This document shows positions 1-64,000 of a stretch of DNA of 64,000 nt, one piece after another. How positions within the stretch are numbered: the first letter of the stretch is position 1; each line of letters begins with the position of its first letter. The notes under the pieces are model-generated. The model had not been told where the DNA came from, made no database searches, and worked only from the letters and a program-made list of their open reading frames with translations. Source of the DNA: Deltaproteobacteria bacterium (GTDB lineage: Bacteria > Myxococcota_A > Polyangia > Fen-1088). Both the position numbers and the translations under genes were made by a program. Where the stretch lies: NCBI GenBank assembly GCA_033763315.1, contig JANRKS010000032.1, forward strand, positions 192,001 to 256,000. The letters are read 5' to 3'.

Positions 1-497
1 TGGTTGTGGTAGGCCAGCCGGAGCCCCTCCTTCTGCAGCGTGGCGCCCAGCTCGTTCAAGGTGCCGCCCAGCTGCTTCCAATCGGCGAGCTGTTTGTTGA
101 GCCCCTTGTCTGCCCACGGCCAATAACAGGCGACGTACTTGTGGCCAAAGAAGTGCGCGTTTTCGATGATCTTGGGAAGATCATTTTTCAGTTGATACAT
201 GGCCGCGCCGCTGGCCACCGGCACCAATCCCACGTCGCTGATCATCTGCTTGAAGTCAGCCGCCGGAACGCCCTTGGGCGGTCCGCTGAATTCCAGCTCC
301 TTGAAGCCCTGATTGGCCAGGTGTTGCAAGGTGCCGCGCGGGTTCTCATTCAGTGCCCGGCTCACGCTGCCCAAGATGACGCCAAACGTTTGAAGGCGGC
401 GTTTGGGTGCCTTGGGCTTGCCGTATGCCGGCCAATCCGCACATCCAGCCGCGACGGTGGCCACACTCTGCAACAACACGCGACGGCTGGTGTTCAT
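1..497 (-). CDS. Sugar phosphate isomerase/epimerase (xylose isomerase-like TIM barrel) with Tat-like signal; 3' end runs off the window
   Basis: Not in the ORF track. Manual translation from ATG 497 (SD AAGGAAG upstream) gives MNTSRRVLLQSVATVAAG...GFKELEFSG...ELGATLQKEGLRLAYHN, open to the window edge. GxxxxE and L-x-YHNH are typical of this family. Confidence 0.8.
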   Translation of the reverse strand, partial: MNTSRRVLLQSVATVAAGCADWPAYGKPKAPKRRLQTFGVILGSVSRALNENPRGTLQHLANQGFKELEFSGPPKGVPAADFKQMISDVGLVPVASGAAMYQLKNDLPKIIENAHFFGHKYVACYWPWADKGLNKQLADWKQLGGTLNELGATLQKEGLRLAYHN

Positions 498-515
498 GAA
501 CTTCCTTGCTGCGGG

Positions 516-1232
516 CTAGCCTTTGATGCTGGCCTTCTTGATAAAATCGAGCTTGGGAAAGGATTGCTTCAGATAGGCGTTGCCCTGCATCTGAATCATC
601 ATTTGGTTGGGCGTTTCACCGTATTCCGACGTGATCTTGTCCACAACCTCCATGCCTTTGGTCACTTTGCCAAACGGCGCAAAACCCATGGCGTCAAGGA
701 ACGCGTTGTCTTTGAGGTTGATGAACAGCTGGGTCGTGCGTGTGTCGGGGCCTGCCGTGGCGAACACGATGTTGCCGCGCTTGTTGGTGTCTTTGACGGG
801 ATCGTCTTTAATGTGCGCCTCGCGCCAAACGCCATTGACGGCCGGATCGGCGTGCAATCCCCACTGCACCACGAAGCCTGGGGCAACGCGGAAGAAACGG
901 TTCTCATCATAAAATCCGCTTTTCACGAGGTTAAAGAAGCGATCGGCTCCCTGGGGCGCCAACTCACGTGACACCTCCACCTCGAACGTGCCTGCCGAAG
1001 TATCGAATGTGGCGGTGAACTTCGCCGGCGCCGTTTCGGTCAACTTCGCCGGATCCAAGGCTCCCGCAGACGAGCCCGCAGCAACTTCGGGCTTGGGCGC
1101 TTCGGGTTTGGGTGGTGGCGGTTTCACCGCTTCAGTCTTCGCGGGCAAAGGCGGGGGAGGGGGGGCACTGGCCGGCTTGCACGCCACCACTGCAAAGGAA
1201 AGCACAAGGGCACCAAACGTCGTCGTTCGCAT
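516..1232 (-). CDS. Cyclophilin-type peptidyl-prolyl isomerase, lipoprotein
   Basis: Lipobox VVAC, Pro-rich linker, cyclophilin motifs FFRVAPGFVVQWG, RTTQLFINL and FAPFGKV. Confidence 0.93.
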   Translation of the reverse strand: MRTTTFGALVLSFAVVACKPASAPPPPPLPAKTEAVKPPPPKPEAPKPEVAAGSSAGALDPAKLTETAPAKFTATFDTSAGTFEVEVSRELAPQGADRFFNLVKSGFYDENRFFRVAPGFVVQWGLHADPAVNGVWREAHIKDDPVKDTNKRGNIVFATAGPDTRTTQLFINLKDNAFLDAMGFAPFGKVTKGMEVVDKITSEYGETPNQMMIQMQGNAYLKQSFPKLDFIKKASIKG

Positions 1233-1253
1233 GCCCGCAGGATACGCGACTGG

Positions 1254-3545
1254 CTAACGGTGGCCAAGCCGTCGGCGTAAGGCCCACTCAGAACACAAAA
1301 AGCCGATCGCCAGCAGCAACAAAAGCGGGTTGCCACCCAGCTCAATCGCCCGTTGTCGCCCCAAACGTTCTTCGCGCAGCGGTTTGAGCGGAAACGCTGC
1401 GAAGCCATTCTCCACGAACATGCCACCTGTTTGCTTCGCAAGTTCCGCAAGCACCGCTTTGCGCGCCACGATGTCTTCAAGCTCATGGCCTTCCGGGCGA
1501 ATCAACAACGTTTTGTCTTCCGTCACGGGGCGGCCATCCAAGGTGGCTTTCGCCGTCAATCGGTAAGCGCCCGTCGGTAAGTCGCCCAGATCCACCACGG
1601 CTTCACCGTCGGCATTTGTGCGCAAGGGCCACGTTTTGACGGGAGGCTCTTCGGGTTGTTGTGCGGCCGTGCGCACTTGCAGCTCAACATCGACGTCTGC
1701 CGCTCGGGTGTAGTCCGCGTGCAACGTGCGCACGCGCGCGCCGATGGCTTGGCCCTTGCGATACTCCACCCGATCCATTTCCAAGCGCAGCAAGGTGAGC
1801 GCTGGATCGCGCACCAACCAGCGGATGGCGTTTTCCCAGAACGTCTGAAACGCTCGTCCATCGCCCTTGTTGCCGGCGTCAACGAAGCCCCATTGCCAGG
1901 CCGAATCCGTCATGAGGGCCATGGTGCGCCCTTTGCCCATGTCCGCCACCGCCAACACGGGCGCGGGTGTGCCGTCTTGCGCTTTGAACTTTGGGTGCTC
2001 AAGCAAGGCCGATGCACCAGGCTGCAAACGCGAGACGCGGTTTAAGCCCTCGATGTTTGGCAGCGCGCCCCAGCGGTGTTCGTTCGCTTTGGGATCGATG
2101 CTCAAGGATGTGATGGGGTGCCCCAGGCCCTGTTGTGTAAGCCGCGGTCGATATTTGTCGTCCGAAAACGACGCCTCGGCGCTCATGGGCACGCCATCGA
2201 GCGAAACAGGAAGCACATCGGCCAAAGCGCTGACGCCATATAGGCCGCCCGCAAACGAGAGATCTCCACCCACCATCGCCAAGGCGCCACCACCCAAAAC
2301 ATAGTCGCGCACGCCCGGCAAATAGTCTTTCACCTTGTAAGGCTCGTAATTGAAGTTCTGAAAGATCAACAGATCGAACGAACCCAGCTGCTCGTAAAAC
2401 ACCTCGCGGTGTGGAAACGGGATGAGCGACATCGCCCGCCGATCGTCTATCGGGTGCTCATCCTGTTCCGTGCGCAAGATGAAGAACGAAACGAGATCTA
2501 CGTTGGGGTTTAGGCGTAGCAGCGAACGCACAAAACGCTGATCCCATGACGGCCGACCCGCCACGTGCAGCACGCGCACGCGATCGCGAATCACTTTGAG
2601 CGCGAAGGTTTGTTTGTTGTTCTCGGCCAACGCTTCACCACCCAACACAGGTGTTGCCACCTCAAACACGAAGTTGCCCGGCTGCTGCGGCGTGAACGGG
2701 AAGCTGACTTTTGTTTCGCCGCGATCGCCCGTTAGTTCCACCGTATGAGAATCCAACAGACGGCCATCCCGTGTCAGCGTTACCTCCACTTTGCGGCCAC
2801 CAAGGCCCGTGTGACGAACCACGGCTTCAAGCGCGATGGGTGTGCGCACGAACGCAAAGTCATCCGCCAGCACCGTGGCCACCGAAAGATCTTTAACGGT
2901 GGATTCACCGACCCACACCGTATGTATGGGCGCCCCCAGAGCCTTCGCTGCGCGCAGCGTATCGGCGTCAAGTGGGCCGTTTCCCACGCGGCCCGTGTCG
3001 ATGCCATCAGAGATCAGCACAACGCCGCCCAAATCGCGGCCCGCATAACGGCCTTGCAGATCCGTCAACGCCTCGCCGATGCGCGTGGCATCCACGGGGC
3101 TTGCCGCGCGCAGGCTGGCCAGGCTCGCGGGGGCCAACCCCTCGCCAAACGAGTACAAATCCAAGCGGTGGCCAAAGCTTCGCCACTGGTCCATTTGGCC
3201 GCTTGATCCGTCCAAGATCTTCATCATGCGATCGTGCCGCGAGCCACCACCTTGAGGTGGGCTGACGGTCATCGAGCGCGACACGTCCGTCAGCACCGCC
3301 ACGTGGTTGGGCACGCGCGTGATGCGGCGCAATTCTAACGTGGGCTCAAGCGCCACCATCAAACACGCAGCCACCGCTCCCGCGCGCAACGCGAGTAAGG
3401 TCCACCGCCGTTGGGGCCGGGCCCCACGCCACAAAGCGATCGCCGAGATCGCGATCGTGAGCACAGCGCAAGCCACCAGAAGCCACACCATGCGCGACGA
3501 TAAGTGGCCGCCCAAGGCGACGCGCCAATCTGAAAACGTGCGCAT
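1254..3545 (-). CDS. Membrane protein with VWA domain and class-I glutamine-amidotransferase-like domain
   Basis: N-terminal TM helices, MIDAS DVSRSM, LISDG, GGGALAMVGG, and a C-terminal TM ending EWALRRR. Confidence 0.8.
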   Translation of the reverse strand: MRTFSDWRVALGGHLSSRMVWLLVACAVLTIAISAIALWRGARPQRRWTLLALRAGAVAACLMVALEPTLELRRITRVPNHVAVLTDVSRSMTVSPPQGGGSRHDRMMKILDGSSGQMDQWRSFGHRLDLYSFGEGLAPASLASLRAASPVDATRIGEALTDLQGRYAGRDLGGVVLISDGIDTGRVGNGPLDADTLRAAKALGAPIHTVWVGESTVKDLSVATVLADDFAFVRTPIALEAVVRHTGLGGRKVEVTLTRDGRLLDSHTVELTGDRGETKVSFPFTPQQPGNFVFEVATPVLGGEALAENNKQTFALKVIRDRVRVLHVAGRPSWDQRFVRSLLRLNPNVDLVSFFILRTEQDEHPIDDRRAMSLIPFPHREVFYEQLGSFDLLIFQNFNYEPYKVKDYLPGVRDYVLGGGALAMVGGDLSFAGGLYGVSALADVLPVSLDGVPMSAEASFSDDKYRPRLTQQGLGHPITSLSIDPKANEHRWGALPNIEGLNRVSRLQPGASALLEHPKFKAQDGTPAPVLAVADMGKGRTMALMTDSAWQWGFVDAGNKGDGRAFQTFWENAIRWLVRDPALTLLRLEMDRVEYRKGQAIGARVRTLHADYTRAADVDVELQVRTAAQQPEEPPVKTWPLRTNADGEAVVDLGDLPTGAYRLTAKATLDGRPVTEDKTLLIRPEGHELEDIVARKAVLAELAKQTGGMFVENGFAAFPLKPLREERLGRQRAIELGGNPLLLLLAIGFLCSEWALRRRLGHR

Positions 3546-4352
3546 CTAGAAACGCGATCTCCGCGAGCGCAAGATGAACTCGATGTGTGCTTGCTCTTCC
3601 TTATAGTCCAAGCACAACGCATACATCGTGACGTTGACAGCCAGACGATGCGCGTATTCTCGTTGCGTGTCCCCTCCCGGAATCACTTCGTGTTCGTAGC
3701 GGCCAAAGCCATCGCGCGCCAAGGCCCCACACAAATCGTTTTGGCTATAAAGCACGGCGATGCGTTTGTCGCGCTCCACAGCTTCAAGGTAGGGCGCCGC
3801 CATGATGCGGCCCGCAGGAGCGTGCAGCAGGTAAAACGTTTTCCACAACACGTGATCGTCGCTCACACGCTTGGGCAGGTCGCTGGGCAGCAGGCGCGCC
3901 AAAAGCTTGCGCACGCAATCGTCAAACGCCCCGCCCGCGCGCCCTTCGGCCGAATCGATCAACAAGAAGCCGCCAAAGGTCAGGTAGCGTCGCAGGCGAA
4001 TCACATCAGCGTCCGCCGGTGGCGTGAACGCTTGGTCGCCGCTGAGCACGAGCATTGGGTACTTGAACAAATCTGGATCCGCCGCGCGCACCGAGGCGGG
4101 TTCCGTTTCAGGTTCAAGACTGGTGCGTGCCTCCAACTCCCACGCCCAGCGCTTCAATGCCGAGGGCCGCGGATCGGGTAGGCCGCCCAGCACCAACCGC
4201 GCCAAACGGAACCGCGCCTGGGCCGCCCGCGCTGGCCTCGTTTTGACCAAAACAGCCGCGCCCACACCTGCACTCAGCCCGGCCAGGAGGTGGCGCCGCT
4301 TGGGCAGGGCGAGCCCGGCGGCCGCCCCGAATGCGTGTTGGTCGTCACTCAC
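3546..4352 (-). CDS. DUF4159 family protein with Tat-like signal
   Basis: RRHLL signal, LRRYLTFGGFLLID, NDL and NVTMYALC motifs. SD GGAGAG before the GTG. Its stop abuts the start of the VWA gene. Confidence 0.82.
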   Translation of the reverse strand: MSDDQHAFGAAAGLALPKRRHLLAGLSAGVGAAVLVKTRPARAAQARFRLARLVLGGLPDPRPSALKRWAWELEARTSLEPETEPASVRAADPDLFKYPMLVLSGDQAFTPPADADVIRLRRYLTFGGFLLIDSAEGRAGGAFDDCVRKLLARLLPSDLPKRVSDDHVLWKTFYLLHAPAGRIMAAPYLEAVERDKRIAVLYSQNDLCGALARDGFGRYEHEVIPGGDTQREYAHRLAVNVTMYALCLDYKEEQAHIEFILRSRRSRF

Positions 4353-4393
4353 AGTGGAAAATCTCTCCGCGCCGGTCGATACTCGCGGCAGCC

Positions 4394-5122
4394 ATGGTCC
4401 GCAAACACTCCGGTGCCTCTTTTACATCGTTCCTGGTTTCGTGCTCGGGCCACATCGCCCGTGGTCGCGTGCTGAGTATGGCGCTTGTGGGCGCGCTCGT
4501 CGCCCCCCTGATTGCGCAGGCGCCGGCGCACGCGCAGTCAACCCCCGCGCCCGAGGTGCAACCCGTCAGCGGTGAAAGTTCCATCTCGCCGGCCCCTGCT
4601 CCCGAGTGGGGCCCCTCGTTCCATCACAAAGGCCAGTTCGGCATTTCGATCATGCCAGGGTCGGGCTACCGCATGATTGTGCCTTATGAAGACGGCATCG
4701 ACTGCGGTGATGCGGAATCTTCAGGAAAACGCGTTTGCACCGCACGCAGCCCCACATTTATCGATGCGGAGCTTTCCTACGGCATCACAACGCGTCTTGA
4801 TCTGGTGGCGGCCGCCCGGTTCGGGCTCGAAAAGGATTTCACCCGCACAAGGCAGTTCGCGGTGATGCCCGGCCTGCGCATTTGGCTGGATCAAGACGAG
4901 GCGCTCAAGTTCTTCACCATGTTGCAGGCCGTGTTCGACAGCACGGACCAGAAGAACACGGTTTCAAAATCCGATTATGGCGCCCGTGTGGGCTTGGGCT
5001 TCATGTACGATCCCATTCGCAATCTGGGTTTCTACGCCCAGTTGGGCGCGACCTTCGGGTTCAAGCGCTGGTTCCGCATCGAGGCCGACATGGGCGCGGG
5101 CGTTCAGGTGCGGTTCCCGTAA
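4394..5122 (+). CDS. Putative small outer-membrane beta-barrel protein
   Basis: Signal peptide ending AHA-Q, alternating amphipathic strands, C-terminal beta-signal GAGVQVRF(P), one Cys pair in a loop. Start uncertain (4394 or 4478). Confidence 0.62.
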   Translation: MVRKHSGASFTSFLVSCSGHIARGRVLSMALVGALVAPLIAQAPAHAQSTPAPEVQPVSGESSISPAPAPEWGPSFHHKGQFGISIMPGSGYRMIVPYEDGIDCGDAESSGKRVCTARSPTFIDAELSYGITTRLDLVAAARFGLEKDFTRTRQFAVMPGLRIWLDQDEALKFFTMLQAVFDSTDQKNTVSKSDYGARVGLGFMYDPIRNLGFYAQLGATFGFKRWFRIEADMGAGVQVRFP

Positions 5123-5133
5123 CCCGCAGGCCG

Positions 5134-5817
5134 CTAGCCCTGCTCGTTGGGCGAGCTCTTACGAACGATGGGTGGCGTTTGTCCTGGCGCTTCCTTTTGC
5201 GCGGCACAGGCGCGGTGGCGGCGCCTCTGTTTCGTCAGCTTGATCGCGATCACCGCGCCCACCACGATGAAGATGCCCATGATTCCGTACTCTGACCGCC
5301 GCGACCAAGCGATGACGTGGTCGATGTGATCGCCGAAGTAGTAGGCCAGATACACCAGGGCAGGCACCGAGACGATGGAGGCCAGCGTGTCGTAAACGAC
5401 GAACACCGTCGGCCTTACGCGCAGCATGCCCGCCGAAAAAAAGATCGAGAATCGCAGCCCGGGCAAGAACCTGGCGATGAAAATCACTTTGCTGCCAAAC
5501 TTGCGGAAGTAGGCCCGCACCCGCCGCTGTTTGCGCGGCGTGAAGTACCGTTGCGTGCTTTTCCAGCGCAAGATCGCTTGGCCGAAACGCCAGCCCATGC
5601 CGAAGGCCAACCCATCGCCGACGAGCACGGCCGCCAAGCAGAGGGTGAACACCGTGTGCACATCAACCACACCCCGGTGTGCCAGGTAGCCCGCACAGAT
5701 CAGCGAGATGTCCTCGGGAAAGGGCAATCCGAGGCCACAAAGCAGCAGTATCCCCCCAAGTGTCCAGTAGACAGAGCTGGCGGACAGGGTGGACAGGTGG
5801 TTGATTAACCAATCCAT
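5134..5817 (-). CDS. DedA family membrane protein
   Basis: GLGLPFPED, VLVGD and FIARFLPGLR DedA motifs. Confidence 0.92.
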   Translation of the reverse strand: MDWLINHLSTLSASSVYWTLGGILLLCGLGLPFPEDISLICAGYLAHRGVVDVHTVFTLCLAAVLVGDGLAFGMGWRFGQAILRWKSTQRYFTPRKQRRVRAYFRKFGSKVIFIARFLPGLRFSIFFSAGMLRVRPTVFVVYDTLASIVSVPALVYLAYYFGDHIDHVIAWSRRSEYGIMGIFIVVGAVIAIKLTKQRRRHRACAAQKEAPGQTPPIVRKSSPNEQG

Positions 5818-6047
5818 CTAGAACGAGAGTTAAACGCGGCCGGCGGAAAAACGAGAAAGCTGCAAGCAAACCGAGCCGCCCTCCTCTAGGCCCACCAGCA
5901 CAACCGACCAGATCGCCCCCGTAAGGGGCCCACGAAGGAAAAGACGGATCCCTTTCGGCATAGCACGACCCTCTCCGAGCCGGGAGGCGAATCGCCCAAC
6001 CCCTGAAAAACAGGCGGCCGGCGCGCCACATTCGCTTCCCCTATGTA

Positions 6048-6076
6048 TTGACACATCCGCGCGGTTCCCCTAGGTT
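6048..6076 (+). promoter_or_regulatory. sigma70-type promoter of pal-cpoB
   Basis: TTGACA (6048-6053), 17 bp, TAGGTT (6071-6076), then ATG at 6101. Confidence 0.7.
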
Positions 6077-6100
6077 TGGCCCGTCCCTGAGGTGGGAAAC

Positions 6101-6859
6101 ATGCGAAATTTCACTGCGACGCTGTCACTTGGTTTTCTCACGGTCGCTGCCTGGTTGACCCTGGCGGGCTGCAAGCCCGATTACCCTAGCTGCGAGTCCG
6201 ACAAGGATTGCAAGGAGAGCGAGTTCTGCGTTGAGCGTAAGTGCCAACAGTGCCGCAGCTCGAACGATTGCAAGCCGGGGTTTGAATGTAACGAAGGCAA
6301 GTGTGGCGCCATCGCCAATTACTGCACCGATAAGGCTCAATGCCCCGCTGGCCAAGAGTGCATCGCGAATCGTTGCCGTGCTTGTTCTGATGATGCCGAG
6401 TGTCCCTCGGGTCTGATCTGCCTCTCGGGCCAATGTGGCCCTCCCCAGTGCAAGACGGACGACGACTGTCCGCAAGACAAAGACTGTGTCAAAGGCCGTT
6501 GCCAAACGGTGGCCAGCAAGGCGGCAGGCGGACCTCCTTGTCCGCTTGCGCCCGTGTACTTCGGCTTTGATGACGCTGGGTTATCGAGCGAAGCCAGCAA
6601 CATCTTGGCGCAAAACGCCCAGTGCTTGAAGAAGGCGGATCGCCCTGTGAGCCTGGTGGGTCACGCCGATCCCCGCGGCACCGACGAATACAACTTGGCG
6701 CTCACCGACCGCCGCGCCCGTTCCGTGAAGGAATACCTTGAACGCCTGGGCATCCCTGGTGGCCGCTTGAACCCCCTTCCCCGCGGCTCCATTGATGCCA
6801 CGGGCACCGACGACGCCAGCTGGGCCCGCGATCGCCGCGTTGAGCTTCAGTGGCAATAG
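6101..6859 (+). CDS. pal: Pal/OmpA-C peptidoglycan-associated lipoprotein with five Cys-rich repeats
   Basis: Lipobox LAGC; Pal-type motifs VYFGFD, GHADPRGTDEYNLAL and RRVE; lies directly upstream of cpoB. Confidence 0.8.
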   Translation: MRNFTATLSLGFLTVAAWLTLAGCKPDYPSCESDKDCKESEFCVERKCQQCRSSNDCKPGFECNEGKCGAIANYCTDKAQCPAGQECIANRCRACSDDAECPSGLICLSGQCGPPQCKTDDDCPQDKDCVKGRCQTVASKAAGGPPCPLAPVYFGFDDAGLSSEASNILAQNAQCLKKADRPVSLVGHADPRGTDEYNLALTDRRARSVKEYLERLGIPGGRLNPLPRGSIDATGTDDASWARDRRVELQWQ

Positions 6860-6934
6860 ATTGCCAGTTTGGTCCAGGAAGGGATGGGTAGGGTGACTGT
6901 TTCACCAAGACCACGTTCCGGCAAACTCCGCACA

Positions 6935-7750
6935 ATGGGGCGCCTTCTGTCCACCTGCATGGTGACGGGAAGCGCCCTTGCGCTTTTGTCGGGTTGTGTG
7001 ACCTCGGCCGAAGGCCACGCCATGAAGACAGAGACCGCTCGCCTCAAGGAGCGGCTCGACGCCATGGACAAGCGGTACACCGAGGCCAACCAGGCCATGG
7101 ATCGCATCCGCCAGGTCCTGGACGAGGCCACGGCGTTGCTGGCGCGCAACTCAGCCGATCTGGGCGCACAAGTGGAGCGTCAGGGCCAAGACGTGAACTT
7201 GGCGAAGGGCAAACTGGAAGAGCTCCGCTACCTGATCGAACAAATGCAAAAGCACGCCACCGATGTGCGCGTGGAGGAGCGTTTGGCGCAGCTAGAACAA
7301 AGCCAGCAGAAGATCGTGGACAAAGTGGCGCCCACGATGCCCGAAGACAAAGACGCTTTGTGGACCGAAGCCGTGGCCCGTCTGACCGAAGGCAACCGCA
7401 CCGAGGGCCGGCGATTCCTGCGCGAATTCCTCAAGCGTTTCCCGCAAGAACCCAAGGCACCTGAAGCGTATCTGCTGATTGGCAAATCGTTTGCTGAAGA
7501 GTCAAAGCACACGCAAGCGGCCGCCGAATATCAAAAGATTTTGGATTCATACCCCAAGTCGCCGCAGATCCCCGAAGCGATGTACCAGTTGGGCACCTCG
7601 TTCGTTGAGCTCAAATTCTGCGGTGATGCCGAAGCGATTTTCATGGATCTGCAGAAGCGCTTTAAGAAGTCTCCGCGGGCCGCAGACGCGCGCGCCCAGG
7701 TGAAGGCTGTGAAGCTGTTCGCCAAAGACAAAACGCGCTGCACGAGCTAG
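6935..7750 (+). CDS. cpoB: CpoB/YbgF-like Tol-Pal-associated TPR lipoprotein
   Basis: Lipobox LSGC, coiled coil, TPRs of the FPxxxKAPEAY type; follows pal. Confidence 0.8.
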   Translation: MGRLLSTCMVTGSALALLSGCVTSAEGHAMKTETARLKERLDAMDKRYTEANQAMDRIRQVLDEATALLARNSADLGAQVERQGQDVNLAKGKLEELRYLIEQMQKHATDVRVEERLAQLEQSQQKIVDKVAPTMPEDKDALWTEAVARLTEGNRTEGRRFLREFLKRFPQEPKAPEAYLLIGKSFAEESKHTQAAAEYQKILDSYPKSPQIPEAMYQLGTSFVELKFCGDAEAIFMDLQKRFKKSPRAADARAQVKAVKLFAKDKTRCTS

Positions 7751-7770
7751 CCCGGGCCTGTGACGCAAAA

Positions 7771-7793
7771 GCCGCCGCTGTGTAGGCGGCGGC
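7771..7793. terminator. GC-rich hairpin after cpoB, possible terminator
   Basis: GCCGCCGC-TGTGTAG-GCGGCGGC. The A-tract lies on the left side, so there is no U-tract on the + strand. Confidence 0.4.
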
Positions 7794-7799
7794 GGCGTT

Positions 7800-7843
7800 C
7801 TGTCAAACAGACTTCACCTGACCGTAACAGAACTGTTTCGCGG
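7800..7843 (+). promoter_or_regulatory. Pho-box-like array (four 11-bp direct repeats) upstream of the response regulator
   Basis: CTGTCAAACAG/ACTTCACCTGA/CCGTAACAGAA/CTGTTTCGCGG in exact 11-bp register; resembles the E. coli CTGTCAT-N4 unit. Confidence 0.65.
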
Positions 7844-7943
7844 CCAGCGCAGGAACGCTACCGAACGAACCTAATGTTTCGCCCGAAGCACAAACGGCAT
7901 CTTCCGTTTGCCGCTCGCGTCACAGCTTCGTTTCGAGATTGCC

Positions 7944-8759
7944 ATGGACCTTCCTGCGTCCGCAACACACATGCCTTCAGCAAACCTGAAACCTAACGCG
8001 CGTCTTTCGGGGCGCCGCGTGTTGGTCATTGAAGACGAACCCGACATCCGTGATCTGCTGACCTACAACCTGCAAAGCGCCGGTTATGAGGTCAAATCCG
8101 CTGACAGCGGCGAAGGGGGGCTTGAGCTCTACGAGGCCTTCGATCCGCAAGTCATCTTGCTGGATCTGATGCTCAATGGCCTGCAGGGCACCGAGGTGTG
8201 CCGCCGCATCCGCGCCCAGAAGCAAGAGGCGCAGCCCGCGATCATCATGCTCACCGCGAAAGGTGATGAGATAGACCGGGTGGTGGGCTTTGAGCTTGGC
8301 GCCGATGACTACGTCGTAAAGCCGTTTTCCATGCGTGAGCTCTTGTTGCGCGTGAATGCCATGTTCCGCCCGCGCGGTGCCGGTGGTGCCGCTGCCTCTG
8401 GTGAGACGCCAGCCGTGGCCGACGACGATGGCGCCGCCAAACCACGCCGCCGCTTGGTGGTTGGCAACCTCCAGGTGGATGTGGATGGTCATCACGCGTT
8501 CGTTGATGGCACCGAGATCCACGTCAGCATCTTGGAGATGCGCCTGCTGATCTATTTGATGGAATCCAAGGGCCGGGTGCGTTCGCGCGAAGAGCTGCTG
8601 GGCGACGTGTGGGGCTATAAGCCTGGGGTCTCAACGCGGACCGTGGACACCCACGTCAAACGCCTGCGTGACAAGTTGGATTCGGCTGGCTCGCTTATCG
8701 AGACTGTGCGCGGCATGGGTTACCGCTTTGCGGAAGTCCCCCGAACCGAAACGACTTAG
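7944..8759 (+). CDS. OmpR/PhoB-family response regulator, PhoB-like, no adjacent kinase
   Basis: Intact receiver (VIEDE, LLDLML, LTAK, VKPF) and winged-helix RTVDTHVKRLRDKL. Confidence 0.92.
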   Translation: MDLPASATHMPSANLKPNARLSGRRVLVIEDEPDIRDLLTYNLQSAGYEVKSADSGEGGLELYEAFDPQVILLDLMLNGLQGTEVCRRIRAQKQEAQPAIIMLTAKGDEIDRVVGFELGADDYVVKPFSMRELLLRVNAMFRPRGAGGAAASGETPAVADDDGAAKPRRRLVVGNLQVDVDGHHAFVDGTEIHVSILEMRLLIYLMESKGRVRSREELLGDVWGYKPGVSTRTVDTHVKRLRDKLDSAGSLIETVRGMGYRFAEVPRTETT

Positions 8760-8764
8760 GCGTT

Positions 8765-8818
8765 CGTTCACAGAGCTGTAACATGGTGTTGCAGAACTGA
8801 CACCAAGTCGCGACGAAA
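8765..8818 (+). promoter_or_regulatory. Pho-box-like array upstream of the tonB-exbBD-TBDR operon
   Basis: CGTTCACAGAG/CTGTAACATG/GTGTTGCAGAA/CTGACACCAAG/TCGCGACGAAA with a 10-11 bp period. Confidence 0.62.
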
Positions 8819-8867
8819 AACACGCATCGAGGGCGGTAATACCGGGGCCAGCAAGCGACTCGATGCC

Positions 8868-9614
8868 ATGTTTGAGGATTTCGACAAATCACAAAAGCCA
8901 GCGGAGGGACGGGGACGCCTTTTAGGCTCTTACCTCGTCTCTGCCGGCATCATCGTGGGCGTGGCCGCCACTTTGGCCGCAACCATTGCCACCGCCACCG
9001 TGATCGTTAAGAAGCGGCGCGACGTGGAGGTTTCGTTTGCGGATCTGCCGCCCCCGCCGCCGCCCAAGCCCAAGGTAAAGAAGAAAGCGACGCCTGGGGC
9101 CCGCAAGCTGGCCGTGCGCCAAAAGTTGGCGGCACCGAAGGAAATCCCGGCTGAGCAACCCTCTGAGGCGGAGGGCCAACTGGCGGTGGCTGACGACACG
9201 GGACCCGTGGAAGGTTTCGTCGCGGGCACCGCCGGCGATGGCGATGGCGGCGAGGTGGCAAAGCCCCCCGAAGCCCCGCCACCCCCCGCCCCGCCCGCGC
9301 CCGAAGCCCCGCCCGAAGACCAAGAAGTGGAGCGCATCACGGCGCCGCAGTTCTTGTCTGGTTGCCGCACGCCCGAGATCCCCGACGACATCGTCACCAC
9401 GGCAGCCACCATCCAAATCGAAGTGCGCATGTTGATCGGCCCCGACGGTCGCGTGGCCGACGCCAAGATCATCAAGTCACATCCGCTGATCCCAGACGAC
9501 CTAATTCTTCGCTGCGCACGTGCGCAAGTGTTCGAACCCGCTCACCTCCCCGAAGGGCTGGCGGTTCCCTATCCATTTCGACGGCGATTCACCTTTAAGC
9601 CATCGGGGGCTTAG
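8868..9614 (+). CDS. tonB: TonB-family energy transducer
   Basis: N-terminal TM, Pro-rich linker, C-terminal domain with IGPDGRV and F-x-P-A motifs; precedes exbBD. Confidence 0.8.
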   Translation: MFEDFDKSQKPAEGRGRLLGSYLVSAGIIVGVAATLAATIATATVIVKKRRDVEVSFADLPPPPPPKPKVKKKATPGARKLAVRQKLAAPKEIPAEQPSEAEGQLAVADDTGPVEGFVAGTAGDGDGGEVAKPPEAPPPPAPPAPEAPPEDQEVERITAPQFLSGCRTPEIPDDIVTTAATIQIEVRMLIGPDGRVADAKIIKSHPLIPDDLILRCARAQVFEPAHLPEGLAVPYPFRRRFTFKPSGA

Positions 9615-9645
9615 TGGTGTTGGTGTTTTTTAAGGAGCAAGGTAC

Positions 9646-10407
9646 ATGAACTTCAACGTAATCGAATTGTGGCACGGCATGAATGGCTTGGTCCGGACCG
9701 TTGTGACGGTTCTAACCATCCAAGGTCTCGCAACTTTGGCGGTCTCGGTAGATCGCTTGATGTTGTTGATCATGTCGAACTGGCGCGGGCGCAAATTCGC
9801 ACGCAAAGCGGGCCCCGTGTTGGCGCGCGGCGATCTGCAAGGCGCACTGGTGGTGGCTCGCGAAGACAAGCACAGCCATCTGGCGGCTTTCATTCGCACC
9901 GGCGTTGAAACCTTCATTGCCAAACGCAAAGGCGGGTTGGATCACGCGAAGGCCGCAGAGTTGGCGGCGCGTGCGCTTGAGCGCAAAGCCGACAGCTTGG
10001 GCGATTCGCTCAACAAGGGCATGAGCATCTTGGCCTCCACGGGTTCTACGGCACCGTTTATCGGCCTTTTGGGCACAGTTTTGGGCATCTTGAACGCGTT
10101 CAAGTTGGTGGGCCAAAACGGCTCGGGCGGCATGGGCACAATTGGTGTGGCGATTGCTGAAGCCTTGGTTGTGACGGGTTACGGTTTGATGGTCGCGATT
10201 CCCTCGGTGCTTTTGTTCAACGCGATCTCAACGCGGCTTGGAAAGTACGAGTCGGGCTTGAACCACGCCCGCCAAGAGTTGGTGGATCTGCTTGCCGGCA
10301 GCCCACACGACCTGATCATCGAGCCGGTGATGAAAGACAGCCAATCGGCGCGCACGAGCGGGACCACGAAGTCTGTGTCCCACAACGTGGCGGCGTCGCC
10401 AGCCTAG
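9646..10407 (+). CDS. exbB: MotA/TolQ/ExbB proton channel protein
   Basis: TAPFIGLLGTVLGI and IAEALVVTGYGLMVAIP; SD AAGGAG. Confidence 0.92.
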   Translation: MNFNVIELWHGMNGLVRTVVTVLTIQGLATLAVSVDRLMLLIMSNWRGRKFARKAGPVLARGDLQGALVVAREDKHSHLAAFIRTGVETFIAKRKGGLDHAKAAELAARALERKADSLGDSLNKGMSILASTGSTAPFIGLLGTVLGILNAFKLVGQNGSGGMGTIGVAIAEALVVTGYGLMVAIPSVLLFNAISTRLGKYESGLNHARQELVDLLAGSPHDLIIEPVMKDSQSARTSGTTKSVSHNVAASPA

Positions 10408-10443
10408 TGTCTTCGCTCTTCTATTGTTGAAAGGAACGTTACG

Positions 10444-10890
10444 ATGGCTTGGCTACCACCTTCATCCGTTAAAAAACCAAAACCGCGTCCCGTAATGAAC
10501 GTGACGCCGCTGGTGGACGTTGTGTTGGTGTTGCTGATCATCTTCATGGTGGTCATTCCCGCGATGGACGACAGCTTGAACATCGTGGTGCCAGGCATCG
10601 TGAACGTGGATGAGAAGAAGGAAGATAAGGAAAAGCCCTTCGTGCTTTCGGTCACCGACAGCGGCGAGATGCACCTCGAAGACGAAATTGTGCCGAGCAA
10701 GGATTTGGAAAAATTCTTGCGCGACGCAAGCCGCCGCGAGCCGGGCCGCAAGCTTGTGCTTCGTGGTGACAAGTCCGTTCCTTATGGCCTCATGAGGCAG
10801 ATCTACCGGTCGGTGCAGGGCGTGGGATTTCCAGGCGTATCTTTGCGAGTGAGCCCACGCAAGGGTGAAGAAGTTCAAGCTCAAAACTAG
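10444..10890 (+). CDS. exbD: ExbD/TolR family protein
   Basis: MNVTPLVDVVLVLLIIFMV and LRGD motifs. Confidence 0.92.
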   Translation: MAWLPPSSVKKPKPRPVMNVTPLVDVVLVLLIIFMVVIPAMDDSLNIVVPGIVNVDEKKEDKEKPFVLSVTDSGEMHLEDEIVPSKDLEKFLRDASRREPGRKLVLRGDKSVPYGLMRQIYRSVQGVGFPGVSLRVSPRKGEEVQAQN

Positions 10891-10905
10891 TTAGGAACAA
10901 GCACC

Positions 10906-11349
10906 ATGGGAATGGACGTAGAAGTTGGCGATAAAGGCGGCAAAAAAGGCCGCGCCAAACACCGCCCCGAAATGAACGTGACACCCCTTGTAGACGTGGT
11001 GTTGGTTCTGTTGATCATTTTCATGGTGCTGACCGCGGCGCTCAACGAGCATTTTTGGTTGAACGTGCCCGAGAAAAACAAAGACGACGTTGTCGAGCAA
11101 GATGACGATGCTGAGCAACCGATCGTTGTGTCGGTGAACGCGCAAGGCCGCATTCAAATCAACCGCGATGTTTATCCCGATAACGAATTCGCTGCGCGCC
11201 TGCGCCGCATGCTGGTTGCCCGCGGCGATCGCCGCGTTTACTTCGACGCTCAAGACCGGGTTCCCTTTGCCCGCGCCGTTCAAGTTCTGGACTTGGCGCG
11301 CGGCGGGGGCGCCGCCCATATCGCGGTTGTGACGGAGAAGCTCGAATAA
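10906..11349 (+). CDS. exbD: ExbD/TolR family protein, second copy
   Basis: EMNVTPLVDVVLVLLIIFMV motif. Confidence 0.92.
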   Translation: MGMDVEVGDKGGKKGRAKHRPEMNVTPLVDVVLVLLIIFMVLTAALNEHFWLNVPEKNKDDVVEQDDDAEQPIVVSVNAQGRIQINRDVYPDNEFAARLRRMLVARGDRRVYFDAQDRVPFARAVQVLDLARGGGAAHIAVVTEKLE

Positions 11350-11393
11350 ACCATCCGCCCGCGCCCCCCACCTAACCCAACACCACCCATCCA

Positions 11394-14387
11394 ATGATTC
11401 GAAGACTATTGCCCTTCGTGGGCGGAGCCCTGCCCATAACCGTGTGTGCGGTGCTCGCACTTCCCGCTTTCGCGCAAGATGAGCCGCTGCCTGATGTGCA
11501 GGCCGACGCTGGCGTCGTTGATGGCGGTGACGTTGATGGTGGCGACCTTGATGGCGGCGTGGTGGCCACGCCTGTGCCGGTGGTGGCCCCCGTTGTGGCC
11601 GCGCCTGCGCCTGTGGTGCCGCAGAAGCAAGTGCTTGAGCCCGGGGCCGACACGGACACGGGCGTGAAGGGCCACGTCTACGACGCGAAAACAAAGCAGC
11701 CGATGGCGGTGGCGCCGGTGCTGGTGAAAGGCGGCGGCAAAACGCGCACCACGATGACGGATGAGCAGGGCGGTTACCGCCTGTATCTGCCGCCCGGCAC
11801 TTACAGCGTGATGTCGTATTACGATCTCTATCACGGCGCGCGCATCAAAGGCGCCAAGGTCAACCGCGGCAAGCTGCTGAACTTGAACTTGATGTTGTTC
11901 CCTCTCGATGAAAACGAGGAGGTATCGATTCAAGAATTCGAGATCGCGTATAGGGCGGATACGACAAGCGCGGCGGCACAAGATCAATTGAGGTTGGCGA
12001 GCTCAAGCATCGGCGAAGGCTTCGGCGCCAAGCAAATGTCGCAAGTGGGCGCAAGCGATGCAGGTGGTGCGGCGGCGAGGGTGGTGGGCGTGCAGGTGGA
12101 AGACAACCAGCTTGTTGTGCGCGGGTTGGGTGGAAGGTACACGCGCGTGCTTCTCAACGGCGTGCCTGTGCCGAGTACGGATCCGGATTTGCCAGGGGCT
12201 GACCTGGATCTGTTTCCGACGCACGTCATCGACAGCTTGAACATATCGAAGACCTTCCTGCCGAACAGCCCGGCAGATTTCGCTGGCGGCTTGATGGAGA
12301 TCAAAAGCGTCACTTTTCCCCGGAAATTCACGTTCGAGATTGGTCTTTCGACCGGCGCCAACAGTCAATCCACGTTTCGCGACAACTTGACCTACAAAGG
12401 CGGGAAGTACGATTTCCTTGGTTACGATGACGGGAGTCGCAGCCTGCCCTCGGCGATTCCGCCAGCGGAGCCAGTTACCATTTCTCGCACGGGTAGGTAT
12501 CAGTCCTTTGACTCGATCTACGAGGCGACTCGTGCCTTCTCGAACCGTTGGCAGTACAGCTATACAACGGGGCTTCCAAAAATTGGAATTTCGTCAACTC
12601 TCGGTGCGTCTAGAAAGTTCGGAGATCGCAGCCGTGTTGGGTACCTTGTAACTGCAAGCTACGACTATGAGATGCTTCGGAAGATCGGTATCGCACGTCC
12701 TCGTCCGGTCTCGACGTCCGATGGCTCGCTGATGGTTCTCAACGACTACAAGCTTGAATCGGGGACCGAAGAGGTTGCGATGAATGCCTTTGGGACGGCA
12801 AGCGTTGACCTAGGACCTGATCATTCGTTGACACTCGTTTCGCTTTTTAATCGTAGCGCGTCCGACGAAACACAGTTGCAACGAGGTATCAACGGCGAGC
12901 TGGGCAACGACGCCCTATTTGAGAAATGGCAGTTACAGTTTCTGGCACGCTCGCTATGGTTCAACCAGTTCTTCGGCGACCACCGCAACCTCGCGGGCAC
13001 TCGCCTAAGGTTGAGATGGACAGCTTTTCAGTCCAGCGGTCGTCGTGAAGAGCCAGATCGGCGTACCATCGCGTACGGCCCTGAAGGCGGCTCCTCCCGC
13101 TGGCTCACGCGCTCCGGATCTGGCGAAAGGTTCTACAGCAACCTTGAACAAAACGACATCGGGTTGACGACTTCCTTGCGTTTTCCCCTTTGGTCACAGG
13201 CGTGGGGAACCTTAGGCGTGTGGGGCCAGCGGACGGGCCGAGACTTTGACAACCGCCGCTTCCGTATGCTTCGCGCGACAGAGAACGGCGTACCTGCTGA
13301 AGCGTTCTCGGCACCTATCGAAGAGATATTCGGTCCCACAGGTGTTGGAAGGCTCTCGCGCATCGGTGAGTTTACGCGTGATGACGACAGCTACCGCGCC
13401 AAGCAGGTTTTATACGCGGCCTACGGTATGGCTGAGACGCCGCTCATCGGGAGGTTGTCACTTGCAGGAGGTGTGAGGACCGAGGTGTTTCAACAGGAGG
13501 TTGAGTCCTTCAACGTATTCAAAGCCCAAGCCGCGGCGATGCCGGGCGATCAGATGCGGACGGATCGAACGGACACCGATTATCTGCCGGGCGCTAACCT
13601 AAAGTACGAGCTTACGAAGGACATGCTCCTGAGAGCTGCCTACGGTGTAACAGTTTCTAGACCGCAGGCGCGTGAGTTGGCACCTTTCCAATATTACGAT
13701 TTCGTTCGCGACAGAAACATCGTCGGGAATCCAAACCTGAGTCGCACCTTGATTCAGAACGCTGACTTGCGCTGGGAGTGGTTTATTGGAGAAGGCGAGG
13801 TCCTCGCCTTGTCGACCTTCTATAAGAAGTTCGACAAGCCCATCGAGCTGGTCATCAGCAATCCCAACTACGATAGCCAGTTCAGAAACGCCAAAGGTGC
13901 AACCAACATCGGCGTTGAAGGCGAGGCTCGACTAAGCCTCAAGCGGCTGGCGAACGCGCTCAAGCGATTCTCCTTGGATGGCAACTTCGCTTTGGTGCAA
14001 TCCAAGATCGAGATCAATCCCGAAGATGCGGGGGCGGTTGCCGCGAATAGGCCCTTGTACGGTCAGGCGCCCTACGTCATCAACTTGGCGCTTCGTTTTC
14101 ACGAACCTGACACACAGTTCAGTGCTTCTGTCGTCTACAACGTGGTGGGTCCTCGGTTGTCGGATGTTGGTGTTCGCTCCGGTGACCTGATCCTTCCGAA
14201 CATTGACGAACAAGCGTTTCACTCACTTGATCTCATATCCAGCATCGGCGTGGGAAAGCACTTAAAGATCAAGGCTCGAGCTCGAAATCTTTTGTTCCAG
14301 ACGATTCGCCTAAAACAAGGCAGTTTTCTCACGCAGCGAATTGAACCCGGACTCACGGTCAGCGTAGGACTTTCTTACGAGTACTAA
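11394..14387 (+). CDS. TonB-dependent receptor with N-terminal carboxypeptidase-regulatory-like domain
   Basis: Signal peptide; plug motifs VRGLGGRY, LNGV and LDLFP; barrel motifs GNPNL and NADLRWEWF; ends VGLSYEY. Confidence 0.92.
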   Translation: MIRRLLPFVGGALPITVCAVLALPAFAQDEPLPDVQADAGVVDGGDVDGGDLDGGVVATPVPVVAPVVAAPAPVVPQKQVLEPGADTDTGVKGHVYDAKTKQPMAVAPVLVKGGGKTRTTMTDEQGGYRLYLPPGTYSVMSYYDLYHGARIKGAKVNRGKLLNLNLMLFPLDENEEVSIQEFEIAYRADTTSAAAQDQLRLASSSIGEGFGAKQMSQVGASDAGGAAARVVGVQVEDNQLVVRGLGGRYTRVLLNGVPVPSTDPDLPGADLDLFPTHVIDSLNISKTFLPNSPADFAGGLMEIKSVTFPRKFTFEIGLSTGANSQSTFRDNLTYKGGKYDFLGYDDGSRSLPSAIPPAEPVTISRTGRYQSFDSIYEATRAFSNRWQYSYTTGLPKIGISSTLGASRKFGDRSRVGYLVTASYDYEMLRKIGIARPRPVSTSDGSLMVLNDYKLESGTEEVAMNAFGTASVDLGPDHSLTLVSLFNRSASDETQLQRGINGELGNDALFEKWQLQFLARSLWFNQFFGDHRNLAGTRLRLRWTAFQSSGRREEPDRRTIAYGPEGGSSRWLTRSGSGERFYSNLEQNDIGLTTSLRFPLWSQAWGTLGVWGQRTGRDFDNRRFRMLRATENGVPAEAFSAPIEEIFGPTGVGRLSRIGEFTRDDDSYRAKQVLYAAYGMAETPLIGRLSLAGGVRTEVFQQEVESFNVFKAQAAAMPGDQMRTDRTDTDYLPGANLKYELTKDMLLRAAYGVTVSRPQARELAPFQYYDFVRDRNIVGNPNLSRTLIQNADLRWEWFIGEGEVLALSTFYKKFDKPIELVISNPNYDSQFRNAKGATNIGVEGEARLSLKRLANALKRFSLDGNFALVQSKIEINPEDAGAVAANRPLYGQAPYVINLALRFHEPDTQFSASVVYNVVGPRLSDVGVRSGDLILPNIDEQAFHSLDLISSIGVGKHLKIKARARNLLFQTIRLKQGSFLTQRIEPGLTVSVGLSYEY

Positions 14388-14440
14388 CTGATCTGCAAGA
14401 TTGAAGAAACCAAGGAAGATAGTTTAAGGAGACTTTTAGA

Positions 14441-15904
14441 ATGGCGAAAAAATTGCTCGCGAAATATTTTGTTGCTGGCGCGTTGGTCGCCGGCCTGGCA
14501 GCAGGCTGTGACGACGACGAGCCTGAAGTTGTGACGGATGCAGCAGCCACAGACGGCGGTGGCGGCAGCAACGCTGACGGTGGTGTGGTGCCAGGCACCG
14601 ACTCAGGTTCAGACGTTGCCAGTCCTGCATGCCCTGCTGAAACCGCTGTTACCGGCGACATCACAGCTAACACAACGTGGGCTTGCCCTTCATACTCCCT
14701 CAAGAAACTGATCTACGTTACAAACGGCGCGACGCTGACCATCAAGGAAGGCGTCAAGATCACCGCCGACACCACCGTGTCGAATCCTGTGCCCGGTCTG
14801 ATCGTCAGCCGCGGGTCCAAGCTCATGGCAAAGGGCACCGCCGCGAAGCCGATCTTGTTCACATCAGAGAACCCAGTCGGTGCGCGCGCCGCGGGCAACA
14901 TCGCAGGCTTGGCCCTGTTGGGCAGCGCGACGATCAATCAAGGTACCTGCAGCACTGGTGGAGCGGCCGGCTGTGCGGCGCCTGGCTTCCTTCAGAACAA
15001 CTTCGAGGGGATCAATGGTGAACCTCGGGCGATCTATGGCGGAACTGACGACGCCAGCAGCTGCGGCGAGCTTGAATACGTGCGCATCGAATTCGCTGGT
15101 GCTGAGCTTCAGCCTGGCAAGGAACTCAATGGCCTCTCCGTTGCTGGCTGTGGTTCGGGCACCAAGCTCAGCTACATCCAAGTCCACCGTGGCAAGGATG
15201 ACGGCGTTGAGTTCTTCGGCGGCACGGCCAGCATCGATCACGTGGTTATCACGGGCGAGGAAGATGACGCTCTTGACTGGGACTTGGGATGGCGCGGCCG
15301 CGCGCAGTTCGTAGTGATTCAGAAGTGGGTAGGTTTCGGCGACAACGGCTTCGAATCGAACAATGCCACGGACTTTGGTGAAACCTTGGCTCCTCGCTCG
15401 GCACCTCAGCTTTACAACGTCACTCTGGTCGGAACGCCGACCACACGTGCGATGCTTCTGCGTCAGGGTACACGGGGCATCATGAAGAACTTCATCGTTC
15501 AAGGTTTCGGAAAGAACGTTGACGTCCAGTGGAAGGACGCAGCAAACGTTCCGACCACGGAATGGCCCGCCCAATTGAGTGTCGAGAACAGCGTGTTCTT
15601 CGGCAACGTAGACTGGGCTCCAGAAACCAGTGCTGACGCCATGGCCGCCGACTACAACGACGACTTTGGCTTCGATGAGAAGGCGGCTTTTTCGGACGCG
15701 GCTCGCAAGAATCAGTTTGCGGTTGATCCGCAACTCACCGCTGTAGTGGAGACTGCACCGAACTTCACTCCGAAGAACCCCGCCTTGGCAAACCAAGCTG
15801 TGCCTCCAGCGGGATTCGATGCAACAGCAAACTACGCTGGCGCCATCGCTCCTAACGCAGCGACGAGCTGGCTTGACGGCTGGACTGCGTTCCCGAAGAA
15901 CTAA
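14441..15904 (+). CDS. Parallel beta-helix lipoprotein, partner of the TBDR
   Basis: Lipobox AAGC; YVRIEFAG...NGLSVAGCGSGT...IQVH...DDGVEFFGG...EDDALDWDLGWRG; ends SWLDGWTAF; SD AAGGAG. Confidence 0.78.
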   Translation: MAKKLLAKYFVAGALVAGLAAGCDDDEPEVVTDAAATDGGGGSNADGGVVPGTDSGSDVASPACPAETAVTGDITANTTWACPSYSLKKLIYVTNGATLTIKEGVKITADTTVSNPVPGLIVSRGSKLMAKGTAAKPILFTSENPVGARAAGNIAGLALLGSATINQGTCSTGGAAGCAAPGFLQNNFEGINGEPRAIYGGTDDASSCGELEYVRIEFAGAELQPGKELNGLSVAGCGSGTKLSYIQVHRGKDDGVEFFGGTASIDHVVITGEEDDALDWDLGWRGRAQFVVIQKWVGFGDNGFESNNATDFGETLAPRSAPQLYNVTLVGTPTTRAMLLRQGTRGIMKNFIVQGFGKNVDVQWKDAANVPTTEWPAQLSVENSVFFGNVDWAPETSADAMAADYNDDFGFDEKAAFSDAARKNQFAVDPQLTAVVETAPNFTPKNPALANQAVPPAGFDATANYAGAIAPNAATSWLDGWTAFPKN

Positions 15905-15920
15905 ACTTCGCCATAGACCA

Positions 15921-15958
15921 AAAACGGCTCAGTCGGCACACGCCGGCTGAGCCGTTTT
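15921..15958. terminator. Intrinsic, probably bidirectional, terminator closing the TonB operon
   Basis: AAAACGGCTCAGTCGGC-ACAC-GCCGGCTGAGCCGTTTT, a 17-bp stem with one G-U pair. Confidence 0.85.
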
Positions 15959-16243
15959 GCATTTGGAGCCCAGCAGGGCGCCCACTCTCCCACGTCAGAG
16001 CGCATGAAGACCTGAGAATCATCGCAGATTTGGAGTTGTGCAGTGTCGACAACGACCGTCTTGCACAGCTTTGCACATTCAAGGTTTGAGTACCTTTGTT
16101 CGGCCGTTCGTGCGTAAATTTTTGCCTGAAAACCTGGCAAAGTCTTTCCTGCCAGACGACTCAGTACCTCTGTTACTTCAACTCTCACGAGGCGCGTGAC
16201 GGTCACGTCGCCTGATCAACTTTAGAAGAACGGAGAACGAGAA

Positions 16244-16939
16244 ATGAAACTCAGATTCGGCATTATTCAACTGCTTCTAGCTATTGCCGTGATTGGCCAA
16301 AGTGAATTTGCATTCGCCCAGCAAGCATACCCACCTGGTGGCGCGTTCTCCGCCTCTGGTGTCACGGTGGCTATCGGCAAGATTTATCAAAGGGCAGGAT
16401 CCGTGCATGTTGGCACCGGCGTTCTTTACGTTTCGAATGCCAACCCCAGCAATTGCGTGTATGTAAGCGGCGCCGGGGCTGTTTACGGGTCTTCGTACAA
16501 TGACGTAATCTATGTGGACACGGGATCAGGCATCGACCTCAATGGCAATTGTCCGTACTTTAGCGGTGGCCGACCACAACTCTCTGTCCAGTTGCAAATT
16601 TACGGCCAGAGCGGTAACGACGACATCTACGGTGGCCTCGATGCCGGGAGAATAGAAGGAGGCAATGGCGACGACCGAATCCAGACGATGGGCACCGGTT
16701 ACGTATACATCGACGGCGGAAGCGGCAACGACCGAATCCGCTCGTTAGGAGTGTGCACAAATGCGGTTTGGAATTGCCCCCAACTTTGGGGCTCGGCTGA
16801 CAATGATTGCCTTGAGGCTCGCTCTAATGCGTATGTCAACGGCAATGGCGGCAGTAACATCTGCTACCTGGAGCCAGGCGCAACGATCCAATCGTACAAT
16901 TGCACTTCATGGGGGCCGGAAGCCATTTGTGAGTGGTAG
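16244..16939 (+). CDS. Secreted protein with RTX/hemolysin-type Ca-binding repeats
   Basis: Sec signal ending AFA-Q; repeats GQSGNDDI, GGNGDDRI, GGSGNDRI, GSADNDCL; SD GGAG. Confidence 0.75.
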   Translation: MKLRFGIIQLLLAIAVIGQSEFAFAQQAYPPGGAFSASGVTVAIGKIYQRAGSVHVGTGVLYVSNANPSNCVYVSGAGAVYGSSYNDVIYVDTGSGIDLNGNCPYFSGGRPQLSVQLQIYGQSGNDDIYGGLDAGRIEGGNGDDRIQTMGTGYVYIDGGSGNDRIRSLGVCTNAVWNCPQLWGSADNDCLEARSNAYVNGNGGSNICYLEPGATIQSYNCTSWGPEAICEW

Positions 16940-17216
16940 CCCCAGCGCATGGGTTTGAGGCCGCGATTTTGAGCGGCGGCATTGGCCAACGCGAGCGGTA
17001 ACCATCGCCATGATGGGCGGTCGCCAAGTCATCGCGGGTGTTGGGCTGGCGGCGTGCAGGCGAAATGGATGTCAACAGTCGCCGTGCATGCCGCCGTTAT
17101 GTCTTTCAATGTTGTGCTTAGCCGTTTGACTGGCCTGAGAGGCGCTTGACGGGAGGGCTACTTCACTACGACGTTAAGCATGAACTCCCCCAGGGTCTGT
17201 ACATTGGTAGTCTGAC

Positions 17217-17828
17217 TCAACATTCTCCCGGTCCTATGCGGAACGTGGCCAGCATCTGACACAGCGTTCGATAGGGGAGCCCGGCCATTTCGGCAGCTTG
17301 CCGTTTCGTTTTGGATTTGGCCAAAAGGGCTTTCAAATAAGCCTCCCTAAACTGTGACTCCGCTACGAACAGGGGCTTACCAGCTGAACTGCTCGCATCG
17401 GCTCTCCCGAAATGAGCCTCTAGTTCTTTTTGGGCGATTGCCTGAAGGCGCCTGCCCAAGCACTTCCTTATCAGCGCATCAACGAACCCCTCCATCGCTA
17501 GAGAATCGTACGCGACGACGTTAGAGAAACCGACTGAGCGCAGAGCGAGTTCAACAGAAGGCGCCTGGCCGTTACATATGAGTGCAAGCTCTGGTTCGCC
17601 AAGAGCACACAGACTGCCGACCAAGCGGCCGAGTTGCGAAAGGTCTTGCTCATCACGCATGAACGCAACCACTGCCTCGACGGGTGATGATGCCATTGAA
17701 GGCGGCAAGTCGCTGAAGTGTGCGTGACTTACGAAATGCCCCTTCATTTTTAGCGACCACAGGCGTTCTAGATCTTCCGATGCATTCGAGACCAGCAGGA
17801 CGGTTCCGAGGTCGATTCGCCTCCTCAT
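17217..17828 (-). CDS. Pseudo-receiver plus Fis-type HTH regulator
   Basis: C-terminal FREAYLKALL...AAEMAGLPYRTL resembles the NtrC/Fis HTH. N-terminal receiver-like beta/alpha pattern lacks the acidic residues. Start placed at MRRRID, uncertain. Confidence 0.6.
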   Translation of the reverse strand: MRRRIDLGTVLLVSNASEDLERLWSLKMKGHFVSHAHFSDLPPSMASSPVEAVVAFMRDEQDLSQLGRLVGSLCALGEPELALICNGQAPSVELALRSVGFSNVVAYDSLAMEGFVDALIRKCLGRRLQAIAQKELEAHFGRADASSSAGKPLFVAESQFREAYLKALLAKSKTKRQAAEMAGLPYRTLCQMLATFRIGPGEC

Positions 17829-18246
17829 GTGAGAGCGTTCATCCTCGCACCCCGTGCCCCATGAATTGACTCGATGCGCCATAGTCGTCCGTTGGCCACC
17901 GTAGCCTATCGCGCCAGTGTTCATGGTCAAGTCACATCTTGGTTCAGTGAGGCTATTCCTAGGTCCATTTGAACTAAATACGGCGGTCTGGGGTCTGCGT
18001 CGTGGTCCGAATGTGCTCACGATCGAACTCCAGCCCTTAGACTGCTCTCGTCCCCTCGCAGCCGAGCCTCAACGGCGAGAGGTTGGCTTGAATAAGCACA
18101 CGCCACTGTCCGCGCCCTCGCCATGCCGGAGCCACCTAGCCGTGTCCTTGCGTGCATCACGGAGCTGCGGCCAAGACATTCAACAAACTGAACGCAGATT
18201 GGTCACCAGGCGGAACCAAAAGGCGAGAGCCGCCGTACGCCAGCTG

Positions 18247-21200
18247 TCACGGGATTAAGACATCCACGTTCAACGGGCCCTGGGCATACACGCAGATCAG
18301 ATCAAGCTTGTTGTCGTTGTTGTTCCACAAATCTCGCGCGCGATATCGCACCTGAGTCAGGGAGCGGCTTTGTTGAAAGTCCGCCGCAACTGCTGATGTG
18401 ATGTCCAAGGTGGTCATGAAACCGGTTCCGCTTGTGCTGACAATCAAGTAGTGGTTTGGTGAGGCCCCCAAGGTTGACAGCGCAGAGGCGTTGAAGGCGC
18501 TCGAATCAAGAGAATCGAATCGAACGTGCTCCAAGATGAGAGGACCCAAGGAGTAGAACGACCCGTCCATTCCGTCCCCAAGCTTTACCCCAATCCGTGC
18601 TGCCACTACGGCCTTGGTGTTCGCTGGGATCGCAGAAAGGCTAAATGAAAGAAACCCTCGCGAGGATTGGCCATTTATTGAATCACCCATACACAGAAAG
18701 CCCTCATAGTCTGAATTGGTGCTGGGCGCGTAATTGCCTGGTCCGAGGTACCAAACGTAATTGGTGAGTCCAGCATTGACCGAGAGTGTCAGCGTCGTCT
18801 GCCTTAAGCACTCGCCGTTCCAACACACGCGACCACCCGTGCAATCGCCCGACACCGAACACGTTGAGCGGCAACTGACGGTGTTTTGACAGGTGAGGTT
18901 GCCGCTGCAGGCTTGCCCCGTCGGCGAGGTGCATGCCCCAGCGCCGTTGCATGTGGACGCTGGAGTCAATACAGCGTTTGCACAGGTAATGCCCGCGCAC
19001 GATCCATCGTTCATGCCGCTCGCCACGGGCGTGCAAGTACCGCTACCACACGCCTCGCAAGCCCCGCTGCACGCGCTGTTGCAACACACACCATCGGGGC
19101 AGAATCCTGACGCGCACTCCGCCGGTCCCCCGCATGCGACGCCCTGCTTCTTCCTGCATTGGCCACTTACGCAGGTTTTGTTGCTATCGCTGCAGGGGTT
19201 TTGTGCGCTGCAGCTGCTGAGGCAAGCGCCGCCGCTGCATGAGAATTCTCCACAGCTGACCGGAGATGGCATGGAACACACTCTGGCGCCGTTGCATGTT
19301 GAGGCAGGCGTGGCGTTGTTGCCCGAGCAGGAGGCGCCTGCACACGAGCCGTCGTTCACTCCGTTCGGAATGGGAGCACAAACGCCGTTGGCGGCTCCCG
19401 TGTCTGTGTTGCGACACGACTCGCATGCGCCGGTGCATGCGCTGTTGCAACAGAATCCGTCCGCACATTTATCTGATCCGCAATCGCCGTTTCCGCCGCA
19501 GGCTTGGCCATTGGGGGCCCCACACTGCTTTGTCCGCGAGTTGCATTTGGTGCCACCGCGGCAGTCAGCGTCTGTCGCGCAGCTGCCCTTACAGGCCGAG
19601 CCGCTACACACAAGGCTTCCCGAGCAAGTGATGGCTGCTGGTGCCTTGCACGTTCCCGCGCCATCACATGTCGACGATCCGATCTCCTGAGACGAATCAG
19701 TCGAGCATTTTGCACCTTCGCAAATAACGCCCGCGGCGTGAACCGCGCACTGGCCGCTGCCGTTGCATGTGCCCGTAGTCTTGCATGTGCTGCTGGCAGT
19801 CGCGTCACACTGATTCAGTGGATCCTGGCCGCCCGGAATGTTCTCGCATGTACCCTCTTTTCCACTCACAGCGCATGACTTGCAAGTTCCAGTGCAAGCG
19901 CTCGCGCAACACACGCCCTGCTCGCAGAACCCCGAAAGGCATTGCGACTTATTGCCGCAGGCTTGCCCGTCGCGCCGCTTCCCGCACAGGCCGTTGATGC
20001 AGGTGTTCGGCGCCACGCATTGGTCGTCGCGGGAGCACGTTGTGCCGCATGCATTTGCGCCGCATGTAAATGGGGCGCAACCGGCAGGTTGCTTCGTGAC
20101 CGCGCACGTGCCAAGGCCATCACATTGCTTTGCGAACGATTCTGTGTTCGAGGCTGCATCGCAACTTCGGCCCTGGCATTCAGTTCCCTGTGGCCACTTT
20201 TGGCAGCCCTTTTGGCCATCACACTTGCCGTTGTTGCCGCATGTGCTTGAGGCACTTGAGCCACACTTGCCACGCGGATCGTCCACATTCGCCGCAACAT
20301 CCGTGCAAGTGCCTTTGGCCGTTGCCAGGGCGCAGAATTGACAAGTGCTATTGCAAGACGAGTTGCAACACACGCCATCCACGCATTGACCCGAAGTGCA
20401 TTGAGATGCCGTGTTGCAGACCGCGTCGTTGGGCAAAAGTCCACAGCTTCCATTTACGCAACTGGTGCCGCCGGCACATTCATCGTTGGAAGTGCACTTT
20501 GTAAGGCAGGCGTTGCCTGCGCATACAAACGGCGCACACGCCACGGGCCTTCCCGCAACGCACGAGCCGCTGCCATCGCATTCACTGGGTGGGACGCCAT
20601 CGCTGCCGCTACATTTGGCGGGCGAACAGACAGAACCTTTGGCGAACAGAGAGCACCCACCGTTGCCATCGCACTTGCCCGTTTGTCCGCAGACCCCCAC
20701 GTCGCTGGCTTTACAAACCTTGCGGTCGTCATTGGCGCCGGCTGCGAGATTCTTGCACTCGCCCATGAAACCCACCAAGTTGCATGAACGGCAAGCGCCT
20801 TCGCAGGCCGTGCTACAACAAACGCCATCGGCACAGTTTCCTGATTCGCACTCAGGGCCCTTGGCGCAAACCGCGCCGAGTGGCTTTTTGCCGCAACTTT
20901 TCTTGTTCGTGTCTGGATCAAGCGCGCAGGCTTTGCCCGACTCACACATCGTGCTGTCTTCGCACTCGGCGTAGCAAGTCACGGAGGCTACATTGCAAGC
21001 AAAAGGCGCACACACGAGATCGTTGCTCGCGTCACAGGCGCCCGCTTTACAAACCTTGCGCCCGCGCGTGCCTGCGCCTTCGCACTGGCCCGGGGCACAT
21101 ACAGAGCCATCGGGCCACTTGCGACACGCGCCTTCGCCATTGCACTTGCCGTCAAAGCCACACGTAGAGGCCGCCTCCGTTTGGCACATCTTGCCTGCCG

Positions 21201-21831
21201 CAGGTGGATCACCATTAGCGACGGGTGAGCATTGGCCGCTGCTGCCCTGGAGGTTACACGCCTCACAAGAGCCTTTGCATGCACTGTTGCAGCACACGCC
21301 GTCGGCGCAGAACCCACTCATGCATTCGGCGCCCGTTGAACAGGCAACCGCGTTTTCCTTCGAGCCTCGCTCGACAGGAATTTCGATGCCGCCGTCACCA
21401 TCAGGGGGCACACCCGCTTCTTGACCGGGAATAGGCGGGACGACGATGCCACCCTTTGCCGTAAGTGGAAATGTAACCGCTGTGCATCCTGAAATAAGTG
21501 GCACGGATGGCAGTACGTTTGGATCGCCCAAGGCCGAGCCCATCTTTGTCGGCGTTGCAGTCACCCTGAACGTTTGCCCTTCTGCGTAGCTGGGCATGGC
21601 AACTTCGTAAGTGAGCTGCCCGGGGCAACGGAGGTTGCTGCTTGAAAAGCTTGCCTCCTGCCCGTCATTTCGCAACAACTGAAAGCCCAGCGCGTCGGCC
21701 TCGCTCAGATCGCTTTCACACGTGAATTTCAGAAACAGTGTGTTCGCATTGCATGGAAGCACCTGCTTGTCTTTGCTGCACGCCGCGAGTGCCACAAGCA
21801 AAGACAGCATCACCAATACGTTTCGTTTCAT
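18247..21831 (-). CDS. Giant Cys-rich repeat lipoprotein with Cys-poor C-terminal domain
   Basis: Lipobox LAAC; six repeats with core like CxSGxCxDGVCCxxxCxGxCxxC; C-terminal ~180 aa containing RGFLSFSLSAIP, DNRLRE-like by recall. Confidence 0.85.
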   Translation of the reverse strand: MKRNVLVMLSLLVALAACSKDKQVLPCNANTLFLKFTCESDLSEADALGFQLLRNDGQEASFSSSNLRCPGQLTYEVAMPSYAEGQTFRVTATPTKMGSALGDPNVLPSVPLISGCTAVTFPLTAKGGIVVPPIPGQEAGVPPDGDGGIEIPVERGSKENAVACSTGAECMSGFCADGVCCNSACKGSCEACNLQGSSGQCSPVANGDPPAAGKMCQTEAASTCGFDGKCNGEGACRKWPDGSVCAPGQCEGAGTRGRKVCKAGACDASNDLVCAPFACNVASVTCYAECEDSTMCESGKACALDPDTNKKSCGKKPLGAVCAKGPECESGNCADGVCCSTACEGACRSCNLVGFMGECKNLAAGANDDRKVCKASDVGVCGQTGKCDGNGGCSLFAKGSVCSPAKCSGSDGVPPSECDGSGSCVAGRPVACAPFVCAGNACLTKCTSNDECAGGTSCVNGSCGLLPNDAVCNTASQCTSGQCVDGVCCNSSCNSTCQFCALATAKGTCTDVAANVDDPRGKCGSSASSTCGNNGKCDGQKGCQKWPQGTECQGRSCDAASNTESFAKQCDGLGTCAVTKQPAGCAPFTCGANACGTTCSRDDQCVAPNTCINGLCGKRRDGQACGNKSQCLSGFCEQGVCCASACTGTCKSCAVSGKEGTCENIPGGQDPLNQCDATASSTCKTTGTCNGSGQCAVHAAGVICEGAKCSTDSSQEIGSSTCDGAGTCKAPAAITCSGSLVCSGSACKGSCATDADCRGGTKCNSRTKQCGAPNGQACGGNGDCGSDKCADGFCCNSACTGACESCRNTDTGAANGVCAPIPNGVNDGSCAGASCSGNNATPASTCNGARVCSMPSPVSCGEFSCSGGACLSSCSAQNPCSDSNKTCVSGQCRKKQGVACGGPAECASGFCPDGVCCNSACSGACEACGSGTCTPVASGMNDGSCAGITCANAVLTPASTCNGAGACTSPTGQACSGNLTCQNTVSCRSTCSVSGDCTGGRVCWNGECLRQTTLTLSVNAGLTNYVWYLGPGNYAPSTNSDYEGFLCMGDSINGQSSRGFLSFSLSAIPANTKAVVAARIGVKLGDGMDGSFYSLGPLILEHVRFDSLDSSAFNASALSTLGASPNHYLIVSTSGTGFMTTLDITSAVAADFQQSRSLTQVRYRARDLWNNNDNKLDLICVYAQGPLNVDVLIP

Positions 21832-22649
21832 TGTCCGAACGTCCCTCGCTCATCAACCTGCGGGCCAGTGGTTCCGCCGCCACCACTGGATAAAGCAATC
21901 GCCACGACACCGCCGGCCACCACGGCGCCCACGGCAATCCATAGCCAGGGCTTCTTGTAGAGCGGACGTTCGTCCTGCGTTTGGGGTGCTGCAGCGTCCA
22001 TCACCGTTCCCTCTGGGGCTTGTTCGGGTGCCGGATTCAAGTTGGGAGCGGGCGAAGCCGCGGCAACGGCTTTCTCTTGCCGCTCTTCGAGGCGGATCAA
22101 CACGCGTTGATATTGCCCACCGCTGATCGCGACCGAACGGTATCCGCGTTTAAAGCCTTCCTTTGTCACTTCCACATCAACGGTGCCTGCGTTCACAGGG
22201 ACAGGCCCTACGAGCGGATAGACGCCAACGATATTCCCGTTGACCGAAACCGTGGCGCCATCGGGGCCACCATACACTTCGATGCGTCCCACGTTTTGCT
22301 TCACCACCTCGAGTGACTCTTTCAACGTGGCGCGGTTCTTCGCCACCCACGGATCCGTCTTTGCCTTCAGCGCTTCAGCCAGCTTCGCGTCGGCTTCGCT
22401 CCAACGCCCGACTGCTTGCAAACAAAGGCCCCACTGTGCTGCCGCCCGTGGTGTGGGATCCAGTCGATAAGCCTCTTCAAACTTCGCAAGCGCTTCGAGA
22501 TCTTGCCCCGCCCGGCGTAGCTCAAGACCTTCGGCAATCAGTTGTTGGCCGCGCGCAGGTTCAGCGCGCACCTGGGGAAGGGCGGTGACCATGAGCAGCG
22601 CAAGCGCCAGGTTTCGCGCGAATCCATTCCTTGCCGCCCACCGGATCAT
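21828..22649 (-). CDS. TPR plus PEGA domain protein with C-terminal membrane anchor
   Basis: TPR (ALAKFEEAYRLDP), PEGA-like GATVSVNG...VEVTKEGF, anchor PLYKKPWLWIAVGAVVAGGVV; SD GGAG before ATG 22649; ATGA overlap with the next gene. Confidence 0.85.
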   Translation of the reverse strand: MIRWAARNGFARNLALALLMVTALPQVRAEPARGQQLIAEGLELRRAGQDLEALAKFEEAYRLDPTPRAAAQWGLCLQAVGRWSEADAKLAEALKAKTDPWVAKNRATLKESLEVVKQNVGRIEVYGGPDGATVSVNGNIVGVYPLVGPVPVNAGTVDVEVTKEGFKRGYRSVAISGGQYQRVLIRLEERQEKAVAAASPAPNLNPAPEQAPEGTVMDAAAPQTQDERPLYKKPWLWIAVGAVVAGGVVAIALSSGGGGTTGPQVDERGTFGQ

Positions 22650-22739
22650 ATTTTGTCTCCAAGCCAAGACCGCTATGACGCCGCGCCGTCATCAATGAGG
22701 CGCGATAATGGGTCACAGTTTGACTCTGCGGAAACAAGT

Positions 22740-22761
22740 CTTTGTGTCAGTTATGCAACAG
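22740..22761 (-). promoter_or_regulatory. Pho-box-like direct repeat nearly identical to the one before tonB
   Basis: Minus strand reads CTGTTGCATAA/CTGACACAAAG; 8786-8807 reads GTGTTGCAGAA/CTGACACCAAG. Confidence 0.55.
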
Positions 22762-22900
22762 TCCAAAGGGACCCTCGCCCGGCCATCCTCGCGTCGACCG
22801 ACCGCCCGGACCAAGTCACATCGGCTCTTGACCCGGGACCGGGATTTCAAGCCGATAGCGGACGTTGTCGCGTTGGATCTCGACCTTCGCTAGCAGCCTC

Positions 22901-24304
22901 TCAATCCACCTGCACCGTCTTGCACCCCACGATCAAATCCACGCGCCCGCGGGGATCAGCGCGAAAGCGATCGCAGGTAGCGGGGCACACTTTGACGGAC
23001 GTGGGCGTGCCCTGCGTGGGCAGCACGTCGTAGTACCAACCGCCTTCGGTGGCGCTGCAGGCACTGGCAGAGGCCACGTTGCCAACCGTGCTGGCGGCGG
23101 CGGTGGAGCTGACGAAGCGCAGGTTGATTTGCGCGTAATCAAGCGCGCCTCGTTGCGCATCGGGAATGCGATACTCGCACGCGAGTGCCGTGGCACGGAT
23201 GTCGTTTAAGGCGGCCAGGAAATCGCCGGACACGTTGCCTGACGTGGCCACCACAAACGCCTTCGGTGTTCCCCCTGCGGCGGAGATGCGGTTTAGGTTG
23301 CTCTGCGCGGTGGCAGCTTCGTCTTGCGCAAACACGCCCACCACGAATGTGGGAATGGAAGGGCTGCCCATGCGCCCTCCCGTGGCCACCTGTGCGATGT
23401 CGTCCAAGCTTTGTGGGTTGCAGGTGGTGGGAAAACCATCGGTGGCCAACACCACGGCCACGCGCCTGCCGGGGTGAGACATCGCTTGATCGCGCGCGCG
23501 GCTGATCGCTCCTTGCAAGGCAGGTCCCGTGGGTGTGCCGCCTTCGGGCGCTTTGGTTTCCAAAAGCCCCAACAGTGTGGCCGCGCCCTCGGGCAAGGCC
23601 GTGACGGCCGATGCCCCCATCGCGTACCGCACAGGATCGCAGAGCTCGCGCAAGGCGCAGCGACCTGCAAGGGTGTTGCACAGGTCACCGGCTTTGTCAG
23701 AGCAGCGGCCGCCCAGGCCCAGGCAATAAAGCTTTGATACGCCACACAACCCGATGGGTTGGCAGGGGCCCGCGGCGCCGCAATCTGCATCCGTTTGGCA
23801 CGCCGGCAAGCTCTTGCCTGCGTTCGCGCACCCCTTCAGGAATTCACACGGGCCATACGCTCCACACTGAGCGCTCGCGTTGCATTCAGCCGGCACGCCC
23901 GTTTGTGCCATGGGGAAGAAGTGAACGGCAGCGCCCAGGCCAAGCGAATCAGCCGAGCGCGCGAAATCGGCGAACGCCGCGCGCACCGCATTCCACTTCG
24001 TCACGCCGCCCGCGGTGAGATCGGCCATCGACCCCGATGTATCGAACATGAAGATCAAATCCAGCGGCACGCGTTCAGGTCGAATGGTGCTTGTGGCGCA
24101 GGAGTTCGCGAAGGGATCGATCACCACGCGGCCATTCGGATCATTGAAGTTGGGCAGGTCGCTTGCGTCGGGCGAACCCGTGTTCGTGAACAACGGCGGT
24201 GCTTTTAGTTCGTCGCTTCCACAACCGCCGAACGCAACAACCAGGATTGCCAGCGCTTTGGTGGTGGTGCCAATCGATGAACGATGCGCGTGCCCGCAGG
24301 CCAT
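22901..24304 (-). CDS. VWA-domain lipoprotein with Cys-rich insert (myxobacterial type)
   Basis: Lipobox FGGC, MIDAS DTSGSM, GGTPT, VLATDG; C-terminal GGWYY..CPATC..GC. Confidence 0.85.
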   Translation of the reverse strand: MACGHAHRSSIGTTTKALAILVVAFGGCGSDELKAPPLFTNTGSPDASDLPNFNDPNGRVVIDPFANSCATSTIRPERVPLDLIFMFDTSGSMADLTAGGVTKWNAVRAAFADFARSADSLGLGAAVHFFPMAQTGVPAECNASAQCGAYGPCEFLKGCANAGKSLPACQTDADCGAAGPCQPIGLCGVSKLYCLGLGGRCSDKAGDLCNTLAGRCALRELCDPVRYAMGASAVTALPEGAATLLGLLETKAPEGGTPTGPALQGAISRARDQAMSHPGRRVAVVLATDGFPTTCNPQSLDDIAQVATGGRMGSPSIPTFVVGVFAQDEAATAQSNLNRISAAGGTPKAFVVATSGNVSGDFLAALNDIRATALACEYRIPDAQRGALDYAQINLRFVSSTAAASTVGNVASASACSATEGGWYYDVLPTQGTPTSVKVCPATCDRFRADPRGRVDLIVGCKTVQVD

Positions 24305-24468
24305 TTAACAAGTGTAACGCCGGCATGCAGATCGCGATATGTACGCCCTGGCCTTACGTGCGCCTTCGTTGCTTGGTTGCCATCAAATCGAGCGGCAACT
24401 GCGCTTTTTCTCTGCCCGCCTTAGGCGCACGGTTGCCAGAGACGCTGGATAGTCGCACACTAGACTAC

Positions 24469-24909
24469 GTGAAGGACAACGACTCCGCCCTGCGCGATCG
24501 CGACTCGATTGCCCGTGCCTTATCCCCCCACAGTGAGGTGGAGGCAGCCCTGCTGTTCGGGTCGAGGGCTTGCGGGTCCAATACAGCCGAGAGCGACTTC
24601 GACGTAGCGGTTCTCCTCAAGCGTTCGCCTAACGCACTTGAACGCAAGGACGTCATTCGCAATCTCATCGCAGCGCTTGCGCGCGAATTCAATGCGCAAC
24701 GCTTGGATGTGGTCATTCTCAACGATGCCCCTAATCTATTGGCATTCCACGTTCTGAAACACGGTCTTGTTGCTTTTGAGCGAAGCCCAGAGCCATTGCA
24801 CCGCTTCGCCGTCCGCACTTATTCAACCCATGCGGATTTTGAACCTACCGAACGCTTCTTTCGGAACGTGACCAAGCAACGTTTGCAATCAGGGAGCGCG
24901 CATGGTTGA
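24469..24909 (+). CDS. mntA: MntA-type minimal nucleotidyltransferase antitoxin (type VII TA)
   Basis: LFGSRA...SDFDVAV...LDVVILN. Start moved to GTG 24469. Overlaps the HEPN gene. Confidence 0.87.
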   Translation: MKDNDSALRDRDSIARALSPHSEVEAALLFGSRACGSNTAESDFDVAVLLKRSPNALERKDVIRNLIAALAREFNAQRLDVVILNDAPNLLAFHVLKHGLVAFERSPEPLHRFAVRTYSTHADFEPTERFFRNVTKQRLQSGSAHG

Positions 24910-25315
24910 CGCCAATATTTTGCGGCGTCGTCTGGACGCGCTACTGCAATACCTCGATAGGCTTTCAGCTTTTCGTAAGGTGAGCCGAGAGGAGTTCAGA
25001 GCTACACCTGATGTACATCATCTGGCGGAGCGCTATCTGCACCTGGCGGTGGAAGCGGCTCTCGACATCGCGAACCACGTTATCGCTGATCGCAGATGGG
25101 AAGCCCCAGCCTCTTATCGCGATGCCTTTTCTATCTTGAGCCGGCATGGCTTTCTCGATGAACCATTGGCGTCTCGACTACAACAGTGGGCTGGGTTTCG
25201 GAACATCCTGGTCCATGCGTACCTTGATATTGATCACGGCATCGCCTGGGATACGATCTAAACTGACCTTGGCGATTTGCAGGCGTTAGCCGAGCGGGCC
25301 GCGACCCTTCTGTAG
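24902..25315 (+). pseudogene. hepT: HepT/DUF86 HEPN RNase toxin with premature in-frame stop at 25259-25261
   Basis: RX4HXY motif RNILVHAY. After the TAA the frame continues TDLGDLQALAERAATLL to TAG 25315. Confidence 0.75.
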
Positions 25316-25355
25316 GCCTCACACCAATCACACTTGGCGGCGATGGACCTAGGAC

Positions 25356-27203
25356 CTAACTCGCTGCCGCTGTGACCGCGGCGTCAACCTTGAGCCGGTC
25401 AAACAGCGACTTGAGCTCTGCTTCCACGAGCGTCTCTTGCGCCAACAACGTTGTTGCGCCTTCGTTGAGCAAGTCGCGGTTGTCTTTGAGGATCTTGCAC
25501 GCGCGTTCAAACGAATCGGCAACGATGGCTTGCACCGCCATATCAATCCGGTTGGCCGTGTGATCGCTATAAGCAGGGCGGCCCGGCAAGGGTGCGCCCG
25601 GTGTGCCCAAGAAATTGGGGCCATCGGTTTCATAGGCGACGTTGCCCAGATCCGGCACCATCGCGTACCGCGTGACCATGTTGCGGGCGATGTTCGCCAC
25701 CTTCGACAGATCGTCGGCCGCACCCGTTGAAAGATGGGCAAACACTTCAAGCTCAGCGGCGCGGCCACCCAGCAGCACGGCCATCTTGTTTTCCAACTCT
25801 TTGCGGGTCATCAAGTAGCGATCTTCAAGCGGGCGTTGAATCGTGTAACCCAAGGCGCCGACGCCGCGAGGGATGATCGAGATCTTTTGCACCGGATCGC
25901 TGCCCGGCAAAGCGGCTGCCACAAGCGCGTGACCCATTTCGTGAAAGGCCACCACACGCCGCTCATGCGGGTTCAAGATCCGGTTGCGCTTCTCAAGCCC
26001 AGCGATGATGCGTTCAATCGCTTGCTCGAAATCGTGCAAGGTCACGTGGCTGCCATTGCGGCGCGTGGCACACAAAGCGGCTTCGTTGACCAAGTTCGCG
26101 AGATCGGCGCCTGTGAACCCAGGCGTAAGAGCTGCAACCGAATCCATATCGAGGCCGGGCTCCAACTTCACCTTTTGGCTGTGCACATCCAAAATCGCTT
26201 TGCGGCCAATCTTGTCAGGGCGATCCACCAAAACTTGCCGATCAAAACGTCCCGCGCGCAACAGGGCCGCGTCTAAAATTTCGGGCCGGTTGGTGGCGCC
26301 GATCAGCACGATGCCTGAAGACGAATCAAACCCATCAAGCTCAACCAACAGTTGGTTCAGCGTCTGTTCTTTTTCGTCGTGCCCGCCCATGCCCGGATAC
26401 GCGTTGCGCGCGCGACCCATGGCATCCAACTCGTCGATGAAGATGATCGCGGGCGCTTTCTGCCGCGCTTGCTCAAACAGATCGCGCACGCGGGCGGCGC
26501 CCACGCCCACGAACATTTCAACGAATTCCGAGCCCGAAATCGAGAAAAACGGTACGCCCGCTTCACCGGCCACGGCCTTGGCCAGCAGCGTTTTGCCTGT
26601 ACCCGGCGGCCCAATCAGCAGCAGGCCTTTCGGCATGCGCGCGCCCAGACGGCCGTAAGATTTAGGATCGCGGAGGAATGAAACCACTTCTTGCAGTTCC
26701 GCCTTGGATTCGTCGACGCCGGCCACGTCTTTGAACGTGACCTTCACATCGGTCTCCACATAGACCTTGGCTTTGCTCTTGCCGATCGACATCATGCCGC
26801 CGCCGCCGCCGCCCATGCGGTTGGCCACGCGTTTCGCCACGAAGGCCCACGCGCCAATGACGAGCGCCAATGGCAGCAACCAACCAAGCAAGTTGGGCAG
26901 CAAATTGCTTTCCGTGCGGCCCGAGAATTTCACGCCCGAAGGTTCGAGGCTTTGCGCCAAGTTCGGATCAACGCGCGTGGTGATGAAGCGCTTTTTCCCG
27001 GCTTCGGCGTCTTTGAGTTCGCCCTGGATCTGATCGGTGCCAACCGAGATCTCTTTGACCTTGCCTTCCTTGACCCAGGTCATGAACTCGCTGTACGGCA
27101 CGTGTGCGACCGTTTGCGATTTCACCCAGACGTCGTGGATGGCCAAGATCGCCAAAGCGGCGATCACAAAGAACAAGATATCAAACTTACGTAGGCTGCC
27201 CAT
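25356..27203 (-). CDS. ftsH: ATP-dependent zinc metalloprotease FtsH
   Basis: Two TMs, Walker [29 protein letters not shown]. Confidence 0.96.
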
Positions 27204-27274
27204 GGCGCACTAGGAGCGTAGCAGCCGCGCGGGCGCCGGCCGAAATCGCCTGATCCACGTTGTGATGGACGGTG

Positions 27275-27664
27275 TTAGAACGCGGCGCCGCGAAGCTCTG
27301 CTTCTGCGCGGAACCAGTGTTCTTGATCGCGTCCGTGCTGGTAGCCCTCGCTGACGTAAATCTCGTAAGCCTTGCGAGCCACCACTTCGGTTGACACCGG
27401 CGAGGCCACTGACGTAAGCGATACCGCTGCGCCTGCTTCCGGAGCCGGCGATGCCGCTTTTGCCTTCGCAGGTGCGCTGGCTTTGGCCTTCGGGGCCGCC
27501 GCCTTGGCTGGCGCCGCCTTGGGCTCGGCCCCTTTGGCCGCCACACCCTTCGCTGCCACACCCTTCGCCACCACCGCCGCCTCTGCTGCCTTGGCGGGGG
27601 CTGCCTTCACTTGCTTGCCCGCGTTCGCCTTGACCACCGTTTTCTTCGTCGTCTTCTCGGTCAT
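27275..27664 (-). CDS. DUF2934 protein with Ala/Lys/Pro-rich N-terminus
   Basis: C-terminal ARKAYEIY..EG...GRDQEHWFRAEAEL; SD GGAGG before ATG 27664. Confidence 0.82.
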   Translation of the reverse strand: MTEKTTKKTVVKANAGKQVKAAPAKAAEAAVVAKGVAAKGVAAKGAEPKAAPAKAAAPKAKASAPAKAKAASPAPEAGAAVSLTSVASPVSTEVVARKAYEIYVSEGYQHGRDQEHWFRAEAELRGAAF

Positions 27665-27862
27665 CAACACACCCTCCCCTTGTGAACGCCCTCTACCCTG
27701 CTGTAGCCCGGCAAAGAGGTCAAGTTTCGATTTGGGGCCGCGAAAAAGTTTCGTGGTTGGCGTTAACAAACCTGAAATACTCGGCTTTCAGAAGATTGGA
27801 CTTATCTTGTAACCGTTTGGTGCCGATGACCCATATGGTTCCATCGCAGTGGCCTATGGGGG

Positions 27863-28516
27863 ATGAGAATGAGGCTTGTTCGCGGGCGTCGGAAGACGGA
27901 AGAGCTGGATCTGAGCCAGGAAATTGGCCGCTTAAAAGCGGAGAACGCGGCTTTGCACGAAGAGTTGGTGGAACTGCGCCAGCTGCGCGAGGCTGCCTAT
28001 CGCGACCCTGTGACCGGGCTCCGCAACCGTCGCTATTTCGAGGAACGTCTGCAGGAAGAGCTCGGCCGCCTGGCTCGCTATCCAGACAAAACGGGGTCTT
28101 TGCTTGTGGTCGACCTGGACGACTTTAAACAGATCAACGACACCCACGGGCATTTGATGGGCGATCAGATCCTGCGCGAGGTGGCTGAACTGATGAGCCA
28201 GACCTTGCGCCTCGAAGACGTGTGTTGCCGGTTTGGTGGCGACGAATTTGCCGTGATTCTGCCTGAAACCTCCGGGGACGCGGTGGAGCACGTCGTGTCG
28301 CGCATCATGCGAGCTTTGGACGAACGCAACCTGAACACGTCCTTGCCACTGTTTCTGTCGGTGGGAGCGGCGTCGTGGCCAGAGGCGGGGCGAGACGCTG
28401 GGTCGCTGATCGAAAAGGCCGACACCAGCATGTACAGCCGCAAACGTGAGGGCAAACGCGCCCGCACGCCCGTGCCCCCTCCCTTGGACGCGCCCCCTAG
28501 ACTTTCCTTGGTGTGA
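27863..28516 (+). CDS. Diguanylate cyclase (coiled coil plus GGDEF)
   Basis: DPVTGLRNRR, DLDDFKQINDTHGH, RLED I-site, GGDEF. Confidence 0.93.
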   Translation: MRMRLVRGRRKTEELDLSQEIGRLKAENAALHEELVELRQLREAAYRDPVTGLRNRRYFEERLQEELGRLARYPDKTGSLLVVDLDDFKQINDTHGHLMGDQILREVAELMSQTLRLEDVCCRFGGDEFAVILPETSGDAVEHVVSRIMRALDERNLNTSLPLFLSVGAASWPEAGRDAGSLIEKADTSMYSRKREGKRARTPVPPPLDAPPRLSLV

Positions 28517-28798
28517 AAGGCGGCAAAAGGTCCCCCAGCCGTTGCCGGCGTGTTTCGCGCATTTGCGCTTTCTGTGGCGCGTCGCGACATGGGCGTGGGA
28601 TCTCGTTAAGCGGTGCGGAATTTTTAGGGCCTAGCCCTTTCACCACGGGCGAACCGTCGACTACAATAACCGCCCTGCCGGCCCCCACCCGGGGCGCCAC
28701 CATCATGTCCCATACACACTCGCGTCCTCAGTCCTCTCGCTTGCCGTTGCTCGTCAGCGGTCACCGCACGTCCGCCGCCCAAGGCCAAGGGCTTCGCC

Positions 28799-31732
28799 AT
28801 GTCTGATGGCTTATCGCCTCACAACTGGGAAGTGTCACCGTCCAACCTAGATTGGGTGGAGTCACTTTACCTCGCCTTTCGCGACGATCCCGCCTCGGTC
28901 GAGCCGCAGTGGCGCGCGGCTTTCGAGCGCGTGGATCGCGGTGAGCCGTTGTGGCTTGAACCTGTCTATGTGCCTCCGCCCGCACCGGCCATCACAAACG
29001 GTCACAGCACCAATGGCGCCAGCATCGCCAATGGGTACACGAATGGCCACGAAGTGTTGGCGCCCGCCAAGCCTGCGGCCGTCATGTCGATTGATGACTT
29101 GGACGACGTGGGCGCGGTGGCGGCTCATCGTGCGCGCGGTGGCAAACGCATTCGGCGTTTGATCGAGGATTACCGCGAACTTGGCCACATGGCCGCGAAG
29201 TTAGATCCGTTGGATCTTATGGATCGCGGCGCCAACGAAGTGCGCTTGGCGGATTATGGTTTGGGGATTGATGACCTTGACACCGTGGTCAAGGTGGACG
29301 ACGACGGCGGCCTCGTTTCAGGCCCGCTCAAAGACGTTCTTGAGCACCTGCGCGAAACGTATTGCCGCCACATCGGCGTGGAGCTTGCGCACATTCACGA
29401 CAACGAGCTGCGCCGCTGGTTGCAGCACCGTGTGGAAGAAACGCGCAACCGCCTGACGTTGTCGCGGGCCGAACGGTTGCATCTGTTGGCGAAGGTCACA
29501 GAAGCTGAAGTGTTCGAGCTGTTCTTGCAAACGAAGTTCACAGGCGCCAAGCGGTTCTCGCTTGAAGGCGCCGAGAGCATGATCCCGATGATGGATCGAA
29601 TCATCGATCGCGCGGCCGCCCAAGGCGTCAAAGAGATCGTGATCGCCATGGCCCACCGTGGCCGCTTGAACATGTTGGCGAACACGTTGGGCAAACCACC
29701 CGCCGAGATCTTCGCCGAGTTCTTAGACAAGGCCAGCGCCATCCAGTGGGATCCAGGCGGAGACGTCAAATACCACTTGGGCTTCTCGGCCGATCGTGTG
29801 ACTTCGTCGGGCAACAAGGTTCACTTGTCGTTGGGTTTTAACCCCAGCCATTTGGAAGCGGTGAACACGGTTGTGCAGGGCCGTGTGCGCGCCAAGCAAG
29901 ATCGCATGGGCGATAAAGATCGTTCGCGCGGCTTGCCAATCTTGATCCACGGCGACGCGGCGTTTGCGGGCCAAGGCGTGATCTACGAGGCCTTCAATAT
30001 GTCGGGCTTGGACGCCTACGACGTGGGCGGCACGATCCACATCGTGGTGAACAACCAAATTGGTTTCACCGCACGGCCCGAGCAAACTTACAGCACAACG
30101 TACTCCACCGACGTGGGCCGCATGCTGCAGGTGCCCATCTTCCACGTGAACGCGGAGGATCCCGAAGCGCTGGCGCAGGTGGTGGACGTGGCGGTGGATT
30201 TCCGCCAACGCTTTCACCGCGACGTGATCATCGACATGTGGTGCTACCGCAAACTGGGGCACAACGAGAGCGATGAACCAAGCTACACGCAGCCGTTGAT
30301 GTACCGGCGCATCGCCAGCAAGAAGCCCGTGCGTGATGCGTTCGTTGATCACTTCAAAAGTTCGACGCCGGCGGGTGAGCAGCCCATCTCGCTTGAGGAC
30401 GCGGAGGCCGCGGCGGCGAAGAAGCGTCAAGAGCTTGAAGAAGCGCTCAAGACCGCTCAAACGCTGCAGCAGCCGCCCATCCCCAGCACGTTCGCGGGCA
30501 TTTGGTCGCGCGTGCGTGGTGGGAGGGAGCCGCTTGATAAACCGGTAGACACGCGCGTGTCGCGTGAAGCGTTGGAGACGGTGGGCGTTGCGTTGGCCAC
30601 GGTGCCGCCCAAGTTTACGCCGCACCCGAAGTTGAAGCGCCTGCTGCAAACGCGCCGTGAGATGGCCACGGGCGAGCGCCCCGCAGATTGGGGCATGGGT
30701 GAAGCGCTGGCGTTTGGCTCGCTTGTGGGCGAAGGCATCCGCGTGCGCATGTCGGGCCAAGACGTGCGGCGTGGCACGTTCTCTCATCGTCACGCCACAC
30801 TCATCGACTACGAGACGGGCGAAGAATACACCTCGCTTGAACATCTCTCGGCCGACCAAGGCAAGTTCCAGATCTACGACAGCTTGCTGTCGGAGTACGG
30901 CGTGCTTGGTTTCGAATATGGCTACAGCTTGGACACGCCCGATGGTTTGGTGGTCTGGGAAGCGCAGTTCGGCGATTTCGTGAACGGCGCGCAGGTCATC
31001 ATCGATCAGTTCTTGGTGTCGTCTGAATCGAAGTGGCGCCGTGTGAGCGGGCTTGTGCTTTCGTTGCCGCACGGCATGGAAGGGCAGGGGCCGGAACACT
31101 CAAGCGCACGGCTTGAGCGCTTCTTGAACATGTCGACAAACGACAACATTCAAGTGTGCAACTTCACCACGCCCGCGCAGTACTTCCATGCGTTGCGACG
31201 GCAAGTGCTGCGGCCTTACCGCAAGCCGTTGATCATCATGTCGCCTAAATCGTTGTTGCGACATCCACAGGCGGTTTCGCCTTTGGAAGATTTCTACAAC
31301 GGCCAGTTCCAAGCGGTGATTCCCGATACGGAAGCGGATCCGGCGAAGGTCACACGCATCCTGCTTTGCAGTGGCAAGATCTATTACGACCTGGCGGCCG
31401 CGCGCAAAGAGAACAACATCGAGAACGTGGCCATTTTGCGCATCGAGCAGTTGGCGCCGTTGCGTGTTGATGAGATCCTTGATGCGCTTTCGGATTACCA
31501 AGAAGGCGCGCAATGCATCTGGGTGCAAGAAGAGCACCGCAATATGGGCGCGTGGAACTACATGGAACGCCAGCTCCGCCCAATCGTGTTGTCGTTCTTC
31601 CGTTGGAGCGGCATCAGCCGGCCCGCCTCGGCGTCGCCCGCCACCGGCTCGAACACGCGCCACAAACTTGAACATGCCCACTTAGTCAGGCAAGCGTTGG
31701 GCATCTCAATCCCCAAGCCTGCCACCCCTTAA
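28799..31732 (+). CDS. sucA: 2-oxoglutarate dehydrogenase E1
   Basis: KRFSLEG, MAHRGRLN, HGDAAFAGQG, WEAQFGDF, GPEHSSAR. Confidence 0.97.
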   Translation: MSDGLSPHNWEVSPSNLDWVESLYLAFRDDPASVEPQWRAAFERVDRGEPLWLEPVYVPPPAPAITNGHSTNGASIANGYTNGHEVLAPAKPAAVMSIDDLDDVGAVAAHRARGGKRIRRLIEDYRELGHMAAKLDPLDLMDRGANEVRLADYGLGIDDLDTVVKVDDDGGLVSGPLKDVLEHLRETYCRHIGVELAHIHDNELRRWLQHRVEETRNRLTLSRAERLHLLAKVTEAEVFELFLQTKFTGAKRFSLEGAESMIPMMDRIIDRAAAQGVKEIVIAMAHRGRLNMLANTLGKPPAEIFAEFLDKASAIQWDPGGDVKYHLGFSADRVTSSGNKVHLSLGFNPSHLEAVNTVVQGRVRAKQDRMGDKDRSRGLPILIHGDAAFAGQGVIYEAFNMSGLDAYDVGGTIHIVVNNQIGFTARPEQTYSTTYSTDVGRMLQVPIFHVNAEDPEALAQVVDVAVDFRQRFHRDVIIDMWCYRKLGHNESDEPSYTQPLMYRRIASKKPVRDAFVDHFKSSTPAGEQPISLEDAEAAAAKKRQELEEALKTAQTLQQPPIPSTFAGIWSRVRGGREPLDKPVDTRVSREALETVGVALATVPPKFTPHPKLKRLLQTRREMATGERPADWGMGEALAFGSLVGEGIRVRMSGQDVRRGTFSHRHATLIDYETGEEYTSLEHLSADQGKFQIYDSLLSEYGVLGFEYGYSLDTPDGLVVWEAQFGDFVNGAQVIIDQFLVSSESKWRRVSGLVLSLPHGMEGQGPEHSSARLERFLNMSTNDNIQVCNFTTPAQYFHALRRQVLRPYRKPLIIMSPKSLLRHPQAVSPLEDFYNGQFQAVIPDTEADPAKVTRILLCSGKIYYDLAAARKENNIENVAILRIEQLAPLRVDEILDALSDYQEGAQCIWVQEEHRNMGAWNYMERQLRPIVLSFFRWSGISRPASASPATGSNTRHKLEHAHLVRQALGISIPKPATP

Positions 31733-31766
31733 CACTCCATAAACGAGACGACGAAGCGAACCCGAC

Positions 31767-33020
31767 ATGAGCACCCAAACGGTCAAGATCCCCCAAATCG
31801 GCGAGTCAGTTACCGAAGTTACAATCGGCGCCTGGAAGCTGACCGAGGGCCAATCGGTGAAGACGGATCAACCGTTGGTTGATGTGGAAAGCGACAAGGC
31901 TTCGGTTGAAGTGCCTTCGCCTGCGGGTGGGGTGCTGCGAAAGATCTTGGTGGCGGCCGGCGAAACCGCGCGCATCGGGCAAGTGATCGCAGAGATCGAA
32001 GTGGGTGCAACAGCTGACGCACCTGCCGCGGCTCCAGCTGCGGCGGCTGCTCCGGTGTCCGACGTGGCGCAGGCGTCACCCGTGGCTGCCGCGTCACCGC
32101 GCCCTGTGGTTCCCGTGAACAATGGCTCTGTCAAAGCCTCGCCTTCGGTTCGCAAGATGATGGCCGAGCACAACATCGCCGCTTCGGATGTTCATGCCAC
32201 CGGCCCTGCGGGCCGCATTGAACGCGAAGACGTGGCACGGGCCGCCTCGGCACCCACAGGTGATGTGGTGAGTGCGCCCGCGCGCCGCACAGGCTCAGGC
32301 GCGCCCCGCAGCGCGCGTGCCGATCTAGAACGTGTGGTGCCGATGACGCCCATGCGCAAGACGGTGGCGCGCCGCTTGTTGGAGGCGCAACAAAACGCCG
32401 CCATTTTGACCACGTTTAACGAGATCAACATGGAATCGGTGATGGGGTTGCGCAAGCGCTACCAAGATCCGTTCTTGGCTCGTCACGGGATCAAGTTGGG
32501 CTTCATGTCGTTTTACGTGAAAGCCGTTGTGGAAGCGCTCAAGGCTTACCCCATCGTGAACGCTGAAGTGCGCGGCACGGACATCGTTTACAAAGATTAC
32601 TTCGACATCGGTGTGGCCGTGGGTGGTGGGCGCGGTTTGGTTGTGCCCGTGGTGCGTGACGCGCATCGCTTGTCGTTGGCTGAAATCGAAAAGACGGTGG
32701 CAGAATTGGCCACGCGGGCGCGCGACAACAAGTTGTCGTTGGACGAGCTGCAAGGTGGCTCCTTCACGATCTCCAATGGCGGCATCTATGGATCGCTATT
32801 GTCCACGCCCATTTTGAACCCGCCTCAAAGTGGCATCTTGGGCTTGCACTCAATTCAAGATCGCCCCATCGCTTTGAATGGCCAGGTGGTTATCAAGCCG
32901 ATGATGTACGTGGCCTTGTCTTACGATCACCGAATCGTGGATGGCCGCGAAGCCGTGTCGTTCCTCAAGCGCATCAAGGAATGCATTGAGGATCCAGAGC
33001 GCCTGCTGATCGAGGTGTAA
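31767..33020 (+). CDS. sucB: Dihydrolipoamide succinyltransferase E2
   Basis: Lipoyl motif ESDKA, E3-binding ASPSVRK, catalytic YDHRIVDG. Confidence 0.97.
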
Positions 33021-33030
33021 GCGGCTCGTC

Positions 33031-33061
33031 GCGCGCGGCGCCTGTGGGTGCCGCCGCGCGC
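33031..33061. terminator. GC hairpin between convergent sucB and the VOC gene
   Basis: GCGCGCGGCG (33031-33040) pairs with CGCCGCGCGC (33052-33061); no U-tract. Confidence 0.45.
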
Positions 33062-33075
33062 TTGCGGAGCGGGCC

Positions 33076-33639
33076 TTACTTTGCTTTGGCCGCTTTGGTT
33101 TTGCTTGGCTTGCCCTTGGGTGGCGCGGCTTTGGCCGCGGGGGCGGGCGGGGCTTTGGTGGCTTTGCTTGCCTTGGCTGCTTTGGCAGGAGGTTTGGCGG
33201 CCGGTTTGGCGGCTTTGGTCGCCTTGGCCGCTGTTTTGGCTGCCGTCTTGGCCGCGGGCGGCTTCTTTGCGGGAGGCGTCGCCGGTTTGGCCGCTTCCCA
33301 AACGCCCAAGCTGGCGCCCGACGGATCCACGAACACGCCGATCGCGCCCATGTCACCGATGGGCATGTAATCAAGTGCGATCTGCGCCCCAGCCTTGGCA
33401 GCCTTCGCCAACGTGTCCTTCACGCTGTCGACGGTGACGTACGGCAACCATGCGCTTGGCATCTCGGGCGACTGTTTCGTTTGCATGCCGCCGCCGGTGC
33501 CGTCTTGCACGTCGATCATTGTGTAGGGCATGGGGCCGGGCATGTCGCTAAGTTTCCAGCCGAAGATCGCGCCGTAGAACTTTTTGGCCTTTTCGAGATC
33601 GTCAGTGTTGAGTTCGATGTGGGCAAACGCGTTGGGCAT
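33076..33639 (-). CDS. VOC/glyoxalase family protein with histone-H1-like AKP tail
   Basis: HIELNT..KFYGAIFGW, WLPYVTV, DPSGA; about 65-aa Ala/Lys/Pro tail; SD AGGAGG. Confidence 0.88.
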   Translation of the reverse strand: MPNAFAHIELNTDDLEKAKKFYGAIFGWKLSDMPGPMPYTMIDVQDGTGGGMQTKQSPEMPSAWLPYVTVDSVKDTLAKAAKAGAQIALDYMPIGDMGAIGVFVDPSGASLGVWEAAKPATPPAKKPPAAKTAAKTAAKATKAAKPAAKPPAKAAKASKATKAPPAPAAKAAPPKGKPSKTKAAKAK

Positions 33640-33696
33640 GTTTCCTCCTTAACCTGTGGGTGGGCGCGGCCACTTTAACCCAAGCGAAAGTTTTGC

Positions 33697-34518
33697 CTAG
33701 GGGGTCAACACCCGTTGCAAGATCTGTTGCTCAATGTCGCCGCGTTGCCGCGCGGGCACAGGCACCTGCAGCAGCAGGTTGATCTGATCGGCCGATGCCA
33801 TCTGAATGTAAACACGCGGTTGCGCAGACGTTGTGGCCAACCCATGGTGTGCCGCGGTGGCCTCAAGCGATCGACCTGCGTCCGCTGTGAACTCGCCGCA
33901 CACTTCGTTTGCCAAAGCCAACAAGCGCGTTTGCTGCTCGGCGATGTTGGCGGTGGCGGCCACGGGCACGGTGATGACGTGCAACACGTAGTTGTCCGTC
34001 AGCGTTTCGTTGAACACCTTAGCGCTCAAAAATAGGCTGTTCGGCAACACCACCGTGCGGCCTGTGGGCCGGTGGCCGGGGCCGATCTCAAGCACTGTGG
34101 TGGTGAGCAATTGGTGATCGATCACGTCGCCGCGCACGCCCTCCACTTCGATGCGGTCGCCAATCTCGAAGCTGCCGCCACTGGCGCGCACCAATGTGCC
34201 CGACATGCACATGATGAGCTCTTTGGTGGCCAGCACCAACGCCGCGGCGATGGCCACGAGTGACAAAGCGATCGTGTGCAGCTCGTCCGCCCAGATGACC
34301 ACCAAGCCCAACACCGTGAGCGCCAACGCCACCCAGCGCGTGCGCGCCCGCAGGCGCAGCGGATCGGGACGCGTGCGAAAACGGTTTAGCGATCTGATGG
34401 TCAGCGATCGAAGGCCCACGACCAGCACAAACAACAGCGCGGACAAAATCAGGTTGCGCGTGATGTCTCGGTCGGTCCAAAAGCCGTATAAAAATCGAGG
34501 AAGCGCCACTTTCATCAC
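33697..34518 (-). CDS. Small-conductance mechanosensitive channel (MscS family)
   Basis: Three TMs, FEIGDRIEV..GDVID, VVLPNS. Confidence 0.88.
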   Translation of the reverse strand: MMKVALPRFLYGFWTDRDITRNLILSALLFVLVVGLRSLTIRSLNRFRTRPDPLRLRARTRWVALALTVLGLVVIWADELHTIALSLVAIAAALVLATKELIMCMSGTLVRASGGSFEIGDRIEVEGVRGDVIDHQLLTTTVLEIGPGHRPTGRTVVLPNSLFLSAKVFNETLTDNYVLHVITVPVAATANIAEQQTRLLALANEVCGEFTADAGRSLEATAAHHGLATTSAQPRVYIQMASADQINLLLQVPVPARQRGDIEQQILQRVLTP

Positions 34519-34530
34519 CCTGGCCGGCTG

Positions 34531-35616
34531 TTAAGAAGCCGCCGCAGGTTTGCGTAGCACATCGTCTTTGGTGACGCCCGCTTTGACTTCCGTGCGCAGC
34601 CCATCCGAAAGCCCAAGCTCAACCGCGCGGTGCTCGATGGTGCCGTTCGGCTTCTGCACGTCAACGAATGGCTTGCCTTTCTCAAAGGTGACGTAGGCTT
34701 CATCAATCGAAAGCACCGCTTTACGCTGGTCCAAAACAATGTTCGCATTGGCGCTGTAACCCGCACGCACCACCACGCCTTCCGGTGGGGTGAAGGCGGC
34801 TTCGATCTCGAAAACAGTTGTGGCGTCTTTCACGATGCTTTTGGGTGCTACGAACTGCAAGACGCCGGGAAACTTTAGATCGTTCAACGCACCGATGACG
34901 ATCTCCACGGGCATGCCTGTGGCCAAACGGCCGACTTCGGATTCATCCACTGTGCCTTTGAAGATCATGTCGCTCATATCCGCGACGAAAGCCACCGTGG
35001 TGCCAGGGTTGAAGCTGTTGGCATTGATGACCGAGCTGCCTTCTTTGATCGGCAGCGACAGCACTGTGCCATCAACCGTGGATTCGATGCGGGTGGGCGC
35101 GCCTTGCGTTTGGCGGATCGATCCGGCGCGCAGCAACTGAACGCGGCTTTGCGAGGTTGCGACTTCTTCCACGGCTAAGTCGTGTTCGCTTTTCACCCGC
35201 TCGCCTTCGGCAATGGGCAACGTACCTTTCTTCACAAGCGCCGTGACGCGATCAAGCTCTTGTTTGGTGCGGGCCTCGCGCAACACAGCGGTTTTCATGC
35301 GCAGCTCACCTTCGTTGAGGCCCACGGGATCCACGATGATTTGCACCTCACCCACCATGTCGCCGCGCTTGACTTTGTCACCCGCCTTGACGAACAGCTT
35401 GCGCAAGATGCCGGCCACTTTGGGCTTAAGCTCCACTTCTTTGCGTGGTGACAGCGAGCCCGAAGCCACGCTCTTCTTAACAATGTCAGCCAGCGCCGGC
35501 TTCTGCGTTTGCATCACCGCGGGTTTGGGGCGAGATTTGCTGTAGAGAAACCACAACGTGCCCACCATCAACGCCACCATCAGAACGCCAAGAATATAGG
35601 GAAGTTGTTTTTTCAT
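34531..35616 (-). CDS. MacA-like periplasmic adaptor (membrane fusion protein)
   Basis: Start moved to MKKQLPY (35616); TM, KVAGILRKLFVKAGDKV, VDESEVG, VELGLSDG. Confidence 0.9.
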   Translation of the reverse strand: MKKQLPYILGVLMVALMVGTLWFLYSKSRPKPAVMQTQKPALADIVKKSVASGSLSPRKEVELKPKVAGILRKLFVKAGDKVKRGDMVGEVQIIVDPVGLNEGELRMKTAVLREARTKQELDRVTALVKKGTLPIAEGERVKSEHDLAVEEVATSQSRVQLLRAGSIRQTQGAPTRIESTVDGTVLSLPIKEGSSVINANSFNPGTTVAFVADMSDMIFKGTVDESEVGRLATGMPVEIVIGALNDLKFPGVLQFVAPKSIVKDATTVFEIEAAFTPPEGVVVRAGYSANANIVLDQRKAVLSIDEAYVTFEKGKPFVDVQKPNGTIEHRAVELGLSDGLRTEVKAGVTKDDVLRKPAAAS

Positions 35617-35633
35617 GGTTTGTTGATCAAGGG

Positions 35634-36899
35634 TTAATCGTGCGCCAAGGCTTGGGTGGGCCGAATGGCCACGGCAGAGCGGGCGGGGGCGAGACCAGCC
35701 AACGCGCCAGCGATTGTGAGGATGGCCACGGCCACAAGGGCCTTGCCCAGATCCAAATCGGGTGGCGCAAAGAATTGTGGGCCTGATGTTTTGGGCAGCA
35801 TCGCAAACACTTTCTGCGCTGCCGCCAAAACACCGACGCCCGCGCATAAGCCCATGCCTCCCGCCGCGCCCGTGAGCACCACCGCTTCTTCCACCACTTG
35901 CGTGATGATCGATGCCGGCGTGGCGCCGATGGCCTTGCGGATGCCGAATTCTTTCGTGCGTTCGGTGATCGAGATCATCAAAATGTTGCTGACGCCGATC
36001 GTGCCCGCCACAAGGGTCATCACGCCCACCACCCAAGACAAGGTAGAAATCCCTAAAAACAGGTTGGACAGGCGGCGAAAGTCTTTCTCGCTGTTATAGC
36101 TTTCGATGCCGCCTGGATCGTCGGGATGCACTTGGTGCTGCGCCCGCAACAGGGCCGCCGCTTCAGCTTCCACGTCCGACGACGATCGTTTGTCATCAAC
36201 GAGGACGGTGAAATAATCCACCTGGTTCAACTTGCCGTTCATGCGGTTAAATGTGGTGCGCGGTGTGAACACGCGGCCATTCATATAGTCGGCGCGCTCG
36301 CCGTTGGCTTCGGAGTGAAACACGCCGACCACGGTGAACGTGATGCCTCGGACCTTGATCTCTTGGCCAAGTGGATTGTCGCCTGCAGGGAACAACACAT
36401 CTTGCACGCGTTGGCCGATCACCGCCACCTTGCGGAACTCAAGCAGATCGTTGTCGTTCAAGAAACGACCCTGATCGATGTTCAGCGCTTCCACCTTCAG
36501 AAAATCAGGAATGTCGCCCGACACCGGGAACGATTCGGACTTTTGACCGCGGCTGACGCTGGTGGTGGAGCCCCACCCGTTGTTGCTGCGCGGGGCCACC
36601 ACCGTGATGCCTTTGACTTTGTTCTGCAGCACGGCGGTGTCCTCGTAGGACAGGTGAATCATGCGGTTGGGCGCGTGGCCTTTGTAGGGCTTCGTTGTGG
36701 TGCCGGTCCAAATGTAGATCGCGTTGCGTGCGAAGCGGCCCAAGCTGGACATCACGCCTGTCTCGAGGCCTTGGCCAAAGCCCAGCATCACGACCAACAT
36801 GAACACACCCCAAAAGACGCCACAAGCCGTAAGGAATGTTCGCAGCTTGTTGCGGCGCAACGTCTCGAAAACTTCTGACCAACGATCGGCGGCGCGCAT
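35634..36899 (-). CDS. MacB/FtsX-like ABC transporter permease
   Basis: RTFLTACGVFWG, GRFLN, ERTKEFGIRKAIGA, PAR. Confidence 0.92.
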   Translation of the reverse strand: MRAADRWSEVFETLRRNKLRTFLTACGVFWGVFMLVVMLGFGQGLETGVMSSLGRFARNAIYIWTGTTTKPYKGHAPNRMIHLSYEDTAVLQNKVKGITVVAPRSNNGWGSTTSVSRGQKSESFPVSGDIPDFLKVEALNIDQGRFLNDNDLLEFRKVAVIGQRVQDVLFPAGDNPLGQEIKVRGITFTVVGVFHSEANGERADYMNGRVFTPRTTFNRMNGKLNQVDYFTVLVDDKRSSSDVEAEAAALLRAQHQVHPDDPGGIESYNSEKDFRRLSNLFLGISTLSWVVGVMTLVAGTIGVSNILMISITERTKEFGIRKAIGATPASIITQVVEEAVVLTGAAGGMGLCAGVGVLAAAQKVFAMLPKTSGPQFFAPPDLDLGKALVAVAILTIAGALAGLAPARSAVAIRPTQALAHD

Positions 36900-36902
36900 A
36901 CG

Positions 36903-38147
36903 TTAAACCTCGGCTCGAAACGCCTCGACGGGCGCGATGCGGGCGGCACGGCGCGCCGGCCACAGGCCCGCCAACAAGCCCGCGGCCACCAAGATCACTG
37001 TGGCAGAGAGGCCCACGCCGATGTCGACGTCGGGGTTTTTGAAAAAGTCATTGTCGGGCAACAAGGTTTTGGCGAACTCGACCAAGGCCACCGCTGCCAC
37101 GAGCCCCAGATAGCCAGACGCCGTGGTGATGACCAAGGCCTCTTCCAACACCATGAGAACAATGGACCACGGCGTGGCACCCAAAGCTTTGCGAACGCCG
37201 AACTCTTTGGTGCGTTCCTTCACCGAGATCAACATGATGTTGCCCACGCCCACCACGCCAGCCAAGATCGTGCCAAGCCCGATCAACCACACGAAGCTGC
37301 GGATGGCCCACAGCACACCCTGCATCTTCTCGTGCATAAAATGGTTGTTGCGCACGCGGATGCCACCCGTGTCGGTGGGATCGAAGCCATGACGTTGCGC
37401 CAGGCGCCGTTTCAGATCCTTGACGATGGTCTCAGCCTGGGGCACAGGTGTGTTGCCGACGGTAAACATGAGCTGATCGATGGTGTGGTCGCTGGCAAAC
37501 ACAAGCTGTGCGGTGGATAGAGGAATGTAGATGTTTTCTTGCTCACCTTGATCGCCTTTGTCGTCAAAGATGCCCACGATGTGAAAGGTTGTGCGCCCGA
37601 CGCGGATGTCCGCGCCCATGGCCTGATCGTCTTGGCCATGCGGGAAAAGCACTTTCACAACCTTGCGACCCACGACGGCCACCTTACGGCGCTCGCGTAG
37701 ATCGGCGTCATTGATATAGCGGCCTTGCGAGATGGTTGTGCGCTCCAAGTATTGATGATCCGGATGCACGGCGCGCACGGGGAATGTGCCTTGGTTCGGG
37801 CCACGCGCTGTCATCAGGTTGCCGCGTGGCAAATAGCGGGCCGTCATGTGGTCGGCCACATCCACGGTGGCTTTGGCCAAATCGTAATCATCGTTTGTCA
37901 TGACGATGCGCCTGTTCTTGGTGCGCCCTTCGAACGGCTTGTTGGTGCGCGTGGGAAACAACCACACGCTGTTCGCTGCGTCGTCGCGGAACGCATTCTC
38001 GGCGCCATTGGCCAGGCCATTGCCGGCGGCCAGCAACACCACAAGCATAAAGATGCCCCACGCCACGGAAAGCGCCGTGAGCGCTGTGCGCAGGCGCCGC
38101 CGCGCCAACGACGCGAAGATCTCTCGCCATCGATCAAGGGCACGCAT
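36903..38147 (-). CDS. MacB/FtsX-like ABC transporter permease, second
   Basis: RTALTALSVAWG, ERTKEFGVRKALGA, PARRAA. Confidence 0.92.
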   Translation of the reverse strand: MRALDRWREIFASLARRRLRTALTALSVAWGIFMLVVLLAAGNGLANGAENAFRDDAANSVWLFPTRTNKPFEGRTKNRRIVMTNDDYDLAKATVDVADHMTARYLPRGNLMTARGPNQGTFPVRAVHPDHQYLERTTISQGRYINDADLRERRKVAVVGRKVVKVLFPHGQDDQAMGADIRVGRTTFHIVGIFDDKGDQGEQENIYIPLSTAQLVFASDHTIDQLMFTVGNTPVPQAETIVKDLKRRLAQRHGFDPTDTGGIRVRNNHFMHEKMQGVLWAIRSFVWLIGLGTILAGVVGVGNIMLISVKERTKEFGVRKALGATPWSIVLMVLEEALVITTASGYLGLVAAVALVEFAKTLLPDNDFFKNPDVDIGVGLSATVILVAAGLLAGLWPARRAARIAPVEAFRAEV

Positions 38148-38858
38148 CTATGTTGGCACCGACGCCGACGGTGCATCCACCAACGGCGACAAACTATCGT
38201 CTTGGATTTGCCCGTCGCGAATGCGCACGACGCGCTGGCAGCGTGCGGCCACATCCGGCTCATGCGTCACGATCACCATGGTCACGCCTGCGGCGTTGGT
38301 TTCTTGCAGCAGATCCATAATCTGATCTGACGTTTTTGTATCAAGCGCGCCGGTGGGCTCATCGGCCAGCACAAGCCGAGGCTTGGTGACAACGGCACGT
38401 GCGATGGCCACTCGCTGCTTCTCGCCGCCCGACATCTCAGACGGCAGATGTTCGGCGCGCGCGGTGAGCCCCACCCGCGAAAGCGCATCCATCGCCATTT
38501 CGCGCCGCAACTTGCGGGGGACGCCGCGGTACTGCAACGGCAGCTCAATGTTCTCGACCGCTGATTTTAAGCTCAGCAAGTTGAACGACTGGAACACGAA
38601 GCCCAAAAACTGATTGCGGTAAATCGCCGCCTGCCGTTCAGACAAGTTGCGCATCGGCGTGCCATCCAATTCATAGAGGCCCTCGTCGTAGTCATCAAGG
38701 ATGCCCAGGATGTTTAGCAACGTCGATTTGCCTGATCCCGAAGATCCCATAATCGCCACAAGCTCCCCCGCACCAATGTGCAGGTTGATCTGCCGCAACA
38801 CGGGCAACACGCGAGCGCCCGCCCGGTAGGACTTCGTGATGCCATCAAGGCGAATCAT
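38148..38858 (-). CDS. ABC transporter ATP-binding protein (MacB/LolD type)
   Basis: GSSGSGKST, MSGGEKQRVAIAR, LADEPTGALD. Confidence 0.95.
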   Translation of the reverse strand: MIRLDGITKSYRAGARVLPVLRQINLHIGAGELVAIMGSSGSGKSTLLNILGILDDYDEGLYELDGTPMRNLSERQAAIYRNQFLGFVFQSFNLLSLKSAVENIELPLQYRGVPRKLRREMAMDALSRVGLTARAEHLPSEMSGGEKQRVAIARAVVTKPRLVLADEPTGALDTKTSDQIMDLLQETNAAGVTMVIVTHEPDVAARCQRVVRIRDGQIQDDSLSPLVDAPSASVPT

Positions 38859-39085
38859 CGGCGCTCAGGATGCCACGCGAAGGTGGGTGGTGCAGGTCGC
38901 AGGGGGCCTAAACCCCGTACAGTGCTGACTTGCAAAGGCTTGCCCAAACGGCTGTTCCCAACATCTGACGAGCCGACAGCTTGGGTATGCGAGGGGCGCC
39001 AACAGGCAATGCTTGTTGCGTGGGCTAGGGAAAAAAGCGCGCTTGCCGCTGACCCGGAACCAGCGATCGACGCCTCCCTCTTTTC

Positions 39086-40057
39086 ATGAACCCTCGGCCA
39101 TCGAAAGCTCTCGGGCGCATCGGATCCACACGCGTCCTTCCCGCCCCACACCTACAGACGCAAACGCCTTCTGCCTCCTGGGCTCTTCTCGGCGCGCTGG
39201 CGCTCGTCGTCGCTGTGCCGGTTTCGGGCTGCTCGGGCGGGGGAGGTGACGAGGACGAGGTAAGCGGTGACGACGGGACGGGTGGCCCCGGCCAGGGCAA
39301 TGGCGCTTCGGGCGGAGCCGTGGGCCCGGGAGGGAATCCGCCCTCGGGCGGGGCCGGCGCGGGGGGCGATGGCAGCTCGACGGCTGGGGGGCGGCCCGGT
39401 GGTGGAGCAGGTTCGGGAGGACAGACCAGCGCAGGCGGCAACACGGGCGGTGGCGTAAACGGTACCGGAGGAAACCCCGGTGAAGGGGGAGCCTTTGGCG
39501 TCGGAGGTCCAGGCGGCAGGTTCGGTGGGGGCGGCCGCGGGGGGGGCCAGTCTGGCACAGGAGGCAGCCCGCCCGGCATGGGAGGCAGCCCACCCGTTCA
39601 GTCCGAGGGATGCGCCGTCACCAAGCCCAGCGCGTCGGGGAACGAGCCGGGGGGCGCCATTCCGGTGTGCTGCACACCGGGCGGGACGGACAAAGCCATG
39701 ATCGACGAGGTGTTCAGCCTGCTTAACGCGCACCGCATGGCCAACGGCCGTTCGGCTCTGGCCTACGACACCAAGCTCGAGCTGGCGATGCAAGGGCACT
39801 GCAAGCACATGGCGCAGCACTCGTTCTTCGACCATTCAGCGCCCGAAGGGTCCGTCTCGCGTTTCACAGATCGGGCCACCGCCTGCGGGGCCTCGGCGGC
39901 CGGTGAGAACATCGCCTACAACCAGCGCAGCGCGAGCCAGGTGATGACGAGCTGGAAGAACAGCTCGGGACACAACATGAACATGCTGAGCACGGGTTAC
40001 AAGCGGGTCGGCATAGGCCTTTACCAGTGGCGTTGGGGCCAGATCTTCGGCCGATGA
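39086..40057 (+). CDS. CAP/SCP-domain lipoprotein with Gly-rich stalk
   Basis: Lipobox VSGC, long Gly-rich linker, LNAHR, FFDH, GENIAY, WKNSSGHNMNML. Confidence 0.87.
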   Translation: MNPRPSKALGRIGSTRVLPAPHLQTQTPSASWALLGALALVVAVPVSGCSGGGGDEDEVSGDDGTGGPGQGNGASGGAVGPGGNPPSGGAGAGGDGSSTAGGRPGGGAGSGGQTSAGGNTGGGVNGTGGNPGEGGAFGVGGPGGRFGGGGRGGGQSGTGGSPPGMGGSPPVQSEGCAVTKPSASGNEPGGAIPVCCTPGGTDKAMIDEVFSLLNAHRMANGRSALAYDTKLELAMQGHCKHMAQHSFFDHSAPEGSVSRFTDRATACGASAAGENIAYNQRSASQVMTSWKNSSGHNMNMLSTGYKRVGIGLYQWRWGQIFGR

Positions 40058-40764
40058 GGCGGCACCACCTGGCCCTTCTTGGGGCGCTCCCCCTAGCCAG
40101 TCTCCTGCTGACCTGGCTCTTGTGGCCGACCCGGCCATCCGAACTGGCGCGGCCAGAGGGGCCCGTGGCAGCCGCCCCTGCGCCCGTCTCCACAACCACC
40201 CCGCCCCTGCCCGAACCCTCCCGTGGAGCCGCGGTCACCGAATTGCGCCAGGTCACGGGGCGCGTGGTGAACGATCAGCGAACCCCGGTGGGCGGCGCAC
40301 TGGTGGGCAGCACGGCGGCCACGGTCGAGGCGGTGCGGACCGACGGCGCTGGGCGCTTTTGGCTGCATGGCCTGCCCCCGGGCTGGCTCCAGGTTTACGC
40401 CGTCGCCCCCGGCCACGCGAGCCGGCACATCCTGCTCGAGCCGCAGCAAGACGTGGTCGAGCTGATCTTGGGCCGTGAGGCGAGCCTGCACGCCTCATTG
40501 TTCGCGCCCGCCCGCTCCGAACTGCTGGCGTCTATTTGCCGCCCCCGCGACTCCTTGCAGGAGGATCCGTTTTGCGTGGCCCGGGTGGTCGTGCCTGCGG
40601 GGCAACGCGCCTTCGAGATCGAACGTCTGCCCGAAGGTGAGCATGAGCTGTGGGTGGAGGAGCAGGGCCAGTTGTTATTGCAGCTACCGCTGTCGACCCG
40701 CGCCGGTGAACGCCTAGAGCTGGATGGGTTGCGGCTGCACGCAGAGGCGCCTGCTTCCCTCTAG
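40054..40764 (+). CDS. Membrane-anchored carboxypeptidase-regulatory-like domain protein
   Basis: ATGA overlap with the CAP gene; TM, then VTGRVV...TDGAGRF..GLPPG...APGH. Confidence 0.75.
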   Translation: MRRHHLALLGALPLASLLLTWLLWPTRPSELARPEGPVAAAPAPVSTTTPPLPEPSRGAAVTELRQVTGRVVNDQRTPVGGALVGSTAATVEAVRTDGAGRFWLHGLPPGWLQVYAVAPGHASRHILLEPQQDVVELILGREASLHASLFAPARSELLASICRPRDSLQEDPFCVARVVVPAGQRAFEIERLPEGEHELWVEEQGQLLLQLPLSTRAGERLELDGLRLHAEAPASL

Positions 40765-40825
40765 GGCATGTTGTTCCGGCCCTTGTCATCTGCCGGGCTC
40801 GAACTTAGCCACGGCCTAGCGCCGA

Positions 40826-41479
40826 CTACTGACACACGCCCGCGATGCACAGCAGGGGGATCCTGCAATCGGAGATTCGAGTACATGTGGCGGTCGTTGT
40901 TGTAGACGAAGCGCACGTGCCTGTGCTGGTGCATTTCATCGGTGCTTCACAAGTGCCTGGATCGGATGCGCCAGAGAAGGCAAAGACGCACATGCCGGTA
41001 GAATCACATCTCCGACACGTGCCATCACAAGAAGTTTTGCAACAAACACCGTCCACGCAAAAACCAGAAGCGCAACCCAATGGCAGTGAACACACCCTGC
41101 CGTTTTTGCGCGACAACTTAGGAAGCAGACTAAAGTCGTGCCGGTCCACAAGGGTTGTGTCGTACGAACGATAGAACGCCCGCTCCGAAATTTGTAATCC
41201 TTCTTTGAACCCAGTAATAGAAAACGGGCTTGAGCCGCTCACCTTGATGGGGATCGTTAGGATTTTGACTTCTCCCTCCCCGGGCACCTGGCCATTTCCC
41301 GGCGTGAACCAATCATAGGTGTACTCCTCTCCTGGAGTGCCCTCCTCGAACAACACACGAACCTCGTCAAGGCTTTCTGTCGTGTTGTTCGCGACCGTTG
41401 CGATCACAACGCGCTCTTGTGGGCCTTCGCATGAAAGTGTGAACGCAGCGTACGTTACAGCGAACATCAAACGTCGCAT
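40826..41479 (-). CDS. Lipoprotein with one copy of the Cys-rich repeat
   Basis: Start at 41479 (TGATG overlap), lipobox TLSC, CASGFCVDGVCCKTSCDGTCRRC. Confidence 0.72.
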   Translation of the reverse strand: MRRLMFAVTYAAFTLSCEGPQERVVIATVANNTTESLDEVRVLFEEGTPGEEYTYDWFTPGNGQVPGEGEVKILTIPIKVSGSSPFSITGFKEGLQISERAFYRSYDTTLVDRHDFSLLPKLSRKNGRVCSLPLGCASGFCVDGVCCKTSCDGTCRRCDSTGMCVFAFSGASDPGTCEAPMKCTSTGTCASSTTTTATCTRISDCRIPLLCIAGVCQ

Positions 41480-42033
41480 CAGAACCGCCCTCCTAAGGAA
41501 GCCCGGCCCAATGACATTTTGAATTCGCTTTGGCTGGGACGGCGGAGCAGCAAAAAGGTTCCGACCAAACAAACGATCGCCCCGCCCAGCAGCGTGGGAT
41601 AAAGCAGCGTTTCGTAGCGATCTTTCTCAGACTTGAGCGAATCGACTTCATCGATTTGCTGCTGGCGTTCGTCCTTGAGCTCCCTAGGCCACACCCCTTC
41701 AAAGCCTGCCTCGGCGAGCTCGATCTCGCGCCCTTTTGCGTTGGCGGCCGAGCGCAGCACGAACCCTCCAACGATCGATCCCAATCCAACCGCAATCATT
41801 GTGGGGCCGGCGATCGCGCGCCAGGTGGGCATCGGCTGCAGCGGCTCCACCACCATGACCGGGCCGGACGGCGCTGGCGGATAGGCACCGTCCAACGCTG
41901 CGGCTGCGGTTCCCTCAGCCGTTTGAGCCATTGCCGGTCGTGCCACAGCGCCACAAACGAACGCTGTAGCCCCAATTAAGCAACAGTAGGCGCCGCCAGA
42001 TTTTCGTGGCCCGTGAAAGGTCGGGAATTGCAT
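41479..42033 (-). CDS. Exported hypothetical protein with helical hairpin and C-terminal beta-signal-like GGRF
   Basis: Signal ending AMA-Q, two hydrophobic segments flanking a coiled coil, ends SLGRASLGGRF. Start uncertain. Confidence 0.62.
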   Translation of the reverse strand: MQFPTFHGPRKSGGAYCCLIGATAFVCGAVARPAMAQTAEGTAAAALDGAYPPAPSGPVMVVEPLQPMPTWRAIAGPTMIAVGLGSIVGGFVLRSAANAKGREIELAEAGFEGVWPRELKDERQQQIDEVDSLKSEKDRYETLLYPTLLGGAIVCLVGTFLLLRRPSQSEFKMSLGRASLGGRF

Positions 42034-42125
42034 CGGCTGCGTTCTAGTCCAGTTCGTTACATTTTGTAAATGGGGTGTCGCGTTTGCCTGTACCAAATGC
42101 ATCACGTTGTGGCACTGTGCCGCCC

Positions 42126-44972
42126 ATGCGTTTTGGTCGTTGGGCCCCCGTTGCCACTGTGTTTCTATCTGCCATTTCAGCCTGTGGGCATCGTGCGAGT
42201 CGCGGCCTGCCGGATGCGCAGTCACTCGCGAAGGAACCTGTCCTTCAAAAAGGCGGCTTAGGGTTGGGGACGATTAAGTTCGGGACGGCTCAAACTCAGC
42301 TACCCAGCGGGCTGCGTGTTGGATACGAGCGAACGGCCACCAACGGGATGGTCGGAATCGTAATTACCATCGGCGCAGGTTCCGCCAAAGATCCCGCGGG
42401 ACAAGAAGGGTTGGCACACTTTGCCGAGCACGTTGTCTTTCGCTCCAAGCACAACAAAGACATCACCTTAGACGCACGTCTGAAGTTGACCGGTGCGACT
42501 GGCATTAACGCCACCACATCTCCCGATGTAACCACTTTCTACGCATTCGTTCCCGCTTCGAGGTTCGCTGACCTTGCGAAGGAATTGGGACAGATGTTGG
42601 CAGACCCCGTCTCCGCGATTGAGGAGTCTGACGCTGTCACAGAGCGCGAGGTGATCAAAAATGAATTGCGTCAGCGCGATGAAACAGGGCTCGGTGGCCA
42701 AATGCGATCGTGGATTGCTGAGACACTCATGCCAACAACGCACGCTTACAGGCGTTCCATCGGCGGCTCATTGGAATCCGTGGATAAGCTGTCGCTCGCG
42801 GCGGCGGCTGAATTCACCAAAGCGAATTACCTGCCCATCAACACAAGCGTCATGCTTGTAGCCGAAGACTCGTTTGGGAAAACGCTTGAGGAATTGCGCA
42901 GCGGGCTGGCGGCATCGTGGAAAGGCGAATCCACGGCGACCATCGCACCCCAAATCCCAAGCTTGCCGAACGTGGTTCAAGAAGTTCCTGCAGAACCCAA
43001 AGAAGGCGCCGTCACACACTACGCGGCCGTCGAAGCACCAACGTTGATCATTTCATGGCGTGTTCCGTCGCTGTATTCAGAGGGTGGGCACATCTCGCAA
43101 ATCGTTACGGCCCGCGCAGCGCTTGATGAATTGGAGGTGGCCACCGAGCGGCTGGATGCCGTTGAACACGCCAACGCTTGGGCGCAGCACTATTTGGACA
43201 CCACCATCATCTCTTGTGTGGTTGAGCTCAAAGATCCGTTGGCATGGAAAGACGTCGCGAAGTCGGTCAAGGCGTTCTACACAGAACGTTTTAGCCCATA
43301 CACACAGGACGATTGGCAGTACGTGGCGGCACGCACGGGGTACGCTTCAGCGAATCAGGCCGCATCGAACTACAGCTATTATCTGGCATCCCTTAGGCAA
43401 CGCACCACCGCGGAATCGTTGTTCGCATCCGAGTCGTATGTATCGCGGGTGCAGCAGTTGGCCGGCTTTTTACACTTCACCAATAACCTGAACGCTTTCT
43501 CGGGGCACCTGGGGCAGATCAGAAAAACCAGCTACCGCGAGTTGGCGAGCATTTTGCCCAGCTACCTTTCTGAATCGCACGCGCGCGTGGTCTATATTCA
43601 CGCCAAACAAAGTACCGCGTTACCCAACGTTTCAGGCACAGGTGTCGCGCGCGGCGACGTGCTCGAGAAGGTGGCCGAGCGGCCGGGCGAAGGAACGCTT
43701 TTGTCTGCACCGCCTCGGACGCGACCTGATGAAGCGTACGCGACGATGAAAAGGGTTGTTCTCCCCAATGGACTCACCACCATTGCGTTGAGAAAAGCCG
43801 CCTATCCCACCGTCACGGCGGTGCTGGCTTTCCGCACCGGATGGGCCGCAAGCTCGCCACCCGCTGCCGAGCGGTTGGTGCGCATGCTTGAACAGTATAG
43901 GGGCAGCACCCGAGCTGATGCCGGCCTTAAGGTGCAGGCGATCAACCTGACAGATCTCAGCGCCGATTATGTGGTGGGCGGCCGTTCCAATTTGCCGCAC
44001 GCACTGGGCTTGTTGGCCAGCGGACTCGTGCAGACTGATGCAACGATTGACTGGACCCAGGTGTCATCCTCGTTGAAGGCGCAGCCGCTGCGTTCGTCAT
44101 CGATGTCGCCTGACGAAGCGCTTTATCAAGATCTGATGAACGCACTTTATCCGAACTCGCCGCTGGCGCATGTGCCCTCCCCCAGCAACTTGCGGGCTCT
44201 GTCGGCTTCGGAAGTGCAACGTTGGCTGCAGCGAAGTCGACATCCCTCAAACGCCGTGCTGGTAATGGCGGGCGATCTTGAGCCGGCGGCTGCGTTGAAG
44301 TGGGCGGCACGTATTTTTGGCCAGTGGCGCGGCGCTATGGATGAGCCCGCACCCGCACCCGCCATTGCCGCGCCCGCTCCGTCGTTCACTCAAAAGAAGG
44401 TTTTCACCCGCACTCCTACGAACGATCGACCCCAGGTTGAGGTGACAATCGCGTGCAGGCTTCCGGCGGCTGGCAAGCGTGGTGAGGGTACGTACGACCT
44501 ATTGGCCGGCGTCGTGGGTGGTTGGCTGGGCACGCGGCTTCGCGAAGAAGCGGGGCTTTCGTACGGCGTTTCCGGCGGTGCACGCATCTACCGGGGCGGG
44601 GCTTCGCACATGAGCCTGAATGTGGCAGTTGACCGAACACATCTGATCAAAGCGCTCAAAATCATTAATGGGCACTGGAGTGCGTTCACATCAAATGGCT
44701 TCGACAAAGGTAGTGTGAGCCAGATCCGATGGAACCTGAGCACCGCTTCGAACTTTGGCTCCACCACATCAGCGGCGCTTGCTGTCGCAGTCGCGAACGC
44801 CGTGGTCCGAGGCGATGAACCCGATTACGCCGAACGGTATCGCAATGATCTGATGGCGGTCACCGATTCCGACCTGCGAGAAGCGTTTCGCACGTGCGCT
44901 CAAACCACGCGTTATGGCCTGGTCGGCGATGCTGCCGTGATCGATGAAGCGGTGAGGGCCGCGGGTTTGTAG
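42126..44972 (+). CDS. M16 (insulinase-family) zinc peptidase lipoprotein
   Basis: Lipobox ISAC, HFAEH, NATT, EREVIKNELRQR, C-terminal RLREEAGLSY. Confidence 0.9.
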   Translation: MRFGRWAPVATVFLSAISACGHRASRGLPDAQSLAKEPVLQKGGLGLGTIKFGTAQTQLPSGLRVGYERTATNGMVGIVITIGAGSAKDPAGQEGLAHFAEHVVFRSKHNKDITLDARLKLTGATGINATTSPDVTTFYAFVPASRFADLAKELGQMLADPVSAIEESDAVTEREVIKNELRQRDETGLGGQMRSWIAETLMPTTHAYRRSIGGSLESVDKLSLAAAAEFTKANYLPINTSVMLVAEDSFGKTLEELRSGLAASWKGESTATIAPQIPSLPNVVQEVPAEPKEGAVTHYAAVEAPTLIISWRVPSLYSEGGHISQIVTARAALDELEVATERLDAVEHANAWAQHYLDTTIISCVVELKDPLAWKDVAKSVKAFYTERFSPYTQDDWQYVAARTGYASANQAASNYSYYLASLRQRTTAESLFASESYVSRVQQLAGFLHFTNNLNAFSGHLGQIRKTSYRELASILPSYLSESHARVVYIHAKQSTALPNVSGTGVARGDVLEKVAERPGEGTLLSAPPRTRPDEAYATMKRVVLPNGLTTIALRKAAYPTVTAVLAFRTGWAASSPPAAERLVRMLEQYRGSTRADAGLKVQAINLTDLSADYVVGGRSNLPHALGLLASGLVQTDATIDWTQVSSSLKAQPLRSSSMSPDEALYQDLMNALYPNSPLAHVPSPSNLRALSASEVQRWLQRSRHPSNAVLVMAGDLEPAAALKWAARIFGQWRGAMDEPAPAPAIAAPAPSFTQKKVFTRTPTNDRPQVEVTIACRLPAAGKRGEGTYDLLAGVVGGWLGTRLREEAGLSYGVSGGARIYRGGASHMSLNVAVDRTHLIKALKIINGHWSAFTSNGFDKGSVSQIRWNLSTASNFGSTTSAALAVAVANAVVRGDEPDYAERYRNDLMAVTDSDLREAFRTCAQTTRYGLVGDAAVIDEAVRAAGL

Positions 44973-45047
44973 GACGCAGGCGCCACCATCGCCGCTGTGA
45001 TCATGAAGATCGAGCAGAGCGATGGTGTGCATTGACCGGCGATTCCG

Positions 45048-47063
45048 CTAGTTGGCGCCGCTCTTCTTCGGCGCGCCGATCTTCACAAAAACCACGCTGT
45101 GTTTGAGTACGGTGGCGGTGAACACATCTGAGCGAACCCCGAGATCCTTGCCGCGCCACAGATCGCGGACGGGTTGTTTGCCGGTGATTCCCAGCTTCGC
45201 CCAAGTGGCCGAAATTTTCGTGGGCGCTGAGCCCGTGTTGAAGAGGCCCACGGCAATGGTGCCATCATGCAAGGGCCGCGACCAAACCTGCGTTGTGCCG
45301 TCGGCGGTTTGCGTTTGATCAACGCGTGATGCCGCCTTGCCTAGCGGGTCTTGATCCACGGCAATGACCTCGTCGTTGGTGAGCAGGTCAAGCGTGAACT
45401 TGTCCAACGCGGTCATGTCGCAACCGATGAGCAGAGGCGCGGCAAGCAGGCTCCACAGTGTGATGTGGGTGAGCTGTTCGTGCGGCGCAAGACGTGTGGG
45501 GTGCAGAGCTGGGCCCCAGCCAACCTTGCCAACGATGAGCATGTCAGGATCGTTCCAGGCGCCAGGTCCGGCGTGGGCTTCGTGGCCTGCTTGGCCAAAG
45601 CCTATACCCATCATGCTTGGCCAGGTGTCGGTGATATCGCCCGTGGTTCGCCACACTTGGCCACCCACCGCCTTGCCCCACTCCCACACTTTTCCCATGC
45701 CATATTGGCACAAAGAGAACACGACATCGCGATCGGTACTCTCCAAGGCCGCGCTCATGATCTTATAGGGCTTTTGCAACGCTTCGAGAGACTTGTCGTT
45801 CTTTACGATATCGCCATACGAGCACCAATCGTACTTGAGATAATCGATGCCCCACTTTGCAAATGTGCGGGCGTCTTGCTGTTCGTGTTTGTAACTGCCT
45901 TCGTATTTTCCACACGTCAGCGGCCCCGGAGATGAATAGATGCCAAGCTTCAAGCCTTTGCTGTGAACGTAGTCGGCCAAAGCTTTCATATCGGGGAACT
46001 TCTCATTCGTCTGAATCTCACCCGTGGCGTCGCGTTTCCCTTCCCAGGCGTCGTCGATGTTGATGTACGCGTAACCATGCGCGGCCAAGCCGCTTGAAAC
46101 CATCGCGTCGGCGGCCGCGCGTACCTTGTCGGCGTCCACGGCGGTGCCCCACGCGTTCCACGAATTCCATCCCATGGGCGGTGTTTGTGCCAACTTGCGT
46201 GGGCCCGCCACGATGGTCACTTCGCTTGACGTTGAGCCTCGCTGGCCTGTGACGGTCAGCGTGACCGTGGTTGTTCCCGCCTCTTGTATCGCACCAGAGA
46301 TGATGCCCGTGGCTTCATCAAGCCGCAGTCCGGCGGGCAAATTCGCTGCAGCGAACTTCAAAGGACCTCTGCCCGTGGCAGCAACAAGAAACAAAAAAGG
46401 CTTCTTGGGTGTGGCACCAACTTGGCGGGCGGAGTGAATCGCGGGGCGTTCATCCTTTGCCGAATGGATGATGGGCGCCGGCGGATGTGGTTCGGCGTAC
46501 GAAATGGGCCGCTTGTTGGTGCCGGGCTTCAACGTGAAGAACGCGCCGATCCAATTGGCGTTGTCCCACTTTTCCACGTCGGTGGTGTCGGTGAGAACGG
46601 CCAAACGCATGTTGCGCGCCTTGGAGAGATCTACATCGAGCACCTTGGGCGGGTCGCCAAATTTCATCGGGCCGCTTTCGCTGGCGCGCTTGCCATCAAC
46701 GAAGATCTCAAAGCGCAACACGCCGCCATGGCGCCCACGATCGTCAATGCCCACCAGTGTTGTAAACCGCGTGGCGCTGCCGTTGAGTGCCACATTGAGC
46801 TCTGTGGGCCCTCTCGTGCCGACGCCGTGCGGGTAAACGATGCCCTTGATGGTCAGCTGTTTTCCGTTGATCGCCTTGCGCGCGACCGTCTGGCCTTCAG
46901 AGGCGACCATATGGCTTAAATCGACGTCTTCAAGCCAAACGCCGTGATCCGGCAGCGCTGCGTTGGTGAACTCTTCAACAGAAGGCGTGCGGACCTGTGC
47001 ATGAGCGGCACCGAACGACGCTGCCACGCATGTGGCCAACATCACAAGCGAGTGATTGAACAT
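45048..47063 (-). CDS. GH27 alpha-galactosidase with N-terminal NPCBM and Ig-like domains
   Basis: TPPMGWNSWN, NIDDAW, YLKYDWC, WRTTGDI, WNDPDML; NPCBM-like YPHGVGT..VGIDD; LPAGLRLD Ig motif. Confidence 0.92.
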   Translation of the reverse strand: MFNHSLVMLATCVAASFGAAHAQVRTPSVEEFTNAALPDHGVWLEDVDLSHMVASEGQTVARKAINGKQLTIKGIVYPHGVGTRGPTELNVALNGSATRFTTLVGIDDRGRHGGVLRFEIFVDGKRASESGPMKFGDPPKVLDVDLSKARNMRLAVLTDTTDVEKWDNANWIGAFFTLKPGTNKRPISYAEPHPPAPIIHSAKDERPAIHSARQVGATPKKPFLFLVAATGRGPLKFAAANLPAGLRLDEATGIISGAIQEAGTTTVTLTVTGQRGSTSSEVTIVAGPRKLAQTPPMGWNSWNAWGTAVDADKVRAAADAMVSSGLAAHGYAYINIDDAWEGKRDATGEIQTNEKFPDMKALADYVHSKGLKLGIYSSPGPLTCGKYEGSYKHEQQDARTFAKWGIDYLKYDWCSYGDIVKNDKSLEALQKPYKIMSAALESTDRDVVFSLCQYGMGKVWEWGKAVGGQVWRTTGDITDTWPSMMGIGFGQAGHEAHAGPGAWNDPDMLIVGKVGWGPALHPTRLAPHEQLTHITLWSLLAAPLLIGCDMTALDKFTLDLLTNDEVIAVDQDPLGKAASRVDQTQTADGTTQVWSRPLHDGTIAVGLFNTGSAPTKISATWAKLGITGKQPVRDLWRGKDLGVRSDVFTATVLKHSVVFVKIGAPKKSGAN

Positions 47064-47174
47064 ATCGAACGGTACTCCGAAGGGCCGCTTCGCGCGAGTG
47101 TCGGCGGCAAACTTAAACTCGCGCGGCTGTCAGTGTCCAAGGCTACATATGGCGCGTCAGCTTGCTGCACGAGG

Positions 47175-47912
47175 CTAGTTGTTCCCGCCTTTGGAGATGC
47201 AACAGCGTTTGAATTTCTTGCCGCTGCCGCAAGGGCACAAGCCCTTCCGCGAGGGACCTTGCCGATGAATGGGGGCGTTCTCGTTCGCTTTTTCGTGCGG
47301 CGTGAGACCGTCAAGCTCCGGCCTGGCTGTGTGGTTCCACGCTTCCATCAACACAGGCACAAAGTCTTGTACCGCCTTGGCGCTTGGCGGAGGTGGGAGC
47401 CGCCGCTGCAAGTGCTGAAACACATCCATGGGTGTGCGGCTCGTGCTTAGAAGTTCGCGGAACTCCTGCGAGGTGATGTCCCAGTGCATGCGCTTGAGCG
47501 CGGCGGTCAGTTTGGTGTCAATCTCGTCAGGCTCATAGGGCTCAGGTGGGGTGGGAGGATCTTCATCCATCGCAACCGTCTCATCCAGATGAACCGCAGG
47601 GTGTGGTCCTGCCGCCCAAGGCATGCCGTGCCAATGGTGAATCAGGAACTCTTCTTCGCGGCATGTGTCACACATCGCGAGGATGGTGTCGTCTGGTTGC
47701 TTGATCACCAACAGGAACCCAACGCACCCCACACCTTCGGGGCGAAAGCGGCACGGAATCAGTGTGGCGCGACCCTCGGAATGGCGCAGCGGCCCGCCGT
47801 ACTCGATACACTGGGCCACGCGAATGGCTCTCATTCGCACGGGACCCGATTCAGGGAACGCGCCCGACGGATCGATCCAGTCGTGCGGATCGACGACGAT
47901 CATCTTTGACAT
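47175..47912 (-). CDS. SEC-C motif protein with N-terminal putative Zn-binding domain
   Basis: C-terminal CPCGSGKKFKRCC; N-terminal C..C..CxxC; WNHT..L.GLTP. Start supported by TAGGAT 8 nt upstream. Confidence 0.72.
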   Translation of the reverse strand: MSKMIVVDPHDWIDPSGAFPESGPVRMRAIRVAQCIEYGGPLRHSEGRATLIPCRFRPEGVGCVGFLLVIKQPDDTILAMCDTCREEEFLIHHWHGMPWAAGPHPAVHLDETVAMDEDPPTPPEPYEPDEIDTKLTAALKRMHWDITSQEFRELLSTSRTPMDVFQHLQRRLPPPPSAKAVQDFVPVLMEAWNHTARPELDGLTPHEKANENAPIHRQGPSRKGLCPCGSGKKFKRCCISKGGNN

Positions 47913-48025
47913 GCGACCGAATCCTAGCGCGAAAATTGCTTGAGGGCCGTGTGGTTCGGCGGCACGGGGAGGGTTCATGAATCGCGCTTTGATTTCAACG
48001 CCGCCGTTCGCGTAAACTCAGCTTC

Positions 48026-48808
48026 ATGGCGCTGAAACTCGATGGCAAAGTGGCAATCGTAACAGGCAGCACGCAAGGCCTTGGCGCGGCGGTGGCACGA
48101 CGATTGTTGGCGGCAGGGGCGCGCGTCGTACTGTCAGGGCGCAAGGTGGCAGACGGCGAGCGTTTGGCGGCCGAGTTGGGGCCTGCGGCTGTTTTTCATG
48201 CCACTGAGCTTTCTCACCCCGACGAATGCAGCGGCCTGGTTGCGAAGGCCATTCGTGCATTCGGTGGCGTTGACATTGTGATCAACAGCGCGGCGGTGAC
48301 ATCGCGCTCCACGCTTGAAACCTTCACAGCCCAGCAGTTCGACGAACAGTTTGCTGTTAATGTGCGCGCCCCGTTGCTGGTAGCACAGGCCGCGCTGGAA
48401 TCCCTGCGCGCGCGAACGGGGGTGATCATCAACATCGGCAGCGTAAACGGCTACGTGGGTGGCGCGAACCTGCTCTTGTACTCCGCCACCAAGGGTGCCT
48501 TGATGACGGCTTCGAAGAACTTGGCCAACGCTTTGGCACACACGCGCGTGCGTGTGTTTTGCTTGAACGTGGGCTGGATGGATACGGAGGGCGAGCGAGC
48601 CGTTTTAGCGCAGGAAGGGCTGCCAGCAGACTTCATCGAGAAGCAAGGCGCAAGCATGCCGTTGGGGAGGATCTTACGCCCCGAAGAGATTGCCGAATGG
48701 TGCCTGTTCCTGTGCGAGCCGGACCGTGCCGCGTTTAGCGGCGCTGTCATCGACTTGGAGCAGTTCCCGCTTGGCGCCTTGTCCTATCCTACGACGCCTT
48801 CGCCCTGA
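48026..48808 (+). CDS. SDR family oxidoreductase
   Basis: TGSTQGLG, INSAA, YSATK. Confidence 0.92.
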   Translation: MALKLDGKVAIVTGSTQGLGAAVARRLLAAGARVVLSGRKVADGERLAAELGPAAVFHATELSHPDECSGLVAKAIRAFGGVDIVINSAAVTSRSTLETFTAQQFDEQFAVNVRAPLLVAQAALESLRARTGVIINIGSVNGYVGGANLLLYSATKGALMTASKNLANALAHTRVRVFCLNVGWMDTEGERAVLAQEGLPADFIEKQGASMPLGRILRPEEIAEWCLFLCEPDRAAFSGAVIDLEQFPLGALSYPTTPSP

Positions 48809-48839
48809 CTTGCTGCGATCGTTCGCATACGGAGAGTCT

Positions 48840-48956
48840 ATGTCTGCAAATAGCCATCGCGGTTTGCCGCTTTTACTGATGTTCACCGCGTCCCTGACGG
48901 GCACGTTTTCTTGTATCCGAACACATGAGCTTTCCACGTTTCATCTAGAAGCATGA
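48840..48956 (+). CDS. 38-aa lipoprotein-like ORF or gene remnant
   Basis: SD GGAGAG then ATG 48840; MSANSHRGLPLLLMFTASLTGTFSC resembles a lipoprotein signal, followed by only 13 residues. Confidence 0.3.
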   Translation: MSANSHRGLPLLLMFTASLTGTFSCIRTHELSTFHLEA

Positions 48957-49003
48957 CGCGACGTCATCCCGGATCCGCTAAATCCGCAGGAAGATGGGCA
49001 TTT

Positions 49004-49041
49004 TTTGCCAACGGACCGTTGGCAAAGGTCCATGCTAAAAT
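49004..49041 (+). promoter_or_regulatory. Palindrome and extended -10 promoter of the parE TA operon
   Basis: TTTGCCAACGG-A-CCGTTGGCAAA (49004-49026); TGcTAAAAT ending at 49041, 6 nt before GTG 49048. Confidence 0.62.
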
Positions 49042-49047
49042 AACCTC

Positions 49048-49287
49048 GTGTCGCAAGCTCTAAGACTCCCGCCTATTGGTTTCACCGAACTGCCAGTGGA
49101 TGCTCAAATCGAGTACGTTCAGGCACTGTGGGACATCATTGCGGCTCATCCTGAGACGGTGCCCGTGCCGGAGTGGCATGGGAAGATTCTCGACGAACGG
49201 CTTGACGATTACGTACGCAATCCAAGCGAAGGAAAGTCGTGGGAAGCGTTCCGTGCTGACCTGGAAATCGAATCCAAGCGCCGATGA
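49048..49287 (+). CDS. Addiction-module antitoxin (TIGR02574-like)
   Basis: ELPV..QIEYVQALWD, PEWH..ILDERL, GKSWE; ATGA overlap with the toxin. Confidence 0.85.
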   Translation: MSQALRLPPIGFTELPVDAQIEYVQALWDIIAAHPETVPVPEWHGKILDERLDDYVRNPSEGKSWEAFRADLEIESKRR

Positions 49288-49595
49288 ACCAGCTGATTGT
49301 TCGCGCTGCCGCAGAACAGGACGTTCGCGCAATCCGCGAGTGGTACGAAGGCGAGGAGGAAGGGCTTGGTGCCCAGTTCCTCGCCGAGCTTGATGCGGTC
49401 GTTGATCGCCTACGTCGGATTCCGGGTCAGTTTCCCGAAGTTCGGAAGGGTTTGAGGAGAGCACTCCTTCGCCGGTTTCCGTATTGTGTTTACTTCCTGA
49501 ACCCGGATGGTTCGCTCATCGTGTTGGCAGTTCTTCATCAACATAGAAGCCCTCGCGAATGGAAGAACCGAGCAAAGAGTGACGTCGCCGGATAA
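49284..49595 (+). CDS. parE: RelE/ParE family toxin
   Basis: AAEQDV..IREWY...GLGAQF, RRALLRRFPY, VLAVLHQHR. Confidence 0.88.
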   Translation: MNQLIVRAAAEQDVRAIREWYEGEEEGLGAQFLAELDAVVDRLRRIPGQFPEVRKGLRRALLRRFPYCVYFLNPDGSLIVLAVLHQHRSPREWKNRAKSDVAG

Positions 49596-49638
49596 CCCGC
49601 TGTTGCATTCGTACGGGACGAGGGGCGCTCGTGCGGCC

Positions 49639-50691
49639 CTAAACCGCCATCAGTTTGGTCACGTCGTTCCACGCTTCGGTGGTGCCCACGTCTTCGATGA
49701 TCATCAACGCTTCGGCCACCGCCCGATCTTTGCGTGTGCCTTGCTTCACGATCGCTTTGGCAATCCCCTCAATCATGGCCAACCGCGTGGCCATCTCTTT
49801 GCGGGCCCGCGCGAAGTTGCCGTGATCGGTCCATTCGAAGCTCCAGATCACGTCTGAAACCCAATCGTTGAGCATGTCGCGCGGCTTCTGAACGTTGGGG
49901 CTGCGCGATTCGGCTTTGTCGAAAAAGCGTGACCACGGTCGAGGGCGCTTGGGAAAGCGCGTGCCGTAAACCACATTCAAGATGGCATCCGCGAACCAAG
50001 ATTTGGCGATCTCGTAGGATGATTCGTCGTCTTGTTCGTGGAATTCTTTTGCCACGTCTTTCCAGCTGCGTTTTTTCAGCTTGGGAAAGGGTTTGGCATT
50101 CAACACCGCATACGGATCTTCGCCCGCCGCCAGCGCCTGCAGCATTGGCGCTTCCACCTGCAACCATTTCGCAAAGCTGATGTGTTGGCGCGGCCCCAGG
50201 GGCACGCGGCCGAACATGCTGCGTTCAGAGCGCAGCGGCTTATTGGGCATGCGAATCTCGGCCTCAACTATCGCAGGCGTCATCTCGGGACGTTCGCCCA
50301 ACGTCCGGCATGAGCAACGGTGCGCGGTGATCACCCGGCGCCCCGCTGGGGTGGCCACCAAGCTGAACGGAAACTTGCGGCACGTGTCTGGCTTGGCATC
50401 CACGCCGAGCTTTGCGTGCACGCCGCACAGAAAATCGGGGCGCAAGAAGATGCACGAGCCATCCTCTTTGAAGCGAAACACCTTGGCGCGGATCGAGGTG
50501 TCGTAAAACACTGGATCGCGGTGCAAGCGCTTAACGGGGATCAGCTCTTGCGCAGAGACGGGCCCCAGCAAGTGAATGCTGGAGCAACACAAACCATCGG
50601 CGAAACAGCGGAAGCGTGCCCCAGGGCGAACCAACAAAGCGTGGCGTGGGTTTGGGGCGCGGCCTTCCGCCGCTTTTTCAGTTGAAAGCAC
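49639..50691 (-). CDS. YkgJ/FliB-like Cys-cluster protein
   Basis: FRCFADGLCC, CIFL...CGVH...KPDTCRKFPF. Start moved to GTG 50691 to avoid overlap with GH116; uncertain. Confidence 0.78.
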   Translation of the reverse strand: MLSTEKAAEGRAPNPRHALLVRPGARFRCFADGLCCSSIHLLGPVSAQELIPVKRLHRDPVFYDTSIRAKVFRFKEDGSCIFLRPDFLCGVHAKLGVDAKPDTCRKFPFSLVATPAGRRVITAHRCSCRTLGERPEMTPAIVEAEIRMPNKPLRSERSMFGRVPLGPRQHISFAKWLQVEAPMLQALAAGEDPYAVLNAKPFPKLKKRSWKDVAKEFHEQDDESSYEIAKSWFADAILNVVYGTRFPKRPRPWSRFFDKAESRSPNVQKPRDMLNDWVSDVIWSFEWTDHGNFARARKEMATRLAMIEGIAKAIVKQGTRKDRAVAEALMIIEDVGTTEAWNDVTKLMAV

Positions 50692-50699
50692 GCGTGGAT

Positions 50700-53282
50700 T
50701 TAAGCACGCGCCTGTAGCACCTGGCCAGCGTTGAGCACCAACGGTGTGGCAAAGGTAAGCCACACCTCTTGTTTGTTGTCGCTCACGGCGGCTTGTGCCG
50801 CCACAGGCTTGCCATCCACCCACACGGTGGTCTTCGCGCTGGGCTTGTCGATCGCAAGCTTGAGGCCCGAGATCGTCATGCTGCCGGTGGCCAGCTTCAA
50901 GCTCACCCGCTGGCCGCCCCCTGCGCCTGTGCGCTCGTAGTGGCCCGTGGCTGTGGGCACCGCGAAGAACAGCTTGAGTTGCTTCTTGGGCACGGTGGGC
51001 GCGAAACCATAGACGCCCTGATTCTGCGAGAGGCCCGCCATCGCGTTCACAGCCGCCCAAGCCGCCAAGGCGCGGTAGTAATGGCCGCCGAACTCTTGGT
51101 GATCCCAGTATCGCCCCACCTTGCGGTAGCGATCGTCCACCGTGCGCATCACGTCCACGCCTTGCTTGTAAAGGCCCTCGTACATCAAGAACGACGCAAA
51201 CGCCAACTCAACACCCGACCAGCAGGTGTTGGCTTGATCCACCCAGATGTTATCGGGCACGTCGGCCCATGGCGTGGCGCCTGGCCAGCTGCAGTTGCGC
51301 AGGCCGAACTTCGGCTTGTACGACATATCGAGCACAGACTTGAGCGCCGACGTGATGTGCTCACGTGGCACCAGATCGCCCAGACCATTAAAGCGCATCG
51401 TCCATTGACCAATCAGCTGATCGGTCAAGCAGCCCTCATCTTTGCCGCCGTGTTTGCCGCCTTCGTCGTTCCACAAACGGTAATACTTGCCGTTCCAGAG
51501 CCGCTCTTCGAAGATCGCTTTTCCCTTGTCATAAAAGCCAGCGTAGCGTTTCTGCGCGTCGGCATCGCCCAACGCCTTGGCGCCTTCGACCATGCCCGCC
51601 AAGGCCGCGAGCCATTGCGAGCCGATGTACGCAGCCACGCCGTACATAGGGAAGTTGTCGTAGCTCGACATGATGCCTTCCATGTCGGGCATCGAATCGC
51701 CATTCAGATCGCGCTCCTTTACGCAGTATTCGATCGCCTTCTTGAGTGACGGCCACATCTCCTTGAGGAAGTCTTTGTCGCCTGTCCAAAAAAAGTCACG
51801 CATCACCATGCCCACGTATTGCGCGTGCAGATCGAGGCGCCGATCCACGCCCGCCACGCCCGTGAGTCGCTTGCCGAAATCGCGCTGCAGACCATGCGCC
51901 ACTTCGCCTGAGTCTTGCTGAATCGCACGGTGGGCGCGCAACGTTTGCCTTTGCAGGCTGGGGAACATCGTGGCGATGGGCACCGAGCCATACACGCTGA
52001 CGTCGGTGGTGGCGATGGGGCCCCAGTGGTGATCCGAAGTGATGCCTTCCAAAATGCCGAAATTGCCGTCTTTGGTGCACCAGCCGCTGGTGATGAACGT
52101 GTTCAGCTGCGAATTGATCTGATCCAGAACGAACGGCTCTGCATCGCTGTCATAAAAATTTTCGATGAACGCGTTGGTGCGTTTGTGCAGATCGTCGCGG
52201 TTTGCCACCACGTGTTTGGCCACCTCTGCGGCCGATTTGAACTTGCGCGCATAGTACGCACCTTCGATGCGTGTTTTGCTCTCGTTCCACATGTTGGGAA
52301 AGTGCCACGTCATCACGAATGAATGATCGAAGCTTTGCTTCGGTTTCAAATTGGCCGATTTTGCCAAGCTGTTGAACGTGCGTGGCAAGGCCCAGCGTTT
52401 GTTCGTTTTACGGTCGCGCGTTGTGCGCTTTTCTGTTTCGTCGATGTTGCCCAAGGTTTTGCCGCGCAACACACGCTCAAAGTAAGGATGCCGGTGTTCC
52501 CAACCTAAGTAGTGACTAGAGTCGCTTGAGAGCGATGCCAATGCCAGCGTACCAGCGGATGAACGATCCGCAGGCACTTCGCGCGCGCCGGCCTCGAACA
52601 TCTTGTGGCCTTGGCCTTCACTGACATTGGCGGTATAGAATTTTTCCTTGAAGTCGTAGCCCGCGAGGTTGCGCTGGCACGCGATCAACATGACGTCCAC
52701 CGGCGTGTTCGACTTGTTCACGATCTGAAAGTCAAAGCACAAGGCGGGCAGGTTCGAGCTGTCAACGTCGTGCGGGATGAACGGGCTCCACGCCTTCATG
52801 CGCACTTCCACGGGCATCTCGGGATCGGTGAACACAAGTTCCGCGTTGGGGAAACGAGCGCTGTATTCGATCTTTTCGACCCCCGTCATCCACGGGAACT
52901 CATAAACGTGCACCTCCACCGTGCCCACCCGGTAGCCGTCTTCGATTTGCAGCAATTTGATGCGCGGCTCTTGGCCAGGGACTTCATAGCGCAGCTTGAA
53001 GAACATGAAGTCGGCTTGCTCTTCGGGCAAGGGCTCGCCTGTGCCACGGGGGGCGTTGTTAAAGGCGCTCCAGTTGTAAAACCGGCCATCCTTGCGCAAC
53101 TCGGCGCCACCAGAGCCCACGCCACCCAGTGTTACGCCGTTGCGGGCCTTATCGGCGTTGCGCATGACCTCTTTATAGGCGGGGGGCAAACGGCGGGCGG
53201 CTTCGGCTTGGCGGGTGGGAGATAACAGCAAGCTGCCAGCGGCGCCGAGGCCTGCGCCGGCGAGAAGGTCACGTCGTTTCAT
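50700..53282 (-). CDS. GH116 glycoside hydrolase with Tat signal
   Basis: MKRRDLL signal; LGGVGSG, WSPFIP, SYDN, LWNGKYY, CLTDQLIGQW, GGHYYR. Confidence 0.88.
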   Translation of the reverse strand: MKRRDLLAGAGLGAAGSLLLSPTRQAEAARRLPPAYKEVMRNADKARNGVTLGGVGSGGAELRKDGRFYNWSAFNNAPRGTGEPLPEEQADFMFFKLRYEVPGQEPRIKLLQIEDGYRVGTVEVHVYEFPWMTGVEKIEYSARFPNAELVFTDPEMPVEVRMKAWSPFIPHDVDSSNLPALCFDFQIVNKSNTPVDVMLIACQRNLAGYDFKEKFYTANVSEGQGHKMFEAGAREVPADRSSAGTLALASLSSDSSHYLGWEHRHPYFERVLRGKTLGNIDETEKRTTRDRKTNKRWALPRTFNSLAKSANLKPKQSFDHSFVMTWHFPNMWNESKTRIEGAYYARKFKSAAEVAKHVVANRDDLHKRTNAFIENFYDSDAEPFVLDQINSQLNTFITSGWCTKDGNFGILEGITSDHHWGPIATTDVSVYGSVPIATMFPSLQRQTLRAHRAIQQDSGEVAHGLQRDFGKRLTGVAGVDRRLDLHAQYVGMVMRDFFWTGDKDFLKEMWPSLKKAIEYCVKERDLNGDSMPDMEGIMSSYDNFPMYGVAAYIGSQWLAALAGMVEGAKALGDADAQKRYAGFYDKGKAIFEERLWNGKYYRLWNDEGGKHGGKDEGCLTDQLIGQWTMRFNGLGDLVPREHITSALKSVLDMSYKPKFGLRNCSWPGATPWADVPDNIWVDQANTCWSGVELAFASFLMYEGLYKQGVDVMRTVDDRYRKVGRYWDHQEFGGHYYRALAAWAAVNAMAGLSQNQGVYGFAPTVPKKQLKLFFAVPTATGHYERTGAGGGQRVSLKLATGSMTISGLKLAIDKPSAKTTVWVDGKPVAAQAAVSDNKQEVWLTFATPLVLNAGQVLQARA

Positions 53283-53381
53283 AAAGGCTCCAGAATCGGT
53301 GAGAGATCGGTGAAGGAAAAGGAAGGGGCAGGGCGCGTAACGCCCGTGCGAAGGCTGACACGCTCACCGGATTCATCAAAT

Positions 53382-53431
53382 GTGTCAAGCGCTTGCGCTG
53401 TTAGTGCTGTCACAGCATTAACGCTTGACAC
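53382..53431. promoter_or_regulatory. Nested inverted repeats, LacI-family-like operator upstream of GH116
   Basis: CAAGCGCTTG (53386-53395) overlaps a minus-strand TTGACA; GTGTCAAGCG pairs with CGCTTGACAC; GTTAGTGCTGT-C-ACAGCATTAAC. Confidence 0.45.
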
Positions 53432-53432
53432 G

Positions 53433-54251
53433 CTAGTGACGAAAAAACGTAGGCACCATCAGTAGGATCTCGAACAAAATCAGCAAGACCACGGTGGTTT
53501 CCAGCAGCACGAGGCGGCGATCGCGGACCACATCCAAGATCAGCTCCAAGGCCTCCTGCATGCCCCGCAGCTTCGTTTCCAGGCTATCGAACCGATCGGC
53601 CAGCTCGAACTCGGCGCGCAAATCGCTGTAGATCCGATCCATGCCCGGGTCGTCCCACGTGGCATCGGGCTTGTCCAAAAGGTGCAAAACCGAAAGCACC
53701 TCGTTGCGCGTGCTGATCGCCTCACCGATGAACCTATGCAGCGACCGGATGCGCATCGGCGCCGAACCCGTTTTGCGTAGATGCTCGATGAGCTTGGCCG
53801 TTTCCTCGGAAAGCTTTTGGATGATGGCTTCGTAGTATTCCATCGCCGCGCTTTGCGCCAAGGTCAGCGCGATCACGCCGGCGCGGTTGGGCGTGAGGCT
53901 GTCGAGCACGAGCTTGCCGCCTTCCATGCTGACCTGCGCCCCCGGCGTTTCCGCCACCTCGAAGCGCTCTTCGGAGATCACTGGCACCTTCGCGCTGCCC
54001 TCAAGATGGGGGCGGACCCGATCGATGATGGCCGCGTGCTCTTCGGTGGCAACGTTGTGGAACACCAGCACGCCGAACGAGAACGCATAAACGGTGCCAC
54101 TGCCCGCGGGGAAAACGGCCACGCCGGCGGTGCGCTGCGCGGTTTGCAGAGACGCCGCCAGCGAACGCATGCGAAAATTCTCGGCAAACGCCACGGCACC
54201 GAACATGTGCCGCTGCGCAAGGGTTGTGGGAAGCGCCGTCACTGACGTCAT
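53433..54251 (-). CDS. RMD1/YagE (DUF155) family protein
   Basis: FSFGVLVFHN, LAQSAAMEYYE, LLDKPD..W, EFEL.DRF, C-terminal TM. Confidence 0.88.
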   Translation of the reverse strand: MTSVTALPTTLAQRHMFGAVAFAENFRMRSLAASLQTAQRTAGVAVFPAGSGTVYAFSFGVLVFHNVATEEHAAIIDRVRPHLEGSAKVPVISEERFEVAETPGAQVSMEGGKLVLDSLTPNRAGVIALTLAQSAAMEYYEAIIQKLSEETAKLIEHLRKTGSAPMRIRSLHRFIGEAISTRNEVLSVLHLLDKPDATWDDPGMDRIYSDLRAEFELADRFDSLETKLRGMQEALELILDVVRDRRLVLLETTVVLLILFEILLMVPTFFRH

Positions 54252-54307
54252 ACGTTTAGTTTACGAGGTGCGGCTGGCGCATGCGAAAGCGGTGCTAAGG
54301 TTGCAAT

Positions 54308-55708
54308 ATGAAACTGGAATTTCATGGCGCAGCGGGAGAGGTGACCGGCTCGTTGCATCGCTTGGTGGTGGGTGACACCAGCATAGGCATCGATTGTGGC
54401 TTGGTTCAGGGCCGTCGCGCCGAGAGCAACGCCCGCAACCGCAGGCTGCCTGCTTGGGCCAACACCGCCCACGCCTGGCTGCTGAGCCACGCGCATCTGG
54501 ACCACAGCGGCAACCTGCCCACGCTGGTGAAACAAGGCTTCACCGGAAACATCTATGCCACGCCCGCCACGCGCGATTTGTGCGGCGTCATGCTGCGCGA
54601 TTCAGCGATGGTGCAAGAACAAGACGCGCGGTATTTGAACCGTAAGGCCGAACGCGAAGGCACCGATCAACACGTGACGCCGCTTTACAATGTGGCCGAC
54701 GCAGATCGCGCCATCAACCAGATGATCGCGTTGCCCTTGCGCCGCACGTTGACCGTGGCGCCGGGGGTGTCGCTGACGTTCTTCGAGGCAGGGCACGTGT
54801 TGGGCTCAGCGCTTGTGTGTTTGGATGTGGAGGAAGCTGGCCGCCGGCGACGGCTGCTGTTTACGGGCGACTTGGGCCGCGAGGAGTTGCCGTTGTTGAA
54901 CCCGCCAGAACACGTGCCGGGCGTGAATGTGCTGCTGACCGAAAGCACTTATGGCGATCGGCTGCACGGACCTCTGTCCGCACTCGACGACACGTTGGCC
55001 CAAGTTGTGACCCGCACGGTGAAACGCGGCGGGCGCGTGTTCATTCCTGCGTTTGCGCTCGAGCGCGCGCAGGAGGTTCTGTTTGCGCTGTCGCGCTTGC
55101 TTGCTGCCAAGCAGATGCCTGCTGTACCCATTTATATCGACAGCCCGTTGGCGATTGCGATCACCGAAATTTACAAGCTTCATCCCGAGAGTTTGGATCC
55201 GGCTTTGCGGCAAAGGCTCAGTGGCGACGACGATCCGTTTGCGCCGCCGGGGCTACACTATGTGAGCACCGCTGACCAATCGCGTGCCCTTCAAAGCAGT
55301 GGCAAGCCATGCATCATCATTGCCGGGTCCGGTATGTGCGAAGGCGGTCGCATTTTGCACCACTTAAACCATGGGCTCGGCGACGCACGGAATACAGTGG
55401 CCATCGTGGGATTTCAAGCGCAACACACGTTGGGTCGTCGCTTGGCCGAACGCCGGAGCACCGTGCGCGTGTTCGGTATGGAGCGCGACGTGCGCGCTGA
55501 AGTGGTGTTGCTCGATGGGCTCTCGGCGCATGCCGATCAAGCGGGCTTGGTTGCTTTCGCGCAAGCCTGCCGCCAGGCGGGCGAGCTTTCGCAGGTGGCC
55601 CTGGTGCATGGTGAGCCCGAGGCCGCGCAAGGTTTGTCGCAAGCCTTGCAAGCCCAAGGCTTCGGCAACGTTGTCGTGGCGTCGCCGGGTGCGGGGATCG
55701 AGCTTTGA
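54308..55708 (+). CDS. MBL-fold beta-CASP RNA-metabolising hydrolase
   Basis: GAAGEVTGS, SHAHLDHSG, AGHVLGS, ESTYG, GSGMCEGGR, SAHAD, LVHGE. Confidence 0.93.
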   Translation: MKLEFHGAAGEVTGSLHRLVVGDTSIGIDCGLVQGRRAESNARNRRLPAWANTAHAWLLSHAHLDHSGNLPTLVKQGFTGNIYATPATRDLCGVMLRDSAMVQEQDARYLNRKAEREGTDQHVTPLYNVADADRAINQMIALPLRRTLTVAPGVSLTFFEAGHVLGSALVCLDVEEAGRRRRLLFTGDLGREELPLLNPPEHVPGVNVLLTESTYGDRLHGPLSALDDTLAQVVTRTVKRGGRVFIPAFALERAQEVLFALSRLLAAKQMPAVPIYIDSPLAIAITEIYKLHPESLDPALRQRLSGDDDPFAPPGLHYVSTADQSRALQSSGKPCIIIAGSGMCEGGRILHHLNHGLGDARNTVAIVGFQAQHTLGRRLAERRSTVRVFGMERDVRAEVVLLDGLSAHADQAGLVAFAQACRQAGELSQVALVHGEPEAAQGLSQALQAQGFGNVVVASPGAGIEL

Positions 55709-55711
55709 CGC

Positions 55712-56836
55712 TTATTCCTTGAGCGTAAGGACGGTGGGCGTGCGGCCCGATTGTTGGGCGTACGCCTTGGCAATGTGATCGCCTGCGGCTTTGGCTTTGT
55801 CCACGTCGGCCAAGATCACCACGGAGCCACCGAAGCCGCCGCCCGTGAGCCGGGCGCCATACACGCCTGGCGTCGTTCGGGCGATCTCCACAATCAAATC
55901 GATCTCTTTGACGGACACCTCGAAATCGTCGCGCAACGACGCGTGCCCCTCATAAAGCAGCCGACCCAACGCGGGCAGATCACCTGCACGCAGAAGTTTG
56001 GCGAACTCTTGCACGCGCGCGTTCTCTTTGACCACGTGCCGGGCGCGCCTGCACTGCTCGGGGGGCAGCTGTTCGATGCGTGGCAGATCTGCGAGGGTAA
56101 AATCGCGCAACACGCGCACGCCCAAAGTCATGGCGGCGGCTTCACATTCGGCGCGGCGGGTGCGGTATTCGCCGCCGGCGTGGCTGTGCGTGACGCCCGA
56201 GTTCAACACCACCCAATCGGCGGCCGCAGGCAAAGGAACCCGCTCGTACTGCAACGTGCGTGTGTCTAACAGCAGGGCGTGTTCCGTGTCAGCCAAGCTG
56301 GCCGCCATTTGATCCATGACGCCGATGGGCGCACCCACGAAGTCCGTTTCAGATTTTTGACCGAGCAGCGCCAACTTCACATCATCGAGCGTGAGCCCAA
56401 ACGCTTCGCGAATGGCACGCAACACGGCCACCTCGAACGACGCGCTTGACGACAAGCCGGCACCGAGCGGCACGGTGGAAGTCATACGCAAATCAAAGCC
56501 GTTGTGTTGATAGCCTGCGCGTGCCAGCGCGACCGTGCAGCCCTTGAGGTAATCCACCCAGCTGTCGTCTTTGGTTTCCTGCCCCAGCTCAAATTGCACG
56601 GGTGTGGCAGCTCCGGCATTCTCACTGATGGCGCGCACAAGTTTGTCTTGGCGGGGTGAAAGCTCGACCGTTGTAAATCGTGGGATCGCCGTTGGGAACA
56701 CAAAGCCTTCGCTGTAGTCGGTGTGCTCGCCGATGAGGTTCACGCGGCCAGGTGCACGCGTGGTGACCGCTGGGGCCGCACCAAACAACGCGGCGAACGA
56801 AGGAAGGCTCTGTGGACCGTGCGAATCGTGGCTCAT
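55712..56836 (-). CDS. galK: Galactokinase
   Basis: GRVNLIGEHTDY, PLGAGLSSSA, GVMDQ, GARLTGGGFGG. Confidence 0.96.
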   Translation of the reverse strand: MSHDSHGPQSLPSFAALFGAAPAVTTRAPGRVNLIGEHTDYSEGFVFPTAIPRFTTVELSPRQDKLVRAISENAGAATPVQFELGQETKDDSWVDYLKGCTVALARAGYQHNGFDLRMTSTVPLGAGLSSSASFEVAVLRAIREAFGLTLDDVKLALLGQKSETDFVGAPIGVMDQMAASLADTEHALLLDTRTLQYERVPLPAAADWVVLNSGVTHSHAGGEYRTRRAECEAAAMTLGVRVLRDFTLADLPRIEQLPPEQCRRARHVVKENARVQEFAKLLRAGDLPALGRLLYEGHASLRDDFEVSVKEIDLIVEIARTTPGVYGARLTGGGFGGSVVILADVDKAKAAGDHIAKAYAQQSGRTPTVLTLKE

Positions 56837-56904
56837 GCAACGTGACGACTACCACGCTTTTTGTAGGCCCACCACTGGGCAGGGAACGCGGCGAACGTGT
56901 GACG

Positions 56905-57672
56905 TCAGAAGGCTTTGGACTGCCCGCCGTCAACCGGGATGCATGCCCCCACCACCCAAGCGGCGCGGGGCGAAGCCAAGAACGTCACGACGTTTGCCAA
57001 TTCTTCCGGGGTGCCAAAGCGGCCGCCCGGGATCTCTTTCGCCACGAACTCAGCGATGCCCTGCGGATCGGCGTTGCGCCGCCGCTCCCAGCCGCCGCCT
57101 GGAAACAAGATCGAGCCAGGCGCCACACAACAAACACGCACGCCTTGGGCGATGAGATCGCGAGCCATGCTTTTGCTCAAACTAACCACAGCGGCCTTGG
57201 CCGCGTTGTAGCCCGGTGCACCGCCTGATTCGCGCCCCCAGATGGAAGCGATGTTCACAATCGCGCTGCCAGACGGCATAAGCGGCAAGCACGCCTTGGA
57301 CGTGCGCATGGTGCTCCACAGGTTGCGTTCAAGCGCCTGTTGCAGGTCGGCGTCGTCCATCTCGGCGAACGTGCGCGCGCCCGATCCACCCACGTTGTTG
57401 ACCAGCACGTGCACTTGCCCACCCCATGTGGCGGCCGCGCGCGCCACCCCGTTGGCGCCGTCAATCGTACTGACGTCGGCAACCACGCTTGTGATATTGG
57501 CTTCCCCGAACGCGGCGACGGCGGCTGCGTGCGTTTGGGCCAACGCATCGCCACCGCGCGCGCACAAAACAACGCGGCAACCTTCTTGCGCCAACCCCCA
57601 CGCGATGGCGCGGCCCAAGCCCTTGCTTGAGCCCGTCACCACAGCCACCTTACCGGCCAAACCTAAATCCAT
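56905..57672 (-). CDS. SDR family oxidoreductase
   Basis: TGSSKGLG, LVNNVG, YNAAK. Confidence 0.92.
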   Translation of the reverse strand: MDLGLAGKVAVVTGSSKGLGRAIAWGLAQEGCRVVLCARGGDALAQTHAAAVAAFGEANITSVVADVSTIDGANGVARAAATWGGQVHVLVNNVGGSGARTFAEMDDADLQQALERNLWSTMRTSKACLPLMPSGSAIVNIASIWGRESGGAPGYNAAKAAVVSLSKSMARDLIAQGVRVCCVAPGSILFPGGGWERRRNADPQGIAEFVAKEIPGGRFGTPEELANVVTFLASPRAAWVVGACIPVDGGQSKAF

Positions 57673-57724
57673 ACGCAGCGATTACCGCCTGGTGGCCATG
57701 GGTGCAAGCCGCGCCTAATGGGCG

Positions 57725-59206
57725 CTATTCTGGATCGAAGCGATAGACGTTGCCGAACAGGTCGAGAACGTAAAGCTCGCCCATCGCGTCTTCGCCAAAC
57801 CCGGTGATGCCCTGCAACGGTGTGGCGTTGGACTTAAGGTCGCTTGTTAGATCACGCTCACAGGTGCTCTTGCCCTTGTCCACCACCAGCGACATGACCT
57901 GGTTCTTGGCGTGATCGGCGTAGATGTAGCGGCCGTTGAGCGTTTGGATCTTCTGGCCGCGGTACACGAAGCCGCCGATCACCGCGCGCGAGCAATCAGC
58001 GTTGGTGCCACCCGAGCAGGCTTTCCCCATCATCATGTAGGAGGCCGGATCCGTCATGACGCCGGTACCATCGTGGAAGTAGCTGACCAGCGGCTTGTCC
58101 GCGGTTCGTTCGCAAGCGATCGGGATGAACCAAGGGAAGCAGCGGTCGCCTTCGAGAAACGCCCAACCCCAGTTGTGCCCTGTGGTGCCGGCGGCGGCAT
58201 AATTGATCTCCTCCCAACTCGCTTCGCCAACGTCTCCAAAGTAAAGATCGCCGGTGACTCGATCAAAGCTGCCACGGAAGGGGTTCCTCACGCCGAGGGC
58301 CCACACGTGAATGTCGCCATCGGGAAAATTGCCGGCCGGGCGCACGGTGGGCTTGTCCACATCAATGCGGAGAATCTTGCACAGGGGCTCTTTGGGATCT
58401 TGGCAAACGCCTGACTTCATCGTCTTGCTGGGCCCATCCCAGGAACCATAGCCATCGCGGCCAGCGTCGCCTGTGCCGGCGTACAGCATCCCGTCGGGGC
58501 CAAAGGTCAAAAAGCCGCCGTTGTGAAAGTCATCGTAGTCATGGCGAACCACCTTCAGAGCCTTGGTTGCCGCTTCGGCCTTGTTCGGATCTGCCGCGGA
58601 TCGTTTGCCTTCCGCAATGACGATGTCGCCCGCGTTGCCCTGCGAATACATATCGTTCCCGCGTCGCGTGTAGAAGATGAAGAAGCGCCCGTTGTCTTTG
58701 TACTGAGGGTGGAACGCCAGGCCCAAGAGGCCGCGCTCGTTGTCACCTGCGGGTGGTACCACGCTGGCACGGTTGTCGAAGAACGGCGCATCAACGAGTT
58801 TGTTGTTCTGGAAGATCCGAATGCGGCCCGCTCGTTCAACGATGTACAGGCGATCGTCGCCCTGCGGTTGCGACAACGCCATGGGCGTATCCACCGTTGT
58901 GATCCGGGTGAGCTTCAACTTCGGCGGATCGCATGCGGCCAGGGGTGGGCTGACGTTGGCGTCCATTTTCACGCCCGCGTCGCCGGGGCTGCCGCCTTGC
59001 TGCGGCGCCACACCGCCACCGCCGGCTTTGCCGCCAGTGCCGCCACGGCCGCCGTCGGCGTTGCCTCCCATTTGGGTGGCGCCGCCGTCGCCCGAGCCAG
59101 CCTCGCCGCCGGCGTTGTCGGTGTCACTGCTTTGGTTGCTTTGGCAGCCCCACGCTAGGGCTGCACAGGTCACGACGGTCCAAACCGGGGCGCGAAGGTA
59201 CATCAT
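57725..59206 (-). CDS. PQQ-dependent glucose/sorbosone dehydrogenase family lipoprotein
   Basis: Lipobox AWGC, Gly-rich linker, ERGLLGLAFHP, HNGG, GVRNPFR, GDVG...EEIN, NWGW. Confidence 0.9.
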   Translation of the reverse strand: MMYLRAPVWTVVTCAALAWGCQSNQSSDTDNAGGEAGSGDGGATQMGGNADGGRGGTGGKAGGGGVAPQQGGSPGDAGVKMDANVSPPLAACDPPKLKLTRITTVDTPMALSQPQGDDRLYIVERAGRIRIFQNNKLVDAPFFDNRASVVPPAGDNERGLLGLAFHPQYKDNGRFFIFYTRRGNDMYSQGNAGDIVIAEGKRSAADPNKAEAATKALKVVRHDYDDFHNGGFLTFGPDGMLYAGTGDAGRDGYGSWDGPSKTMKSGVCQDPKEPLCKILRIDVDKPTVRPAGNFPDGDIHVWALGVRNPFRGSFDRVTGDLYFGDVGEASWEEINYAAAGTTGHNWGWAFLEGDRCFPWFIPIACERTADKPLVSYFHDGTGVMTDPASYMMMGKACSGGTNADCSRAVIGGFVYRGQKIQTLNGRYIYADHAKNQVMSLVVDKGKSTCERDLTSDLKSNATPLQGITGFGEDAMGELYVLDLFGNVYRFDPE

Positions 59207-59398
59207 GCGGTTCCTCTTGGTGATGTCGTTGCCGTTTCCCAAGGCCACCCACCCGCCAGTTGCAACGGGCTAAGTCTACATGCCAAAGGCCACGATGGGT
59301 CTATCTTGTAGGATCTTCTGCTGGTCATGGCGCCGCCCTGACGCGGTTGTTCGTGGCCGCCATCACGCTTGGGGCCTGTTTGGCACCATGGGCATATC

Positions 59399-62300
59399 CT
59401 ATCTGACTTGTTCCAAGAGCGCTTCAGCCTCTTTGAGCTTGGGATCTTCTTGGAGGGCGCGCTTGGCGAAAATCAACGCGCGCTGTCGGTCCCCATTTTT
59501 GGCTGCGATTCGTGCCTGGCGGAAGAAGCTCACGGCCACGGGCATGGGTCCGTCTGGGGAATTGAGGCTAATGGCGCGCAACGCCTTGAGCGCGGCATCG
59601 TCATCGCCCAGTGATTCGGCCAAATCAGCCAGTTCCGCAGCCACCACTCCATTGCGCCGATCGGCATCAAGCGCGCGTTTGAGAACGGCCAGTTGATTCT
59701 CAGTGTCGCCCGCCCCACCCGCCGCACGTGCCATGCGGTGGTAAAGCGCGCACACTTCGCCTCCGTCCATGCCGCGTCCATCACCCACCAACCGCTCGAG
59801 CAGTTTATAAGCTTGTGCGTATTGCCCCGTGGCCAGCAACGTGTCGGCCAACAAACGCTGCACGGTGCGATCCTCAGGACGCAACGCAAACGCCTTGTTG
59901 ATCGCATCCACCGCGGCCTCAGGCGCACCATCTTGCAAGAAGATGTCAGCGCCTTCCGTAAGCGCCGCCAATCGCTCCTCTTCGTTGTCCAAGGTTTCGG
60001 CAGCGGCGATGCGCATCTCAGCCACCTTGCGCTTGTTGCCTGACTGTTCGTAAAGGTTACTGAGAATGTTCAACACAGCGGGTTGGCCAGGGTGATCCGC
60101 CAGCACCGCTTCAAGAGATGGCACCGCGTCTGCGGGGCGGCCCAACAATTCACACGCGTGTGCCAAGCCCAAAGCCGCCTCGACACGTGCTTCACCGCTT
60201 TCCATCCCCACCAATCGTTGGCACACCTGCGCCACTTCTTCCCAGCGCTCGTCGCCTTCAAAGCGATTGCGCAAGGCCTGCAGCGCGGCTTTGTCTTCTG
60301 GATGATTGTCCACCCAACGGAAAAGCAACTCCTGCGCCTTTTCGCCGTTGCCTTGCAAGCTGAACACTTCGGCCACGCGAAGCATCGCCTTGCGTTCACC
60401 TTCAACGTCATCGGCATCAGCCGCGCGGGACGCGAGCAAGAACAACGCATCGGTTAACTCTTCGCCCACCTGCACACCCGCGATGGCAAACGCTGCTTCC
60501 AAGTCGGCCACCGCAGCCACAGGGTTGTTGGCCTCAGAATGCAGATCCGCGCGCAAACGATAAAGCCCGACGCGCGCGTCGTCGGTCAAACCAGGCTTCA
60601 ATACCGCCTGCCCAACGACATCCAGCGCTCCGGCGGAATCGCCCATTTCACGTAAGCACGCTGCCAGCTCACGCACTTGTTCAATGTCAGAGGAGCCAAG
60701 CGCGGCCGCTTTTTTCAGCAACTCTGCGGCGCCCGCCTTGTCCAATAACTTTTCCCGGCGCGTGGCCGCCGCCCGGCGCAACAAAGCCGCTGCGTCTTCA
60801 GGGCGCTCCGTTGCACGGCGGGTGGCTTCGGTGTCCATCAAATCCGCCCAAGCGTCCCAGTTTTGTTCGTTTTCAAGCAGCGCTGCCAGACGATCGAAGA
60901 TTTCGGGATTGGCTGGGGCAAGCTTGCGCCCGACGTTCAGCAGACGCCGCTCGGCAGCCGCATCGCCCATGTCACGATACATCGTGGCGATGAACAAAGC
61001 GCGCGTGGCCGCGGCTTCGCCGGTTTCGCCAGCAAGCAGCTCCTCGGCCAAGGCCGCGCGCTCTTCGCGTTCGTCTTCATCGAGAAGATCCAGAAGGCTC
61101 TTCTGCAGGGAAAGCTTCAACGCTGGATCGGGAATGTTCGAGGACAACGCTTGTCGATACACCTGCTTGGCTTGCGCGGGATCGGCTTTGCGCAGCAGAT
61201 CGCCCAACCGCCGGGAGGTCTCCGCTTGCCAATCGGCGTCGCCACGTGACTCGGCTTCGCGAAGTGAATCCGAAAGCAATGCCACCGCTTCGGACACATC
61301 CCCTCGGCGTTCATGTATTTCGGCCAACGCCATCAAGGCTTCTCTGTGCCCAGGCTCTTCGAGCAAGATGTCGCGCAAAACGGAAGCGGCTTCTTGTTCA
61401 TCGCCAGCGTTTTGCATCAGGTGGCGCGCCCACAACAGACGCACGCGGATGCGATCATTGCGATCCAACAGCTTCTCGAGCGTGTCAGACACAACGGTGC
61501 GCAGGTGGTCTTCGTTGCCCAGCTGGCTGTAAAGCTCGATCAGTGGTTGCCACAGCTCTTTGTCGCTCGGGTTGCGTGCGCGCAAGTATTCGTAGACCTC
61601 CGTTGCCAACATGGCGCCATTGGTCTGGTGCGCGGCTTCGCGGGCCACGTCGCGCAGCAAAGCGGGAATGCGCGGGCTGTCTGAGTTCTCGGCCGCTTCT
61701 TTGAGCCACTTGAAGGCGCTTCGCAAATCGCCTGACGCACGTTTGCGTTGGGCAAGATCAAGCAGCGCCCACGCCGCTTCGCGTGCTTGGCCCCGTTGTT
61801 CGGCCAGCAGCACGGCGCGTTCGAGCAGGCGTTCAGCGCGCGCGCTTTCGCCCATCGACAAGGCCAGCTCCACGGCTTCGCTCACTTCTTGTTGGGTGAC
61901 TTCTTTGCCGGCGGCGCGCCGTTCAAGGAAGTCCAGCAGCATGTGGTCGTCGCCTGAGGCGCGCGCCACCCGTTCATAAAGCGGCATGACCCGAGGCAGC
62001 TCATCCTCTGGAACCTGGGCCGCCTGCACGATGGCTTGCGCACGTGCGAAATCAGGCGATTTATCGAGCGCCGCCGACAACGTTTCAAGCCCGATGAGTC
62101 GCGTTTGGGCCGAGCGAAGTTGCAGCTCAGCCAATTTGAAGGAGATCTCTGCCTGCTCGCTCGGGGCTGTGGTGGTCTCGGCCAACTTCGCCAGCTCACG
62201 CAAAGCGCGGCTTTCTTCGGCTTTGTCTTTGCGGCTGGCCGCCACACGCGCGATCGCCACCAACACTTCCAACATGCGGTTGCCGGTCTGTTCGGCGCGC

Positions 62301-64000
62301 GTGTAAAAGGCGGCTGCCTTTTCGAGATCCTTAAGGTCTTCTTCGGCCACCGTGCCCGCGCGCAGCAGCAGCTCGCACACGCGTTCGCCATCGTCGCGGC
62401 GGCGCATTTGATCGAGCGCCTCTTCCACCAAACGTAGATAGCGCCGCGGATCGTTCATGGCCGATGCGATCTGCCGCCCGAGGTTGTGCGCTTCGGCCAA
62501 GTCAGGGGCTTTGTCTAAAGCCAGCGCGATGGCAGCGATCGCTTCTTCTGGACGCGAAAGTTCGTCGAACAAACGCGCCTTGTCGCACATCACCAGCGCT
62601 TCGTCGGCGCCTGTAGATGCGGCCGCCGCGCGACGTTCGATCAAATCTGCCGCGCGATCGATCTCACCACGGCGCACAAACGCCTTTTGCAAGCGGTGCG
62701 CTTCGTCGACGCTTTGGAGGGCCGCCGCCATCGCCGAGTCGAGGCGCTCTGCCGCTGCGGCTTCGTCTCCACGTTTGGCCGCCACAGACGAAAGCCGCAG
62801 CAAAGTCTCCGCCGCAGAGATGGGCGCCACCGCTGGGTCCGATCGGCGGGCCAACACGAGCAACGCTTGGTACGCACGTTCGGCGCGATCGAATGCGCCT
62901 GCCAATTCAGCCGTTTCGGCCAAGTCAACGAGGATGTCTTGCGCGCCTACGTCCATCGCGGCGGCCTGATCCAAGTGCTCGATTGCAGCGTTAAGGTCGT
63001 TGTCCGCGCGCGCCACCAAGGCCAACTGGTGGTGGATCGCGGCGCGCTCTTTTGACCTGCGACGGCCCATCTCTTCCAGCAAAGCTTCAAGGATGGCCCG
63101 CGCTTCGGCGTTGCGGCCCGCCACGCGCAGCCCTTCAGCCAAGCGCGTCCGCACCCAACGGTCGCCAGGGAGACGTTCGACCGCCATTTGCAGTACCGGC
63201 ACGGCGCGTTCTGGTTGCGACAACTTGTCTTGATAGATCGCAGCCGCTTCACGCGCGTACGCCAACACAACTTCGTCGTTGGCATCCGCGTGACAGCCTT
63301 CGGCCAAAGCCTGCGCCAAAGGTTCCCAAGCCTGCGCTTCGCGGTACGTGGCGAGCAGTTGTTCGCGCAACGCATGTGCCCGCGGGGCCTCGGCCAGCGT
63401 GCGTTCCATGCTGCCGATCGCGCGGTGACGTTGGCCACTGGCCAGGTAGGCGTGCGCCAAACGCAAGGTCACGTCCACGCGATCTTTTCCCACGGCGCTG
63501 GTCAGTCGCTGTTCCAGCCAGCCCGCGGCCGCCCGGTGTTCTGCGCGTTCTGTGCATAACCGTGCCAACGAATCCAGCGCTTCCGACGTGGGCGCCAGTG
63601 CCACCATCTTTTCGTAGCTGCTCAAGGCACGTGGCACGTCTTGTAGGTGGCGTTCCGCCAGAACCGCCACGCGACCCCATAGCGGTGCTGCGTTTTGTAC
63701 CTGCCCACGATCTTCAAGTGTCTTGGCCTGCGTGGTGAGTATGTCGGCCAATTCTGTGTATTGACCTTTGGCTGCCAGCAGATCGCCAAGCGCGGTCAAG
63801 GTGCGTTCATCGCCGGGCGCGTCTTCGAGGTTCGCCATCAGCGTGTTCACGCGCGCGCTGCGCGCTTCGATGAGACCAGCCACACGTGACATCTCTAGAC
63901 GCAAAGCCAAGCGCTCGGGCAGCGGCAGATCAAGCGTCAGCTCTCGGCGGCGCAGGGCAATCAGCTCGCTTAGCAAGTCTGCCTCTTCGAGCAGCTCTGC
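59399..64000 (-). CDS. Giant TPR-repeat protein (AgmK-like by analogy); 5' end outside the window
   Basis: More than 1500 aa of continuous TPR-like helical repeats; the frame is open to the window edge. Confidence 0.82.
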   Translation of the reverse strand, partial: AELLEEADLLSELIALRRRELTLDLPLPERLALRLEMSRVAGLIEARSARVNTLMANLEDAPGDERTLTALGDLLAAKGQYTELADILTTQAKTLEDRGQVQNAAPLWGRVAVLAERHLQDVPRALSSYEKMVALAPTSEALDSLARLCTERAEHRAAAGWLEQRLTSAVGKDRVDVTLRLAHAYLASGQRHRAIGSMERTLAEAPRAHALREQLLATYREAQAWEPLAQALAEGCHADANDEVVLAYAREAAAIYQDKLSQPERAVPVLQMAVERLPGDRWVRTRLAEGLRVAGRNAEARAILEALLEEMGRRRSKERAAIHHQLALVARADNDLNAAIEHLDQAAAMDVGAQDILVDLAETAELAGAFDRAERAYQALLVLARRSDPAVAPISAAETLLRLSSVAAKRGDEAAAAERLDSAMAAALQSVDEAHRLQKAFVRRGEIDRAADLIERRAAAASTGADEALVMCDKARLFDELSRPEEAIAAIALALDKAPDLAEAHNLGRQIASAMNDPRRYLRLVEEALDQMRRRDDGERVCELLLRAGTVAEEDLKDLEKAAAFYTRAEQTGNRMLEVLVAIARVAASRKDKAEESRALRELAKLAETTTAPSEQAEISFKLAELQLRSAQTRLIGLETLSAALDKSPDFARAQAIVQAAQVPEDELPRVMPLYERVARASGDDHMLLDFLERRAAGKEVTQQEVSEAVELALSMGESARAERLLERAVLLAEQRGQAREAAWALLDLAQRKRASGDLRSAFKWLKEAAENSDSPRIPALLRDVAREAAHQTNGAMLATEVYEYLRARNPSDKELWQPLIELYSQLGNEDHLRTVVSDTLEKLLDRNDRIRVRLLWARHLMQNAGDEQEAASVLRDILLEEPGHREALMALAEIHERRGDVSEAVALLSDSLREAESRGDADWQAETSRRLGDLLRKADPAQAKQVYRQALSSNIPDPALKLSLQKSLLDLLDEDEREERAALAEELLAGETGEAAATRALFIATMYRDMGDAAAERRLLNVGRKLAPANPEIFDRLAALLENEQNWDAWADLMDTEATRRATERPEDAAALLRRAAATRREKLLDKAGAAELLKKAAALGSSDIEQVRELAACLREMGDSAGALDVVGQAVLKPGLTDDARVGLYRLRADLHSEANNPVAAVADLEAAFAIAGVQVGEELTDALFLLASRAADADDVEGERKAMLRVAEVFSLQGNGEKAQELLFRWVDNHPEDKAALQALRNRFEGDERWEEVAQVCQRLVGMESGEARVEAALGLAHACELLGRPADAVPSLEAVLADHPGQPAVLNILSNLYEQSGNKRKVAEMRIAAAETLDNEEERLAALTEGADIFLQDGAPEAAVDAINKAFALRPEDRTVQRLLADTLLATGQYAQAYKLLERLVGDGRGMDGGEVCALYHRMARAAGGAGDTENQLAVLKRALDADRRNGVVAAELADLAESLGDDDAALKALRAISLNSPDGPMPVAVSFFRQARIAAKNGDRQRALIFAKRALQEDPKLKEAEALLEQVR

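Follow-up and report, generated by a model that had tools for sequence, protein, structure and literature searches.

A myxobacterial version of a phosphate-starvation-type outer-membrane import system with its own Ton motor and regulator

What does a TonB-dependent transporter (TBDT) import when its partner is a beta-helix lipoprotein rather than SusD, and what controls such a pair? The question is raised by a locus on contig JANRKS010000032.1 of a Deltaproteobacteria bacterium (GCA_033763315.1), which we analysed within a stretch of 64,000 nt (hereafter, the window). An initial annotation had proposed a self-contained, PhoB-regulated uptake module. We find that the locus is a phosphate-starvation-type outer-membrane import system, in a myxobacterial version with its own motor and regulator.

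Organization of the locus

Scans of 46 hand-picked open reading frames (ORFs) of the window against Pfam and profile models confirmed the annotated gene order, in which a phoB-like regulator gene is followed by tonB-exbB-exbD-exbD-TBDT-lipoprotein and a strong closing hairpin (Table 1). Four motor genes lie directly 5′ of the transporter gene, supporting the proposed dedicated TonB motor, with the TonB-like protein scoring 21.7 bits against TonB_C (cut-off 24.6). The closing hairpin was equally borne out (−35 kcal/mol, z −6.8, 0/200 shuffles); it was absent from the list of a consensus terminator scan, and an Rfam scan of positions 6000–18000 gave 0 matches. Upstream, the hairpin behind cpoB is a probable terminator between pal-cpoB and the module; the U-tract that goes with it lies on the minus strand and is weak on the plus strand. 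The term ‘self-contained’ was an overstatement, because the regulator has no nearby kinase and the window holds no phosphatase or inner-membrane transporter: the Pfam scan of the 46 ORFs revealed no histidine kinase or pst/pho genes, and a phoB gene adjoins only three of nine homologous four-gene-motor loci.

Table 1. Features of the locus (positions within the window)
Feature	Position	Strand	Remarks
GC-rich hairpin, 3′ of cpoB, just upstream of array 1	7771..7796	+	z −4.2, 0/200 shuffles
Pho-box-like array 1, upstream of regulator	7800..7843	+	four units with 11-bp period
Orphan OmpR/PhoB-family response regulator	7944..8759	+	longest ORF begins at 7908, start codon uncertain
Pho-box-like array 2, upstream of tonB	8765..8818	+	two in-register units, 10-bp step, two to three more units
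TonB-like protein	8868..9614	+	N-terminal membrane anchor, proline-rich linker, weak TonB_C
ExbB/TolQ-family proton channel	9646..10407	+	
ExbD/TolR-family protein 1	10444..10890	+	
ExbD/TolR-family protein 2	10906..11349	+	
TBDT, non-SusC	11394..14387	+	N-terminal carboxypeptidase-regulatory-like domain, plug, barrel
Third Pho-box-like array, 3′ end of TBDT gene	14071..14114	+	~330 nt before lipoprotein start
Lipoprotein, PF28492 Beta_helix_4	14441..15904	+	Cys23; ElpS/FII/BT4056-type
Terminal hairpin	15921..15958	+	17-bp stem, A-tract before, short U-tract after

The regulator, its Pho-box-like arrays and the link to phosphate

The regulator has an intact acidic pocket, the phospho-accepting Asp, the Thr and the Lys, and a PhoB-like recognition helix. 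In an alignment with PhoB proteins above the curated cut-off, both the phospho-site and the helix were conserved, with Val replaced by Thr and Arg by Lys in the helix. Its score against the PhoB equivalog TIGR02154 (211.7 bits) was below the curated cut-off of 296.2, with the MtrA and YycF models close behind (194 and 184 versus 212 bits). All neighbouring regulators from myxobacterial loci also stayed below this cut-off (218–242 bits), and we therefore class the protein as PhoB-like only. In a tree of regulators, it fell into no supported group. Thus, the annotated lack of an adjacent kinase stood and the phospho-site is intact, whereas the curated PhoB threshold was not reached.

Pho boxes consist of tandem 11-nt units with seven conserved positions (PMC4415409). 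CTGTCAC was matched at 20 of 28 positions by the four in-register units of array 1, and no place on either strand of the window did better; against CTGTCAT they matched at 17 of 28, a level reached by four window positions. Using a scoring matrix trained exclusively on 26 promoters from other genomes, array 1 was the top three-unit match in the window (19.1 bits versus a maximum of 17.1 in 30 window shuffles), which confirmed the repeats reported there. Scored as four units, it reached 14.3 bits, within the shuffle range (mean 11.9, maximum 17.5). Further downstream, a weak in-register sixth unit (7855–7861) is followed by a 10-nt spacer and a −10-like hexamer (7872–7877, plus strand), and of 23 homologous regions, 11 scored best with this spacing. 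The resulting promoter geometry upstream of the regulator is tentative, since its last unit matches at only three of seven positions.

The best two-unit score of array 2 (13.1 bits) ranked third in the window and fell within the range of the shuffles (mean maximum 15.3), so that this array alone is not beyond chance. Its motif also occurs upstream of tonB in other genomes. A de novo motif from eight tonB promoters outside the window had a period of 11 (6.27 bits versus 4.72 ± 0.2, 0/12 shuffles); periods 9 and 13 exceeded the shuffles more weakly (5.07 and 5.54), probably owing to a near-palindromic half-site. The second array of the initial annotation is real and kept upstream of tonB in homologues, albeit with one 10-bp step and a score at chance level when taken by itself. 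Folding of array 2 as an RNA structure was rejected (z −0.4). A sigma-70 consensus scan of positions 6500–17500 returned 0 promoters, as expected if the boxes stand in for the −35 element.

A third array, missed by the initial annotation, lies within the receptor gene. It exceeded expectation in a comparison with shuffled sequences (0/2000 synonymous shuffles) and may be an internal promoter element, a candidate from sequence that could drive the lipoprotein gene separately; at the favoured spacing of 10 nt, no −10 hexamer follows it. Among 41 loci with the TBDT-then-lipoprotein order, window included, a three-unit array at the corresponding place was found in locus L009 only (11.8 bits), and the array is hence not shared generally.

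The proposed survey of lipoprotein neighbourhoods was carried out on 76 GTDB loci. At least one Pho-type gene was a neighbour in 31 of them, from at least five phyla: PhoB-like regulators in 24, pst/phoU in 12, ppk/ppx in seven and pit/DUF47 in three. The PhoB model was the best match for 25 of the 27 neighbouring regulators scanned, eight of which were above the curated cut-off. In addition, the matrix detected arrays on which it had not been trained before the lipoprotein gene (seven loci), pstS (two loci) and a DUF47-pit pair. By this comparison, the suggested phosphate-starvation module is supported, and we consider its membership in the Pho regulon well supported as a prediction.

The receptor–lipoprotein pair and its relatives

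The transporter is predicted to form a barrel with 22 long strands and has many conserved Arg and Lys residues. It matches PF07715, PF13715 and PF14905, and reached 15.6 bits with the SusC model TIGR04056 (cut-off 368). A fold search yielded generic TBDTs only and no substrate hint; the nearest solved structures were metal-chelate receptors (identity 9–14%), which is uninformative because such receptors dominate the library. The lipoprotein (487 aa, lipobox LAAG-C23 as read by eye) fits the ElpS/FII/BT4056 range of about 45–55 kDa in signal and size. Asp follows directly after the lipobox Cys; in Myxococcus xanthus, inner-membrane retention accompanies Lys at +2 (PMC3222651).

The annotated beta-helix was borne out by PF28492.1, which matched the window lipoprotein and all 120 homologues among the matches listed, as well as by a model of a right-handed parallel beta-helix (pLDDT 92.4, pTM 0.89). 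The Atlas label was likewise Beta_helix_4 (30/30 feature hits, 0.98); an older Pfam copy gave no match. Structural comparison placed the protein in the pectin-lyase-like fold, with 8ja4 (Z 22.2, rmsd 3.3, 270 aligned) beside similarly scoring structures and 1ru4 (Z 20.3, rmsd 3.6, 296 aligned, 12% identity) tied with others. Searches of PDB sequences with the protein or its profile (E 10) and by Foldseek (E 0.001) returned no matches. The acidic DDG/EDD motifs are present and invariant: D253, D254, E257, D275, D276, D279 and E305 are kept in 108–109 of 109 homologues across domains, and Arg341 in 99 of 109. At two near-invariant positions, the window protein deviates (Ile154 for Trp, Asn307 for Asp).

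A TBDT was present within the flanking DNA of 59 of the 76 loci, and of 40 of the 45 that had 6 kb or more on each side; all 59 receptors belong to the same family. We predicted the complex of TBDT and lipoprotein, at less than full length, alongside three controls, and obtained a score of 0.56 (best control 0.00), with runs agreeing in at least 63% of contacts and partner pLDDT of at least 81. Of 157 solved pairs, 116 attained the mark, as did two of 215 mismatched pairs; among these, scores of 0.60 or under belonged to only 18 solved pairs and to both mismatches. The prediction thus weakly supports a complex and, together with the neighbourhoods, agrees with the proposal that the lipoprotein takes the place of SusD. 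Membership in the SusC/SusD family was ruled out by the lack of a SusD Pfam match in the lipoprotein, its beta-helix fold and the low SusC score. The correlation of receptor and lipoprotein distances (r 0.84) was set aside as evidence of pairing, since shared ancestry yields an equal correlation. A TBDT was absent from 17 of 76 loci (five of 45 well-flanked ones), and a type IX secretion tail was seen in 15 of the 28 long homologues that were scanned; the domain therefore often works without a transporter. In other phyla, a protein encoded 3′ of the lipoprotein gene, found as an 11-gene cluster, had no match in Pfam or NCBIfam.

The pair has been described before, as ElpS/CC0171 in Caulobacter, Pus4 (Fjoh_0546/0545) in Flavobacterium and BT4056/BT4055 in Bacteroides, and we assign the locus to this group by synteny and fold. 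Searches seeded from Sphingomonas and Bacteroides finegoldii had no protein named ElpS or BT4056 among the 120 matches listed; the window protein is 33–37% identical to proteins in the elpS layout and to TBDT-adjacent lipoproteins of Bacteroides/Parabacteroides. In the publications found, the pair is phosphate-induced or a non-SusD ‘lid’ without assigned substrate, in agreement with the initial annotation.

ElpS (CC0170/CCNA_00169) is likewise a lipoprotein of ~50 kDa beside a non-SusC TBDT (CC0171/CCNA_00170); it is induced by phosphate starvation, palmitoylated and surface exposed (PMC2996285), and PhoB dependent (PMC5172544). Its receptor gene was reported as constitutive, and elpS deletion left phosphatase activity unchanged (PMC2996285). 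In Sphingomonas, Indioceanicola, Euryhalocaulis and Kordiimonas, homologues of the window protein lie exactly in the elpS layout (lipoprotein-TBDT-gspC-D-E), whereas in the window the TBDT precedes the lipoprotein, the Ton motor and regulator lie upstream and type II secretion genes are missing. Closer in gene order is Pus4/PUSIV, with a TBDT followed by a pectin-lyase-fold lipoprotein in a phoBR cluster, where Fjoh_0545/0546 showed log2 fold changes of 8.0 and 9.9; its lipoprotein is FII (Fjoh_0546), next to which FI and FIII are also named (PMC8115612). The three Pfam domains of the Pus4 receptor all match the window TBDT, and the phoB-TBDT-lipoprotein layout recurs in four Flavobacteriales and Bacteroidales loci (L065, L068, L074, L076); PUSIV differs in having phoR and other genes, whereas the window has no kinase and its own tonB-exbB-exbD-exbD.

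BT4055/BT4056, an alternative-lid pair with a non-SusD lipoprotein of the pectin lyase superfamily, is adjacent in 621 genera (394 Bacteroidota, 171 Proteobacteria) and has been tied to ElpS and Fjoh_0546; BT4056 was predicted to sit on its TBDT's outer face with few confident contacts, and Myxococcota, regulation by boxes and conserved residues are not discussed in that study (bioRxiv 10.1101/2023.03.17.533168). The pair had no phenotype in 519 fitness assays. PusCD1/PusCD2 work in a similar manner, being phosphate-induced TBDTs with surface lipoproteins that import organophosphates (inositol phosphate, glycerophosphoinositol), but are true SusC/SusD systems, accompanied by ECF sigma factors and by phosphatases linked to them; the lipoproteins of Pus3/Pus4 are distinct and their function hard to predict (bioRxiv 10.64898/2026.09.03.749221). 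In M. xanthus, Ton-plus-TBDT clusters (that of Oar, and MXAN_0272-0276) likewise have a four-gene tonB-exbB-exbD-exbD motor beside a TBDT, and MXAN_0272 deletion caused no developmental defect (PMC6434023). Given this gene order and the modules of Corallococcus and Archangium (L019, L038), MXAN_0272-0276 is a candidate orthologue. New here are the myxobacterial layout and the intragenic third array.

Proposed mechanism and alternatives

Our preferred reading, to which we assign a probability of roughly 60% including its lid, metal and organophosphate cargo steps, is a Pho-regulon scavenging system of the ElpS/Pus4 type. Upon phosphate limitation, a PhoR-type kinase encoded elsewhere would phosphorylate the orphan regulator, which, judging from the motif and its homologues, would bind the 11-bp arrays in lieu of a −35 element and activate both its own gene and tonB-exbB-exbD-exbD-TBDT-lipoprotein; the intragenic array may further boost the lipoprotein. 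Presumably located on the outer face, as shown for ElpS, the lipoprotein might dock on the transporter as an open lid. Its carboxylate cluster would hold a divalent metal, probably Ca2+, which together with Arg341 could grip a phosphorylated organic molecule for binding rather than catalysis. The best guess for the cargo is a phosphodiester-type compound, with a nucleotide or oligonucleotide, a lipid head group, or a teichoic-acid or polyphosphate fragment as candidates. The Arg-rich transporter, driven by the adjacent Ton motor, would import it to the periplasm, where unlinked phosphatases would release the phosphate.

The same Pho regulation could serve a lipoprotein that is a metal-dependent enzyme feeding fragments to the transporter instead of a passive lid, for example a lyase or phosphodiesterase acting on teichoic acid, polyphosphate, nucleic acid or phosphorylated glycan. 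The seven invariant acids, placed on stacked coils, have the look of an active site and may be akin to the calcium ladder of PL9 lyases, but such acids can also be structural calcium sites. Among the nearest folds, most are lyases, epimerases and depolymerases that use carboxylates (Z 17–22, identity 6–12%), but with top Z values tied, none stands out. Secreted, tandem-duplicated and TBDT-free homologues are common, whereas a Ser/Thr kinase fusion (P0223) fits a ligand-binding domain. Proteolysis sheds ElpS, and overexpressing it raised phosphatase activity in the supernatant, yet refolded and immunoprecipitated ElpS had no p-nitrophenyl phosphatase activity, this being the one substrate assayed (PMC2996285). 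On balance, we consider an enzyme rather unlikely. A bolder extension, also unlikely in our view, takes PF28492 as an unrecognised class of beta-helix proteins that are metal-dependent and either process or bind phosphodiester polymers (teichoic acid, polyphosphate, nucleic acid); together with the transporter, they would provide a way of scavenging polymeric phosphorus that is near-universal in Gram-negative bacteria. The Pho array in the receptor coding sequence of this predatory lineage would then allow the lipoprotein to be overproduced and shed independently of the transporter.

Acids that chelate metal would also suit a Pho-regulated system whose target is inorganic phosphate bound to mineral or metal, as in Ca- or Fe-phosphate, or else a metal cofactor needed by PhoX/PhoD-type phosphatases. 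The site is indeed acid-rich rather than base-rich, ElpS activates another phosphatase (PMC2996285) and the transporter's nearest folds are the above metal-chelate receptors, uninformative as these are. However, Arg341 and the many Arg and Lys residues of the transporter are conserved, iron depletion did not induce ElpS (PMC2996285) and the Flavobacterium loci were repressed under iron limitation (PMC8115612), making this improbable. Non-Pho regulators of the OmpR family also bind tandem repeats, and with pal and cpoB directly upstream, a regulator below the PhoB cut-off and motor proteins scoring higher with Tol than with Exb models (TolQ versus ExbB, 107 versus 91 bits; TolR versus ExbD, 79–82 versus 54–57 bits), the locus could be read as an envelope-stress unit of pal-cpoB and TolA/Q/R-like genes. 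We regard this as very improbable: pal-cpoB adjoins the motor in none of eight homologous four-gene-motor loci with upstream DNA, a hairpin separates it from the module and the motif tracks pstS and pit promoters. Membership in a tolQ-tolR-tolA-tolB-pal-cpoB cluster was rejected, with no tolB in the window and the pal-cpoB adjacency not conserved. Import is the norm for TBDTs, and it is similarly far-fetched that this one would export a protein or bring it to the surface, possibly the lipoprotein. Such an export or signalling role would resemble Oar, which has a four-gene motor and exports a protease (PMC6434023), and ElpS reaches the surface without the type II system (PMC2996285); yet the pair is found in several phyla together with differing motors, and cc0171 deletion did not stop ElpS production, surface exposure aside.

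Few envelope systems have been reported to be phosphate-induced as strongly as the ElpS/Pus4 pair, which is also very widespread (5,860 representatives at 50% identity); FI made up 18.7% of the Flavobacterium exoproteome. The locus leaves the substrate question unanswered, but extends this known system by a myxobacterial version with a dedicated motor. It also sharpens a test by naming a few invariant residues that could be mutated and a candidate regulatory site within a gene.

Gene content of the module and its neighbourhoods

The module is real: all genes named in the initial annotation (response regulator, tonB, exbB, two exbD, TBDT and lipoprotein) were found on the plus strand, in a window of ~60% G+C. 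The modelled TBDT comprises a plug and 22 long strands. The lipoprotein has 487 residues, and its closest relatives carry the names Polyangia, Sandaracinaceae and other Myxococcota. Upstream lie pal and cpoB, separated from the module by a hairpin; their adjacency to the motor was not conserved among related loci. A Pfam scan of 46 hand-picked window ORFs detected no histidine kinase and no pst or pho genes, in line with the earlier statement that no kinase adjoins the regulator. The strong terminator proposed after the lipoprotein gene was also borne out (z −6.8, 0/200 shuffles for the terminal hairpin), and this hairpin is absent from the list of a consensus terminator scan. The regulator, whose phospho-site and recognition helix are intact, was best matched by the PhoB model (211.7 bits, below the cut-off of 296.2), followed by MtrA (194) and YycF (184). 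By sequence, it is PhoB-like, short of an established PhoB. An orphan phosphate regulator, PhoP4, is reported from M. xanthus (PMC4415409).

Coordinates of features in the window and in related loci (L-numbers)
Feature	Position	Remark
Upstream hairpin	7771-7796	after cpoB
Array 1	7800-7843	upstream of regulator
Array 2	8765-8818	upstream of tonB
TBDT gene	11394-14387	plus strand
Array 3, Pho-box-like	14071-14114	four units; within TBDT gene, 330 nt before lipoprotein
Lipoprotein gene	14441-15904	plus strand
Terminal hairpin	15921-15958	
Small secreted-looking protein	16244-16939	RTX calcium-binding repeats; 3′ of terminator after 280-nt A+T-richer gap; outside module
Cysteine-rich repeat ORF	18247-21831	1194 aa, lipoprotein-like; no Pfam match; beside TPR-PEGA gene
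Nucleotidyltransferase and HepT-like gene pair	24199-25261	presumably MntA/HepT-type toxin-antitoxin
Two-unit motif match	27758-27779	13.1 bits, within chance; upstream of GGDEF gene
Beta-helix domain fused to or near Ser/Thr protein kinase	L026:7604-9112; L037:5944-8094	also protein P0223
Bacteroides finegoldii homologue	L085:7866-9119	two ORFs in this record; 417-aa full-length forms exist
Alteromonas plasmid island	L004:4121-20454	NZ_OX359244.1; lipoprotein with three domains; nearly identical to L056 and L062
Conserved ~170-aa protein	L022:11115-11633	directly 3′ of lipoprotein; also L023, L028, L030, L032, L036, L050, L057, L058, L059, L067

Among the best 80 of 642 genome stretches (76 loci, biased to close matches and including several congeners), a TBDT was present in 59 loci, and in 40 of the 45 with 6 kb flanks. 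At least one Pho-type gene occurred in 31 of the 76: a PhoB-like regulator in 24 (excluding six regulator-like ORFs judged by hand to be non-PhoB or partial), pst/phoU in 12, ppk/ppx in 7 and pit/DUF47 in 3. The exbB-exbD-exbD motor was found in nine of these loci, three with a phoB-like gene, and a different, DUF3450-containing motor in another count of nine, six with phoB. Ten of the 23 plasmid records with a match were examined. An Alteromonas plasmid carries a full phoB-phoR-pstS-lipoprotein-TBDT-Ton motor island, more self-contained and mobile than the window module; Sphingomonas and Indioceanicola plasmids carry lipoprotein-TBDT-gspC-D-E.

Close lipoprotein homologues (37–40%) in Marinobacter, Alcanivorax, Methylophaga and similar hosts are extended at the N terminus, and their locus DNA contains no TBDT (L012, L014, L016, L018, L020, L021, L025, L001). 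The ~170-aa protein, found in Poribacteria, Acidobacteria, Gemmatimonadota and others and missing from the window, had no Pfam or NCBIfam match; it is possibly a third component of the system.

Pho-box-like arrays

Pho boxes consist of two 11-nt units, CTGTCAT in E. coli (PMC4415409). Array 1 has the four units at 11-bp steps described initially, and is the window's best match to tandem CTGTCAC (20/28). The repeat array reported before tonB (array 2) is present; one of its steps is 10 bp. To avoid circularity, the motif was learned from other genomes. Gibbs sampling of the 160 nt upstream of tonB in eight homologous loci returned a motif of period 11 with core GTCAC (6.27 bits; 12 shuffled sets gave 4.72 ± 0.2). 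Periods 10 and 12 did not exceed chance, and 9 and 13 exceeded it slightly. With a matrix built from 26 non-window promoters, array 1 was the top three-unit site in the window (19.1 bits; at most 17.1 in 30 shuffles). Scored as four units it was within chance, as was array 2, third among two-unit sites. Applied to 1.27 Mb of related loci, the matrix yielded 26 four-unit matches of at least 18 bits; these include sites outside the training set that precede the lipoprotein gene (seven loci) or pstS (one). The three-unit list contributed a second pstS site and one at a DUF47-pit pair. Among 23 homologous regions, 11 had their best spacer between the last half-site and a −10-like hexamer at 10 nt. 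In each of the two window promoters, a TAAT hexamer follows the first unit by 72 nt, agreeing with this spacer via a weak last unit.

Array 3 outscores every other four-unit site in the window (22.9 bits; shuffles reached at most 17.5), and its score was matched nowhere in the gene by synonymous shuffles (0/2000). None of the nine equally strong matches in related loci lies within a called gene, except at its start; only the closest relative, L009, among 41 rows has an array at the same place, weaker and in the same register. No −10 was found at the favoured spacing, and intragenic PhoB sites are reported to be often inert in E. coli (PMC10294691). A boxed promoter of its own for the lipoprotein is common among related loci with an intergenic gap, and elpS and its receptor are reportedly under separate regulation (PMC2996285). 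We give roughly even odds that array 3 is a functional regulatory site.

The beta-helix lipoprotein and its proposed role

The lipoprotein belongs to PF28492 (Beta_helix_4) and has matches in a 50%-identity representative set numbering 5,860. Its model is a confident right-handed beta-helix (pLDDT 92.4). Across 109 domains from related loci, D253, D254, D275, D279 and E305 are invariant, E257 and D276 are kept in 108 and R341 in 99. The conserved acids are placed at strand starts or ends of successive coils in the model, probably all on one face. At residues 153, 154 and 307, where Asp, Trp and Asp are near-invariant, the window protein shows a lineage-specific departure that P0002, a relative at 82%, has in common with it; both carry Ile154 and Asn307. 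Among the homologues, many are built as tandem repeats or bear a type IX secretion tail, the tail being present in 15 of the 28 long ones scanned. The kinase fusions or proximities hint at the beta-helix as a sensor domain.

With shortened chains (barrel residues 312-997, lipoprotein 62-375), the predicted complex scored 0.56, against 0.00 for the best of three controls. Of 157 solved pairs 116 attained the mark, as did 2 of 215 mismatched ones; at scores of 0.60 or below, however, it was attained by no more than 18 of the solved pairs and by both mismatched ones. Runs shared 63% of contacts or more, with a partner pLDDT of 81 or higher. This gives weak support to docking of the lipoprotein on the TBDT.

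Caulobacter ElpS is described as a surface lipoprotein induced by phosphate starvation, encoded next to genes for a TBDT and type II secretion (Le Blastier 2010, PMC2996285), with a PhoB-dependent promoter (PMC5172544). Flavobacterium FI, FII and FIII are reported as ElpS relatives in PUSIII/IV, FII within a phoBR cluster (Lidbury 2021, PMC8115612). Bacteroides BT4056, linked to both and proposed as a lid, is reported to adjoin its TBDT in 621 genera and to have no phenotype (Price 2023, bioRxiv 10.1101/2023.03.17.533168). SusCD-type PusCD1/2 are described as importing inositol phosphates, with Pus3/4 listed without assigned function (Connolly 2026, bioRxiv 10.64898/2026.09.03.749221). For M. 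xanthus, three Ton-plus-TBDT clusters are reported (PMC6434023), and other sources cover sorting rules and a tentative iron-uptake role of MXAN_0273-0276 (PMC3222651, PMC10196010, PMC9548883, PMC3986340). Our search of mostly open-access literature, M. xanthus Pho papers excluded, found neither a substrate nor a myxobacterial description of the pair.

The main rival reading casts the lipoprotein as an enzyme acting on a phosphate polymer. The fold resembles lyases, epimerases and tailspikes (Z ≤22, 6–12% identity), none standing out, and no solved structure with sequence kinship was found; ElpS itself is reported not to be a phosphatase (PMC2996285). We regard the enzyme as unlikely. The Pho reading of the locus is probably right, and most likely, with a probability of about 0.6, the module would be a PhoB-activated importer with an Arg-rich transporter, above which a surface beta-helix would bind a phosphorylated compound through a bridging metal. 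Judged by synteny and fold, together with size and receptor domains, the locus is best placed as a further member of an already described kind.
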